From assembly GCA_964016885.1 (NCBI GenBank), contig OZ024742.1:231570001-231634000 (forward strand): a stretch of DNA of 64,000 nucleotides, written 5' to 3'. The stretch comes from Eledone cirrhosa (lineage: Eukaryota). Below the pieces are notes generated by a model. That model saw only the letters and a list, made by a program, of their open reading frames with translations. It had not been told where the DNA came from and made no database searches. This document shows, one piece after another, positions 1 to 64,000 of this stretch (position 1 is the first letter of the stretch; the number at the start of each line of letters is the position of its first letter). A program made the position numbers and the translations under genes.

Positions 1-235
1 CAGTGAATTCATACATTGATTGTAAAATAGCTGCCTTTGAATAAGGAGGAATTGAATAAGGAGGAATGATTAGCTTCGCAGCTTGATCCTAATGTTACAC
101 ATCATATACAGTGACTAATAATAAAGATAAATTATTTTAATATATATTCTTTAGGCAGGGCAGAGAAAACATCAATAATTTTCCAAGCAGCAAACACTGA
201 TTTCTCATGAGACTTGCACTTTTAAACCATTCCAA

Positions 236-2432
236 GCGTGCCCAGGGACGCCACATACCCCACCCTCAGGTACCCCCTATCCTCCACCCCTGAAGCCAGC
301 GCCAAGCGTTTGCGTGACCAGGTAAATGCAAAGCTTATCATGGGTGATGTCTCGGCCGCAGTCAGAGGACACTGTCCTCCAACCCACCGAGGAGGTCCTG
401 GCTGCTCTGTGGCTCAAACACCCTGAGCCACCCACTGATCTCAGACCCATACCCCCACCTGCTCCTTGTGGTTACTGATGCAGATATCATGGCCGCCATC
501 AGGTCCTTCCCAGCTAGCAGCTGCAGAGGTGTTGATGGTCTCGACCAGGCCACCTCAAGGAGTTGACATCCCCCCTCTCCGCTGAGGCCGGGCGCCGCCT
601 TCTGAGTTCAATTGTGACGCTTACCAATAGGCTCATTCATGGTTCCCTCAACCCTTACACCCGAGGCCTCTTTTTTTCGGCCAGCCTCACCGCTCTCAGG
701 AAGAAAGAGGGTGGCATACGCCCCATTGCTGTGGGCAATGTCTTTTGGAGGCTGGCTGCCAAGGTGATCTGCAAGTCCGTCACACATGAACTGGGTGTTG
801 GCGTGTCCGGTGGCTGTGAGGGAGCCGCTCATGCAATCAGGCAGTTCTTCAGCAGCTGCCCATCGGTACCGGCATCCACGGTCATACCCTCGGCTACTGG
901 GGTCCAACAGGGCGACCCTTTGGGACCCCTCCTGTTCGCCCTTGGTATTGACCACATCACCCAACGTATCACGGCCCCTCTCAACGTTTGGTATCTGGAT
1001 GATGCTACGTTGGGCGGGCCCGTACGGACGGTCTGCCAAGACCTTCAATCGGTGATTCCTGCCCTGGTGGGAATCGGCCTCCAGGTCAACTCGGCCAAGT
1101 CGGAGGTGGTGAACGTCAGCCTCGATGCTGCGAGCTTTGCAGCCTCCGTCTTGGACATGCGGTCCATTCTCTGCCAGGTTCAGGTGACCCCCAAAGAGGA
1201 TGTCCTCATCCTCGGGTCACCAATCCACCTGCCGGCAATCCACTCCACCATCAGGTCCAGGCCTCAACAGCTCCAGATTCTCATGAACTGACTGGGCTTG
1301 ATTGACGGCCACCCAGCTCTCTTTCTGCTGAGGAACTGCTTCGCCATGCTGAAGTTCCTCTGTACAGTCCGCAGCACTCCATGCTACACTCAGACATCTC
1401 TCCTTGCTGACCTCGATACTTGTATCCGAGCAGCATCCGAGGGGATATACAACGTCAAGTTTGACGACATAGGGTGGCAACAGGCCACTTTACCGGTCAG
1501 GTATGGCAGCCTTGGCCTCCGGTCCCCGATCTCACTAGCTTTGCCGGCGTATCTTTCGTCGGTAACCTCGTTCCGCGTCCTCGTCAGCAGGGTTCTTCAA
1601 AACACAACAGAACCCTGTGTTCAGAGAACGAGAGGCCGCCTGTGAGACGTGGGATCGGCTGGGACTTAGACGTCCCTCCTCCTCCCCCTGTTGACGTCAA
1701 GTCCCCCCCAACGCACTTGGGATGCCATCCAGTGCAGCCTGGCCTCAGACAGGCTCACGCGCCAGCTTGTTTTCATGCGGCCTCCAAACCCAACAGTGGT
1801 GCCTGGCTCCATGCCCTGCCCTCCTTCTCCACTGGTACGCAGCTAGACAACCATAGCCTGCGAATCAGCGTTTCCCTGAGGCTCGGCCTCCGGATCAGCC
1901 AGCCACACCAATGTCGCTGTGGTTCCACAGTGCCGGCCGCATTCCACGCCATGCTGCCCTCAACGAGGTCATTAAGCAAGGCTTGGACGCTGCAGGCTTC
2001 CCTTCCCAGCTCGAGCCGGTGGGGTTGGATCGAGGGGATGGCAAAAGGCCAGACGGCATGACCATCTTCCCGTTCCGCAGTGGCAAACCCCTCGTCTGGG
2101 ATGCCAGTTGCACCGACACTTTCTGTGCCGCAACATGGTGCAGTCTGCGACTGACCAGGTTCTGCTGCACGTCGGACTGAGGGGGCCAAACTCCTCAAAT
2201 ACCGGTCGCTCTCCGACAGGTTTACGGTCGTTTTCCTGGCAGTGGAGACTTCTGGTGTCCTCGGCCCCAGGGCTACCTCCTTACTCACCACCATAGGCGC
2301 TGAGTTGTCCAGCTGCAGGTGAGCCCCGCGAGTCGGAGTGGCTTTTCCAGCCCGTCTCCCTTGCTGTCCTCCGGGGAAACGCCTTCTCCAAAATGTCCGC
2401 CAGGGCTGTGGGTGGGCCCCATCGCGTACCAA
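236..2432 (+). mobile_element. Decayed CRE-clade (restriction-like endonuclease) non-LTR retrotransposon with frameshifts and internal deletions
   Basis: Sharp GC-rich island in AT-rich DNA. ORF pieces carry GGIRPIAVG..WRLAAK, LGVGVSGGCE, GVQQGDPLGPLLF, NVWYLDD (RT), [36 protein letters not shown] and [25 protein letters not shown] (RLE nuclease). This motif order is typical of CRE elements. Confidence 0.85.
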
Positions 2433-2707
2433 TACATTAGTTAAATACCATTATTTCATCTGATACAACACAATAAAGACTAAAGTGTTTTTTTGTTTTT
2501 TTTAAATTGATGTTGAAGTAAAAAAAAAAAAAAAATTATATCCCCTACATATGATAGTGCTCAGCCTTTTGATATTTCATCAAATAGTGATATAACAGCA
2601 ATAGTTATGACATAGAAGTGGCTGGTTTAACACAATTTTATATGGACTATGTTTTACCCTTTCTTTGCGAAATATTTACGTATACAAACAGCATGTGTGG
2701 CTGTATG

Positions 2708-2852
2708 CAATGCCCAGATTTAGGCATAAGCTAAACAAACTACAGCTTAGGGGATTCACATTCCACAGGGGTCCTCTGGTATGTTCTTTTTTAACAGGGA
2801 GCTTTCAAAGTTTGTTTATCTTAGGGTCTCCACAAGTCTAAATCCGTCACTG
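2708..2852. mobile_element. Small MITE-like element with short imperfect terminal inverted repeats
   Basis: Left end caatgcccagatttag; right end ctaaatccgtcactg (reverse complement cagtgacggatttag). Confidence 0.4.
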
Positions 2853-3194
2853 GCAATCTGGATATGTTGCAAATAATTTGCTATCTTGTTTTGTGTATGT
2901 TTGGATGTTATGTTTACGTTGTAAGTATCATGCTTGATGAGTTCTAGGTGATGTGTGGCCACTGGAAAATATTTATAGTCAAGATTCTCACTAAAAGATA
3001 ATTTACCAACTTGATTATCTGCATAACAAACAAAACAGGGAGATACTTTGAAAATGTTGAATAACAGCAACATTCTCCCAAAGTTTTGCTACCATAGATA
3101 ATGCTCAAGGGCTCGGATGAAAATTTCAGCCCCCCCCCCCCCCACACACACACACACTTTGCATGCAAGCTCATAGGTGTTTTCTGGGGACTTT

Positions 3195-3352
3195 TAATGA
3201 TAGGAACTGCAGTTGTATAATGAAAACAAACGTGAAAAATAGTATCTTACACAAGAACACAACGCGCTACCAGATTCAGAAATCGTCCCCCACCCCACAC
3301 CGACCTTTACGATCGTGAGTCCAACATCCTAACCACTAGGCATCGCGCCTTC
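3195..3352 (-). mobile_element. tRNA-derived SINE (5' part)
   Basis: Minus strand begins gaaggcgcgatgcctagtggttaggatgttggactcacgatcgtaaagg (tRNA-like A box). Similar to copies at 24959 (+) and 63775-64000 (-). Confidence 0.65.
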
Positions 3353-3899
3353 TAATACCATGCAATATTTGGATTCCAAGAAAATGTAGTTTATCTGATT
3401 CGGTTTGCTCTCTTAAACAGGAGGGAAAAAAACTGATAGATGTATTAAATCTTACCCTTGCTCTACGTTGGTCACCTGTTCTATAACAAATATTTATCAA
3501 TGAATACAGGTGGAAACCATTTTTTCATTGTGTATTCGGTTTTCCTGTAAATATTTTGTGATTTTTTGTTTTTTAGAGGAAGCAATCAGTTTGTGTATTT
3601 ACTATTTCCAACCATGTAAAAGATGTCATAAAAAAATTAATACTCTATGTTCACACAGCAAGGTTAACATAGTTTGTTTCCATTGTTCCAATAAATTTGA
3701 AAGAAGCGTCACACTTTTTAACTTGTACCAACGGTATCAATACAGCAAAATGAAATATTGTCTGATAAACTGAAGCGTTGTATGCTGGCTACCTATACAT
3801 CCAATAAACAAGGAAATAATCGTACTGCTATTGTCATATTAGTTCATTTGAAAAGAGTCGAAACAAATCCTTATCAACAATCTAGGACGAAAGAAACAC

Positions 3900-4134
3900 A
3901 ACAGCTGTTACTATGGCAATAGCTATGTCGAAGCTAGCATTCATAGTGTAGCCGCAGATCCACAACAAAAACAATATTTTCCGGAAGTGATACTCTTTTG
4001 GAACAAGGCGACACTGACAAGTATCCAACAAGAATAAAAAAAAAATGATTCGATAAGTATGCCGTTCTAAACTTCTAAGTCAGAATAAGATATAATCTAG
4101 TCTTCAATACTTAGTTTCAGTACGTTAGAGGATC
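3900..4134 (+). promoter_or_regulatory. Putative ZnT7 proximal promoter/5' UTR with an ETS/GABP site (CCGGAAGTG, 3981-3989) and an X-box-like motif (3907-3920)
   Basis: Perfect CCGGAAGTG about 150 nt upstream of the ATG, with locally retained CpGs. GTTACTATGGCAAT resembles the RFX consensus GTTGCCATGGCAAC. Confidence 0.5.
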
Positions 4135-4211
4135 ATGCTTCCACAACATATTCATGACAGTGAATATAGACCAGGATGGTACTTAAAAGAAAAATTTTAC
4201 GCATGGCTAAG
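4135..4211 (+). CDS. SLC30A7: Zinc transporter 7 (ZnT7, CDF family), coding exon 1: MLPQHIHDSEYRPGWYLKEKFYAWL(R)
   Basis: ATG at 4135. Resembles the vertebrate ZnT7 N-terminus (MLPLSIKDDEYKP...GWFR). Donor AG|GTGAG at 4212, phase 2. Confidence 0.9.
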
Positions 4212-4781
4212 GTGAGCGATTAATCTGTCAAGTTGCCGTACACGTGGCATCCATACACAAAACAGAAGAAAAACAACACTCAACATATTTCTTACTTATC
4301 GATCTATTTCTCTTCTCATTATTTCAACCTTTTAATTTTCATTTGTTTAATCAAGCGGTATTTATCTACTTCTATATGAGAGGTCTATAGGATCTTGTTT
4401 ATTTCAATTGAAATAGATATATCTGATTTTTTTCTCTAAAAAATATTTCAGATTAATGATTTGTAGATGAATTAACGACGAACATACAGTTCTTAAAATT
4501 ACTTTTGAAAGTTATTTAAATTTTACATAAAATCATCTCGTACTAATTGATAGTCATTTCTGCAAAGTAACATATGTACACACTGATCTAATTGATAGTG
4601 TATTTACTTAATCGTTCCTAATGTTTTAGCCGCATTCTAATTTAATTTTCTAAGTATATTTAAATATAATTTGCAAAAATAATTTTCTTAAAAATTAAAA
4701 CTATTGAAAAAATCCAAAAAACAAGCTTAAAAACTTTCAGACAACTTTAAGTAAAGCTTTACAATTTTTTGTTTGTTGCAG

Positions 4782-4883
4782 GTTAATATTTTCTGAAAAG
4801 ACTTCAAGGAACATATTTTTGTTCCTGTTATTAAATCTATCATTTGCATTTGTGGAATTAATATATGGAGTTTGGACGAACAG
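4782..4883 (+). CDS. SLC30A7: ZnT7 exon 2: (R)LIFSEKTSRNIFLFLLLNLSFAFVELIYGVWTN(S), TM1
   Basis: Acceptor ttgttgcag|G and donor AG|GTTTGT, 102 nt. KTSRN.F.FL.LNLSFAFVEL.YG.W is a ZnT5/7 signature. Confidence 0.95.
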
Positions 4884-6202
4884 GTTTGTTACCGTTATCT
4901 TTTAAATTTGTATGAGAAAACACCTTCAGCTTTACTAATAAAGTTTGGTGCATCGCTAGATATATTTTGGTACAAATCGGGGAAGATAATTTGACATTTA
5001 CGATGTATAAACATGATTTTATCTTTGATATTTAAATTCCTTGTAGTATTACTGATACTGCATTTCTATCGATTTTAAGGGGTAACAGCTGTGGTGACGT
5101 ACATATTTTTTAGTTGTGAAGAAAACATAGGACCTAAGTTTATATATAGAACAGCATACAATTGTGAGAGCAAAAAGTATACATTACAAATTTAATTTGT
5201 CGCATTGAAGATTATTTAACCGTTTGTCTACTGCCCCCTGACTAATTAAAACATATAATCAAATAACCGGTTACAGGGAATGGCGAGTGGTATTTTATTT
5301 TTTAATATATTTGCGAAATGTGTTTTTTTCACATTAATTGATTATATTATTCATTAGTTGACGAAGTTGATTTAAATTTTGCACAGCATCAACAAATTAA
5401 TGTCAAAACAAATAATGAACATATGAGGTATGTTTGATAAAATATAATACATAAATAAAAATCATTTAAGATTAAGTATTTGATAATATTTAAAAAAAAA
5501 ATTAAATAAGAGTTTTTTTTTTAAATTCCAGTATAGTTTATTTTTCGAATTAATTTAGGTAATCTAAGTTTCTGTGATAAAGGTAAAAATATTTATAAAT
5601 TGTCTTTAGCTGGATAGTTTATTCACAATTGTATAAATAATATTACAAATAAAAAAGAAAGAAAAGGAATATCTTTGATTATACAACAGATTCTTGAGCA
5701 TACAAGCTATTGCATCGGTGTTTGATGTTGAAATTTGAATTACTTGTGTTTATACTTTCAAAGGGATATTGTTATTGACGTTTTGGACATTACCGTTACG
5801 TCTGTATATATATATAAGCTCACTTCTGAGGTCCTAACTGTTGAGTTTGACAAATGAACAGGATGGCATTTCTTGCTTATCTAGAAGTAGCAATTATACA
5901 CAAGCTGGTTTTATCTGAATCCCCTGGTGTTGTTTACCATTTCAGCCATGGATATTCCGTCTTTGTGGGATTACATTATCCAGCGTATCTTTTTATTTTC
6001 CATGAGGGTGGAGGCATGGCTGCTATTTTAGCAGGTCAAGCGACCACGTAGATATTCCCTCGTTTGCACCTTTACTTTGAAGTCATTGATTGGTAATGTG
6101 AATCATTGGTTTGTACTTTTGGTAAGGCCCGTTACCTCAAATGATGCAGTTTTCTAGTGGGAATGATAATGAATTAGTCGTTAGCACAACTGTTAGCACA
6201 TC

Positions 6203-6655
6203 ATGATCATCGTTTTACGTTTATTTTCCATGCTGGCATGAGTTGGGTTGACACGTTCCAAGATTTGACTTGACAGGTCAAATGATCATGCCTTGCTCAC
6301 AAGTCCCAATTTGGAATTGTTGCTATGACTGGATGCCCTTCCTAATGCCAACCTCTTCAAAACATGTACTGGATGCATGTTATTGTGTGACTAGCACTAT
6401 TGCTATTGCTAAATATATATATATATGGTAACGGGTAAAGACCCCCCCCCCCCATCGGTCACTAATGACCATGGTTTTGCACCTAGAAAGTTCCCCTCTG
6501 ATGCACAAGCCTGAGCAAGATCAGTAGTTGCCCATGCATACTCGTCGCCCCTCTCCACGTCACCAAGGGAAAGGCTATAGCCGATACAGCTTGGCACCAG
6601 GGACGTCACAACTCATTTCTACAGCATAGTGAACTGGAGTAAGTAAAATAAAGTA
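6203..6655 (-). mobile_element. Cluster of short interspersed repeats (RTE-tail element plus SINE 3' part)
   Basis: catcatcgttttacg..ttccatgctggcatg..ctggatgcccttcctaatgcc is the reverse of the RTE-type tail/module seen many times in this window. The following segment ends ctcatttctacagc..gtgaactggag, as at 12374 and 63890. Confidence 0.55.
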
Positions 6656-7494
6656 TTCACACAGAATTTATTGCACTTCATTCATACCAGCCATGAAAAA
6701 CGATGTCCGCACTTAATGTTGCCTGTGGATCGAAAGAGACTTCCGGCAAGACCTCTTCTGCATTCCCGGCACCTTAGCCCCACATGCCCCCTCCCCTCTC
6801 CCTGGTCTTAAGGATCAATCACTCCATCATCTCACTACATGTCAAAGTCCATCATCCACATGGGTGAGCAGTGTTCTGTTGGAGTGATGCTTTCATTCTT
6901 CTCTTCTCCAAAGTCTGTCAAATTAACGATTCTGTGGAGATCCAAGATGTGACGCAGCATTCCGTCCACAGACTCGTTGTTTCAGGAATTTAAAGCTGTT
7001 AATGTTCCCTTTCCCCATTGTGACGTGCAGTGTGCATTTGGAGGCCCAAACCTCCTTGCCCACTTGTATGGATGCATTCTCTCTCTCTCTTCCACAGGTT
7101 GTTGTAATAACGTGCATTGATGTTGTAATTCATATCTATATATCACCTTGTATGGCACCAACTCCTTGACTTGTCCCACCCAAGGTGACATGTGCCAGAA
7201 CACCGCCTCCATTGGTTAAATGTGTCCCCTCTCCACTATGGCCTTGATTGGGTGGTGGTGTCTCTCCATGATCCCATTTCCACACAGCTTGTATGCTGCT
7301 CTGAAAAAGCAGCTTACATTCCACACATCAAGCATATTCGGCACCTCCAAGCAAAATTTGGCCATGCTCAGTGTGTAGGAAAGAAGTAGGTAGAAATTCC
7401 ATCCTATGTCCCAAATATAAATTATAGGAACACAAGATGTAGTGGGATCTCAGGCAGGTTGGCAAAGGATGTAGGTTTTGTATGTGGTTGTTGC

Positions 7495-8700
7495 ACAGGA
7501 GCAGTAAGTAGCAAGAACTCAGGAAACAAGCTCCTTTAAATATTCAGAGGGCTCCGTAGAAATAGTTGATAGTTTCTGTTACCTGACTGACCAAAATTAG
7601 TAGTTGGGTATTCTGAAAGTGCAGTAGCCAGAGTGAGAATGGGATGAAAAAAGTTCAGGGAGCTACTACCACTGCTAGCTACAAAAGTTTTTTTCCTGAA
7701 AACGAAATTGTATGAAGCTTCTGTATGAACAGCAATGCTGCATGGAAGTGAGATGAGACTGTGGCACTATGTGCAGAGAACCTACGAAGATTGGAAAGAA
7801 ATGAAGTTTACATGCTCCAATGGATGTGTAATAGTAGTGTGCATGAATGACAAAACAGCAATGCACTGAGAGGGAGACTAGATATAAGAGGGGTTAGATG
7901 CAGTGTGCAGGAGAGGAGATTGCAGTGGTGTGGACATGTGATGCATATGGAGGATGATATCTGTATAAAAAAATGCAAGGTACTCAAAGTTGACAAAAAC
8001 TATGAGAAAGGAAGGCCTAGGAAAGCTTGAGATGAAGTGATAAAAGCTGACCTTGCCCAATTAAACCTCACAAAAGAAGTGACACAGGATTGAGATCTTT
8101 GGCAGAAGACTTGCTCTCCCATGGGCACAGGATGAAACAAACATGTAGAAGACCCTAGTTTGTATCAATCTTCTGCTCTTTACTCCTTCCTAATCTTAAT
8201 ATCTCCTAAGCACTATTCCCCCCCCCCCCTCACCAGCTAAATAACCCATATTGAACCTTCGTACTTGTCCCTCACCCCTTTAATTCTCAGTCCTTGCCCT
8301 GATACACCTCTCCTGCCAAACCATGCAAAAATCTTCCAAAAGAACTCCAACAAAATCCACCCTGTATGGTGATCTGGTGCTACAACAACAAAACACCTAG
8401 TCAATCATGCCTGTAAGGGGGTGGGGGTCATATTGGTGACATGAAAAAGCCCCCAGTCCACTCTATTTGTTCTGGTGACACAACGAAAAGTACCCAGCTC
8501 TCCCTGTTAGATGGTCATTTTGGTGACAATAAAAAGCACCCAGTCCACACTGTGATGCAATTGGTGTTAGGAAGGGCATCCAGTCATAGAAACCAAGCCA
8601 AAATACAGATCCATATGAGCAAGATATTGTCTCATAACATGCAACCCGTCTAATACATCCAAGCATGAAAAAATAGACATTAAATGATGACGATGATGAT
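7495..8700 (+). mobile_element. Old 5'-truncated RTE LINE fragment with 3' UTR and (GAT)n tail
   Basis: Degenerate match to 59620-60658 (SVEIVDSF.YL, VARVRMG.KKFRELLPLLA, WCGHVM). Ends taaatgatgacgatgatgat. Confidence 0.8.
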
Positions 8701-11700
8701 ATATCAGAAACATCTATCAGAACATTTCTTACTTCTACTATTACTGAGTCATTAAACTTCCCATGTACATTTTGCTGTTCATTGACTTTGATTAAGATCA
8801 ATGTCAAAAAGTATACTTCTTTCTAAGAACACTCTCGCTTAACATTGATCTTATTTGTTAATTTAAAATTGATTTTCTGCAAAAGCAACTTTTTGGATTT
8901 GTTAAAATTGATTTGGTTGCTGACCTTCTTTTGCACATGTTAGTTTATTGACTGCATTGTTTAAAACATTTTAAAAGGAAAGTACACATTGGATAATGTC
9001 CTTCAAAGACAATAGCCATAGCTTTTGATTATAGGTCTGCTCAATCATTATTGACCAGGGGTTAAACAATACCAACAGTAAAGAGGTTAAGATAAACCTA
9101 ACTGCAAACTTATCAACTCTCCCCATCTGATGAGGAGATCTCCCACCCACTTTGGGGTGGGTGAGAGATGGCTTCCCTTGTGAAAATGGGTATAGCTTTC
9201 ATTATGTAAAATCTCCCCATTTTGCCTCATTTCTCCCTGTTTTGGGGCACTTTTTTTCATGGTACTCCCTGTTTGGGCTTTTAGAGGTTGGCAGGTCTGC
9301 AACTGGTATGTGGTTACTACTTCTACATATGCAAGAGATGCTAAGTTTCATTCTTTCATAGAGAATTGTCACACTCCCATTCATCTAACAAACACAACAG
9401 TTAGAACTGCAGAAAGTGACAATATAAACTTTATAAACTTATATATGCATATGAGTATATACATATAAGTCCAAACATGGCTGTGTAATAAAGATGTTTA
9501 CTTCACAACCACATAGTTTTAAGTTCTATCCCACTCTGTTCGATCTTGAGCAATTATCTTCTGCTATAGCCTCAGGCAGACCAAAGCCTTGTGAGTGAAA
9601 TTTGCAACCAGAAACTGCATGAAGCCTGAACAGATCTCTGCACATTGTAATCTTTCGTCATCTCCTTTACGGGGTTCATTATTTTGAGATCCACTCCCTG
9701 ATAAACTGCCTAACCCTTCCTAGCAGGGAAAGGGGATGTTGAATGATGATGATGATGATATGTGTGTGTTTTTCTATGTGCTTCACATGACATTGCTAGT
9801 GTAGCCACTTTACAGTTAGACATGCAAAGATTCCATACTTTATTTAAAAACAAATGAGGATTGGTGTCAAGCAAGACACAGTAGACAAAATGCGACAAAC
9901 TAAATTCATCATCATCATATCCACTTTCCATACTGGCATATGTTGGAAGTATCATTACAGCCCGAGACAAGACATGGTTGGATAACCATATGTTATCCAT
10001 CTTCTTCGTACATTCCATAATTTGGCATGGTTTCTATAGCTGGATGCCCTTCCATATACCAATCACTTTATAGAGTGTACCGAGTGCATTTTATCAGGGC
10101 TTCAACACCAGGAGGGTTCCTATATGCTTGGCTAGACTAAGAGTCCTCTCTATGTTGTATTGTCTCTGTACAAACGTTAACTACTTTACAAAATATACTG
10201 AGATTGAGTGTGTTTTATGGCACCAACACTAGAGAGGTTGTCAAGTCCTTGAAAACACTAAAGGGAAGTCCTCTCTTCCCTATGTTGACTTGGTTTGTTC
10301 ATTAAGAGGTACTGATTGCATTCTATTAGGCTGTCCTATCCACTGCAGGTTAAAAGGGACTTCTCCGCTTCATGCTATCTTTGATCTCTTATAACATTTG
10401 CATTTAACATCAGTGTGTGTGTACTGGTGGGTGGCTCTTTTCTAGTACAGTGAGTTGCTAATGTATTTTTGCCTTCACAATTATGGTCGTTCATGATGGT
10501 CTCTGAGAAATTATTCATTAGTTGAATTTCTACTCCAGATAGGAATTGCCATGTGTATTAGAATAGATACACCATATCCTTGTGTTTTTTAAGAGGCAAC
10601 TAAAATAGTTGGTGTCTGCAAAACACTATTTAAAACAACCCATCAACCCCATGCCAGCAAAGAAAAGGGCATGTAAAAATGATGATGTTAGTTAAACTAC
10701 TGATTTCGTTGTTGCTGTTTGCATCCAACAGTCTAGGAGAGAGAGCACTTTGAAATATAACTGACATGTACTAGAGCTAGATACTGCTCCATGTATAAGA
10801 CAACAGCCGCTCTTGTACTGGTGCTATGTTGAACGATAGCTGTTAAAATCGTTATGACCTGGTGACAGCATTGGAGATATCTTTATGCTGTTGCTAAGAA
10901 ATACATCTAGCTCTATCCAGTATGTTAGCAGCTTACAATATTCCACCTTCTACCAACCACTAACCCTTTACAAATCTCAAGTGTGACCTACATTTGAGAC
11001 AATGCTGCTGCTGCACATACAGACATCCTTGATTACCTTCCCCCCAAAAGACCATCCAAATAATTGGCTTACGGTTACTCATCAACACACTTCAACTTCT
11101 TATTTCTTTGTGTTTTCTACATTGGCTTCTGCTTATTGGAGTTGGTTGCTCTCATGCCTCCCCATTTGATTTGTCTCTTGTCACCCATATTGTCCCTCCT
11201 TTCCAGGCCCTGCTTTATCCAGTCCTTCCTCAGAACATCAACCCTTTGTAATTTCTTTTCTGTTCATGTTGTTATTATAAGACCTTAGCTGAGACTATCT
11301 TTGGGATAGAGGATGAATATTATTTTGTAACAAATGATTTCAATGGTCATGTAAGTAAACGTTATCTTGAATAGACTATGGTGTATATGGAAGCTACAGT
11401 TTAACCCCTTTGTTACCAAACCACCTGAATATGCTCTTCGTTCTATGATGAAAAACCATTTGTTTTAAATTATTCATATTTAAATTTAAACCTTCCATTC
11501 TAATTTTATGTTAGAACTTTTTCTTAGAATATCTTCCAAACACCAACTTAACAATGAGAAAGTTAGTTATATTACTAAATCCTCCCAAATATATATTTCA
11601 GAAATTGATTGGAAATCATAGGTAGTGTCTTTAATTAGAAATATGGTAACACATGTTCATTGGTTTCTGGAATAAATACACTATAGGAAACATGAAGTAA

Positions 11701-11818
11701 AATAATCCAGCTGGCCATCTGTTTGCTTGGTGGGGTTAAAAAGCTGACAAACAGAATCAGTTATTTGATCATATGCAAAAAACTGTCCTTGAATGTGATC
11801 TCTCAATATTACTTAACT

Positions 11819-12597
11819 GTGGGTGGATTGGCAGAATCGGTAGAGTGTCAGACAACATGCTTAGCAGCATAGAGTTACGGCCCTTTATGTTCTGAGTCCA
11901 AATCCCGTCAAGGTTAGCTTTGCCTTTCATCCTTACGGGGTCGACAAAATAAAGTACCAGTAACGAACTGGGGTCGATTAAAACCAGCTGTATCCGGCCA
12001 GAATTCTCTCACCTCTTTCTGTTAAAATCAGCTGTAACTGGCCACTCATACTTACATTAAGGTATTGTACTCAAAATAAATAACATCAAAATATCATAGA
12101 TTCGATATTATGTGAGATAATTATGTAAAATAAAGCTTTTACTGTGAAGATACAATAGTATATATAGAGTAATCATCATTCATCATCATTTCATTTTACG
12201 TCCACTTTTCCCTGCTTGGAAGGGTGGGACGGGAACTGATTCTGGCTTGATTTCTACAGCTGGATGCCCTTCCTAACACCAACCTCATTTACAGTGAGTG
12301 CTGGGTGCTTTTTTGCCGTGGCACCTCCATGACCACTTTGCCATGGAATGATAGGGACCCCATTGCCTATCATCTCATTTCTACAGCTGAGTAAACTGGA
12401 GCAATGTGAAATAAAGTGTCTTGCTCAAGGAAACAACAAATCACCCGGTCTGAGAATTGAACTCACAACCTTTCGATTGCAAGGCCAGTGCTCGAACCAC
12501 TAAGCCATGTGCCTCCATATGTAAATGTAAATGCTAAAGGGTTAATCGACTTTCTCCTCTCCCAAATTGTTGGCCTTGTGCCTGAATCTGAAACCAT
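11819..12597 (+). mobile_element. Nested repeats: a tRNA-SINE interrupted by a piggyBac-like MITE (about 11978-12545), itself interrupted by a minus-strand SINE (about 12174-12516)
   Basis: The SINE sequence ...ctggggtcgaTTAA resumes as TTAAtcgactttctcc after the MITE end aaatgctaaagggTTAA. The inner element has a catcat tail and a reverse tRNA head (gaattgaactc..accactaagccatgtgcctcc). Confidence 0.75.
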
Positions 12598-13421
12598 TAA
12601 TTAACTGTTAATAAGTTAAGTTTAGAATGGACGCTGGGAAAAGAACTTTAACTAAAGAAAGGAAGATATGGAAGAGGAAACACCCATACGTGAGAAGTGG
12701 TACTGACAAATACTTATATGGAGAGAGAGATAAGAAAGAGATAAACTACTGCAAATAATTGATCAGGTCTCTAACTGGAGAAAAAGCTGTGTGATAATGT
12801 AATACTTAAAAACAAGCTTTATTTTTAAAAACTTCAAAACAGCGAGTGGGGTTAGGATAAAATAAACCACAGCTCACAGGTTATACTCAAACTAGAGACC
12901 TGATCCAAATGATTGCAATAGAGTGGACTCTACTAAAGGTACTTAAGATGTACCACCACAGTTATTTAGCTGCTGCTTCCTCCCTTATTTCCCCTACTTT
13001 CATTCTCTTTTTTTTTTCTTTTGTTGACTTGCTGCCTGAGAAAATATTGTGCTGTATATAAATGTCTAAATATTTGTAACCCTCTCCACCTTCATTGCTA
13101 GAATATAAAAATGATTATTTAGTTAGGAGAGTGCTGGAGGTTTGTATTTCATTTTGCAATACTGTGTTTGAGAGGTGTCTTAACAAAGAGTATGAGTGAG
13201 ATAGAAAGTAGTGAAATGGCATATAAGACAACTGAATATATGTCAACAAAGCTGTAGAACAAGGTAGCGGAGATACTTAATGAAAACTTTAGTCATTTAG
13301 CATAATAGAATCCATTTTTGTCATAAATAACTTGTGTAGTAATACCAGTGACAACTTTTACAGAGGTAAAAGTAATGCGCTAAATCATCAATATCATCAT
13401 CATCACTAAAGTTTGTTGAAA

Positions 13422-13648
13422 AACAGCAGTCACAATAGTGGGTTAAATTTAGTTGAATTATAATCATCATAACAGTGGACTAAAGAAGGTTGAATTACAA
13501 TAGTCACAACACTACTATATTGGTTTAATTTACAGCACTCACAACAGTGGACTATAATGGGTTGAATAAAACAGTCACAACAATGTAATAAATTTAGTTT
13601 AAAATATAACAGTCACAACACTGTACTATAGTGGGTTGAATTATAGTA
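13422..13648. repeat. Degenerate tandem repeat, about 6-7 units of roughly 36-38 bp (acagtcacaacagtggactata.tgggttgaattat)
   Basis: Recurring (a/c)agtcacaaca and gttgaatta at regular spacing. Confidence 0.7.
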
Positions 13649-14749
13649 GGTATCATTATGAATTTTTGAAAATATTTAAATCTAACTTCTATACTTTTTC
13701 TTGGAGAGCATCTAAAAAGATACATTTTGATAACTCATTTGTGAAATTATATTTTAGGGAATATGACAGTTTGAATGGTCAGCAAATTGAATTGGTCAAA
13801 ATCTTGTCTAATTAAGCCTAAATGAATAATTAGCCATATTTGTGATGCCATATCTTTGAAACTGAGGTAATAATCATCTTCAAATTACACAAATTAATAG
13901 TGTCCATGGGATAGCAGTTACCTATTTTTTTTCAAGTTCTTGAAAATGAAACTTTTTTTTTTTTTTGCAATTTTAAAAACATTTGTGAAAAGCCTATTTT
14001 GTTGTATGTAACAAACAGTTGAATTCATGACGCAAGCGTAAGCTTTTCATGTGTTTTCAGACCTAGCTACATCCAAATGTACATGCTACAGGGACTTGAA
14101 TTTTGGCACATTTGTAATATAGGATAGAACAAAATAAATTGTGAATCAACAAACCACATGAAGCCACATTAACAAGACATAGAAAACTATAAAATGACAC
14201 TGTGACTGCATCACATTAAAAGATAAAGTTTTAACTCTAATGATACAAATGTTTGCAACAATCATTTAACTAGTAAAAATATTAACATTTGTATTAGCTA
14301 AACTGTTTTTAGATATTTTCTATTAAATCATCACAGGATGTTAAGAATTAAACCCTCCCTAAACATGAACTACAAATAGCTGAAAACTCCACACTATGGT
14401 GAACTTTCATAGCCACAACATCTGTAACATTGCCAAGACTGCTTCCTTCTCTTCTAAGGTTTATGTGTTTCCACATTACAAACGTCTGAGTAAAATCCAA
14501 CAAAAGACATCTGATGGAAATGTAAGCTTTCACTCATCAATGTGCTAAAACTACTAATACATAAACATGTTATGTTCTGTCTGTTCTAGCCATACAGCAA
14601 TAGTCTTTGCTATTCTAAACTAACGAATTATGTACTCTATCTTTATTTTAACCCCTTCGATATCAAACCCTCCAAAGCTGCCCCAGGTTCTATGGTATAA
14701 AACTCTATATTCTAAAGTGTTTGTAATTACCTAAAAACCTTCTAAAAAT

Positions 14750-15056
14750 TCTTCTTCTTCTCCCCCTCCTCCTACCCCTCTCCTTATTCCTGAGAGGATC
14801 GTTGGGGCTGATTGGTTTTGCTATAAAATCTGTCCAGTGATTCTTTTCTGAGATATTCTAACCACATGTCCATTGTATTGGAGCTGTGATCTCTCAATTC
14901 GGAGAAGTAGTGGCTCTATCTGGAGTAACTCTCTGATCTCCAACCTACGCATACTATCAAGTAACATTACTCAAAAACTCTTCGAAGGTACCCCATTTCG
15001 TGAACATATTCTTTCAGTCATTACCCAAGATTCATGACCATAGGTAAGGGTTGGTT
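14750..15056 (-). mobile_element. Short 3' fragment of a second RTE-like LINE family with a purine-triplet tail
   Basis: Minus strand reads PTLTYGHESWVMTERI...ERSQLQY.GHVVRIS. Homologous to 34790-35100. Confidence 0.7.
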
Positions 15057-15399
15057 CTCTTAGACAAATATTAAAATGTAAATTTCCCATATCATTTGTG
15101 GAAGAGACTATGAGATATTTTTTGACAAAGAGAGACCAATCAAAAGACAGTTTGCCATAACTTTATATTATTTTATGAAGCTAGGAAATCTTTACATTAT
15201 AGGATGCTATTTTTATAGTCTAGGTGGAAGAGTCCATTATTAGTGTTATAAACAGCATTACTACCAATTACTACTGCACTTATGTTGTTACTGTGAGGAA
15301 ATCAGCTTTATTTCAAGATAAAATTTGTTTTTTGGTGTGTATAAAGAAACTTAAGTAGTTGTAAAGAGTGTCCTGCTATTGATAAACAATATATTAAAC

Positions 15400-15606
15400 A
15401 TTTAGCATTTACACTACTCTATATATACTGTTGTATTGTATTTACATGATTATCTCACATAATATCAAATCCACGAGATTTTGATGTTATTTATTTTGAG
15501 AACAATACCTTAACATCAGTATGAGCTGCCAGTTATGACCAGTTTGAACAGAAAGAGGTGAAAGAATTTTGGCCAGATATGGCTAGTTTAAATGCTAAAG
15601 GGTTAA
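15400..15606. mobile_element. piggyBac-like TTAA MITE
   Basis: tttagcatttac...aaatgctaaagggTTAA, same internal sequence as the other copies. Confidence 0.75.
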
Positions 15607-15873
15607 TTGTAAGATGATAGGACATTTTGCAAACATGTTGAAAACAAATAGTATCAACAATATCATCTTGTCAACTATATAAGTGGAAATTTCTGTTCAG
15701 CACTGTAAAGGGACGTAATCAATAGTGGCTTATTGAGAGTGGAAATGAATTGTATTTGATTTGTGCAAATACTGTGAAAAAACTTGGTATTAAATCATAC
15801 TTTACATTGTATCAAAAGGCAAGATCTATTGATGGAAATCAAGCATAACGTAATTGGAAAAAATACACATCAT

Positions 15874-16102
15874 TTAATCCTTTAGCATTTAAACTGGCTG
15901 TAACCAGCCAGAATTCTTTCACCTCTTTCTGTTCAAACTGGTCGTAATTGGCCATTCATACTGACATTAAGATATTGTTTTAAAAATAAATAATATCAAA
16001 ATCTCATAGATTCGATATTATGTGAGATAATTATGTAAGATAAAGCCTTTACCACAAAAATACAATAGTATATGTGGAGTAATTTAAATGCTAAAGGGTT
16101 AA
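15874..16102. mobile_element. piggyBac-like TTAA MITE, inverted relative to the 15400 copy
   Basis: TTAAtcctttagcattta...taaatgctaaagggTTAA. CCC/GGG termini and a TTAA target duplication are piggyBac hallmarks. Confidence 0.85.
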
Positions 16103-16687
16103 AAATGCTATCACCTCAATCCTTTCATAATATTATTTCTAATGAAATACCCTCTATTTCAATTAATGAAGAATTTTGAGGAATTTACTAAAATTATTAT
16201 TCCATTACTAAATTGCTAACTAAACATGGTTCTCATATAAAATTATGTTGGAACTTTTGATTTAAATAGGAACCATAATTAAAGAGTAGTTTTGTTTCAT
16301 ATAACCAGAGGTAGTTTTGGCCAGGTTGGTATTAAAAGGGTTAAAGTGAAATATTTAACTTTACTGGAAAGACCAGATAATTTATGATAATAGAGAAAGA
16401 TCTGCTGTCAGAAATGAAGAAATAGCTTATCAGTTGAAAAGGTGCTGGTAATTGTAATCCACTTGTAATACTATATCCAAATTTAGTTTGCAACAAGAAA
16501 ACATGATTCAATCTTACCAATATCCTACATGATACTGACTCACAAGCCATTTATCTCAAGCCTGAATCTGAAACTGTAAATAACTCTGATGAAAATATGG
16601 CTTTTCTCACTTCAACAAATACAACTAGTTATACAAGATTGATGATAACATAATTTGTGAAACAAATGATAAGGACATATCAAGTAA

Positions 16688-17165
16688 TCATCATCATCAT
16701 CATCATTTTAATGTCTGCATCCCCTGCTAGCAAGGATTGGATGGGTCCATGCAAACCAAGTCAGTACTGAAGCGGATACACTCATCTAGAGAGGCCAGAG
16801 ATGTGTTACTCATTTATGTATGGTCTCACATTCCACTGAGTGCACAGGAGAGGTTGTCATGCTTTTGACATAACTGAAGGTCCTCATAACCTTTTCTTTG
16901 GCAAAATTTCTACAGCTGGATGCCCTTACTATTACCAACCACTTTACAGTGTGTACTGGGTGTGTTTATCATGTAAATTATCAACAGTAGGGAGGTTGTC
17001 ATGTCCCTGAGACAACTGAAGGGGTCCTCCTGCCCCTTTATCTGGCGACCTTTCTATCGATGGATGCCCTTCCTATCACCAACCACTTTACAGTGTGTGT
17101 TTATCATGTAGATCTACATTAGAGAGGCTGTCATGTCTATGACACAACTGAAGGCTCCTCCTGAC
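16688..17165 (-). mobile_element. RTE-tail short element with about 3 internal tandem duplications of a ~120-bp segment
   Basis: (CAT)n tail at 16688. gaggttgtcatg..acaactgaagg occurs three times; ggatgccctt.ctat.accaaccactttacagtgtgt occurs twice. Confidence 0.6.
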
Positions 17166-18609
17166 CTTTTGTTTGTTTGTTTGGCAAATGTGCATATGTT
17201 GTGTGTGTGTGGGGGGTGGGGGTGAAGTAGTGATGTTGAGAATAACTGTTAGGGAGTGCTATTGGAGGGGGGAGGTAGGTCAGGTCACATTGTATGCTGC
17301 AGGTCGGGTCTTCTTCAGCACTGCATAGCACCAACCCATGCGGTCTTTAGTCATTTCTGTTGTAAGATTTAAGGCTCTTTATTTTGGTAAGTTTTATAAG
17401 CCATATTTGTATGTCTTTGAGACAGCCAGGTGAATGCATTTGAATGAGCTTGCAGACAAGACAGCATAACTATAGTCTGACCGCAGGTGTGCAGGGATGT
17501 CCGGTAATTGAGATGTTAACCGGTAATTGAGATCCTAAAAATGGAAAAACCCACAGTCAACTGGGTCAAAGACACTTTGAGCGCAGCCAGTTAGAATCTT
17601 ATCTTTCCTTCACCGATACAATGTATTTCATGTCTGAAATTATTGACTCAACCGCAACGAGTTAACACTATGTAGATCTATTTTATTCCCTATTGTATAA
17701 ATAATATTTCAAATAAAAAAAAAAGAAAAGAATAAACAGAAGCGGGTAGCACACACATCTAGGACCACATACAACACATAATCAGATAATACACAGATCT
17801 TTGGAATATTGTTAATCAATTTTTTAGTAATCTACTGATATAAAAATCAGTAGTATATTGAAAAATGGAAAAATAGGGGGGGGGGGGGCGTTTCGTGATT
17901 TTGAGGGACAAAAGGGGGCATTTGGCCTAAATGGGTTGAGAACCTGTGATCTAGTTTATGGTGGAAATTTCTAATATTGACCAATAAAAAAAAGAAATGT
18001 TTTTATAATTATTTCATATGAAATTTGAATGAGTATATTTAGGGTAACATGATTAGTTTGACAGCTTAACCCAATCATCATCATCATTTTACATTGGCTT
18101 CCCATGCTGGAATGGAGTGGAGAGATCATCACTATCCAAGACAAGACTGATTAGGGAACCACATCTTGCTCCTATGTTCCATATTTGCCGTAGTTTCTAT
18201 GGGTGGATGTCTTTCCTAATGCTAACCACTTTACAGAGTGTACTGGGTGCATTTGACTAAAGTGTTCCCCCTCTATTCTACATTGCCTTGGTCTGTTGGT
18301 CTACTACTGTGCTAAGTGTGTTGTTACATTGTGACACCAACACTAGAAAGATTATCCCATCTACTGCAGGATAAAAGTGGGTCCTCTCAACTTCATACAG
18401 TCTCCGATCTCTCACTACATTTACATTTTTCTTGGCAGGGCTAGTACGAGTGAGAGGATCTTTTCTAGTTTGGCAATCTGCTAGTCAGTACGATTCTTTA
18501 TCATCTCCTTTATGAGGTTCAAGGATGTTTACAATTGATACTACCACATCCATTGATGATTTTGTATCATTTAGCACACTAAATGATTTTAATGTACTTT
18601 TTTTTTTTT

Positions 18610-21600
18610 TGTTATGACCATGCTGTAAAATGGAGGGGTAGAGAGGGCCCATGAGTCCAGTAAGACATCCTCTCTAGTGCTGGTGGCACGAATAAAAGCA
18701 CCCAGTCCATGCTGTAAAGTGGCACTGGTGTTAGGAAGGGCATCCAACCAGTGTATCAATGCCAAAACAATTATAAGCATAGCAACAAGTATATAGGAAC
18801 AACAAAAATATGAAGACGCCGCATCTCAGAGTTGCAACACTTAATGTTGGCACTCTCACAGGTAGATCTGCTGAAATAGCGGAGATGCTGGAGAGAGGGC
18901 GTGTACATGTGTGCATCTTAGCTATAAGCTTTTCTGGGTAGGTAAGGATGATGGGTTAGGGGGAGTAGGCATTTTCCTGGCTGAGAGATGGATCAATAAG
19001 ACAATAGAGGTAGTTCGAATTAATAATCAAATAATTAAGCTTAGATTAGTTGTAGGTAGGAGACTACTGACAATCATCTCTGCCTATTCTCCCCAAGCAG
19101 GCCTAGGCAAAGAAGAGAAAGACTGCTTTTACGAGCAACTTTTACAAACAACCGCAATGACAGAGGACGGAGACATCGTTATGCTAGCAGGAGACTTCAA
19201 TGGTCATATTGGACAGCTCCAGGATGGTTACACTGGGGTACATGGTGGACACGGTTACGGCTCAAGAAATGAAGAAGGGGTGAGACTTCTTGAATTTTGT
19301 GATGCAAGTACACTGACTATTTGCAACACTAACTTCCAGGTACCTGCCAACCACCTAATAACCTACAAATGAGGCGGGCACATAAGCCAGATTGACTTCT
19401 TACTCGTTAGGCAGCGGGACAGGCAGATGGTGTCAAATACCAAGGCATACCCTGGGGAAGAATGTACCCCACAGCATAGGTTAGTCATTAGTGATATCTC
19501 AGTAAACAAGAGATGGAATGAGACATACAGGAAGGTGTGGAGAAGAAAGGTCTGGAAGCTAAAAGACCTTTCACTAAAATACAAATTTAGGAAAGACCTT
19601 CAAGAAGTGTATGACGAAAAAGAAGACGATTTAGAGACGTATGACATAGATAATAACTAGAATTTCTTACGTGACAACTTACTGCAGGCTACTGGTGAAA
19701 CTTGTGGCTGGAGCAGAGCTCCAACCAGACAGAGAGTGACCTGGTGGTGGAACAGCACAGTAGATAAGGCCATTAGAGTCAAAAGACTAGCATGGAAGGC
19801 TTGGAAAAAGGGAGGGAGTAGAGAAAGATATACAGCCGCTAGGAGAGAAGCTAGACGTCAGGTGTCCTTAGCACGCAGGGAGGCTGAGAGTAGGAGGTTT
19901 GCCAATGTTCTGCAATGGGTAGATCAGAGGCGTGCGGTGTTCCACATTGCAAGGCAGTGTGTCAATGCAAATCAGGATGTTGTTGGGGATAAATGTGTCC
20001 GGAATGATGCCGGTGTACTTAGTGTCACGAATGATCAGAAAAAAGAGGCCTGGAAATGTCATTATGAGAGACTGATGAATGTGGAGAATGAATGGGAGAG
20101 AGAAAAATTACCCTCAGCAGATCCGACAGAGGGACCAGCTATTGAGATTGACGAATATAGGGTCCAAGAGGTGATTAAGGAAATGAAAAATGGTAAGGCT
20201 GCTGGACCGTCAGGGATAGTTGCTGAGATGCTGAAGGCATCAGAGAACGTAGGCACTAAACTGGTTGCATGCATCATCAATCAGGCTATATATGGTGGTG
20301 TCATACCCAAAGACTGGTGCAGCAGTATTCTCATAAATTGCTACAAAGGTAAAAGGGATGCTCTGGAGAGGAGCAATTATAGGGGTATAAAACTGATGGA
20401 TCAGGTTATGAAAGTGGCAGAAAGGATATTAGCACAACTAATTAGAGAAAGGGTCAAACTAGATGAGATGCAGTTTGGTTTTGTGTCTGGGAAAAGTACA
20501 ACAGATGCACTCTTCTTGGTGAGACAATTACAAGAGAGGTTCTTAGAGAAGAATAAGCCACTATACTTTGCCTTTGTTGACCTAGAGAAGGCCTTTGATA
20601 GGGTACCTTGATCTGTCATCTGGTGGTCCCTAAGGAAACTAGGTGTTGAGGAATGGCTTGTGAGGACAGTGCAAACTTTGTACATAGGTGCTGTCAGGAA
20701 AGTGAGCGTAGGAATGGAGTTTAGTGAGGAATTCCAGATACAAGTAGGAGTACATCAAGGTTCGGTCCTCAGCCCGCTATTGTTCATTATAGTCCTCCAA
20801 GCCATAACAGAGGAGTTTAAGACTGGCTGTCCATGGGAACTTCTCTATGCTGACGATCTGGTTCTTATAGCAGAATCAGTAGAGAAGCTAGAGAATAAAT
20901 TCTGGCTATAGAAACAGCAGTTGGAAGCAAGAGGACTGAGAGTGAACCTAGCTAAGACAAAAGTGTTGATGAGTAGAAAAGAGGACAAAACTCTGATTCC
21001 ATCAGGGAAATGGCCATGTTCGATATGCAGAAAAGGAACTGGCATAAATTCTATAAAATGTACACAATGCAGATCTTGGGTACACAAGAGATGTAGTGGG
21101 ATAGCAGGCAAACTAACAGGTAGTGAGAAATATGTATGCAGTAGATGTACAGGGAAAGTTGGCAGTAGAAGTCGCATTGATAGACACAATTTTCAAATGC
21201 AGGTGGGTTCTATAGAAGTGGTATATAGCTTCCGGTACCTAGGAGATCAGATTAGCATGGGAGGGCGGGTGTTCCGAGGCCATAGTATCTAGAATAAGGA
21301 CGGGTTGGATGAAGTTTAGGGAGCGGGTTTCTCCCTGCATACGAAAGGCCAGTCATATGATGCCTGTGTGAAGAGCGCGATGCTGCATGGTAGTGAGAAA
21401 TGAGGCAAGCATGCTCCGTTGGATGTGCAATGTCAATGTGCGTGAACGACCCAGCATGAATGTGTTGAGAGAGAAACTTTGTCTGAGAGGGATAGAATGT
21501 AGTGTACGAGAGAGGAGACTGAGGTGGTATGGACATGTGATGCGCATGGAGGATGACCGATGGGTGAAGAAGTGCCAGGAAATGCCAGTTGAAGGAAGAC

Positions 21601-21779
21601 GTGGTAGAGGTAGATCACGAAAAACATGGGCGGAGGTGGTGAGAACAGACCTCAGATCGCTGAAGCTCACGGTGGAGATGACAAAGGACCGTGACAAGTG
21701 GAGAGATGCTGTGCTGAATAAGACCCATCCCACCCTTGCAAGCAGGGAAAAGCGGATGTAAAATGATGATGATGATGAT
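18610..21779 (+). mobile_element. Near full-length RTE-clade LINE (copy A): APE endonuclease, RT and PHD-like finger, inactivated by stops and deletions
   Basis: ATG 18810 MKTPHLRVATLNVGTLTG; GVGIF, SAYSPQ, GDFNGHIG, SQIDF, QHRLV (APE); [45 protein letters not shown] (RT); RLRWYGHVMRM..GRGR; (GAT)n tail at 21763-21779. Confidence 0.95.
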
Positions 21780-22781
21780 TATATCACGGATGAGTTATTG
21801 TTAATAAGGTTGTCATGTTCTAGTTTCATAGCCTCATCTTGAGAGAGTATATTTACAATATATATATATCTACAGTGGACATAGCCTGGTCCAGTTGTTA
21901 AGGAGTTCACTTTGCAATCATAGGGTTTCAGTTTGATGTCACTGCATAATAACATATTAGCGCCATACATATTCGGTGTAGCAGTTAGTGTTAGGAAGGG
22001 CCTCCAGCCATAAAAACCATACCAAATATGGAATGTAATGGGCAAGATTGGTCATTCTGGCTTGTCTGGTCTCAGACCATGACAACCTGTCAACCCATGC
22101 CAGCGGGGAAAGAGTAAGTAAAAAGGATGATGATGATGATTAGCACCTAATTTGGTGACAAACCACTATTCAAATTAATATATTTGTGAGTTTTGTCATA
22201 ATAGTTGCAAGTATGACTACATAGTTAAGCAGCTTGCTTCACAACCATGTAGGTTTGGGTTCAATCTTACTACATGGTACCTTGGGTAAGTGAGTGTCTT
22301 CTACTATGGCCTTGGGCTGATCATTGTCTTGTGAGTGGAAATTTGGTAGATGGCAACTGCTGAAGCTTGTAGTACATATATCTGTATATAGTTGTGTGTT
22401 TGTCTCCACATGTGTCTTCAAATTGAAATTGTGTTGTCAACTGGTAACATTTGTTTGTGTTTTTCAAAAACAATATGTTCAGCAACTCAGCAGTTCAACA
22501 CCTGAAGATTGGTGGAATTAGTATTTTACTTGTTTTCAAGTAACAAACTTGAAAACAGGTAAGAGATGGCATTAAGAAGGACTTCTAGCCATGGAATACT
22601 ATCTAAAGTCATGGAAAAGCAGACATAAAATGATAATGATGATATGTCAGTAAGAGACTAGTTGTGTCAGTAAAAGCTATTTTGGTTCTGTATAAGAGCT
22701 TTAGTTCATAAACATTGTCTTAAATTATTTTAATGATTGTATATTTATTTCACCGGTTGAATTTAAATGTAAAGAAATTAA

Positions 22782-22922
<141 letters not shown>

Positions 22923-24356
22923 TAAGTATTACATTGACCAATTAATACAATATTCATAAAATTTGATTATGATAATGGTTACTCAAATGGAAAGACTACT
23001 TCCCATTTTGAATGTACTTTTAACCATGACTTTGCATAAAATTAAATATGGTCCCACAATAAAATATATCCAGCCCACACTATAAAGAGGTAGTGCTGGT
23101 GCCATGAAAAAAAGCATCCAGTCTGCCCTGTCAGGTGGTAGTATTTGTGTTATAAAAAAAAGTTAAAATTGGTACATGCTGTGAAGTGATTGATGTTATA
23201 TAAACCATGCAAAAATGGAGCGTATGAGCAAGACAGAATTTTCTGATCTGTCTATCTAGCCTCAGAGTGTGACAGCCTGTCAACAATACCAACGTGGAAA
23301 ATAGATGTAAAATGGCAATGATGATGATGATCTGTATTTCTCAGACATAGTATTGGTGAGAAAAATCATCTGCTGTCTTAAATGTATCAGATTCATGTAG
23401 ATTATAGACACGCACTTGCTTATAGCTGTTCACTAAATTTGATGGGTCTTTAGAGGATTTGTTCACTTCCCTAGTTTGGTTGTATGAACATCTCTTCTAT
23501 AGGTTTTTTGTAAGTGTATGCGCAACAAACAGTTCTCAAAAGACATACCTCAATGATTATATATACATAAGCATTTTAATCACTGAAATAAACGAGACAG
23601 GTTACTACATCTGTTGCTCCTTGACTTTGTGTCAGATATTGTCATAAAGGGGATGTGTTGAAATGTATCGTTGACCGCATGGTGCATTATAGATGCGACA
23701 GGCCAACAAACACGTCTTGTTGGCATGAAAGTCAAAGTCGGAAGAGACAGCCTTCAGCTAATGATGTCAGAACTAAGGGCAGTTAATAGTCTGTTTTTAA
23801 AGCCAGACACCAGGTGGCGTCATTTTGCTACAGGTCCATTGGTGACTGCACTTTTTAAAAAGCTTTAGCAACAGAGGATGTGACTGGAGAATCAATGATT
23901 GTTACTGCATATACTACACCTATAGTGTGTGGGCACAAGCAAGGAAACTATGGAAGCAGTAGTATTTCAAAGTTGTGGACATGCATGATACCCAAAAAAA
24001 AATCAAAGATACCCAAACTACTATGATGACAATGAGTTTCCCCTCTCCCCATCAAAATCCATGGTACCATTGCAGAAGAAGAAGCCTGTGCAACGAAGAT
24101 GCACAGTGGCGTTGAGTGTGCAAATATTTCGTTATTACTTTCTTTTATTGTGATATGGGTAGATTCAGTGGCAAGGGTACCCAAGACATCTAGTGCCTCC
24201 TTCCTGCTGCAGAAGACTGCTGGAAATCCAGTCTATCAGAAATTGCCCTAGCTTATTTCAGATCACTTTGAGTACTGTGGGTAACATGCACTCCAGTAGA
24301 TCCTGTAACATGTTGGAGCTAATGTCAACTAAATCGACAACTCCACCAGGTTCTGT

Positions 24357-24583
24357 TTGACCCTTTAGCATTTAAACTGGCTGTATCCAGCCAGAATTCT
24401 CTCACCTTTCTGTTCAAACTAGCCATAACTGGTTGCTCATACTTATGTTAAGGTATTGTTCTCAAAATAAATGATATCAACATCTCATAGATTCAATATT
24501 ATGCGAGATAATTATGCGAAATAAAGTGTTTACTGTGAAAATACAGTAGTAAATATAGAGTAATGTAAATACTAAAGGGTTAA
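24357..24583. mobile_element. piggyBac-like TTAA MITE
   Basis: ccctttagcattta...taaatactaaagggTTAA. Confidence 0.85.
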
Positions 24584-24958
24584 AAGGGTTGCTAGAAACC
24601 CATCAAAACAAAAAGAAGACCTGTCAAAAGAATAGATGTATCCAACATTAGAGTCAACGGCTACCTAGTAATTTTGCACTTGCCTTTAAAAATGAAATTA
24701 ATAGAAATGAAGCCATAGTGAAACAGAAATCTGTTTGTTATTGTAATGAAACATGCTAGCAGGGAGAACGGACATTAAATGAGGATGATGATGATGATGG
24801 AGGATGTGGTTTAAGGTTGATTTCTTGAGAATCTATGTAGAGACTCCCTCAGTGGTTCATGTTTGCTGTTGATTATTTGAATGGGTTTTGATTAATGCAT
24901 ATGTCCATGTATGCTGTTATGAGTTTGTGCATGCTTTTGTGTTCATGTGCCCATCTGT

Positions 24959-25490
24959 GAAGGTGCATGGCTTAGTGGTTAGAGTGTTCAGCTCACGATT
25001 GTAAGGCTGTGAGTTTGATTCCTGGCAGTGCGTTGTGTCCTTAAACAAGACGCTTTATTTTACATTGTTCCAGTCCTCTCAGTTGGAAAAAATGGTTTCT
25101 ATCTGTAATTCAAAGGACTAGAATAGTCACACACTATCTCCCTGAGAATCGTTTTAACCCTTTACCATTTACATTACTCTATATATACTATTGTATTTTC
25201 ACGGTAAACACTTTATCTCACATAATATCGAATCTATGAGATTTTGATATTATTTATTTTGAGAACAATACCTTAACATAAGTATGAGCGACCAGTTATG
25301 GCCAGTTTGAACAGAAAGAAGTGAGAGCATTCTGGCCGGATACGGCTGCTTTAAATGCTAAAGGGTTAAGAGTACTCACATCTATGGAATGCTCAGCCAC
25401 TTGTATGTTAATTTCATTAGGAGGCTGTTCAGTTATTTGATCAACTGATGATCTCATCATCAGAAGTGATGATTGTCCAACAGTGTGTGT
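24959..25490 (+). mobile_element. tRNA-derived SINE interrupted by a TTAA MITE (25154-25369)
   Basis: A box tggcttagtgg and B box gagtttgattcc. The MITE is bounded by TTAAccctttac...aaagggTTAA and is inverted relative to the 24357 copy. Confidence 0.8.
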
Positions 25491-25537
25491 TAATCTATTT
25501 CTCATTGTGTTTATATGATTGTGTTTGTGTGGTACTT

Positions 25538-28500
25538 GCTGTATGTGTGTGAGACTGGCTGTATGTGTGTGTGAGACTGGCTGTATGTGTGTGTGAGACT
25601 GGCTGTATGTGTGTGAGACTAGCTGTATGTATGTGTGAGAGACTGGCTGTATGTGTGTGTGAGACTAGCTGTATGTGTGTGTGTGAGACTAGCTGTATGT
25701 GTGTGTGAGACTAGCTGTATGTGTGTGTGAGACTGGCTGTATGTGTGTGTGAGACTGGCTGTATGTGTGTGTGAGACTAGCTGTATGTATGTGTGAGAGA
25801 CTGGCTGTATGTGTGTGTGAGACTGGCTGTATGTGTGTGTGTGAGACTGGCTGTATGTGTGTGTGTGAGACTGGCTGTATGTGTGTGTGAGACTGGCTGT
25901 ATGTGTGTGTGAGACTGGCTGTATGTGTGTGTGAGACTAGCTGTATGTGTGTGTGAGACTGTCTGTATGTGTGTGTGAGACTGGCTGTATGTGTGTGTGA
26001 GAGACTGGCTGTATGTGTGTGTGAGACTAGCTGTATGTATGTGTGAGAGACTGGCTGTATGTGTGTGTGAGACTGGCTGTATGTGTGTGTGCGACTAGCT
26101 GTATGTGTGTGTGTGAGACTGGCTGTATGTGTGTGTGAGACTGGCTGTATGTGTGTGAGAGACTGGCTGTATGTGTGTGTGAGACTAGCTGTATGTGTGT
26201 GTGAGACTAGCTGTATGTATGTGTGAGAGACTGGCTGTATGTGTGTGTGAGACTGGCTGTATGTGTGTGTGAGACTGGCTGTATGTGTGTGTGAGACTAG
26301 CTGTATGTGTGTGTGAGACTGGCTGTATGTGTGTGTGAGACTGGCTGTATGTGTGTGTGAGAGACTGGCTGTATGTGTGTGTGAGAGACTGGCTGTATGT
26401 GTGTGTGAGACTAGCTGTATGTGTGTGTGAGACTAGCTGTATGTATGTGTGAGAGACTGGCTGTATGTGTGTGTGAGACTGGCTGTATGTGTGTGTGAGA
26501 CTGGCTGTATGTGTGTGTGAGACTAGCTGTATGTGTGTGTGAGACTGGCTGTATGTGTGTGTGAGACTGGCTGTATGTGTGTGTGAGAGACTGGCTGTAT
26601 GTGTGTGTGAGAGACTGGCTGTATGTGTGTGTGAGACTAGCTGTATGTGTGTGTGAGACTAGCTGTATGTATGTGTGAGAGACTGGCTGTATGTGTGTGT
26701 GAGACTGGCTGTATGTGTGTGTGAGACTAGCTGTATGTGTGTGTGAGACTGGCTGTATGTGTGTGTGAGACTGGCTGTATGTGTGTGTGAGAGACTGGCT
26801 GTATGTGTGTGTGAGAGACTGGCTGTATGTGTGTGTGAGACTAGCTGTATGTGTGTGTGAGACTAGCTGTATGTATGTGTGAGAGACTGGCTGTATGTGT
26901 GTGTGAGACTAGCTGTATGTGTGTGTGAGACTAGCTGTATGTGTGTGTGAGACTAGCTGTATGTGTGTGTGAGACTGGCTGTATGTGTGTGTGAGACTAG
27001 CTGTATGTGTGTCTGAGACTAGCTGTATGTGTGTCTGAGACTAGCTGTATGTATGTGTGAGAGACTGGCTGTATGTGTGTGTGAGACTAGCTGTATGTGT
27101 GTGTGAGACTAGCTGTATGTGTGTGTGTGAGACTGGCTGTATGTGTGTGTGTGTGTGAGACTAGCTGTATGTGTGTGTGAGACTGGCTGTATGTGTGTGT
27201 GTGAGACTGGCTGTATGTGTGTGTGTGACTAGCTGTATGTGTGTGTGAGACTGGCTGTATGTGTGTGTGAGACTGGCTGTATGTGTGTGTGTGAGACTGG
27301 CTGTATGTGTGTGTGTGAGACTAGCTGTATGTGTGTGTGAGACTAGCTGTATGTGTGTGTGAGACTAGCTGTATGTGTGTGTGAGACTGGCTGTATGTGT
27401 GTGTGAGACTGGCTGTATGTGTGTGTGCGACTCGCTGTATGTGTGTATGTGAGACTGGCTGTATGTGTGTGTGTGAGACTAGCTGTATGTGTGTGTGAGA
27501 CTGGCTGTATGTGTGTGTGTGAGACTGGCTGTATGTGTGTGTGAGACTGGCTGTATGTGTGTGTGTGTGAGACTGGCTGTATGTGTGTGTGTGTGAGACT
27601 GGCTGTATGTGTGTGTGAGACTGGCTGTATGTGTGTGTGTGTGAGACTAGCTGTATGTGTGTGTGTGAGACTAGCTGTATGTGTGTGAGAGACTGGCTGT
27701 ATGTGTGTGTGAGACTAGCTGTATGTGTGTGTGAGACTAGCTGTATGTATGTGTGAGAGACTGGCTGTATGTGTGTGTGAGACTAGCTGTATGTGTGTGT
27801 GAGACTAGCTGTATGTGTGTGTGAGACTAGCTGTATGTGTGTGTGAGACTGGCTGTATGTGTGTGTGTGAGACTGGCTGTATGTGTGTGTGAGACTGGCT
27901 GTATGTGTGTGTGAGACTGGCTGTATGTGTGTGTGCGACTAGCTGTATGTGTGTGTGTGAGACTGGCTGTATGTGTGTGTGTGAGACTAGCTGTATGTGT
28001 GTGTGTGAGACTAGCTGTATGTGTGTGAGAGACTGGCTGTATGTGTGTGTGTGAGACTGGCTGTATGTGTGTGTGAGACTGGCTGTATGTGTGTGTGAGA
28101 CTGGCTGTATGTGTGTGCGCGACTAGCTGTATGTGTGTGTGAGACTGGCTGTATGTGTGTGTGAGACTGGCTGTATGTGTGTGTGAGACTGGCTGTATGT
28201 GTGTGTGTGAGACTAGCTGTATGTGTGTGTGAGACTGGCTGTATGTGTGTGTGAGACTGGCTGTATGTGTGTGTGTGAGACTAGCTGTATGTGTGTGTGA
28301 GACTAGCTGTATGTGTGTGTGAGACTGGCTGTATGTGTGTGTGAGACTGGCTGTATGTGTGTGTGTGAGACTGGCTGTATGTGTGTGTGAGACTAGCTGT
28401 ATGTGTGTGTGAGACTGGCTGTATGTGTGTGTGAGACTAGCTGTATGTGTGTGTGTGTGAGACTAGCTGTATGTGTGTGTGAGACTAGCTGTATGTATGT

Positions 28501-28723
28501 GTGTGAGACTGGCTGTATGTATGTGTGTGAGACTGGCTGTATGTGTGTGTGAGACTGGCTGTATGTGTGTGTGTGTGTGTGAGACTAGCTGTATGTATGT
28601 GTGTGAGACTAGCTGTATGTGTGTGTGTGTGAGACTAGCTGTATGTGTGTGTGAGACTAGCTGTATGTATGTGTGTGAGACTAGCTGTATGTATGTGTGT
28701 GAGACTAGCTGTATGTGTGTGTG
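25538..28723. repeat. Minisatellite, ~20-bp unit GAGACT(A/G)GCTGTAT(GT)n, about 3.2 kb
   Basis: Read directly. Unit length varies in 2-bp steps with the GT count, and an A/G dimorphism runs throughout. Confidence 0.98.
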
Positions 28724-28834
28724 TATGAATCTGCAACAGTATTTGTCTACCATACCATTCCCTTTGTATATTTGTGTATGACTTGATTTCAGAGGTTTGG
28801 TTTTTTTGCATGTCTAATCTATATACACCCACGT

Positions 28835-29352
28835 GTGGAGGGGTGGGGGGGTGGGGGGCATGTTTGATATGTGTGTGGGGGGGGGGGAGACATGGTTGAT
28901 GTGTGTGTGTGTGGGGAGACATGGTTGATGTGTGTGTGGGGGGGTGGGGGGCATGATTGATGTGTGAGGGGAGACATGGTTGATGTGTGGTGGGAAGGGG
29001 CATGGTTGATGTGTGTGTGGAGCATGGTTGATGTGTGTGGGGGTGGGTATGGTTGATGTGTGTGGAGGGGGCATGGTTGATGTGTGTGTGTGGAGGGAGG
29101 GGGCATGGTTGATGTGTGTCTCTGTGGGGAGACATGGTTGATGTGGTGGGAGAGACATGGTTGATGTGGTGGGAGAGACATGGTTGATGTGTGGGGGGAG
29201 ATATGGTTGATGTGTGGGGGGAAGGGGCATGGTTGATGTGTGTGTGGGGGGGGGGACATGGTTGATGTGTGTGTGGAGCATGGTTGATGTGTGTGGAGGG
29301 GGGATGGTTGATGTGTGTGTGTGGAGGGAGGGGGCATGGTTGATGTGTGTGG
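28835..29352. repeat. G-rich minisatellite CATGGTTGAT(GT)n(G-run), with G-quadruplex potential
   Basis: About 20 copies of atggttgatgtg separated by G-runs. Confidence 0.92.
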
Positions 29353-29675
29353 AAGGTACCTGTTTATGGGTGTGTGGGAGGGATGTGCTGGTGTGTCAGT
29401 GGAGGGGATGTAGTTGTATGTTTATGGGAGGGACTTGCTAGTGTGTGTGTGTTGTATGTGTGTATGAGGTGCTGGTATGTGTTTATATCAGTGTTAGATT
29501 CATAAACAAACCTCTACAGCTAACATATATACAAGGTTCAACCTAGCTTTACTTCTCCACAATTTATTTTTTTGATAATCAATGTGAAATTCTTCAAATT
29601 TTTCTCTGAGGACTTTACTTTGTAACATCTTACAGTTGCTTATCTCTCACTTCACATTTTATATATAGATACAGT

Positions 29676-29678
<3 letters not shown>

Positions 29679-29734
<56 letters not shown>

Positions 29735-29739
29735 GAGAG
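29679..29739. repeat. (GA)n microsatellite
   Basis: Read directly. Confidence 0.98.
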
Positions 29740-30022
29740 TTGAACAGAACAGTGAAAAAACAAATACCTATGTGTGTGTGTTTGTGTGTATGTATGGGTG
29801 CATGTGCCTCAGCATGTCTGCAGTCTCATAACTGAAACCAGTAAAAGAATATATTATATTATGAGTTAGTAAATAAACTATATAGTTCTTCCTTTGATAA
29901 TGGTTACCTACAGTTTACACATGTATATGTAGTGAATATTATATGGAGAGAAGGCAAGTGATTTGATTGTTGTTCTTTAGCGTAATGTCTAATGCATTCA
30001 TACAATATTAAAAAGATACAGT

Positions 30023-30238
30023 TTAACCCTGTAGCATTTACATTACTCTATATTTACTATTGTATTTTCATGGTAAACACTTTATTTCACACAATTATTT
30101 CACATAAAATCGAATCTACGAGATTTTGATATTATTTATTTTGAGAACAATACATTAACATAAGTATGAGTGGCTGGTTACAGAAAGAAGTGAGAGAATT
30201 CTGGCCGGATATGACTGGTTTAAAAACTAAAGGGTTAA
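30023..30238. mobile_element. piggyBac-like TTAA MITE
   Basis: TTAAccctgtagcattta...ctaaagggTTAA. Confidence 0.85.
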
Positions 30239-31019
30239 TTATCTATAAAATTATTAGGGACAGAGAAAGAATTGGGGTGGACAAAAAGAGAGGGAGAGAA
30301 ACAGAGAGGGGGCTACAAAGAGATAGGAGGTTCAAGTGCTTGTTGGTGCCTCTGTCCACTTTTAGTTCAACCCTTGCTAGCAGGGAAAAAGGACATCAAA
30401 TGACAATGAGGTTGATGAATTATTTAACCCACTCTCAGTTAAGCACTGTTGTATTGATGTGACTCTATTCCTGGTTTTGGTTCTGCTACAAAGGAATGAA
30501 GAGAGGGAAAAACTGTTAAGATACAAGATACAATGGAATGAACCTCCGTTGGTTTTGATGATAAATGTGATCAGGGGAACACCCTGCACATGAAATTAAC
30601 CTGTATGTGGCTGAGCATTCCACAAACATATGTGCCTTTAGTGTGACTCCATGTAATCCATGAATCCATGTAATACAGTATGTGACAAGGTTGGCCTTTT
30701 AAATTACAGGTACAGTCCATCCAATGGGCTTCCAAACAGTTTCTGTCAACCCAATTTTACTCACAAAGCATGTAATGAGATGAGGCTATGATAAATAACA
30801 CTTACTCAAGGTGCCATACAGTGGGATTGAATCTGGGACCTAATGATTGAAAGGTGAACTTCTTAACCATTCAGCCATACAAGATACAATATCTATTTAC
30901 TGTTTTAAAGTCTGTGGGCTTGAAAAGGTAAAAACCCATTGAATCTGACAAACTGTAGCCTTTGCTAGGCCACTGCCATATGCTTTCTATAGCTCTATTT
31001 CTTTGGTTGGCTTCTGGTG

Positions 31020-31310
31020 AATGGGTAAGTTTGATAATACTGCTCTCACTTATGTTTCTTGCCTCATCTGGGGGTCTCAGATAGTAGAATGTCCAGGTAC
31101 TTCTTGAAAACATTTACATCCCCTTCATTTGAATCTGTTGAGTTTTTTGGTAGGATACTGAAGAGATGTTGGCCTTTCAATCCTAAACTATTGCAGTATC
31201 TGGTTCTTACTCTATATGGGGAGAGTGACATTTTGGCACTATACAGAAGCATTCAATTTAGGGATTGGTGTAGCTCTCAATGCTAAAGTTTGGTGCTTGG
31301 TTCTCCTTTT
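31020..31310 (-). mobile_element. CR1/L2-type LINE ORF2 C-terminal remnant
   Basis: Minus strand RTRYCNSLGLKGQHLFSILPKN..DVNVFKKYLDILLSETP(DE) resembles the CR1 ending 'G..LFN.LP....FK..LD.FL..VPDEP'. Confidence 0.65.
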
Positions 31311-31459
31311 CATTATATATATAATTAGGATAATTGACAAAGAGAAGACAATGGAAAACAAGGCAGAATGAAAAACATTTTTTTTAACCTCTTACTTGTC
31401 CTAAATTGTATGCATTCTAGTGCCACAAATAACTTGTCCTAACATGTTTGAACTCTTTT

Positions 31460-33292
31460 CCAACAGTAAGCTTCAGCGATCTGAGGTCTGTTCTCATCAC
31501 CTCCACCCATGTTTTTCGTGGTCTACCTCTACTACGTCTTCCTTCAACTGGCATTTCTTGGTACTTCTTCACCCATCGGTCATCCTCCATGCGCATCACA
31601 TGTCCATAACATCGCAGTCTCCTCTCCCGCACACTACAATCTATCCCTCTCAGACAGTTTCTCTCTCAATACATCCATGCTCGGTCGTTCACACACATTG
31701 ACATTGTACATCCAACGGAGCATGTTTACCTCATTTCTCTCCAGCCGTCGCATATCCTCTGCAGTTGCTGCCCATGTCTCACTACCATGCAGCATCGCAC
31801 TCTTCACACAGGCATCATATGACTGGCCTTTCGTATGCAGGGAGAAACCCGCTCCCTAAACTTCATCCAACCCGTCCTTATTCTAGATACTATGGCCTCG
31901 GAACACCCGCCCTCCCATGCTAATCTGATCACCTAGGTACCGGAAGCTATCCACCACTTCTATAGGACCCACCTGCATTTGAAAAATGTGTCTATCAATG
32001 CGACTTCTACTGTCAAGTTTCCCTGTAATCTACTGCATACATATTTCTCACTACCTGTTAGTTTGCCTGCTATCCCACTACATCTCTTGTGTAACCAAGA
32101 TCTGCATATCGAACATGGCCATTTCCCTGACGGAATCAGAGTTTTCTCCTCTTTTCTACTCATCAACACTTTTGTCTTAGCTAGGTTCACTCTCAGTCCT
32201 CTTGATTCCAACTGCTGTTTCCATAGCCAGAATTTATTCCCTAGCTCCTTACTGATTCTGCTATAAGAACCAGATCGTCAGCATAGAGAAGTTCCCATGG
32301 ACAGCCAGTCTTAAACTCCTCTGTTATGGCTTAGAGGACTATAATGAATAATAGCGGGCTGAGGACCGAACCCTGATGTACTCCTACTTGTATCTGGAAT
32401 TCCTCACTAAACTCCATTCCTACGCTCACTTTCCTGACAGCACCTATGTACAAAGTTTGCACTGTCCTCACAAGCCATTCCTCAACACCTAGTTTCCTTA
32501 GGGACCACCAGATGACAGATCAGGGTACCCTATCAAAGGCCTTCTCTAGGTCAACAAAAGCTAAGTATAGTGGCTTATTCTTCTCTAAGAACCTCTCTTG
32601 TAATTGTCTCACCAAGTGGATGGCATCTGTTGTACTTTTCCCAGGCATAAAACCAAACTGCATCTCATCTAATTTGACCCTTTCTCTAATTAGTTGTGCT
32701 AATATCCTTTCTGCCATTTTCATAACCTGATCCATCAGTTTTATACCCCTATAATTGCTCCTCTCCAGAGCCCTTTACCTTTGTAGCAATTTATGAGAAT
32801 ACTGCTGCACCTGTCTTTGGGTATGACACCGCCATATATAGCCTGATTGATGATGCGCACAACCAGTTTAGTGCCTACGTCCCCTGATGCCTTCAGCATC
32901 TCAGCAACTATCCCCGACAGGTCCCGCGACCTTACCATTTTTCATTTCCTTAATCACCTCTTGGACCCTATATTCGTCAATCTCAATAGCTGGTCCCTCT
33001 GTCGGATCTACTGTGGGTAATTTCTCTCGCTCCCATTCGTTCTCCACATTCATCAGTCTCTCATAATGACATTTCCAGGCCTCCTTTTTCTGATCATTCG
33101 TGACACTAAATACACCGGCATCATTCCGGACACATTTATCTCCAACAACATCCTGATTTGCATTGACACACTGCCTTGCACCACTTTAGAGCATGGACTG
33201 GGTGCTTTTATTTGTGCCACCAGCACTAGAGAGGATGTCTCTCTGGACTCATGGGCCCTCTCTACCCCTCCATTTTACAACATGGTCATAAC
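31460..33292 (-). mobile_element. RTE LINE copy B: near-identical to copy A, inverted, with the endonuclease deleted and no tail
   Basis: Reverse complement matches 19948-21675 almost base for base, joined directly to the 5' segment matching 18610-18722. ORF-track peptides are nearly identical (e.g. 20401- vs 32446+). Confidence 0.95.
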
Positions 33293-33555
33293 AATAATAA
33301 CAACACTATTAATAATTATTAGTTAATGCAATCGTGCAATGCCTGTGCGTGAAGAATATTTTTAAAGTGAGGAAAGACTGTGCACTGAGCCAATCCCACT
33401 CTCTGAGCGACTAGCTATAACCCGAAAAGAAGAAAAGATCAATATCATCGGTAATTACTGAGCCGCAGGTTTTATGTTGGAGTTAACCCAGTTTCCTGAG
33501 ATGCCTTCTAGAAGAATGCCCTGACAAGGGCTTAGGGGTCCTTCACTCCCAGTGG

Positions 33556-33556
<1 letters not shown>

Positions 33557-33596
<40 letters not shown>
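33557..33596. repeat. (TA)n microsatellite
   Basis: Read directly. Confidence 0.97.
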
Positions 33597-33599
<3 letters not shown>

Positions 33600-33605
33600 G
33601 ATCAG

Positions 33606-33690
33606 TGAAGGTTTTTAGATAAATATAAACACTTTAAAACAAATATCTTATATTTGTTTTAAAGTGTTTATATTTATCTAAAAACCTTCA
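33606..33690. repeat. Perfect 41-bp inverted repeat with a 3-nt loop
   Basis: tgaaggtttttagataaatataaacactttaaaacaaatat-ctt-atatttgttttaaagtgtttatatttatctaaaaaccttca. Confidence 0.97.
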
Positions 33691-33849
33691 ACCATCATTT
33701 TATGTTATGTTCTAAAGACCAATTTAAAAATGAGAAAATCAGTTATAGTACTAAATTCCTGTAAATTCTTGATTATTTTCAATATGGTTTGAAAATCATA
33801 GGGTAGTGTTTTACATTAGAAATATGATAACAAAAGGGTTAAAACGTGA

Positions 33850-34450
33850 TACAGTCACTCTCCTAGTTTTCCTAATATGCTAAGATTTTGTAGTCTGGAT
33901 TTAACCTTATTGAAGGCTTTAGCAGCAAAGTCAAGACATACCATTTCCATTTGGTGATAGAGCAGATGTTTCAAAATTCAGTTGTAATGCTGTAAAAGCT
34001 GCGTTGAGGCAGCTTCCTGGAAGAAAACCATGCTGAATGTAAGTTAGCAATTTATTTTCTTCTAGGAACTTTATCAGTTTCCTTCTAATAATCCGTCCCA
34101 TGGCTTGACTGGTATGTGAGGTCAGAGAGATAAGCCTGTAGTTTTTAGCACCTGCTCTGCTTCCTTATTTATGGATGGGACATATGCTTTCATTTAACTT
34201 TTTGCAAGGAAGCATTGGAAGAGTATGTAATATAGTATTGTTAATACCTGTTTACATGTTTTGAAGAGAAGTGCTGGGAATTAATCAGAGCATGTTGCTG
34301 AGTTGAAGCTCATTTCACTTATGGCTGTCATTACATCTTCCCTCAATATGTTGATGTAATTGATGGTTGCCACTTCCCTATATAGAGCTGTAGTATCAAA
34401 TACAGCATCTACTTTGATTATTTGCATGTGTCCCATGGAGCCAGTATTTC
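33850..34450 (-). mobile_element. Highly decayed CR1/L2-type RT remnant
   Basis: Minus strand GSRAGAKNYRLISLTSHTSQAMGRIIR and a (C)LDFAAKAFNKV motif. Confidence 0.6.
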
Positions 34451-34641
34451 ACTAATCCTTTGGGAGTCTACAGTGGCCTTATCTTATAATGCACTGAAGC
34501 TGATTCTTATTGCCAAGTTATAAAAGGTTTTAAGGCTGCTGACGAGGGTTTAATCCTACTACAGTATACTTCAATAAAATGCTTTAAGAAAACACTTATG
34601 ACCAATCCGAGAAAGGTCGGAAATATATTTTACAACAAAAT

Positions 34642-35100
34642 TTCTTCTTCTTCTTCTTCTTCTTCTTCTTCTTCTTCTTCTTCTCCTTCTCCTTCTTCTC
34701 CTTCTCCTTCTCCTTCTCCTTCTCCTTCTCCTCCTCCTCCTCCTCCTCCTTAGCCACCTCCCCCCTCCCCTTCTCCCCCTCCTCCTCCTGATCCAGCTGG
34801 ATCACCAAGCGTGACCAGCCGAGTTCATGGATGCTATCCAACCCTCTTGCTTGGGATCTACCTCTGGGTCTCCCTCCTACCTTGCTGATTTTGCCCGTAA
34901 AATCTCTCCAGCAATTCTTTCCTGGGACATTCTAACCACATGCCCGAAGTATCAGAGCTGAGATCTCTCAGTTCGGAGAATTAGCGGCTCTACCTGGAGT
35001 GACTCACGGAGGCAGCCCCATTAGAGCCGCCGCTGGTATTCGTGATCATATTCTGTTGGTCATTACCCAAGATTCAGGATCATAGGTAAGGGTTGGCACA
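34642..35100 (-). mobile_element. (CTT)n/(CTTCTC)n/(CCT)n tract forming the tail of a minus-strand RTE-like LINE 3' fragment
   Basis: Minus strand VPTLTYDPESWVMTNRI..RESLQVEPLILRTERSQL.YFGHVVRMSQERI. Homologous to 14750-15056. Confidence 0.75.
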
Positions 35101-35110
35101 TTAGGGAATA

Positions 35111-38100
35111 AATGGTGGTTACTAGGAGGTGGTGGAATGGTGGTTACTAGGAGGTGGTGGAATGGTGGTTACTAGGAGGTGGTGGAATGGTGGTTACTAG
35201 GAGGTGGTGGAATGGTAGTTACTAGGTGGTGGTGGAATGGTGGTTACTAGGAGGTGGTGGAATGGTGGTTACTAGGAGGTGGTGGAATGGTAGTTACTAG
35301 GAGGTGGTGGAATGGTGGTTACTAGGAGGTGGTGGAATGGTAGTTACTAGGAGGTGGTGGAATGGTGGTTACTAGGAGGTGGTGGAATGGTAGTTACTAG
35401 GAGGTGGTGGAATGGTGGTTACTAGGAGGTGGTGGAATGGTGGTTACTAGGAGGTGGTGGAATGGTGGTTACTAGGAGGTGGTGGAATGGTGGTTACTAG
35501 GAGGTGGTGGAATGGTGGTTACTAGGAGGTGGTGGAATGGTGGTTACTAGGAGGTGGTGGAATGGTGGTTACTAGGAGGTGGTGGAATGGTAGTTACTGG
35601 GAGGTGGTGGAATGGTGGTTACTGGGAGGTGGTGGAATGGTGGTTACTAGGAGGTGGTGGAATGGTAGTTACTAGGAGGTGGTGGAATGGTGGTTACTAG
35701 GAGGTGGTGGAATGGTGGTTACTAGGAGGTGGTGGAATGGTGGTTACTAGGAGGTGGTGGAATGGTGGTTACTAGGAGGTGGTGGAATGGTGGTTACTAG
35801 GAGGTGGTGGAATGGTGGTTACTAGGAGGTGGTGGAATGGTAGTTACTAGGAGGTGGTGGAATGGTGGTTACTAGGAGGTGGTGGAATGGTAGTTACTAG
35901 GAGGTGGTGGAATGGTGGTTACTAGGAGGTGGTGGAATGGTAGTTACTAGGAGGTGGTGGAATGGTGGTTACTAGGAGGTGGTGGAATGGTGGTTACTAG
36001 GAGGTGGTGGAATGGTAGTTACTAGGAGGTGGTGGAATGGTGGTTACTAGGAGGTGGTGGAATGGTAGTTACTAGGAGGTGGTGGAATGGTAGTTACTAG
36101 GAGGTGGTGGAATGGTGGTTACTAGGAGGTGGTGGAATGGTGGTTACTAGGAGGTGGTGGAATGGTGGTTACTAGGAGGTGGTGGAATGGTGGTTACTAG
36201 GAGGTGGTGGAATGGTAGTTACTAGGTGGTGGTGGAATGGTAGTTACTAGGAGGTGGTGGAATGGTGGTTACTAGGAGGTGGTGGAATGGTGGTTACTAG
36301 GAGGTGGTGGAATGGTGGTTACTAGGAGGTGGTGGAATGGTGGTTACTAGGAGGTGGTGGAATGGTAGTTACTAGGAGGTGGTGGAATGGTGGTTACTAG
36401 GAGGTGGTGGAATGGTGGTTACTAGGAGGTGGTGGAATGGTAGTTACTAGGAGGTGGTGGAATGGTGGTTACTAGGAGGTGGTGGAATGGTGGTTACTAG
36501 GAGGTGGTGGAATGGTAGTTACTAGGAGGTGGTGGAATGGTGGTTACTAGGAGGTGGTGGAATGGTAGTTACTAGGAGGTGGTGGAATGGTGGTTACTAG
36601 GAGGTGGTGGAATGGTAGTTACTAGGAGGTGGTGGAATGGTAGTTACTAGGAGGTGGTGGAATGGTGGTTACTAGGAGGTGGTGGAATGGTGGTTACTAG
36701 GAGGTGGTGGAATGGTGGTTACTAGGAGGTGGTGGAATGGTGGTTACTAGGAGGTGGTGGAATGGTAGTTACTAGGTGGTGGTGGAATGGTGGTTACTAG
36801 GAGGTGGTGGAATGGTAGTTACTAGGAGGTGGTGGAATGGTAGTTACTAGGAGGTGGTGGAATGGTGGTTACTAGGAGGTGGTGGAATGGTGGTTACTAG
36901 GAGGTGGTGGAATGGTGGTTACTAGGAGGTGGTGGAATGGTGGTTACTAGGAGGTGGTGGAATGGTAGTTACTAGGTGGTGGTGGAATGGTAGTTACTAG
37001 GAGGTGGTGGAATGGTGGTTACTAGGAGGTGGTGGAATGGTGGTTACTAGGAGGTGGTGGAATGGTGGTTACTAGGAGGTGGTGGAATGGTGGTTACTAG
37101 GAGGTGGTGGAATGGTAGTTACTAGGAGGTGGTGGAATGGTGGTTACTAGGAGGTGGTGGAATGGTAGTTACTAGGAGGTGGTGGAATGGTGGTTACTAG
37201 GAGGTGGTGGAATGGTAGTTACTAGGAGGTGGTGCAATGGTGGTTACTAGGAGGTGGTGGAATGGTAGTTACTAGGAGGTGGTGGAATGGTGGTTACTAG
37301 GAGGTGGTGGAATGGTAGTTACTAGGAGGTGGTGGAATGGTGGTTACTAGGAGGTGGTGGAATGGTAGTTACTAGGAGGTGGTGGAATGGTGGTTACTAG
37401 GAGGTGGTGGAATGGTGGTTACTAGGAGGTGGTGGAATGGTAGTTACTAGGAGGTGGTGGAATGGTGGTTACTAGGAGGTGGTGGAATGGTAGTTACTAG
37501 GAGGTGGTGGAATGGCGGTTACTAGGAGGTGGTGGAATGGTGGTTACTAGGTGGTGGTGGAATGGTAGTTACTAGGAGGTGGTGGAATGGTGGTTACTAG
37601 GAGGTGGTGGCATGGTAGTTACTAGGAGGTGGTGGAATGGTAGTTACTAGGAGGTGGTGGAATGGTGGTTACTAGGAGGTGGTGGAATGGTGGTTACTAG
37701 GAGGTGGTGGAATGGTGGTTACTAGGAGGTGGTGGAATGGTGGTTACTAGGAGGTGGTGGAATGGTAGTTACTAGGAGGTGGTGGAATGGTAGTTACTAG
37801 GAGGTGGTGGAATGGTGGTTACTAGGAGGTGGTGGAATGGTGGTTACTAGGAGGTGGTGGAATGGTAGTTACTAGGAGGTGGTGGAATGGTGGTTACTAG
37901 GAGGTGGTGGAATGGTAGTTACTAGGAGGTGGTGGAATGGTGGTTACTAGGAGGTGGTGGAATGGTGGTTACTAGGAGGTGGTGGAATGGTGGTTACTAG
38001 GAGGTGGTGGAATGGTGGTTACTAGGAGGTGGTGGAATGGTAGTTACTAGGAGGTGGTGGAATGGTAGTTACTAGGAGGTGGTGGAATGGTGGTTACTAG

Positions 38101-41100
38101 GAGGTGGTGGAATGGTGGTTACTAGGAGGTGGTGGAATGGTAGTTACTAGGAGGTGGTGGAATGGTGGTTACTAGGAGGTGGTGGAATGGTAGTTACTAG
38201 GAGGTGGTGGAATGGTGGTTACTAGGAGGTGGTGGAATGGTAGTTACTAGGAGGTGGTGGAATGGTGGTTACTAGGAGGTGGTGGAATGGTAGTTACTAG
38301 GAGGTGGTGGAATGGTAGTTACTAGGAGGTGGTGGAATGGTAGTTACTAGGAGGTGGTGGAATGGTGGTTACTAGGAGGTGGTGGAATGGTGGTTACTAG
38401 GAGGTGGTGGAATGGTAGTTACTAGGAGGTGGTGGAATGGCGGTTACTAGGAGGTGGTGGAATGGCGGTTACTAGGTGGTGGTGGAATGGTAGTTACTAG
38501 GAGGTGGTGGAATGGTAGTTACTAGGAGGTGGTGGAATGGTGGTTACTAGGAGGTGGTGGAATGGTAGTTACTAGGAGGTGGTGGAATGGTGGTTACTAG
38601 GAGGTGGTGGAATGGTAGTTACTAGGAGGTGGTGGAATGGTGGTTACTAGGAGGTGGTGGAATGGTAGTTACTAGGAGGTGGTGGAATGGTGGTTACTAG
38701 GAGGTGGTGGAATGGTGGTTACTAGGAGGTGGTGGAATGGTAGTTACTAGGAGGTGGTGGAATGGTGGTTACTAGGAGGTGGTGGAATGGTAGTTACTAG
38801 GAGGTGGTGGAATGGTGGTTACTAGGAGGTGGTGGAATGGTAGTTACTAGGAGGTGGTGGAATGGTAGTTACTAGGAGGTGGTGGAATGGTGGTTACTAG
38901 GAGGTGGTGGAATGGTGGTTACTAGGAGGTGGTGGAATGGTAGTTACTAGGAGGTGGTGGAATGGTGGTTACTAGGAGGTGGTGGAATGGTAGTTACTAG
39001 GAGGTGGTGGAATGGTAGTTACTAGGAGGTGGTGGAATGGCGGTTACTAGGAGGTGGTGGAATGGCGGTTACTAGGTGGTGGTGGAATGGTAGTTACTAG
39101 GAGGTGGTGGAATGGTGGTTACTAGGAGGTGGTGGCATGGTAGTTACTAGGAGGTGGTGGAATGGTAGTTACTAGGAGGTGGTGGAATGGTGGTTACTAG
39201 GAGGTGGTGGAATGGTGGTTACTAGGAGGTGGTGGAATGGTGGTTACTAGGAGGTGGTGGAATGGTGGTTACTAGGAGGTGGTGGAATGGTGGTTACGAG
39301 GAGGTGGTGGAATGGTGGTTACTAGGAGGTGGTGGAATGGTAGTTACTAGGAGGTGGTGGAATGGTGGTTACTAGGAGGTGGTGGAATGGTGGTTACTAG
39401 GAGGTGGTGGAATGGTGGTTACTAGGAGGTGGTGGAATGGTAGTTACTAGGAGGTGGTGGAATGGTGGTTACTAGGAGGTGGTGGAATGGTGGTTACTAG
39501 GAGGTGGTGGAATGGTGGTTACTAGGAGGTGGTGGAATGGTGGTTACTAGGAGGTGGTGGAATGGTAGTTACTAGGAGGTGGTGGAATGGTGGTTACTAG
39601 GAGGTGGTGGAATGGTAGTTACTAGGAGGTGGTGGAATGGTGGTTACTAGGAGGTGGTGGAATGGTGGTTACTAGGAGGTGGTGGAATGGTAGTTACTAG
39701 GAGGTGGTGGAATGGTGGTTACTAGGAGGTGGTGGAATGGTGGTTACTAGGAGGTGGTGGAATGGTAGTTACTAGGAGGTGGTGGAATGGTAGTTACTAG
39801 GAGGTGGTGGAATGGTGGTTACTAGGTGGTGGTGGAATGGTGGTTACTAGGAGGTGGTGGAATGGTGGTTACTAGGTGGTGGTGGAATGGTAGTTACTAG
39901 GAGGTGGTGGAATGGTGGTTACTAGGAGGTGGTGGAATGGTGGTTACTAGGAGGTGGTGGAATGGTGGTTACTAGGAGGTGGTGGAATGGTAGTTACTAG
40001 GAGGTGGTGGAATGGTAGTTACTAGGAGGTGGTGGAATGGTGGTTACTAGGAGGTGGTGGAATGGTGGTTACTAGGAGGTGGTGGAATGGTGGTTACTAG
40101 GTGGTGGTGGAATGGTAGTTACTAGGAGGTGGTGGAATGGTGGTTACTAGGAGGTGGTGGAATGGTAGTTACTAGGAGGTGGTGGAATGGTAGTTACTAG
40201 GAGGTGGTGGAATGGTAGTTACTAGGAGGTGGTGGAATGGTGGTTACTAGGAGGTGGTGGAATGGTGGTTACTAGGAGGTGGTGGAATGGTGGTTACTAG
40301 GAGGTGGTGGAATGGTGGTTACTAGGAGGTGGTGGAATGGTAGTTACTAAGAGGTGGTGGAATGGTAGTTACTAAGAGGTGGTGGAATGGTGGTTACTAG
40401 GAGGTGGTGGAATGGTGGTTACTAGGAGGTGGTGGAATGGTGGTTACTAGGTGGTGGTGGAATGGTAGTTACTAGGAGGTGGTGGAATGGTAGTTACTAG
40501 GAGGTGGTGGAATGGTAGTTACTAGGAGGTGGTGGAATGGTAGTTACTAGGAGGTGGTGGAATGGTGGTTACTAGGAGGTGGTGGAATGGTGGTTACTAG
40601 GAGGTGGTGGAATGGTAGTTACTAGGAGGTGGTGGAATGGTGGTTACTAGGAGGTGGTGGAATGGTGGTTACTAGGAGGTGGTGGAATGGTGGTTACTAG
40701 GAGGTGGTGGAATGGTAGTTACTAGGAGGTGGTGGAATGGTAGTTACTAGGAGGTGGTGGAATGGTGGTTACTAGGAGGTGGTGGAATGGTAGTTACTAG
40801 GAGCTGGTGGAATGGTGGTTACTAGGAGGTGGTGGAATGGTGGTTACTAGGAGGTGGTGGAATGGTAGTTACTAGGAGGTGGTGGAATGGTGGTTACTAG
40901 GAGGTGGTGGAATGGTAGTTACTAGGAGGTGGTGGAATGGTGGTTACTAGGAGGTGGTGGAATGGTGGTTACTAGGAGGTGGTGGAATGGTAGTTACTAG
41001 GAGGTGGTGGAATGGTGGTTACTAGGAGGTGGTGGAATGGTAGTTACTAGGAGGTGGTGGAATGGTGGTTACTAGGAGGTGGTGGAATGGTGGTTACTAG

Positions 41101-43729
41101 GAGGTGGTGGAATGGTAGTTACTAGGAGGTGGTGGAATGGTGGTTACTAGGAGGTGGTGGAATGGTGGTTACTAGGAGGTGGTGGAATGGTAGTTACTAG
41201 GAGGTGGTGGAATGGTAGTTACTAGGAGGTGGTGGAATGGTAGTTACTAGGAGGTGGTGGAATGGTGGTTACTAGGCGGTGGTGGAATGGTAGTTACTAG
41301 GAGGTGGTGGAATGGTGGTTACTAGGAGGTGGTGGAATGGTAGTTACTAGGAGGTGGTGGAATGGTGGTTACTAGGAGGTGGTGGAATGGTGGTTACTAG
41401 GAGGTGGTGGAATGGTAGTTACTAGGAGGTGGTGGAATGGTGGTTACTAGGAGGTGGTGGAATGGTGGTTACTAGGAGGTGGTGGAATGGTAGTTACTAG
41501 GAGGTGATGGAATGGTGGTTACTAGGAGGTGGTGGAATGGTAGTTACTAGGAGGTGGTGGAATGGTGGTTACTAGGAGGTGGTGGAATGGTAGTTACTAG
41601 GAGGTGGTGGAATGGTGGTTACTAGGAGGTGGTGGAATGGTGGTTACTAGGAGGTGGTGGAATGGTGGTTACTAGGAGGTGGTGGAATGGTAGTTACTAG
41701 GAGGTGGTGGAATGGTAGTTACTAGGAGGTGGTGGAATGGTGGTTACTAGGAGGTGGTGGAATGGTGGTTACTAGGAGGTGGTGGAATGGTAGTTACTAG
41801 GAGGTGGTGGAATGGTGGTTACTGGGAGGTGGTGGAATGGTGGTTACTAGGAGGTGGTGGAATGGTAGTTACTAGGAGGTGGTGGAATGGTGGTTACTAG
41901 GAGGTGGTGGAATGGTAGTTACTAGGAGGTGGTGGAATGGTGGTTACTAGGAGGTGGTGGAATGGTAGTTACTAGGAGGTGGTGGAATGGTGGTTACTAG
42001 GAGGTGGTGGAATGGTAGTTACTAGGAGGTGGTGGAATGGTAGTTACTAGGAGGTGGTGGAATGGTGGTTACTAGGAGGTGGTGGAATGGTAGTTACTAG
42101 GAGGTGGTGGAATGGTGGTTACTAGGAGGTGGTGGAATGGTGGTTACTAGGAGGTGGTGGAATGGTGGTTACTAGGAGGTGGTGGAATGGTAGTTACTAG
42201 GAGGTGGTGGAATGGTGGTTACTAGGAGGTGGTGGAATGGTAGTTACTAGGAGGTGGTGGAATGGTGGTTACTAGGAGGTGGTGGAATGGTAGTTACTAG
42301 GAGGTGGTGGAATGGTAGTTACTAGGAGGTGGTGGAATGGTGGTTACTAGGAGGTGGTGGAATGGTAGTTACTAGGAGGTGGTGGAATGGTGGTTACTAG
42401 GAGGTGGTGGAATGGTAGTTACTAGGAGGTGGTGGAATGGTGGTTACTAGGAGGTGGTGGAATGGTAGTTACTAGGAGGTGGTGGAATGGTGGTTACTAG
42501 GAGGTGGTGGAATGGTGGTTACTAGGAGGTGGTGGAATGGTGGTTACTAGGAGGTGGTGGAATGGTAGTTACTAGGAGGTGGTGGAATGGTGGTTACTAG
42601 GAGGTGGTGGAATGGTGGTTACTAGGAGGTGGTGGAATGGTAGTTACTAGGAGGTGGTGGAATGGTGGTTACTAGGAGGTGGTGGAATGGTAGTTACTAG
42701 GAGGTGGTGGAATGGTGGTTACTAGGAGGTGGTGGAATGGTGGTTACTAGGAGGTGGTGGAATGGTAGTTACTAGGAGGTGGTGGAATGGTGGTTACTAG
42801 GAGGTGGTGGAATGGTGGTTACTAGGAGGTGGTGGAATGGTAGTTACTAGGAGGTGGTGGAATGGTGGTTACTAGGAGGTGGTGGAATGGTAGTTACTAG
42901 GAGGTGGTGGAATGGTGGTTACTAGGAGGTGGTGGAATGGTAGTTACTAGGAGGTGGTGGAATGGTGGTTACTAGGAGGTGGTGGAATGGTAGTTACTAG
43001 GAGGTGGTGGAATGGTGGTTACTAGGAGGTGGTGGAATGGTAGTTACTAGGAGGTGGTGGAATGGTGGTTACTAGGAGGTGGTGGAATGGTGGTTACTAG
43101 GAGGTGGTGGAATGGTGGTTACTAGGAGGTGGTGGAATGGTAGTTACTAGGAGGTGGTGGAATGGTGGTTACTAGGAGGTGGTGGAATGGTAGTTACTAG
43201 GAGGTGGTGGAATGGTAGTTACTAGGAGGTGGTGGAATGGTAGTTACTAGGAGGTGGTGGAATGGTGGTTACTAGGTGGTGGTGGAATGGTAGTTACTAG
43301 GAGGTGGTGGAATGGTAGTTACTGGGAGGTGGTGGAATGGTAGTTACTAGGAGGTGGTGGAATGGTGGTTACTAGGAGGTGGTGGAATGGTAGTTACTAG
43401 GAGGTGGTGGAATGGTAGTTACTGGGAGGTGGTGGAATGGTGGTTACTAGGAGGTGGTGGAATGGTAGTTACTAGGAGGTGGTGGAATGGTAGTTACTAG
43501 GAGGTGGTGGAATGGTGGTTACTAGGAGGTGGTGGAATGGTAGTTACTAGGAGGTGGTGGAATGGTGGTTACTAGGAGGTGGTGGAATGGTGGTTACTAG
43601 GAGGTGGTGGAATGGTAGTTACTAGGAGGTGGTGGAATGGTAGTTACTAGGAGGTGGTGGAATGGTAGTTACTAGGAGGTGGTGGAATGGTGGTTACTAG
43701 GAGGTGGTGGAATGGTGGTTACTAGGAGG
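35111..43729. repeat. 8.6-kb minisatellite of a 25-bp unit AATGGT(G/A)GTTACTAGGAGGTGGTGG, about 345 copies
   Basis: Read directly. Phase is preserved (35161 and 43561 both start a unit; 8400 = 336 x 25). Confidence 0.99.
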
Positions 43730-45203
43730 ATGAGGAGCACTGTCTTCAGTCCTCAAGATCTGCTTGTTGGGTGGAAAATTTATCCAAAGATGTTTGAGGT
43801 TTATAAATTCCTCTTGTAATTTTTATGTTACATTCACAATTAGGATTATAATCAACAAAAACCTGTTGACCTTCATCTATAAGTGTCAACCCTTTAACAA
43901 TAGTCTTTGGAGTCAATTTAAGTGGAGTTACTGGAATTTCTGTATTCTCAACTCCTTGTTAAATAAATTTTCTCTATTAGTGTTCATACTTTACAATTTT
44001 CATAAATGCGAAATTCTGTAACTTGAGGTAACTATTACGTGGAGGATGCTGTACCATCCAAAGCTCTGAAGTCCTTATACATAAAATGTCTCAGATATTT
44101 TGCAAAGAATGAACTTCACTGTCTTACTCATGTGATCTGGACACATAAGGCAAGTTACTGGTAAGAAAAACTTCAAAGATTAGCTTAAGTTCTCATTTAA
44201 CCTTCAGCACGCTATTGGCAACAAGAGAGTAATCACCCCTTAATACATAATACAGTGTCAAGGGAAGCAATTCATAAAAGAAATTCAGTGTCCTAAAGAT
44301 TAAGAAATATGGAATAAATTTCAATGTTGGGATAATTTTTTAGTTGTGTTAAAAACATGGTAACCTCTCTAGTGCTGGTGCAACACATTCCTGTGTTCTT
44401 TAGAACACAGGAATGTATGTGAGGTGCAGACCTATCTGAGAGGTCAGTAGCTCTGCTTTAGTACGGACTCGCTTTTTGACAACCTATCCAACCATTGCTC
44501 GCAGGAAAACAGACATTAAATTATAATGATGATGTTAGGGATGATTGTGTCAGTAATGGATTGCTAATTATGACTAAGGTTATATTGTTGAAAATAAGGT
44601 ATCATGATAGCAGGATTGAGTGAAGCTAACCAAATAACTCCCTACCCGCCTGTGAGAACTTAGATGAACTTTAACCTCATTAACTCAGTTATCCTTCCCA
44701 CTCTGTCTAGGGCGGCTTAATAAAAGATAAGACGCAATGCAAATATGGCTTATTTGAAACTTCTTAATAGCCCTCAGGTTTGTATTTAGTCAAATACACT
44801 CAAGATGTGTACTTTAATGTTCTTTTTTTTTTTATGCATATTACTTTCACTACTATGAAGTATATTGCTTGTATGTTTTAATTAATTTTGAAAATAACTG
44901 GAAATTTGGAAAAATCATTAGTAAGTTGATATTTAAAACATTACTTAACAAACATTTCTAAAAATAAAATTAAGATGGAAGGTTTTAAACATTTTAAAAT
45001 GAACAGTTTCAGATAGTTTGGTATCAAATGGGTTAATTAAATTTCCATCTAAATTAATTTAATATTTATACCAATGAACAATGCACACAGAAATATTTAT
45101 ATAAATGGTGGCAAAATATGAGACTATAAGCATCTTATACTCATCAAAATAAAGTTTTAATGATATTGTTTATTGTATTTTTTTTATCTTTCTAATTTTC
45201 AAG

Positions 45204-45291
45204 ATATGTACGTGCTGAAATATTGGCTGGTTTTGTAAATGGCCTCTTTCTCATATTTATTGCTTTCTTCATTTTCTCTGAGGCGGTTGAG
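45204..45291 (+). CDS. SLC30A7: ZnT7 exon 4: (G)YVRAEILAGFVNGLFLIFIAFFIFSEAVE, TM3
   Basis: Acceptor ttttcaag|A and donor GAG|GTAAGT, 88 nt. Completes the CDF motif FSYGYVRAE.LAGFVNGLFL. Confidence 0.95.
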
Positions 45292-45749
45292 GTAAGTCTA
45301 TTTAATCATTCTAACATTAAACTGCAAGGCATTATACTTTAAATTCTATGTTTTCCAATTTTACAGTAATAATATATATAATTTCTTGTGACTACAGATA
45401 TTAAAGGTATATCCTGTAGCTAACTGGTGTTTCTAATGATTAACATTTAAAACATTACAAAAAATAAAATGATTTGAACTAATTCAAATGAAGCTCAGTA
45501 TTCAGTCTTACATAAATAACTATTTTAGATTTTAATAGCTGCTGTAGTGATCCGATGTTTATTTTTTTGTCTCAAAGTAGTAACAATTTCGATCTTCGTC
45601 CAAATTTGTGATATCTACAAAATTATCACAAGCTACTGTGTAAAATCAATTTTTAGGGTAAAATTTTATTCCCGTTACTAGTGCTATGGTAACAAACCAT
45701 GGTTCTTTTATCAAATTTTATGGATGTTAGGTCTAATATACTACTTGGG

Positions 45750-46067
45750 TCAACCTTTTAGCATTTAAACCAACCGGATCCGGCCAGAATTCTCTCACCT
45801 CTTTCTGTTCAAACTGGCCACAACTGGCTGCTCATACTTACATTAAGGTATTGTTTTTAAAATATACAATTGTTTCTACTTTAGGCAGAAGGCCAGCAAT
45901 TTCAAGGGGAGGCAAAAATCGTTTAAATTGACCCCAGTACACACTGGTGCTTTATTTTATCAACCCCGTAAGGATGAAAGGCAAAATCTCATAGATTTGA
46001 TATTATAAAGTATTTACCGTGAAAATACAATAGTAAATATAGAGTAATGTAAATGCTAAAGGGTTAA
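45750..46067. mobile_element. TTAA MITE containing a minus-strand SINE fragment (about 45864-45985)
   Basis: MITE termini ccttttagcattta and aaatgctaaagggTTAA. The insert matches the reverse of the SINE core ttgcctttcatccttacggggttgataaaataaa. Confidence 0.75.
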
Positions 46068-46223
46068 CACTAGTTTAAAGTTTACTTTATTTCATGCAAT
46101 TGGATCGTCTTGTTTGAGTTAGACATCAATCTCATGAATTAGGGAAGTACTATAAAGATCATGAGAACTGTGTCCCTTTAACTGGATAATTTATATATAA
46201 AGTTATTAGCTAAAAATTTAGAT

Positions 46224-46535
46224 AATCATCATCATCATCATTGTTTTTACGCCCGCTTTTCCATGCTTGCATGGTTTGGAAGGGTCTATTCTTCACAGCA
46301 TCTCTTCACTTTTCATGTTCTTTTGTCATCTCTGAATCATAGCAATTTGTGATCAGCTCTCACCACCTCTGCCTAGGTCTTCCTCGGTCTACTTCTACTG
46401 TGGCTTCCTTCCATTAGGATTTCCTGGCACTTCTTCATCTACTGATCATCATCCACGCGCATCACATGCCTATACCTACTCAATCTTCTCTCTTGCACAC
46501 CACTTCAGATTCCACTTAAACCCAGTTTCTCCCTG
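46224..46535 (-). mobile_element. RTE LINE 3' fragment
   Basis: (CAT)n tail. Minus strand EKLGLSGI.SGVQERRLSRYRHVMRVDDDQ.MKKCQE. Confidence 0.8.
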
Positions 46536-46959
46536 TATAACATAATGCAAAAGTGTTCATTCTTTTTTTTTTTGCTTTGTGCAAACAAAGGCTAAAAGAT
46601 AATATAACAAAACAAAATTACATATCAAAATAGTATTTGAAAAATTACCAGGCTTTATAACTTGTGTACAGTAACATAACTAGCAATCTGCTGTTATGAG
46701 CATTGTATACAAAATACTCAAGCATTCACTAACCATATGTAAATACTACTTGCAACTATAAAACAGATAAATTGTTTATTTCTCTTTCTAAAGATAAGAA
46801 AATCAATATCAGCTTCTAAACCTCATTAGAACTAACTGACTTGAATTTCAGCAATCTAATGGTGCTAATTAAAAAATATAAATTACTGAATTCCATACAC
46901 ACACTCAGTCACATTCATGAATAAAATAAAATAACTGCTGCTGTATATTTGGACTTCAA

Positions 46960-47700
46960 CAAAGATGAGAGTAAAATGAAATAAAAAGATGTTTACAACA
47001 AGCTTCTCACTACAGAATCAATTGAAGAACTACAAGAATCATTCAAAGCATGGAAGAGTGGTCTTCTGGTGAAGGTTTAAATGGACAGATCAAAGTACTA
47101 ATTAGTAAAAATTGAGCACAAAAACCCTGTGCATTCAGAGATGTTTTCAATAAGCAGGAAGAGAGTAGGTACAAACCTATTATTGTGTATCCAATGGTAG
47201 CTATGGTTACAGAAGTGGTAGGATGTCTGGCAAATTAATTGGAAACCAGGACATTAGATGAACTAGATATATAAGAGTAGCTAGTAGTAATGAAATCAAG
47301 TGAATGGACTACTCAGATGGCTTGCTAAATGTAGTAGATATTATCTAGGTAATATAATTAGTGCTGGAATTGCTATTGTTTTTGGCAACAAAAGATTTTT
47401 CTCTGAAATGTGATGACTGTATGAGGTAAAACTGTCTTGTATGGACATTGAATGCTGAAAGTTTGCAGTGTTTGGAGAGAAATGAAACTAGCATGAAAGG
47501 TTGAATGCAAATATGGATCGAGAAAATGGCTGATCATTAAAGACATCTGACGATGAGTATAGGAATGTTTTTTAATGTGCTTAGATAATAAATGGTGAGT
47601 GAAAAAGTGCTGTTTGTTGATATAAAGTAACCATATGAGAGGAAGGCTAAGGAAGTCATGAAATGATTTAGTGAGGTCAGATTTGGGAAGGTCGAACCTT
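46960..47700 (+). mobile_element. Highly degenerate RTE RT/PHD remnant
   Basis: ESIEELQESFKAWKSG..KVLIS..SRKRVGTNLLLCIQ..LWLQK, and later LERNETS, trace the same RTE region as the other copies. Confidence 0.5.
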
Positions 47701-48266
47701 TGTTGGCATGCCAACTGTTCATTTTTCATTTGTTGTCTCCTAACATTTCTATGACAATGACTTCAATCATCTCCTCTGCTTCTTTTTTCACTCATCTCTA
47801 GTATTAACAGGAACATGTGAGTAACAAAATGTATGTTTAATACCCCTACCTTGTTCTTGAGTGCCCTCAGCATAGTCCGCTATGTTGCAAACATTTCAAC
47901 CAAGATAACTTCTTTCCACTAGTCTTGAAAGACCTGAAAATGTTAATGGGTGCATCTCTACCTCCTCTAATCAAAACAAATTGAGAGAGAAAGTAAAAGA
48001 AAAGAAAAGACTGAAAGTTACCTTAGCAAGATTTTGAAAATAATAAATTGCCATGGTAACTTTCAATCACTCATCCTTTCTTTTATATTACTTTCTCTCT
48101 AAATTCCCTTCTGATTATTATCTTGGCAATCTAACCCACTTGCATTGCATGGCTTTCTATACAAACAAACTTTTCAGTTTCATACTCCACAATACTTCAA
48201 ACAAACTATCACACTATATATATATAATCACTGTTTAATGTTTATCTTCCATGCTTGCATGGATTT

Positions 48267-48310
<44 letters not shown>

Positions 48311-49459
48311 TGGGGGTGTTACCAGTTTAAACTATTAAGACCATTGTTCAGCTTAGTATGCAGTATTTTAAAAAGTAGTTTGTTGGTATTATAATAGGGC
48401 AGAAACTAATAATATATATATATAGGTACAACATAAGTAATAATCAAATTGTCTTTAAGCATTTAATAGCTTACGATCGTTTTGTGCCTTAAACACAATT
48501 TGATTGTTATTTATGTTGTATTTCTGCTCTATTATATCTGATATCTTACATTGAGCTACTTATCTTATTGGTAATTGGGTAATATACAATATTACCCTTA
48601 TCTTGTTTATATCATTATATATAGGTATAAAGTTGTATCTGCAGTAGGGAAGATACCAATCAAATTGTTTGAGGCAGTCACAAAGCACTCAATGGTGCAT
48701 AAAGCTAATACATTTTTCGTCCAGATTAAACACGTAAAGTTATAAAAGTGTGACACCATGAATAAATCAACCAATTGTATGTGGCTATAGTCTATAGTCA
48801 CGACGACGACGACAAATACAAACAGGTAGGAGGCTAACCTGGACCATCTCAGATTGATAAAAATCTTTGATAGGTTTCTTGGACTCCGAGAAAAGTGCAT
48901 CATGAGTTGCAATCTGCATATGCAAGTTATAAGTACACCTGATGGGTGTTTTTGCAGTGACTCGGGAGTCCTTTCGTCAGCTGGTGTTTTTTCATTATTA
49001 TCTCCTCTTGGTTTTGCCACGAAGAAACATATATATATATATATATATATATATTCCCTTACTGTCTTCGAAGCAAGGTGGTATTTATTTATTCACCATG
49101 AATATATAAATTCTTAAACTATCTCAACCATTCCATAGATTTCCTCTTCCTTCCCAGGTAGTCTTTCAATACTTTGAGCCCAGTGTACGTACATATATTT
49201 ATCTCTCTATAATTCTTTATTTTCCTAGAGCTTAATGCACATTTCTTTATTTTCCTATTATTTTTCTATTTGAAACGGTTACCATGCTGGTTATTTATCT
49301 CACAATTTCTCACACACTACCATAGACTCACTGATCAATCAAACCACAGCAACACATATACCTTCACCCATCACCCGTGGCAACATATGCTGCTGCTACT
49401 ACTACTATCTTTCCTATCCCCCCTCTCCATGGAGAAATGTTTGTCTATCGTTATCTTTG

Positions 49460-51953
49460 GATAAGCTGAAGATGATGGAACGACCCTGAATAAATATGAA
49501 CCCACGTGTTCCCAGGCGACCATGCAAATCCATAATTCAGATACAGAAAGCATACACCCACGCCCACCTCTGAAAAAACCACCCTCCCCCACCATTGTCA
49601 GCAAATGCCCTAAATTCCATATTGGTGCCATCAAATGAACACAATGAAAGGAAGAATAGGAGAAATTATAGAGATGTTAGAGTGAAAGGACATTGATGTA
49701 TGTTGTGTGCAGGAGACTAGATGGAGAGGAGAGTTAGCTAGACTCCTTGTAAGCAAAAAACAGTGCTACAAATGGGAAATGATTACGGGTTAGGTGGAGT
49801 AGGTATTCTATTAGTTGATAAATGGGTAGATAAGGTAATCTCTGTGAACAGAGTGAACGTGTGAATCATTAAACTCAGACTAGTCCTGATAAAATAATAG
49901 CTACAATTATATCCACATACGCACCCAATCTGGGTTGTCAGTCCCTAATGCTCGCTACTATGCTAACGAATGACAATAACTTCCTAATCATTGCAGGGGA
50001 CTTTAACGGACATGTTGGGAAACACTGTGATGGCTTCTACAGAGTCCATGGAGGCTATGGGTATGGCGCAAGAAATGAAGAAGGTTTCAGGTTCCTAGAA
50101 TTCTGTGACACCTCAGATCTATCGATATGTAACACAAATTTCAAAGAACTCGACAACCACATAATCACATATAGTTCCGGGGAGCATGCGTGTCAGATAG
50201 ATTTTATCCTTACCAGAGGATGAGATAGACGGATGGTTGGGAGGTACATTTCTTTGTAAGGATTGTACCTCCCAACATAACCTAGTAGTTAGCGACCTCA
50301 TTATCAGAGCTAGACAAATTTATAAAAAGAAGGTAACCTTGAGAAGAAAGATTTGGAAGCTGAAAGCTCCCTCAGCCTGTAATAGATTTAGGGATATTTT
50401 GCTTGAAGCCTATGACCGTAAAGAAGAACAGATAAAGACATTCAACATAGAAGAGAATTGAGAGTCCCTAAAAGATAACCTACTGAAGGCGACAGACGAG
50501 ATCTGTGGTTGGAGCAAGGCTACAGAGAGAAGAAGAGTGACTTGGTGGAACAATAAGGTAGACGAGACAATTAAGGCCAAGAGACAGGCATGGAAACAAT
50601 GGGAGAATGGGAGAAGCAGGGTACACTACATAGAGGCCAGGCGGGAAGCTAAATGACAAGTATACCTAGCAAGGAGGAAAGCAGAGGATGAAAAATTCCA
50701 GCATGTTTTGCAGTGTGAGGACCAGAAACAGGAGGTATTCAGGATTGCAAGACAGTGTGTCAGGGAGAATTATAATGTTGTTGGGAAGAAGTGTGTCCAG
50801 GATGATAAAGGTTCATGTACCCTCACAGATGCCGAGAAGAAAGCTGCATGGAATAGCAAGTATGAAAGGTTACTGAATGAGGAGAATGCATGGGAGACGG
50901 AGACCCTACCCTAAATAGACCCTATAGAGAGCCCAGCTGTACAAGTCAGCAGCAATGTAGTAAGTAAGTCTATTAAGGATATAAAGACTGGGAAAGCAGC
51001 CAGTCCATCGGGAATAGTTGCAAGCATCTGGGTCGGTAAGTCACACCTTAACTACATGTATTGTAAACCAAGTAATATTAGATGGCATCATACCACAGAG
51101 GTGGGTGTTCTGAAAGCACAGTAGCCAGAGTAAGAACGGGATGGAAGAAGTTCAGGGAGCTACTACCACTGTTTGCTACAAAAGGCTTTTCCCTCAAAAT
51201 GAAAGGCAGACTGTTTGATGCGTGCATACATACAGCAATGTTGCATGGCTGCTGTGTGCAGAAGACTTGCATAGATTGGAACAAAATGAAGCTTGCATGC
51301 TCCGATGGATGTGTAATAGTAATATATGTAAATGGCAAAGCATAAACGTACTGAGAGAGAAACTAGGCATAAGAGGAATTGGATGCAGTGTGCAGTAGAG
51401 GAGATTGCATTGGTATGGACATGTGATGCGTATAAAGGATGGCAGCTGTATAAAATGGTGCAGAGTCGATAGAAGCATTGGAGTGGGGAGACCCAGGAAG
51501 ACTTGGGACAAAGTGATAAAAGCCGACCTTGCTCAATTGCACCTCTCAAAGACAATGACACAGGATCGGGATCTCTGGCATTATGCAGTATTACAGAAGA
51601 CCCAACTTCCCACGGGGACAGGTCAAGACTAACATATAAATAGTATGCTCCACCCCACCTACTCCCAAACATCTCCCATGAGGACAGGCTGAAGCATACA
51701 TCCAATGAAGTTTCCAGCCCACACTGTAAAGTGGTCATATAGGCGTCATAGCCAAATAGCCAAAATCACCCAGCACTCAATGTAAATGAGGTTGGTGCTA
51801 AGAAGGGCATCCAGCTGTAGAAACCAAACCAAAATCGGTTCTGTATGAGCACGACATGGTCACCTGACCTGTCATTGCTCACAACAGGATAACTCATCTA
51901 ACCCATGCCTGCATGGAAAAATGGATGTTAAACAGAGATATGATGATGATGAT
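49460..51953 (+). mobile_element. Older RTE LINE with the endonuclease present, the RT core deleted (junction near 51095), 3' UTR and (GAT)n tail
   Basis: [40 protein letters not shown], then a jump from DGIIP to [24 protein letters not shown]. Confidence 0.88.
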
Positions 51954-52192
51954 ACACATAATAATCATCATCTATGTGTGTATATGTGTCAGTAGATGTC
52001 TGGTTGTATAATATCACATTCTGTCTATCAGTATCTACTGTATTTTTTTTTTCATCTTTTATGACTTTTATTTTTTTTTTTATGACATTTTTTTTTTTTT
52101 TTTTTTTTTTCATGTATATGTTTATGCATATATGTATATGCATATACATATATGTGTGTGGCTGATTTATATATCATTATTATAAAACTATG

Positions 52193-52410
52193 AGGGTGGT
52201 GGATTGGGATTATTGGTAGAACAGTATAAGACAAATGCCTAGCAGTAGTTGTTCTGGCTCTTTACATTCTGAGTTCAAATCCTGCCGAGGTCATTTTTGC
52301 TTTTAATCCTTCTGAGGTTGATAAAATAAAGTACCTGTAAAGTACTGGGTCAATTTGATCAGCTTTTCCCTTCCCTAAATTTCTAGCCTTTTGCTAATGT
52401 TAGAATTAAC
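52193..52410 (+). mobile_element. tRNA-derived SINE
   Basis: B box gagttcaaatcc. Core tttgcttttaatccttctgaggttgataaaataaagtacc is shared with the 11819 copy. Confidence 0.7.
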
Positions 52411-52492
52411 TATTCATTTATTTTTTCATCTTTTTATTTGTTCTTATTTGTTGATTGTTTTTGCTAATTTGAATAAAATATATAAAGCAATA

Positions 52493-52810
52493 TTAACCCT
52501 TTAGCATTTATCCTGCTGAGGTTAACTTTGCCTTTTATCCTTACGGGGTTGATAAAATAAAACACCAGTAATGCACTGGGATAATTGCTGGCCTTGTGCC
52601 AAAAGTAAAAACAATTATTCTATATTTACTATTGTATTTTCATGGCAAACACTTTACCTCACATAATATTAAATCTATGAGATTTTTATATTATTTATTT
52701 TGTGAACAATACCTTAACATCAGCATGAGGGGCCAGTTACAGTCAATTTGAACAGAAGGAGGTGAGAGAATTCTGCCCGTATATGGCCAGTTTAAATGCT
52801 AAAGGGTTAA
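52493..52810. mobile_element. TTAA MITE containing a SINE fragment (about 52510-52616)
   Basis: TTAAccctttagcattta...taaatgctaaagggTTAA. Confidence 0.8.
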
Positions 52811-52916
52811 CCAATGTTAACTCAACCTGTGTTCTCCTCTGACATGGTTCTGAGAATGAACCAAAATGGATGGGTAAATTCTTGAATGCAAAAGATATTT
52901 ATTTATTCTCATCATC

Positions 52917-53091
52917 ATCTCTTTTGGGACTTTTGGCTAAAATCAGAGTGTAGTATCTGTTACTATCTGATAAGGTCTGAATATGGGGCCGTCAATAATA
53001 AACTGGGTTTTAGTACTAAGAAATGCGTTAGAGACTTGCTCTGTCTTTGCCACAAGTTGATCTAGTATTGCAGTATTTCAGGATTCAGCCC
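52917..53091 (+). pseudogene. RNU2: Near full-length U2 snRNA pseudogene
   Basis: atctcttttgggacttttggctaaaatcagagtgtagtatctgtt matches the U2 5' end ATCGCTTCTCGGCCTTTTGGCTAAGATCAAGTGTAGTATCTGTT, including the branch-pairing GTAGTA. The 3' part cttgctctgtc..ccac..gatctagtattgcagtatttcagga matches stem-loops III/IV. Stem IIa is partly deleted and the Sm site is degenerate. Confidence 0.88.
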
Positions 53092-54267
53092 TTGTAAAGA
53101 ATTCAAGGCAGTACCTCAGCATGGCCATAGTCTAAATAGTAAAAGAGAAAAGAGAAATAATTGTCATTGTCTGTATATTTAGTTTTTTCGGGGACATGAT
53201 AACTGCTTTAGTACTGATACTATGATAAAAGACTCCCAGTACATCCTGTGAAGCAGCATTTGTTGTTAGGAAGGGCTGTAGAAACCATGTCAAAAATGGA
53301 ACGTATGAAAGATATGATCCTCTGATCTGTCTAAATAAGAACTTATATATGTTGTCACAACTGACCAACCCATGCTAAAGTGGACATATAATGACGATGT
53401 TGATTATTATTATGATGTAAATCAGCCTGTAGTTTTGCTCTTTATTTTTTATAATTAAATAACAATGAGCTGTGGTATAACTAAAATGATATTTGTCATA
53501 GAACTTAATGACTCTGTCCTTTGTAGAAACATTATGATTGCATGACCAGAACACCCAATATTGTAGCAGTCAGATTTATATTATACTCTCAGGAATTGAA
53601 TATATATAGATACAGCTATTCCAAAATTTATTAGAGCTAACTATAGCTTGTCAAAATTCCATTATATTTTTATTTAAAAATAACCCCCCAAACTTATCCA
53701 TTTACCATTCCTGTATAATAGATAGCATATCTGAAACATGAAATAAGAATTAGCCTGACTATGTGCCTACTTATTTCTGATTATCTTTTCAGTTCACATC
53801 CTATCCCCAGATAGTAATACTTGGTGAGATATGAACAAGAGATTTCTTTAAAATTTGTTTATATATATATATAAATATATATATATTGGATATAAGTGTA
53901 TATGAACTGTATATACACACATATATATATATATATATACACATATAAGAAAACTCATCACTAGAACAGCCATTAAAACAGCTAAATGCTGTCAAAGACA
54001 GTGATGGGCAAAAATGCCAACAGAAAAATAAATCTTTCTGCTGGTATGATGTGTGTGTGATAAAAAAAAACCAGAACAGAGAGAAGGACAGAAGAAAACA
54101 ACGAAAAGAAACTAATAGGATAGTGACCTCAAGCTGTGGTGTCTGTCCTAAATAGAAAGCTAATCATAGCTATGTTAAAGTTAAATGAAAAATCAATGTT
54201 GTTTCCAATTGAGACAAAGTGCGAGTGTATTTGAATACCTATAAAAATGAGAACACTCACCACAAGA

Positions 54268-54712
54268 ACAGCCGTTAAAACAGCTAAATGCCGTCAAAGA
54301 CAGTAATGGGCAAGAATGACTCAGCGGCCGGTGGTCAACAAAGAGACTTCTTTCCTCCTTTTATCTGTGCTATTTCTTTTATCACATACATCATACCAGT
54401 AGAAAGATTCATTTTTCTGTTGCACTCTCAATTAAATCGTGCAAAACCATTTGCTGGTTTGAGAGCTGATGAGGGTGAAGATGCGTGTGTGTGTAAACCT
54501 GTACATTGTCTTTCTTTATTTCTTCCAGTTGCTTCTGTGCACCAGTGCACTTCTCCTTGTCTTCCTCCACTTTGGGTCTTTTCTGTATTTCATCTGCCTG
54601 TCATCCACTTTGTGGATTGTCACTCAGTTGACCACTGACCCCTGGTCTATGTCCTCTGAGGCGTTTTTGCCCATCGCCGTCTTTGTTAGTATTTAGCTGT
54701 TTTAACGGCTGT
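54268..54712. mobile_element. MITE-like element with ~57-bp terminal inverted repeats; an extra direct copy of the left end lies at about 53945-54018
   Basis: Left acagccgttaaaacagctaaatgccgtcaaagacagtaatgggcaagaatgactcag; reverse complement of right acagccgttaaaacagctaaatactaacaaagacggcgatgggcaaaaacgcctcag. Confidence 0.75.
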
Positions 54713-54994
54713 AAAAATAGTTGGAAACTATTGGTGATTTCAGTTTGAAACCATTTATGTTTTTAATAAATTGTTATAGTCATTAGGCTACAACCATTCT
54801 GGAGCATTGCTTTGAAGAGATTTAGTTGACCATATCAACCTACATTACTTATTTTTAAAGTCTTGTATTTATTTTATTGATCTCTTTCTGTTGAATCAAT
54901 AAGTTATGAGAGATATTACAGAACATAAACAAACAATAAACAAAAACACAAACATGGATGGACTCACACACACACACACGTGACAGTCTTCCCT

Positions 54995-55225
54995 ACATAC
55001 ACACAATGGGCTTCCATATATACACACAATAGGTTTCCATAAATACAACACAATGGGCTTCCATATATACACACAATGGGCTTCCACAGAGCTTCCATCT
55101 ACCAAAATTTCCCTTACACAGTATTGGTCAACTTGAGGCTATAATAAAGAAACACTTGTCCAAGGTGCCACATAGTGGGAGCGAACCCCAAATCATGTGG
55201 TTACAAAGCGAACTCCTTAACCACA
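54995..55225 (-). mobile_element. SINE with a 4x ~23-bp tandem duplication (tacacacaatgggcttccata) near its 3' end
   Basis: Reverse tRNA-like head cgaacccc..ccttaaccacacag. Similar copies at 30720-30875 (-), 22225 (+) and 9475 (+). Confidence 0.65.
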
Positions 55226-55313
55226 CAGTCATTTTTCCACCTATAAATTATTTTATTTCTTGTGTATAAAATTTCTACTTTTTTTAATAACAAAATCTCA
55301 TTGCATATTTTAG

Positions 55314-55437
55314 AGAGCAGTTGAACCACCAGAAGTGAAGCATGAGAGATTATTTGTCGTGTCTGTATTAGGATTTCTTGTCAACTTGATTGGTATATTT
55401 GCTTTCCAACATGGTCATGGACATGCTCATGGAGGAG
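55314..55437 (+). CDS. SLC30A7: ZnT7 exon 5: RAVEPPEVKHERLFVVSVLGFLVNLIGIFAFQHGHGHAHGG, TM4 and start of the His-rich loop
   Basis: Acceptor tattttag|AGA and donor G|GTGAGT, 124 nt. Overlaps ORF 55335..55547. Confidence 0.95.
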
Positions 55438-56117
55438 GTGAGTTATATTTTTATTTTCATCTTTCAGGCTATAAATTTTTAAATCTTGTTACTATTACAA
55501 AATGTCAATGTATAAGAAGTACACTTGGTTTTTCATTTATCATGTAATTATTTGAAGGATGGAGAATAAAAGACAAGAAATAAATAGAGATAATATTGAC
55601 TTTATTTTTTTAAAATTTAAATTTTTTATTTATAGTAAATCAACTTTGGGTCCACTGTGCATGTTTTTGAATCAACACTATCCATACATTTTTCCTCTTT
55701 ATTTGTGAGAAGGCACTAATAGCTATTAGCAATGAATATATGAGGCACAATGATTGAGGGAAAGGTGCTACACCACTGTTCAAGTTTTACCAAAAAAAAC
55801 CCCCAAAAACCCCAATAAAATACAACCATCACTCACAATCGAGTAGGACTTGGTTAAATGTACCATACTTTCACTAAGGTGCCCATGCAATCACGGGCAG
55901 ACACCAACTTTCCCTCCATTGATCCAGCAGAACATTTGGAAGAAGAGAGGCCTGAACAAGCACTGGGCTGTACTTTCTTTATCACCCTGAAAGAATGAAA
56001 GGCAAAGTAGACCATAGCAGGATTTGAACTCAGAATGCAGAGAGCTGAAGCAAATATCCAGTGCTAGAACGACTCAGACAAATCAACTGCCTTTCAAGTT
56101 TTTCTTCAGACATTATA

Positions 56118-56295
56118 TAATGGTTTCTGATTTAGGCACAAGGCCAACAAGGGGAAGGGAAAGTCGATTAGATCGACCCCAGTGTATTACTGTTACTTTA
56201 TTTTATCAACCCCGTAAGGATGAAAGGCAAAGCTAACCTCAGCGGGATTTGAACTCAGAACGTAAAAGGCCATAACTCTATGCTGCTGAACATGT
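56118..56295 (-). mobile_element. tRNA-derived SINE, same family as 11819 and 52193
   Basis: ttttatcaaccccgtaaggatgaaaggcaaagctaacctcagcgggatttgaactcagaac. Confidence 0.75.
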
Positions 56296-57255
56296 TGTTC
56301 TTGAGAAAGGAGCCTTACCCTGATTGCTTCAGTTTGCCAGACTGACAAAAAACTAAGTTCCACTTTTAATTCATGACTTAATGGTTTATAGTAGAAGTTA
56401 TCCAGTTTTAAGACTTTTTCTCTATAAAAAACACAACCACAAAAAAACATTCATGTAGATTGAATGTTGTCATACAGATTGAAGTAGGTTGTTTTTTTGT
56501 TTTTTTTAGAAATGCCTGACTAATCTTCATACTCTAGTTTTCTAACTCTAAATAAACATCTAGTTTCATTTTGGAAGGTGATTCTTACAAAGTTATATTT
56601 CAACTTGTAGGACTTTTCTCTCTAGATTAGCCATTAAGCAAAATAAGTACATGTTTAGAGCATCAAGAGAAGAGGGACACTATTCTATTTAAATTAAATG
56701 TATTTCTCATCCCTCCTCCCTCAATATTTTTTGCTTATATATTGGTGGGTACTTTAATCTTTTTAAGGGTTAGGGCCTCAAAGGGACTTAATCTGGCCCT
56801 GCCAGCATTCATGATCTAACTGTTGGCACCTTCATTCTTGATGGGGAAGAAACAACTTATTCATGTTTTTTTTTTCTAATCAAGACAAAGTCAACTTGTT
56901 TTTTTATATCCTTCTCAATGGTTAACTACTTTTCTATAGCTTGTATTGTAGATGGTAATTCATTTGTGTCAAAGAATTTGAGAAACCTTGTTTTATTTTT
57001 TGTTGCCATGGCAACTCTCATGAATATTAGTATAGCTATCCCAAGTTTTCCTGGTAAGAGCATCACAAATCTAAGTTTTGATGATAATACCAGAAACAGT
57101 CTCATTTATTATGTTATTTTTAATTGTCAGGCACAAGTAAAGAATTAAATCACTTAAAATGCTGTCACAATATTCATATATACTCATTGGCCTGAATATT
57201 AACTGTTGGTTAAAATATATTTTAATAGTGTAAAATTTTCAGTGTTATTTTTCAA

Positions 57256-57290
<35 letters not shown>

Positions 57291-57779
57291 CAAGAGATAT
57301 TGTAGATACCAGCAATCTATACCATTGCCAAATAAATGATATAAGCCAGGACAATGTGGGAGAATGTTTTCTGGCATACAGAACCTCAGGCTTAGTCTTG
57401 TATACAATTTTAGATAAAATATATTTATTAGATGTTCTAATTTCAAGCCTATGTTGTTTTAATTACAAAACACACAACAGTTGTGTACAATGCACAGTAT
57501 GGGTATTTATAACATGAATATCAATGTTTATCAAAATACATTTGAAAGAAAAAAGAATACTTGTTACAAATTTTTAATAAACAATTTCCAAGGATTGGAG
57601 AAAAATGACCAAAATTATTTGTACAAGTCATTGGCTGATAAAAAAGTTTGGAAGATAACAATCAACAAAGTAGCACATTAGTCAATAAGATTGAGGAATT
57701 GGTGATTAAGATTACACACAATGAATAACTTGACAGAAAACATGACTTACTGAACCGTTTGAACTGCCCATTATAAGGA

Positions 57780-58145
57780 TTGACCAGCCACATATAAAAC
57801 TTACGTTCTTTGTTAGCCTGCCTGAGATCCCACTACATTTTTTGTGTACCCATAGTTTGCATTTGGAATATAGGATGGAATTTCTACCTATTCCTTTTCT
57901 GTACACTGAGTAGGGCCCTTTCCCTGAGGAGATCTGGACCCTGTTTTCCTTTCTACTTACAAGAACTTTAGTCTTTACCAAGTTGACTTTAAGACTTTTT
58001 GATTCTAGGCCATGATTCCAGGTTTGGAGGTTCTCTAATTTTTCCTCAAATTCAGCTATAATTATTTGAGTATTAATCCTAATGTTCCTGTTACCACAGG
58101 GATAGTGTTTGTAGTCATTCTCAATGGATTCATTGTTTACATATG
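57780..58145 (-). mobile_element. RTE RT/PHD fragment
   Basis: ORF 57712..58224(-): LQTWNHGLESKSLKVNLVKTKVLVSRKE..GIGRNSILYSKCKLWVHKKCSGISGRLTKN. Confidence 0.85.
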
Positions 58146-58310
58146 CATGTAAGCTTATCACCTGTATAGAAACAATTGTAGACATTAAAAGTGGATTTAA
58201 TTTGAAAACCTTGGTCCTTTTCATTTTAAATATTTATGCTCTGCTACCCTCACTGTCCTGAACAGGAAGAACTGTTGATCATTCCAGTATAATAATTACT
58301 TACATATATA

Positions 58311-58357
58311 CTAGCATGGACGATAGACGTTAAATGATGATGATGATGATGATGATG

Positions 58358-58410
<53 letters not shown>

Positions 58411-58414
58411 CACA

Positions 58415-58508
<94 letters not shown>

Positions 58509-58511
58509 CAC

Positions 58512-58541
<30 letters not shown>
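58311..58541. repeat. RTE-type tail remnant (GAT)n followed by a (CA)n/(TA,CATA)n compound microsatellite
   Basis: ctagcatggacgatagacgttaaatgatgat... then a microsatellite. Confidence 0.9.
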
Positions 58542-58542
<1 letters not shown>

Positions 58543-60658
58543 AGTGTCACTATGAAAGGCTACTAAATGAGGAGAATAAATGGGAGAAAGACAGTCTCCC
58601 CCATATCGACCCGATAGAGGGACCAGCAGTGTTAGTCGAGGGGAGTATAATAAGTAAGGCAATCAAGGATATGAAGACGGGTAAGGCGGCTGGGCCTTCG
58701 GAAATAGTTGCTGAGATGCTGAAGGCATCTGGCACGGTGGGACACACCATGGTCACCCGCATAGTTAACCAAGTCGTACAGAATGGGGTTGTTCCGAAGG
58801 ACTGGCATAGCAGCATCATCGTTAACTGTTATAAGGGTAAAGGAGACGCCCTAGATAGGAGTAACTATAGAGGCATTAAATTAATCGACCAGGTCATGAA
58901 GGTCACGGAAAAAGTAATAGCGCAACTAATCAGAGAGAGAATTGACCTAGATGAAATGCAGTTCGGGTTTGTGTCAGGCAAAAGCACCACAGACGCCCTT
59001 TTCATAGTACGACAACTACAGGAGAAGTACCTAGCTAAAGGTAGACCCCTCTACTTAGCTTTTGTCGACCTGGAGAAAGCCTTCGACAGAGTCCCCCGCT
59101 CCATTATCTGGTGGGCTCTTAGAAAACTAGGCGTTGACGAATGGCTTGTGAGGGCTATACAAGCCATGTATAAAGAAACAGTCAGCAAGGTTAGAATTAA
59201 CAACGAATATAGTGAAGAGTTTAGCGTAAAAGTTGGCGTCCATCAGGGCTCTGTTCTCAGCCCCCTACTATTTATTATTGCCCTTCAGGCTATAACAGAG
59301 GAGTTCAAGACAGGCTGCCCATGGGAACTCCTATACGCAGACGACCTGACACTCATAGCGGAATCAATGACCGAGCTAGAGAAGAAATTCCAAACATGGA
59401 AGCATGGCCTAGAGTCAAAAGGACTTAAAATTAACCTGGCTAAGACCAAAGTTCTAGTTTGTAGGAAAGAAAACAAGGCGGCGGTCCCTTCTGGGAAATG
59501 GTCGTGCTCGGTGTGTAGGAAAGGCGTAGGTAGAAACTCCATTTTATGTCCTAAATGCAAAGTATGGGTGCATAAAAGATGTAGTGGGATCACAGGTAAG
59601 CTAACTAAGAACATAGACTTTACATGTGGCCGGTGTTCTGGTGCAATAAGTAGCAGCAAGTGCCCACAAAATACTAGCTCTTTCAATTGCGCAGAGGGTT
59701 CTATAGAAATAGTGGACAGCTTCCGTTACCTGGGCGATAAAATCAGCAGTGGGGGAGGGTGCTCTGAAAGTACTGTAGCTAGAGTCAGAACTGGTTGGAA
59801 AAAGTTCAGAGAGCTTATACCACTATTAGCTGCTAAAGGGTTCTCCCTAAAAATGAAAGGCAGGTTGTACGATGCCTGCATACGAACAGCAATGCTGCAT
59901 GGCAGTGAGACCTGGGCATTGTGTGCAGAGGATATACGCAGACTAGAGAGGAACGAAGCTTGCATGCTCCGCTGGATGTGCAATAGTAATATACGTGAAC
60001 GGCAAAGCATAAACGAACTAAGGAAAAAATTAGAAATAAGAGGGATCAGATGTTGTTTACTCGAGAGAAGGCTACGTTGCTATGGACACGTGATGCGCAT
60101 GAAAGTCGATAGCTGTATAACAAAGTGCAGGGCAATAAAGATAGACGGTAGCCACGGAATAGGCAGACCTAGAAAAACATGGGATGAGCTGATAAACTCC
60201 GACCTCACACACTTACACCTCTCCAAGACAATGTCACTGGACCGAGACCTTTGGCGGTACTCAGTAACAGAGAAGACCCGCCTTGCCAGTAGGCATCTCT
60301 AACAAAATACACCCCGTCCCGCCACCACCCCCACCCCATCCACACCACCCCGTTCTATGTAAAGTTATGTTGGTGCCGCGCCATCCAGGCCGAAACAAAT
60401 GAGATCGTGTAGGTGTCACGACAAAAAAACACACAGTCCACGCTGTAATGTGGCCGTGTAGGCAACACGGTAAAAACCTCCCAGACCCACACTGTAAATG
60501 TGGTTGGTGTTAGGAAGGGCATCCAACTGTAGAAAATCTGCCAGACAGTCCTATGCGAGCAAGACAATCACTCTTGCCTCAAGTGGGACTACCCCCGTCC
60601 AAACCCATGCAAGCGTGGAACACGGACGTTAAACGTTGATGATGATGATGATGATGAT
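58542..60658 (+). mobile_element. Young 5'-truncated RTE LINE with an uninterrupted RT-PHD-C-terminal reading frame (58542-60302), 3' UTR and (GAT)n tail
   Basis: The 557-aa ORF extends in frame to the truncation point ([16 protein letters not shown]). All RT motifs are intact ([31 protein letters not shown]). No endonuclease domain. Confidence 0.96.
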
Positions 60659-61046
<388 letters not shown>

Positions 61047-61117
61047 ATGGAGGCAGTAAAAACCAGTTAGACCATTACTCACCAGAGTACTCAATACTTG
61101 GGTTAGTAGAGTGGGTA

Positions 61118-61180
61118 ATATGAAAAATTTGGGATCCTGACAGCTGGAGCTCAGCCGTCGGGGTCCCAAATTTTTCATAT
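61118..61180. other. 63-nt hairpin (29-bp stem, 5-nt loop)
   Basis: atatgaaaaatttgggatcctgacagctg-gagct-cagccgtcggggtcccaaatttttcatat. On the + strand RNA it has two G-U pairs and one A-C mismatch. Confidence 0.9.
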
Positions 61181-62000
61181 ATATATATATAACATTGAAA
61201 CTTTTTGAAGTATATTGCTTACCATTCAGTTAAAATATTCAATGTTTCATCTTAGGTACTAAAGTATTACCAAGGAACACAAACTTGTAGTTACTAACTG
61301 TAGAATATTTTCTTTTTTTTTTATATAATTTATTTTTAATAGCAAAAAAATTATCTTCATCTCCTTTATCCTATTGCCTAATGTTTAGATATTTCCTTTA
61401 AGTATTCCAAGAATGTCTGTCTAACCACTAAATCAGGGGTCAGGAACCTGCAGCTCATTATCCTATTTTGATTGGCTCTTAGGCACTGTGAATTAATTTT
61501 TTTTAAAAAATCAAATCTGCAGTTATGTATTGAAATATAGGCTACGTCTTGTGACCTGGATATTGAAGCAATTTCAGATAAGATTCAAAGCCAAAAATCA
61601 CATTGACTAAGAAAAATGTTATGTTTCCTTATATGTATTTTTGTTTATCCGAGTTTTTAGAATAGTTACACCATATCCCTGAATTTCGTATGAGGTGACA
61701 GAAAGGGATGGTATCACGAAGAACATCTGGCTCTAAAACATTGTCTCAGCCTATGCCAGGATGGATAAGTAGACATAAAAATGGTGGTGGTGATAATGAT
61801 GATGATGCAATTTTGATAGTATTAACCTTTTTTTTTTAAATCTTAAAAGTTTTCCCACTCCGCTACCAAGTAAACAAAAGAAATTATTTGAATATTCAAG
61901 GAAAGAAGAAAAAAAAAACGAAACACAAATGTTTACTATTTAGCAAGGATTCAGCACAATTTAGTAAACAGATATGTCATTTTTTTAAAAGATTTTAAAC

Positions 62001-62213
62001 TTAACCTTTTAGCATTTAAACCGGGCATATCTGGCCAGAATTCTCTCACTTCTTTCTGTTCAAACTGGCCGTAACTGGCCACTCATCTTAAGGTATTGTT
62101 CTCAAAATAAATAACAACAAAATCTCATGGATTCGGTATTATGTGAAATAATTATATAAGATAAAGTCTTTACCACAAAAATACAATAGTATATATAGAG
62201 TAATGTAAATGCA
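62001..62213. mobile_element. TTAA MITE lacking the last bases of the right TIR, ending about 50 nt upstream of exon 6
   Basis: TTAAcctttttagcattta...gagtaatgtaaatgc. Confidence 0.8.
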
Positions 62214-62262
62214 TATTTTGTCTTTATTCTAATTTTTAATTCATTTTTGATGCTTTATTTAG

Positions 62263-62304
62263 ATCATGGACACTCTCATGGACATACACATAGCCATGGA
62301 CTTG
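62263..62304 (+). CDS. SLC30A7: ZnT7 exon 6, 42-nt His-rich microexon: (D)HGHSHGHTHSHGL
   Basis: Acceptor ctttatttag|AT and donor G|GTAAAT, phase 1-1, in frame. Continues the HGHxH pattern of exon 5. Confidence 0.85.
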
Positions 62305-63418
62305 GTAAATAATGACTTTTTTTAATTTTATACAATGTCTTCTTAAGTAATTGTTTATTTAAAAGTACAAAGATAATAAAATAAGATAAGAATGAAATTA
62401 CTGTATCACTTTGTAAGGTGGTTAGCATGAGGAATGCTACTACTCAACCATATAAATCTTGTCAAAATCGAACATATCTAATTGAGATGCAATACTCTAA
62501 CATGTCTATGAGGACAGTAGTTGCAATTAAGTAAAACAACCTGTCCAACCCATGTCAGCATGGAAAAAATAGATGTAAAATAATGATATAACATGTTTTG
62601 GCAGAGTTCTTCCTCGGATAAGGATTTGCCAACATGTATCATTACTATTGTATTCTAGTGATTAATCTATTAACCCTTTTGGTACTAACTCACCTAAAAC
62701 TACATCTGGTTCAATAGAACAAAACAATCTATTTAGAAGGTTCCTTTTTAAATTAAAATATTCCAACATCATTTTATATATTTTGTTATAAAATAATGTT
62801 TTATTAGAGTGTTACAATAATGCAAATGGGTTATTGAATGTTAAAAATAATGATAACAAAGATATTGAAATGTTACCTTGGAGTTGTTAAATAGTCCTTA
62901 ATATTTTGGGATAAAATCCTTTCATGAAAAGAAAGTTTAAGGAAACTAATTTGGAGCTGGATATAATGCTACAAGATATCCTTCTTTAACGTTTTTGTTA
63001 TCATTATTTTTAATATTTAATGTCCCATTTGCATTGCTGTAGCCTTCTAATAAAATACACTATTTTTACACTTAATACAATGTTTCAAGCAAACTATAAC
63101 ATCCTTTGTGTTATGTTACAAATACTATCTTTAATATAATAATTTTAATAATTTTAGAAAATTCCTCCAAATTTTTCATTGATTCAAATACAGTTGTAAC
63201 CCTTCCATTATCATATTTCTGTATCAGAAATATGATATTGGAAGGGTTTCAAATTTATTGGAATAATTTTCAGTTTTTGTTGGAACACGGTGAAATGTTA
63301 TGTTTTTTTAATTAATGTTTTTGTTTAATACTTGTTATTACCAATGATATGAGTATATTACTTACTGAATTAGGTATCTAGAATTAAACATTTCCACAAT
63401 CACATTTTGTTTTATTAG

Positions 63419-63598
63419 GTTTAGAAGTAAAGCTTTCCGACCATGATTCTCACCATGACTCTCACCATGATTCTCACCATGACTCTCACCATGAACACAA
63501 CCATAATCATAACCATTGTCACAATCATGGCCATGATAAACCAGTTAATAATACACCAGGAAGATCATCGCAAATTTCTCAAAAACAAATTATGCAAG
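63419..63598 (+). CDS. SLC30A7: ZnT7 exon 7: (G)LEVKLSDHDSHHDSHHDSHHDSHHEHNHNHNHCHNHGHDKPVNNTPGRSSQISQKQIMQ(G); the gene continues beyond the window
   Basis: Acceptor ttttattag|GT and donor AAG|GTTTGT, 180 nt. Ends at QIMQG, which in ZnT7 precedes TM5 (VFLHILAD). Confidence 0.92.
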
Positions 63599-63774
63599 GT
63601 TTGTATTTTTAATTTTCTTTTTTGTCATCTGATATCTGAAATCAGACTAGCTAATAATTTTGTGCATCTTCAAATTCTATAAATATATATATTTTTTATT
63701 TGTTATTGTAATTGTTACAGCTTATATCTATGTAGGTTTAGCTGGCCTCCTATGAGATTGCCTCTCATAGGAGG

Positions 63775-64000
63775 TTTCTTGGGTTTTTTAATGATAGGGG
63801 TCTATCATGAAAAGACTCTGCTCTGAACAAGATGCCAGTCCATTGTAACGGTTAACCCCCAGCTATTGCTGGTACTAATTTTTTTCAGCTGAGTGAACTG
63901 GAGCAACATAAAATAAAGTGACTTGCTCAAGAACAAAATGCACTGCCCGGTCCAAGAATTGAACTGATGACCTTATAATCATGATTCCGACACCTAATCA
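63775..64000 (-). mobile_element. tRNA-derived SINE, cut by the window end
   Basis: cagctgagtgaactggagcaac..aaataaagtgacttgctcaagaac..gaattgaac, as at 12385-12460. Confidence 0.7.

What the first reader, a model, noticed from the sequence alone, without database searches (positions are those of the whole stretch)
18610..33292. Near-identical RTE copies in inverted orientation bracket the frame-symmetric, zinc-site exon 3 of ZnT7
Seen: copy A (+, intron 2, ending about 1 kb before exon 3) and copy B (-, intron 3) share about 1.7 kb of almost base-identical sequence, and exon 3 (114 nt, phase 2-2, HMFFD motif) is the only exon between them. Established: inverted intronic repeats form long pre-mRNA duplexes that promote back-splicing and exon skipping and are ADAR substrates, and coleoids edit RNA heavily. 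Inference: the duplex could loop out exon 3, giving an in-frame ZnT7 that lacks TM2 and half of the transport site, and/or a 114-nt circle. That circle has an ATG and no stop in the coding frame ([38 protein letters not shown] repeating). Editing could tune the outcome.
Basis: partly seen in the sequence, partly recalled or inferred. Interest (0 to 1): 0.72.

Follow-up and report, generated by a model that had tools for sequence, protein, structure and literature searches.

The report
Neighbouring inverted LINEs swap sequence patches
Two dead jumping-gene copies lie in opposite directions on either side of one exon of a zinc-transporter gene and share short identical patches, likely because one was copied onto the other during DNA repair, a known process that shows the same signature at other copy pairs in this genome; the proposed exon skipping and circular RNA remain untested.

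Summary
The layout is real: LINE copies A (+, intron 2) and B (-, intron 3) bracket exon 3 of ZnT7 (114 nt, phase 2-2, HMFFD). They are 91% identical (4.2% substitutions), which is ordinary for this family of over 4,000 copies. The likeness is patchy: two tracts are identical (0/149, 0/131) and carry changes found only in A and B in the 3-Gb genome, while the ends differ by 4.7% and 7.4% and belong to different subfamilies. Best reading: two independent insertions, later partly homogenised by non-allelic gene conversion. Two of 8 other inverted neighbour pairs (24 and 33 kb apart) show the same signature, against 2 of 5,137 unlinked pairs, so it is not special to ZnT7. A pre-mRNA duplex is predicted to be very stable, but no RNA run was listed, so skipping, back-splicing and editing are untested. 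The stop-free circle follows from any frame-symmetric exon, and a ZnT7 without TM2 would likely be dead. Earlier scan notes proposed copying between LINE neighbours at other loci of this genome. Known process, new instance; modest interest.

The parts
4782..4883 (+). ZnT7 (SLC30A7) exon 2, 102 nt, also phase 2-2; donor AG|GTTTGT
   Evidence: matches 8j7t_A 43-74, E 8.6e-11
18599..21780 (+). Copy A: dead RTE-type LINE, T-run 5' type, endonuclease-RT-PHD remnants with several stops and deletions, (GAT)n tail
20609..20757 (+). Identical tract 1 in A (0 differences in 149 nt to B); holds a shared stop codon and pair-private changes at 20685, 20698, 20707
   Evidence: a 32-mer from it occurs only in A and B genome-wide
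21061..21204 (+). Middle patch where A carries B-subfamily states (21061, 21076, 21160): likely copied from B to A
   Evidence: only 5 reference copies define the B subfamily
21245..21375 (+). Identical tract 2 in A (0 differences in 131 nt); shared 22-nt deletion and shared rare changes at 21266, 21310, 21339, 21351, 21354, 21372
   Evidence: exact 27-mer only in A and B; the deletion alone recurs in L115
22808..22921 (+). ZnT7 exon 3, 114 nt, phase 2-2, encodes the HMFFD motif of TM2; acceptor TTTGCAG, donor GG|GTAAGT
   Evidence: 8j7t_A 76-112, E 4.6e-13; Cation_efflux
31463..33557 (-). Copy B: dead copy of a different subfamily (own 5' UTR, 33557-33300), 1,225-nt internal deletion at 33181/33180, 3' end cut, no tail
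32374..32522 (-). Tract 1 in B
31800..31930 (-). Tract 2 in B
45204..45291 (+). ZnT7 exon 4, 88 nt
   Evidence: (8j7t_A 114-142, E 6.4e-10)

Best explanation
A and B are two dead, oppositely oriented copies of one abundant RTE-type LINE family that likely inserted independently on either side of ZnT7 exon 3 and were later likely homogenised in short patches by non-allelic gene conversion. Shown: different 5' UTR types and 3' subfamily states, identical internal tracts, changes private to the pair, exon 3 still in sense orientation. Inferred: the two copies paired in the germline during break repair, and short tracts were copied without crossover (a crossover would have inverted exon 3 and killed the allele); at least one patch went from B to A. 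Inferred and untested: when intron 2 is still unspliced as B is transcribed, the pre-mRNA folds into a long imperfect duplex that ADAR edits within the introns, while exon 3 stays mostly included; any skipped product or circle is a low-level by-product.
For: Segment distances A-B: 31/657, 0/149, 17/443, 0/131, 22/296; no other copy of 53-57 compared is as close in either identical tract. Shared non-majority states cluster at 20609-21372, p = 0.001 and 0.0015; 1 of 60 unlinked pairs reached p <= 0.01. Two pair-specific patterns hit only A and B in 3.0 Gb, while the family state at one of these places has 1,030 exact hits. B shares its 5' UTR with L037, L050, L053 and A does not; B has 9 of 13 B-subfamily states (one site is deleted in B), A has 3, all in one middle patch. 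Same signature in L123/L124 (24 kb, 6 pair-private sites) and L131/L132 (33 kb, 7 sites), each confirmed by a pattern with exactly two hits genome-wide; 2 of 5,137 unlinked pairs with >=1.5% divergence have 6 or more such sites. Conversion between neighbouring Alus within about 10 kb is described (PMC8230782, PMC6598467, passages).
Against: The 22-nt deletion is not unique: L115 has it without any of the 11 other shared states checked, and 4 more copies have a near-identical deletion, so that site is a deletion hot spot. The middle region 20758-21244 still differs at 17/443, so several events or later drift must be assumed. 'Private' was defined on panels of 85-119 copies, about 50-85 covering any one site, out of more than 4,000; only two A/B patterns were checked genome-wide. 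Tract limits were read off the same data that were tested. No outgroup genome or second individual shows the state before conversion. The DNA contigs did not settle the assembly question.
Confidence: 0.8

Rival explanations
1. One reading: the A/B duplex loops out exon 3 at a meaningful rate, giving an in-frame TM2-less ZnT7 and/or a translated 114-nt circle, tuned by editing. This can coexist with the conversion history.
For: Duplex predicted very stable, 16 perfect runs of 30 nt or more, no comparable competitor within either intron. Reverse complements promote both skipping and back-splicing in C. elegans (PMC8330042, passages). Inverted Alu pairs are enriched around skippable exons and the TBXT case exists (PMC13019027, passages). 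Long flanking introns are typical of circRNA loci (PMC6376117, passages).
Against: B is 8.5 kb from the exon, outside the 5-kb window of the Alu study, which also found little difference in duplex energy between skippable and constitutive exons (PMC13019027). 114 nt is short for a single-exon circle (PMC6376117). Octopus vulgaris circRNAs are few and low (PMC9699675, passages and supplement file 2). Exon 3 has consensus splice sites. Losing one helix removes His70/Asp74 equivalents and the TM2-TM3 dimer contact (PMC10409766) and would flip downstream topology (inference). The open circle frame follows from exon symmetry; exon 2 is symmetric too.
Confidence: 0.1
2. The shared patches are an assembly or polishing artefact: reads of one copy overwrote the neighbour.
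For: All three patchy pairs lie within 13-33 kb, near long-read length. The contigs laid come from one sample and no listed piece bridges an element end by 31 letters on both sides.
Against: A and B keep 70 substitutions and distinct indels interleaved with the tracts. Mis-mapped reads should come from any of 4,000 copies, not the neighbour. One 36-nt piece over shared sites (31901-31936) has depth 15.1 against 6-10 for unique flanks in run X1, as expected if both copies carry it, though this is a single weak datum.
Confidence: 0.06
3. B arose from A (or both from one local source) by local inverted duplication or by a chimeric, template-switched retrotransposition.
For: A and B are sisters in a tree of 23 rows (support 0.899); A was the best non-self hit for B's 881-nt piece among 40 scored; B has no tail and no target-site duplication was found.
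Against: Flanks are unrelated, 5' UTR types differ, 3' parts differ at subfamily-diagnostic sites, and outside the tracts A and B are no closer than random copies (33 of 56 copies are as close or closer to A in the 5' part, 45 of 55 in the 3' part).
Confidence: 0.04

Closest known systems
Non-allelic gene conversion between neighbouring Alu elements (Aleshin and Zhi 2010, seen only as cited in PMC8230782 and PMC6598467; the paper itself was not held)
   Same: Nearby copies of one retroelement family share non-diagnostic mutations and look closer than their insertion history allows.
   Different: Here 3-kb LINEs in an invertebrate, at 13-33 kb rather than within about 10 kb; all three patchy cases are inverted pairs (not significant at this sample size).
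Inverted Alu loop-out exon skipping, TBXT type (PMC13019027, passages) and reverse-complement-driven back-splicing and skipping (PMC8330042, passages)
   Same: Inverted repeats in the two introns flanking one frame-symmetric exon.
   Different: Arms are 1.7 kb, the far arm is 8.5 kb from the exon, and no skipped or circular RNA has been shown.
Octopus RTE LINEs such as RTE-2_OV (PMC9115989, passages)
   Same: Single long ORF with endonuclease and reverse transcriptase; intact copies exist in this genome (L133, 1,022 aa).
   Different: This family has a PHD finger after the RT core rather than the C2H2 finger described; no sequence comparison with RTE-2_OV was made.
Human ZnT7 / SLC30A7 (PDB 8j7t; PMC10409766, passages)
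   Same: Exons 2-4 match residues 43-142 of the chain in order; HMFFD carries the His70/Asp74 equivalents.
   Different: Nothing unusual in the three exons compared; later exons were not traced.

Membership tests
Non-allelic gene conversion between repeats | Mosaic of identical tracts and diverged flanks | tested here: met
   0/149 and 0/131 against 31/657 and 22/296; permutation p = 0.001
Non-allelic gene conversion between repeats | Derived states shared by the pair and absent from other copies | tested here: met
   two patterns with exactly two hits in the genome; 6 sites with at most one other carrier; the deletion alone recurs once
Non-allelic gene conversion between repeats | Copies otherwise of separate origin | tested here: met
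   different 5' UTR types and 3' diagnostic states
Non-allelic gene conversion between repeats | No crossover (markers between and beside stay in place) | tested here: met
   exon 3 is in sense orientation; B keeps B-type 5' and 3' ends
Non-allelic gene conversion between repeats | Pre-conversion state seen in an outgroup or another haplotype | not testable with these tools
   G000 has no relatives held; the three DNA runs are one sample
RTE-clade non-LTR retrotransposon | Single long ORF with AP endonuclease and reverse transcriptase | tested here: met
   L133: one ORF of 1,022 aa with Exo_endo_phos, RVT_1 and PHD; A's pieces carry the same domains
RTE-clade non-LTR retrotransposon | Short 3' end in a simple tandem repeat (feature recalled, not from a call) | tested here: met
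   (GAT)n at about 21762-21780 in A; absent from the cut B
RTE-clade non-LTR retrotransposon | RT groups with reference RTE elements in a tree | not tested
RTE-clade non-LTR retrotransposon | Target-site duplication | tested here: inconclusive
   only an 8-nt low-complexity match for A, none for B
Inverted-repeat-driven circRNA or loop-out exon | Reverse-complementary arms in both flanking introns | tested here: met
Inverted-repeat-driven circRNA or loop-out exon | Both arms within about 5 kb of the exon (window used in PMC13019027) | tested here: not met
   A ends 1.0 kb before, B starts 8.5 kb after exon 3
Inverted-repeat-driven circRNA or loop-out exon | Long exon, as typical of single-exon circles | tested here: not met
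   114 nt against medians of 169-253 nt (PMC6376117); a tendency, not a rule
Inverted-repeat-driven circRNA or loop-out exon | Back-splice, skip or clustered A-to-G reads | not testable with these tools
ZnT7 / SLC30A7 | Best match to ZnT7 with the TM2 HxxxD motif | tested here: met

The most novel reading that the evidence does not exclude
Inverted LINE neighbours in this genome convert each other preferentially and over tens of kilobases, so that long intronic duplexes, the substrate of coleoid ADAR, are renewed instead of decaying; at ZnT7 the renewed duplex loops out the zinc-site exon and acts as an editing-dependent off switch for Golgi zinc loading.
Probability: 0.05. Interest if true: 0.72.

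Novelty: new member of a known kind. Interest (0 to 1): 0.3.

Why it matters
As it stands it is a clean, dated-in-sequence example of conversion between LINE neighbours, with a first hint (2 of 8 other inverted pairs) that this is common in the genome. That matters for dating repeats by divergence and for reading 'near-identical inverted pair' as a sign of function: likeness can be renewed without selection. The same pairing, resolved with a crossover, would invert exon 3 and knock out the allele, so such pairs mark possible recurrent inversions. If RNA data showed real skipping, it would be a TBXT-like, insertion-made splicing switch on a transport-site exon in an animal with heavy editing.

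Tried and rejected
RNA evidence: the one run search gave 'no RNA holder listed', only three runs of one sample; this says nothing about expression. Contigs of those runs were laid on 16500-25450 and 31380-32560: pieces reach 12-29 letters into A's ends, below the 31-letter rule, none listed bridges B's end, and depth over the repeat is swamped by the family, so the assembly test is inconclusive. ADAR scars in the DNA (lead from earlier notes): none; no A>G among the 10 shared private changes, and A>G is 8 of 42 unshared private changes in A and 3 of 34 in B, so RNA-templated copying of an edited duplex has no support. The 22-nt deletion as sole proof of shared ancestry: rejected, it recurs. 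Orientation bias: 2 of 8 inverted against 0 of 8 diverged direct pairs is not significant; dropped before this count were three inverted pairs and two direct pairs with under 1,000 aligned nt, and L133/L134, a direct pair with 1 difference in 3,181 nt that may be a tandem duplication. In the tree, 8 of 29 loci were dropped for segment length. Target-site duplications: not found. Literature: searches listed no paper on conversion between LINE neighbours in cephalopods (listings only, library incomplete); one search listed no paper on ZnT7 exon 3 skipping; the four supplement files of PMC9699675 held as text do not name ZnT7, and no list of the 296 circles was seen.
Full report
1. The observation. 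Self-comparison of the masked window gives one dominant dispersed repeat: 19948-21673 (+) against 33180-31463 (-), 1606/1768 identical (90.8%), 70 substitutions, 7 gaps, plus a 123-nt 5' piece at 93%. Copy A runs from a T-run at about 18599 to a (GAT)n tail at about 21780. Copy B runs from 33557 to 31463, lacks A 18723-19947 and has no tail. Exon 3 is 22808-22921, 114 nt, phase 2-2. Exons 2, 3 and 4 match chain 8j7t_A (human ZnT7) at 43-74, 76-112 and 114-142, leaving room only for the split codons, so exon 3 is the only coding exon between the copies. His70 and Asp74 of TM2 are zinc ligands and TM2 forms the dimer contact with TM3 (PMC10409766, passages). Skipping keeps the frame and the circle frame is open with one ATG.

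2. The family. The genome (3.0 Gb) holds at least 4,102 matches to a 30-nt tag with up to 2 mismatches and gave 4,524 and 4,530 first-look candidates, of which 40 were scored each time. One copy, L133, has a single 1,022-aa ORF with endonuclease, RT and PHD domains, an RTE-type architecture; clade membership was not tested by a tree. A and B are broken by stops and frameshifts. Among 1,176 pairs of other copies the median distance is 5.4% and the 5th percentile 3.5%, so 4.2% between A and B is ordinary. Among the first 100 listed exact-tag copies (108 Mb of C1) two inverted pairs lie within 13 kb, which scales to at least about 55 in the genome (my extrapolation). Weaker inverted matches join every pair of introns examined in the window.

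3. What is unusual. The likeness is patchy. A-B differences by segment are 31/657 (19948-20608), 0/149 (20609-20757), 17/443, 0/131 (21245-21375) and 22/296 (21376-21673); in the two identical tracts the nearest of 53-57 other copies differs by 2.7-3.4%, while in the 5' and 3' parts 33 of 56 and 45 of 55 copies are as close or closer to A than B is. Of 90 informative sites, the 20 where A and B share a non-majority base cluster at 20609-21372 (permutation p = 0.001; 0.0015 with the 5' piece added, and 1 of 60 unlinked pairs at p <= 0.01). A 32-mer from tract 1 and a 27-mer from tract 2 each occur exactly twice in the genome, in A and in B; the family state at the second place has 1,030 exact hits. 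Against this: with 2 mismatches five more copies appear, one (L115) with the same 22-nt deletion but none of the 11 other shared states checked, so the deletion alone proves nothing. The ends show separate origins: B shares a 5' UTR with L037, L050 and L053 that A lacks, and of 13 sites that mark the B subfamily (5 reference copies) B carries 9 and A carries 3, all at 21061-21160, which suggests a B-to-A patch. No A>G change is among the 10 shared private changes.

4. Is it special to ZnT7? I fetched neighbour pairs picked from the listings and added one pair. Counting sites shared by the pair and at most one other copy: A/B 6; of 8 other inverted pairs with at least 1,000 aligned nt, L123/L124 (24 kb) has 6 and L131/L132 (33 kb) has 7, the rest 0-1; 8 diverged direct pairs have 0-3; L133/L134 (direct, 16 kb) is near-identical and set aside; five pairs with shorter overlap were dropped; 2 of 5,137 unlinked pairs reach 6 or more, both within the small B subfamily. 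A pattern from each of the two positive pairs hits exactly those two copies genome-wide. So exchange between neighbours recurs in this genome. Whether those pairs lie in genes was not checked, and inverted against direct (2/8, 0/8) is not significant.

5. Mechanism. Shown: mosaic, pair-private states, separate subfamilies, exon 3 in sense orientation. Inferred (0.8): independent insertion, then non-allelic gene conversion in short tracts without crossover, probably more than once. This is the process described for Alu neighbours within about 10 kb (PMC8230782 and PMC6598467, passages; the primary paper was not held). The RNA side is inferred only. The arms are predicted to pair at -1,084, -1,045 and -977 kcal/mol per third, with 16 perfect runs of 30 nt or more and 22 of 70 mismatches able to form G-U. 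But B is transcribed 8.5-10.3 kb after exon 3, so the duplex needs intron 2 still attached (inference). Intronic repeats are the usual editing targets in coleoids (PMC9068888 and PMC9699675, passages), so some editing is likely (my estimate about 0.5); in human data 78.3% of edited Alus had an inverted Alu within 1 kb (PMC4053975, passages), a much shorter loop than the 9.8 kb here. A regulated skip or translated circle is unlikely (0.1): single-exon circles have medians of 169-253 nt (PMC6376117, passages), Octopus vulgaris yielded 296 circles at low levels (PMC9699675, supplement file 2), duplex energy barely separates skippable from constitutive exons (PMC13019027, passages), the open circle frame follows from exon symmetry, and the product would lack half of the transport site. 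In its favour, reverse complements do drive both skipping and back-splicing in C. elegans (PMC8330042, passages), and A/B has no comparable competitor (2510 bits against at most 273 within intron 2 or 3).

6. Limits. No RNA could be laid; the DNA contigs are one sample and did not settle the assembly question. One genome, no outgroup. Panels cover 85-119 of more than 4,000 copies. Searches (listings) showed no report of this in cephalopods, in an incomplete library.

7. Verdict. Observation partly confirmed; interpretation partly supported and untested at the RNA level. A new instance of a known process. Interest 0.3.

Noticed in passing
window 35111-43729: 8.6-kb array of a 25-nt unit (97% matches) inside intron 3, G-rich on the sense strand (GGAGG, GGTGG runs); it lengthens the intron after B.
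   Followed up: no
window 25544-28723: 3.2-kb minisatellite of a 22-nt TG-rich unit between exon 3 and B, inside the loop of the predicted duplex.
   Followed up: no
L131/L132 (G000:C1 98.955 and 98.988 Mb) and L123/L124 (51.435 and 51.460 Mb): Inverted LINE pairs 33 and 24 kb apart with pair-private changes and identical runs of 296 and 312 nt.
   Followed up: yes
L133/L134 (G000:C1 9.08 and 9.10 Mb): Two direct copies 16 kb apart with 1 difference in 3,181 nt, shared 5' flank and an open 1,022-aa ORF; tandem duplication or very young copies.
   Followed up: partly
window 21300-21345 and homologous place in other copies: Deletion hot spot: many copies carry different 9-24-nt deletions here (that panel was selected for likeness to A), and the 22-nt one recurs.
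   Followed up: partly
window 21017-21148 (A): PHD finger after the RT core of the family ORF.
   Followed up: partly
window 7314-8105, 46222-46546, 49632-51614, 57736-58062, 58542-60296: Older relatives of the same LINE (45-72% protein identity) in introns 2, 4 and later; B pairs inversely with the 58.5-kb copy at 69.5% over 981 nt.
   Followed up: no
window about 200-2450: Decayed GC-rich element upstream of the gene with RT-like motifs, by recall a different non-LTR clade; not tested.
   Followed up: no
G000:C1 31238259/31239166, 108363015/108364807, 287896136/287897357: Three same-strand tag pairs 0.9-1.8 kb apart among 100 listed, suggesting internal tandem duplications of copies (L144 confirms one).
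   Followed up: partly
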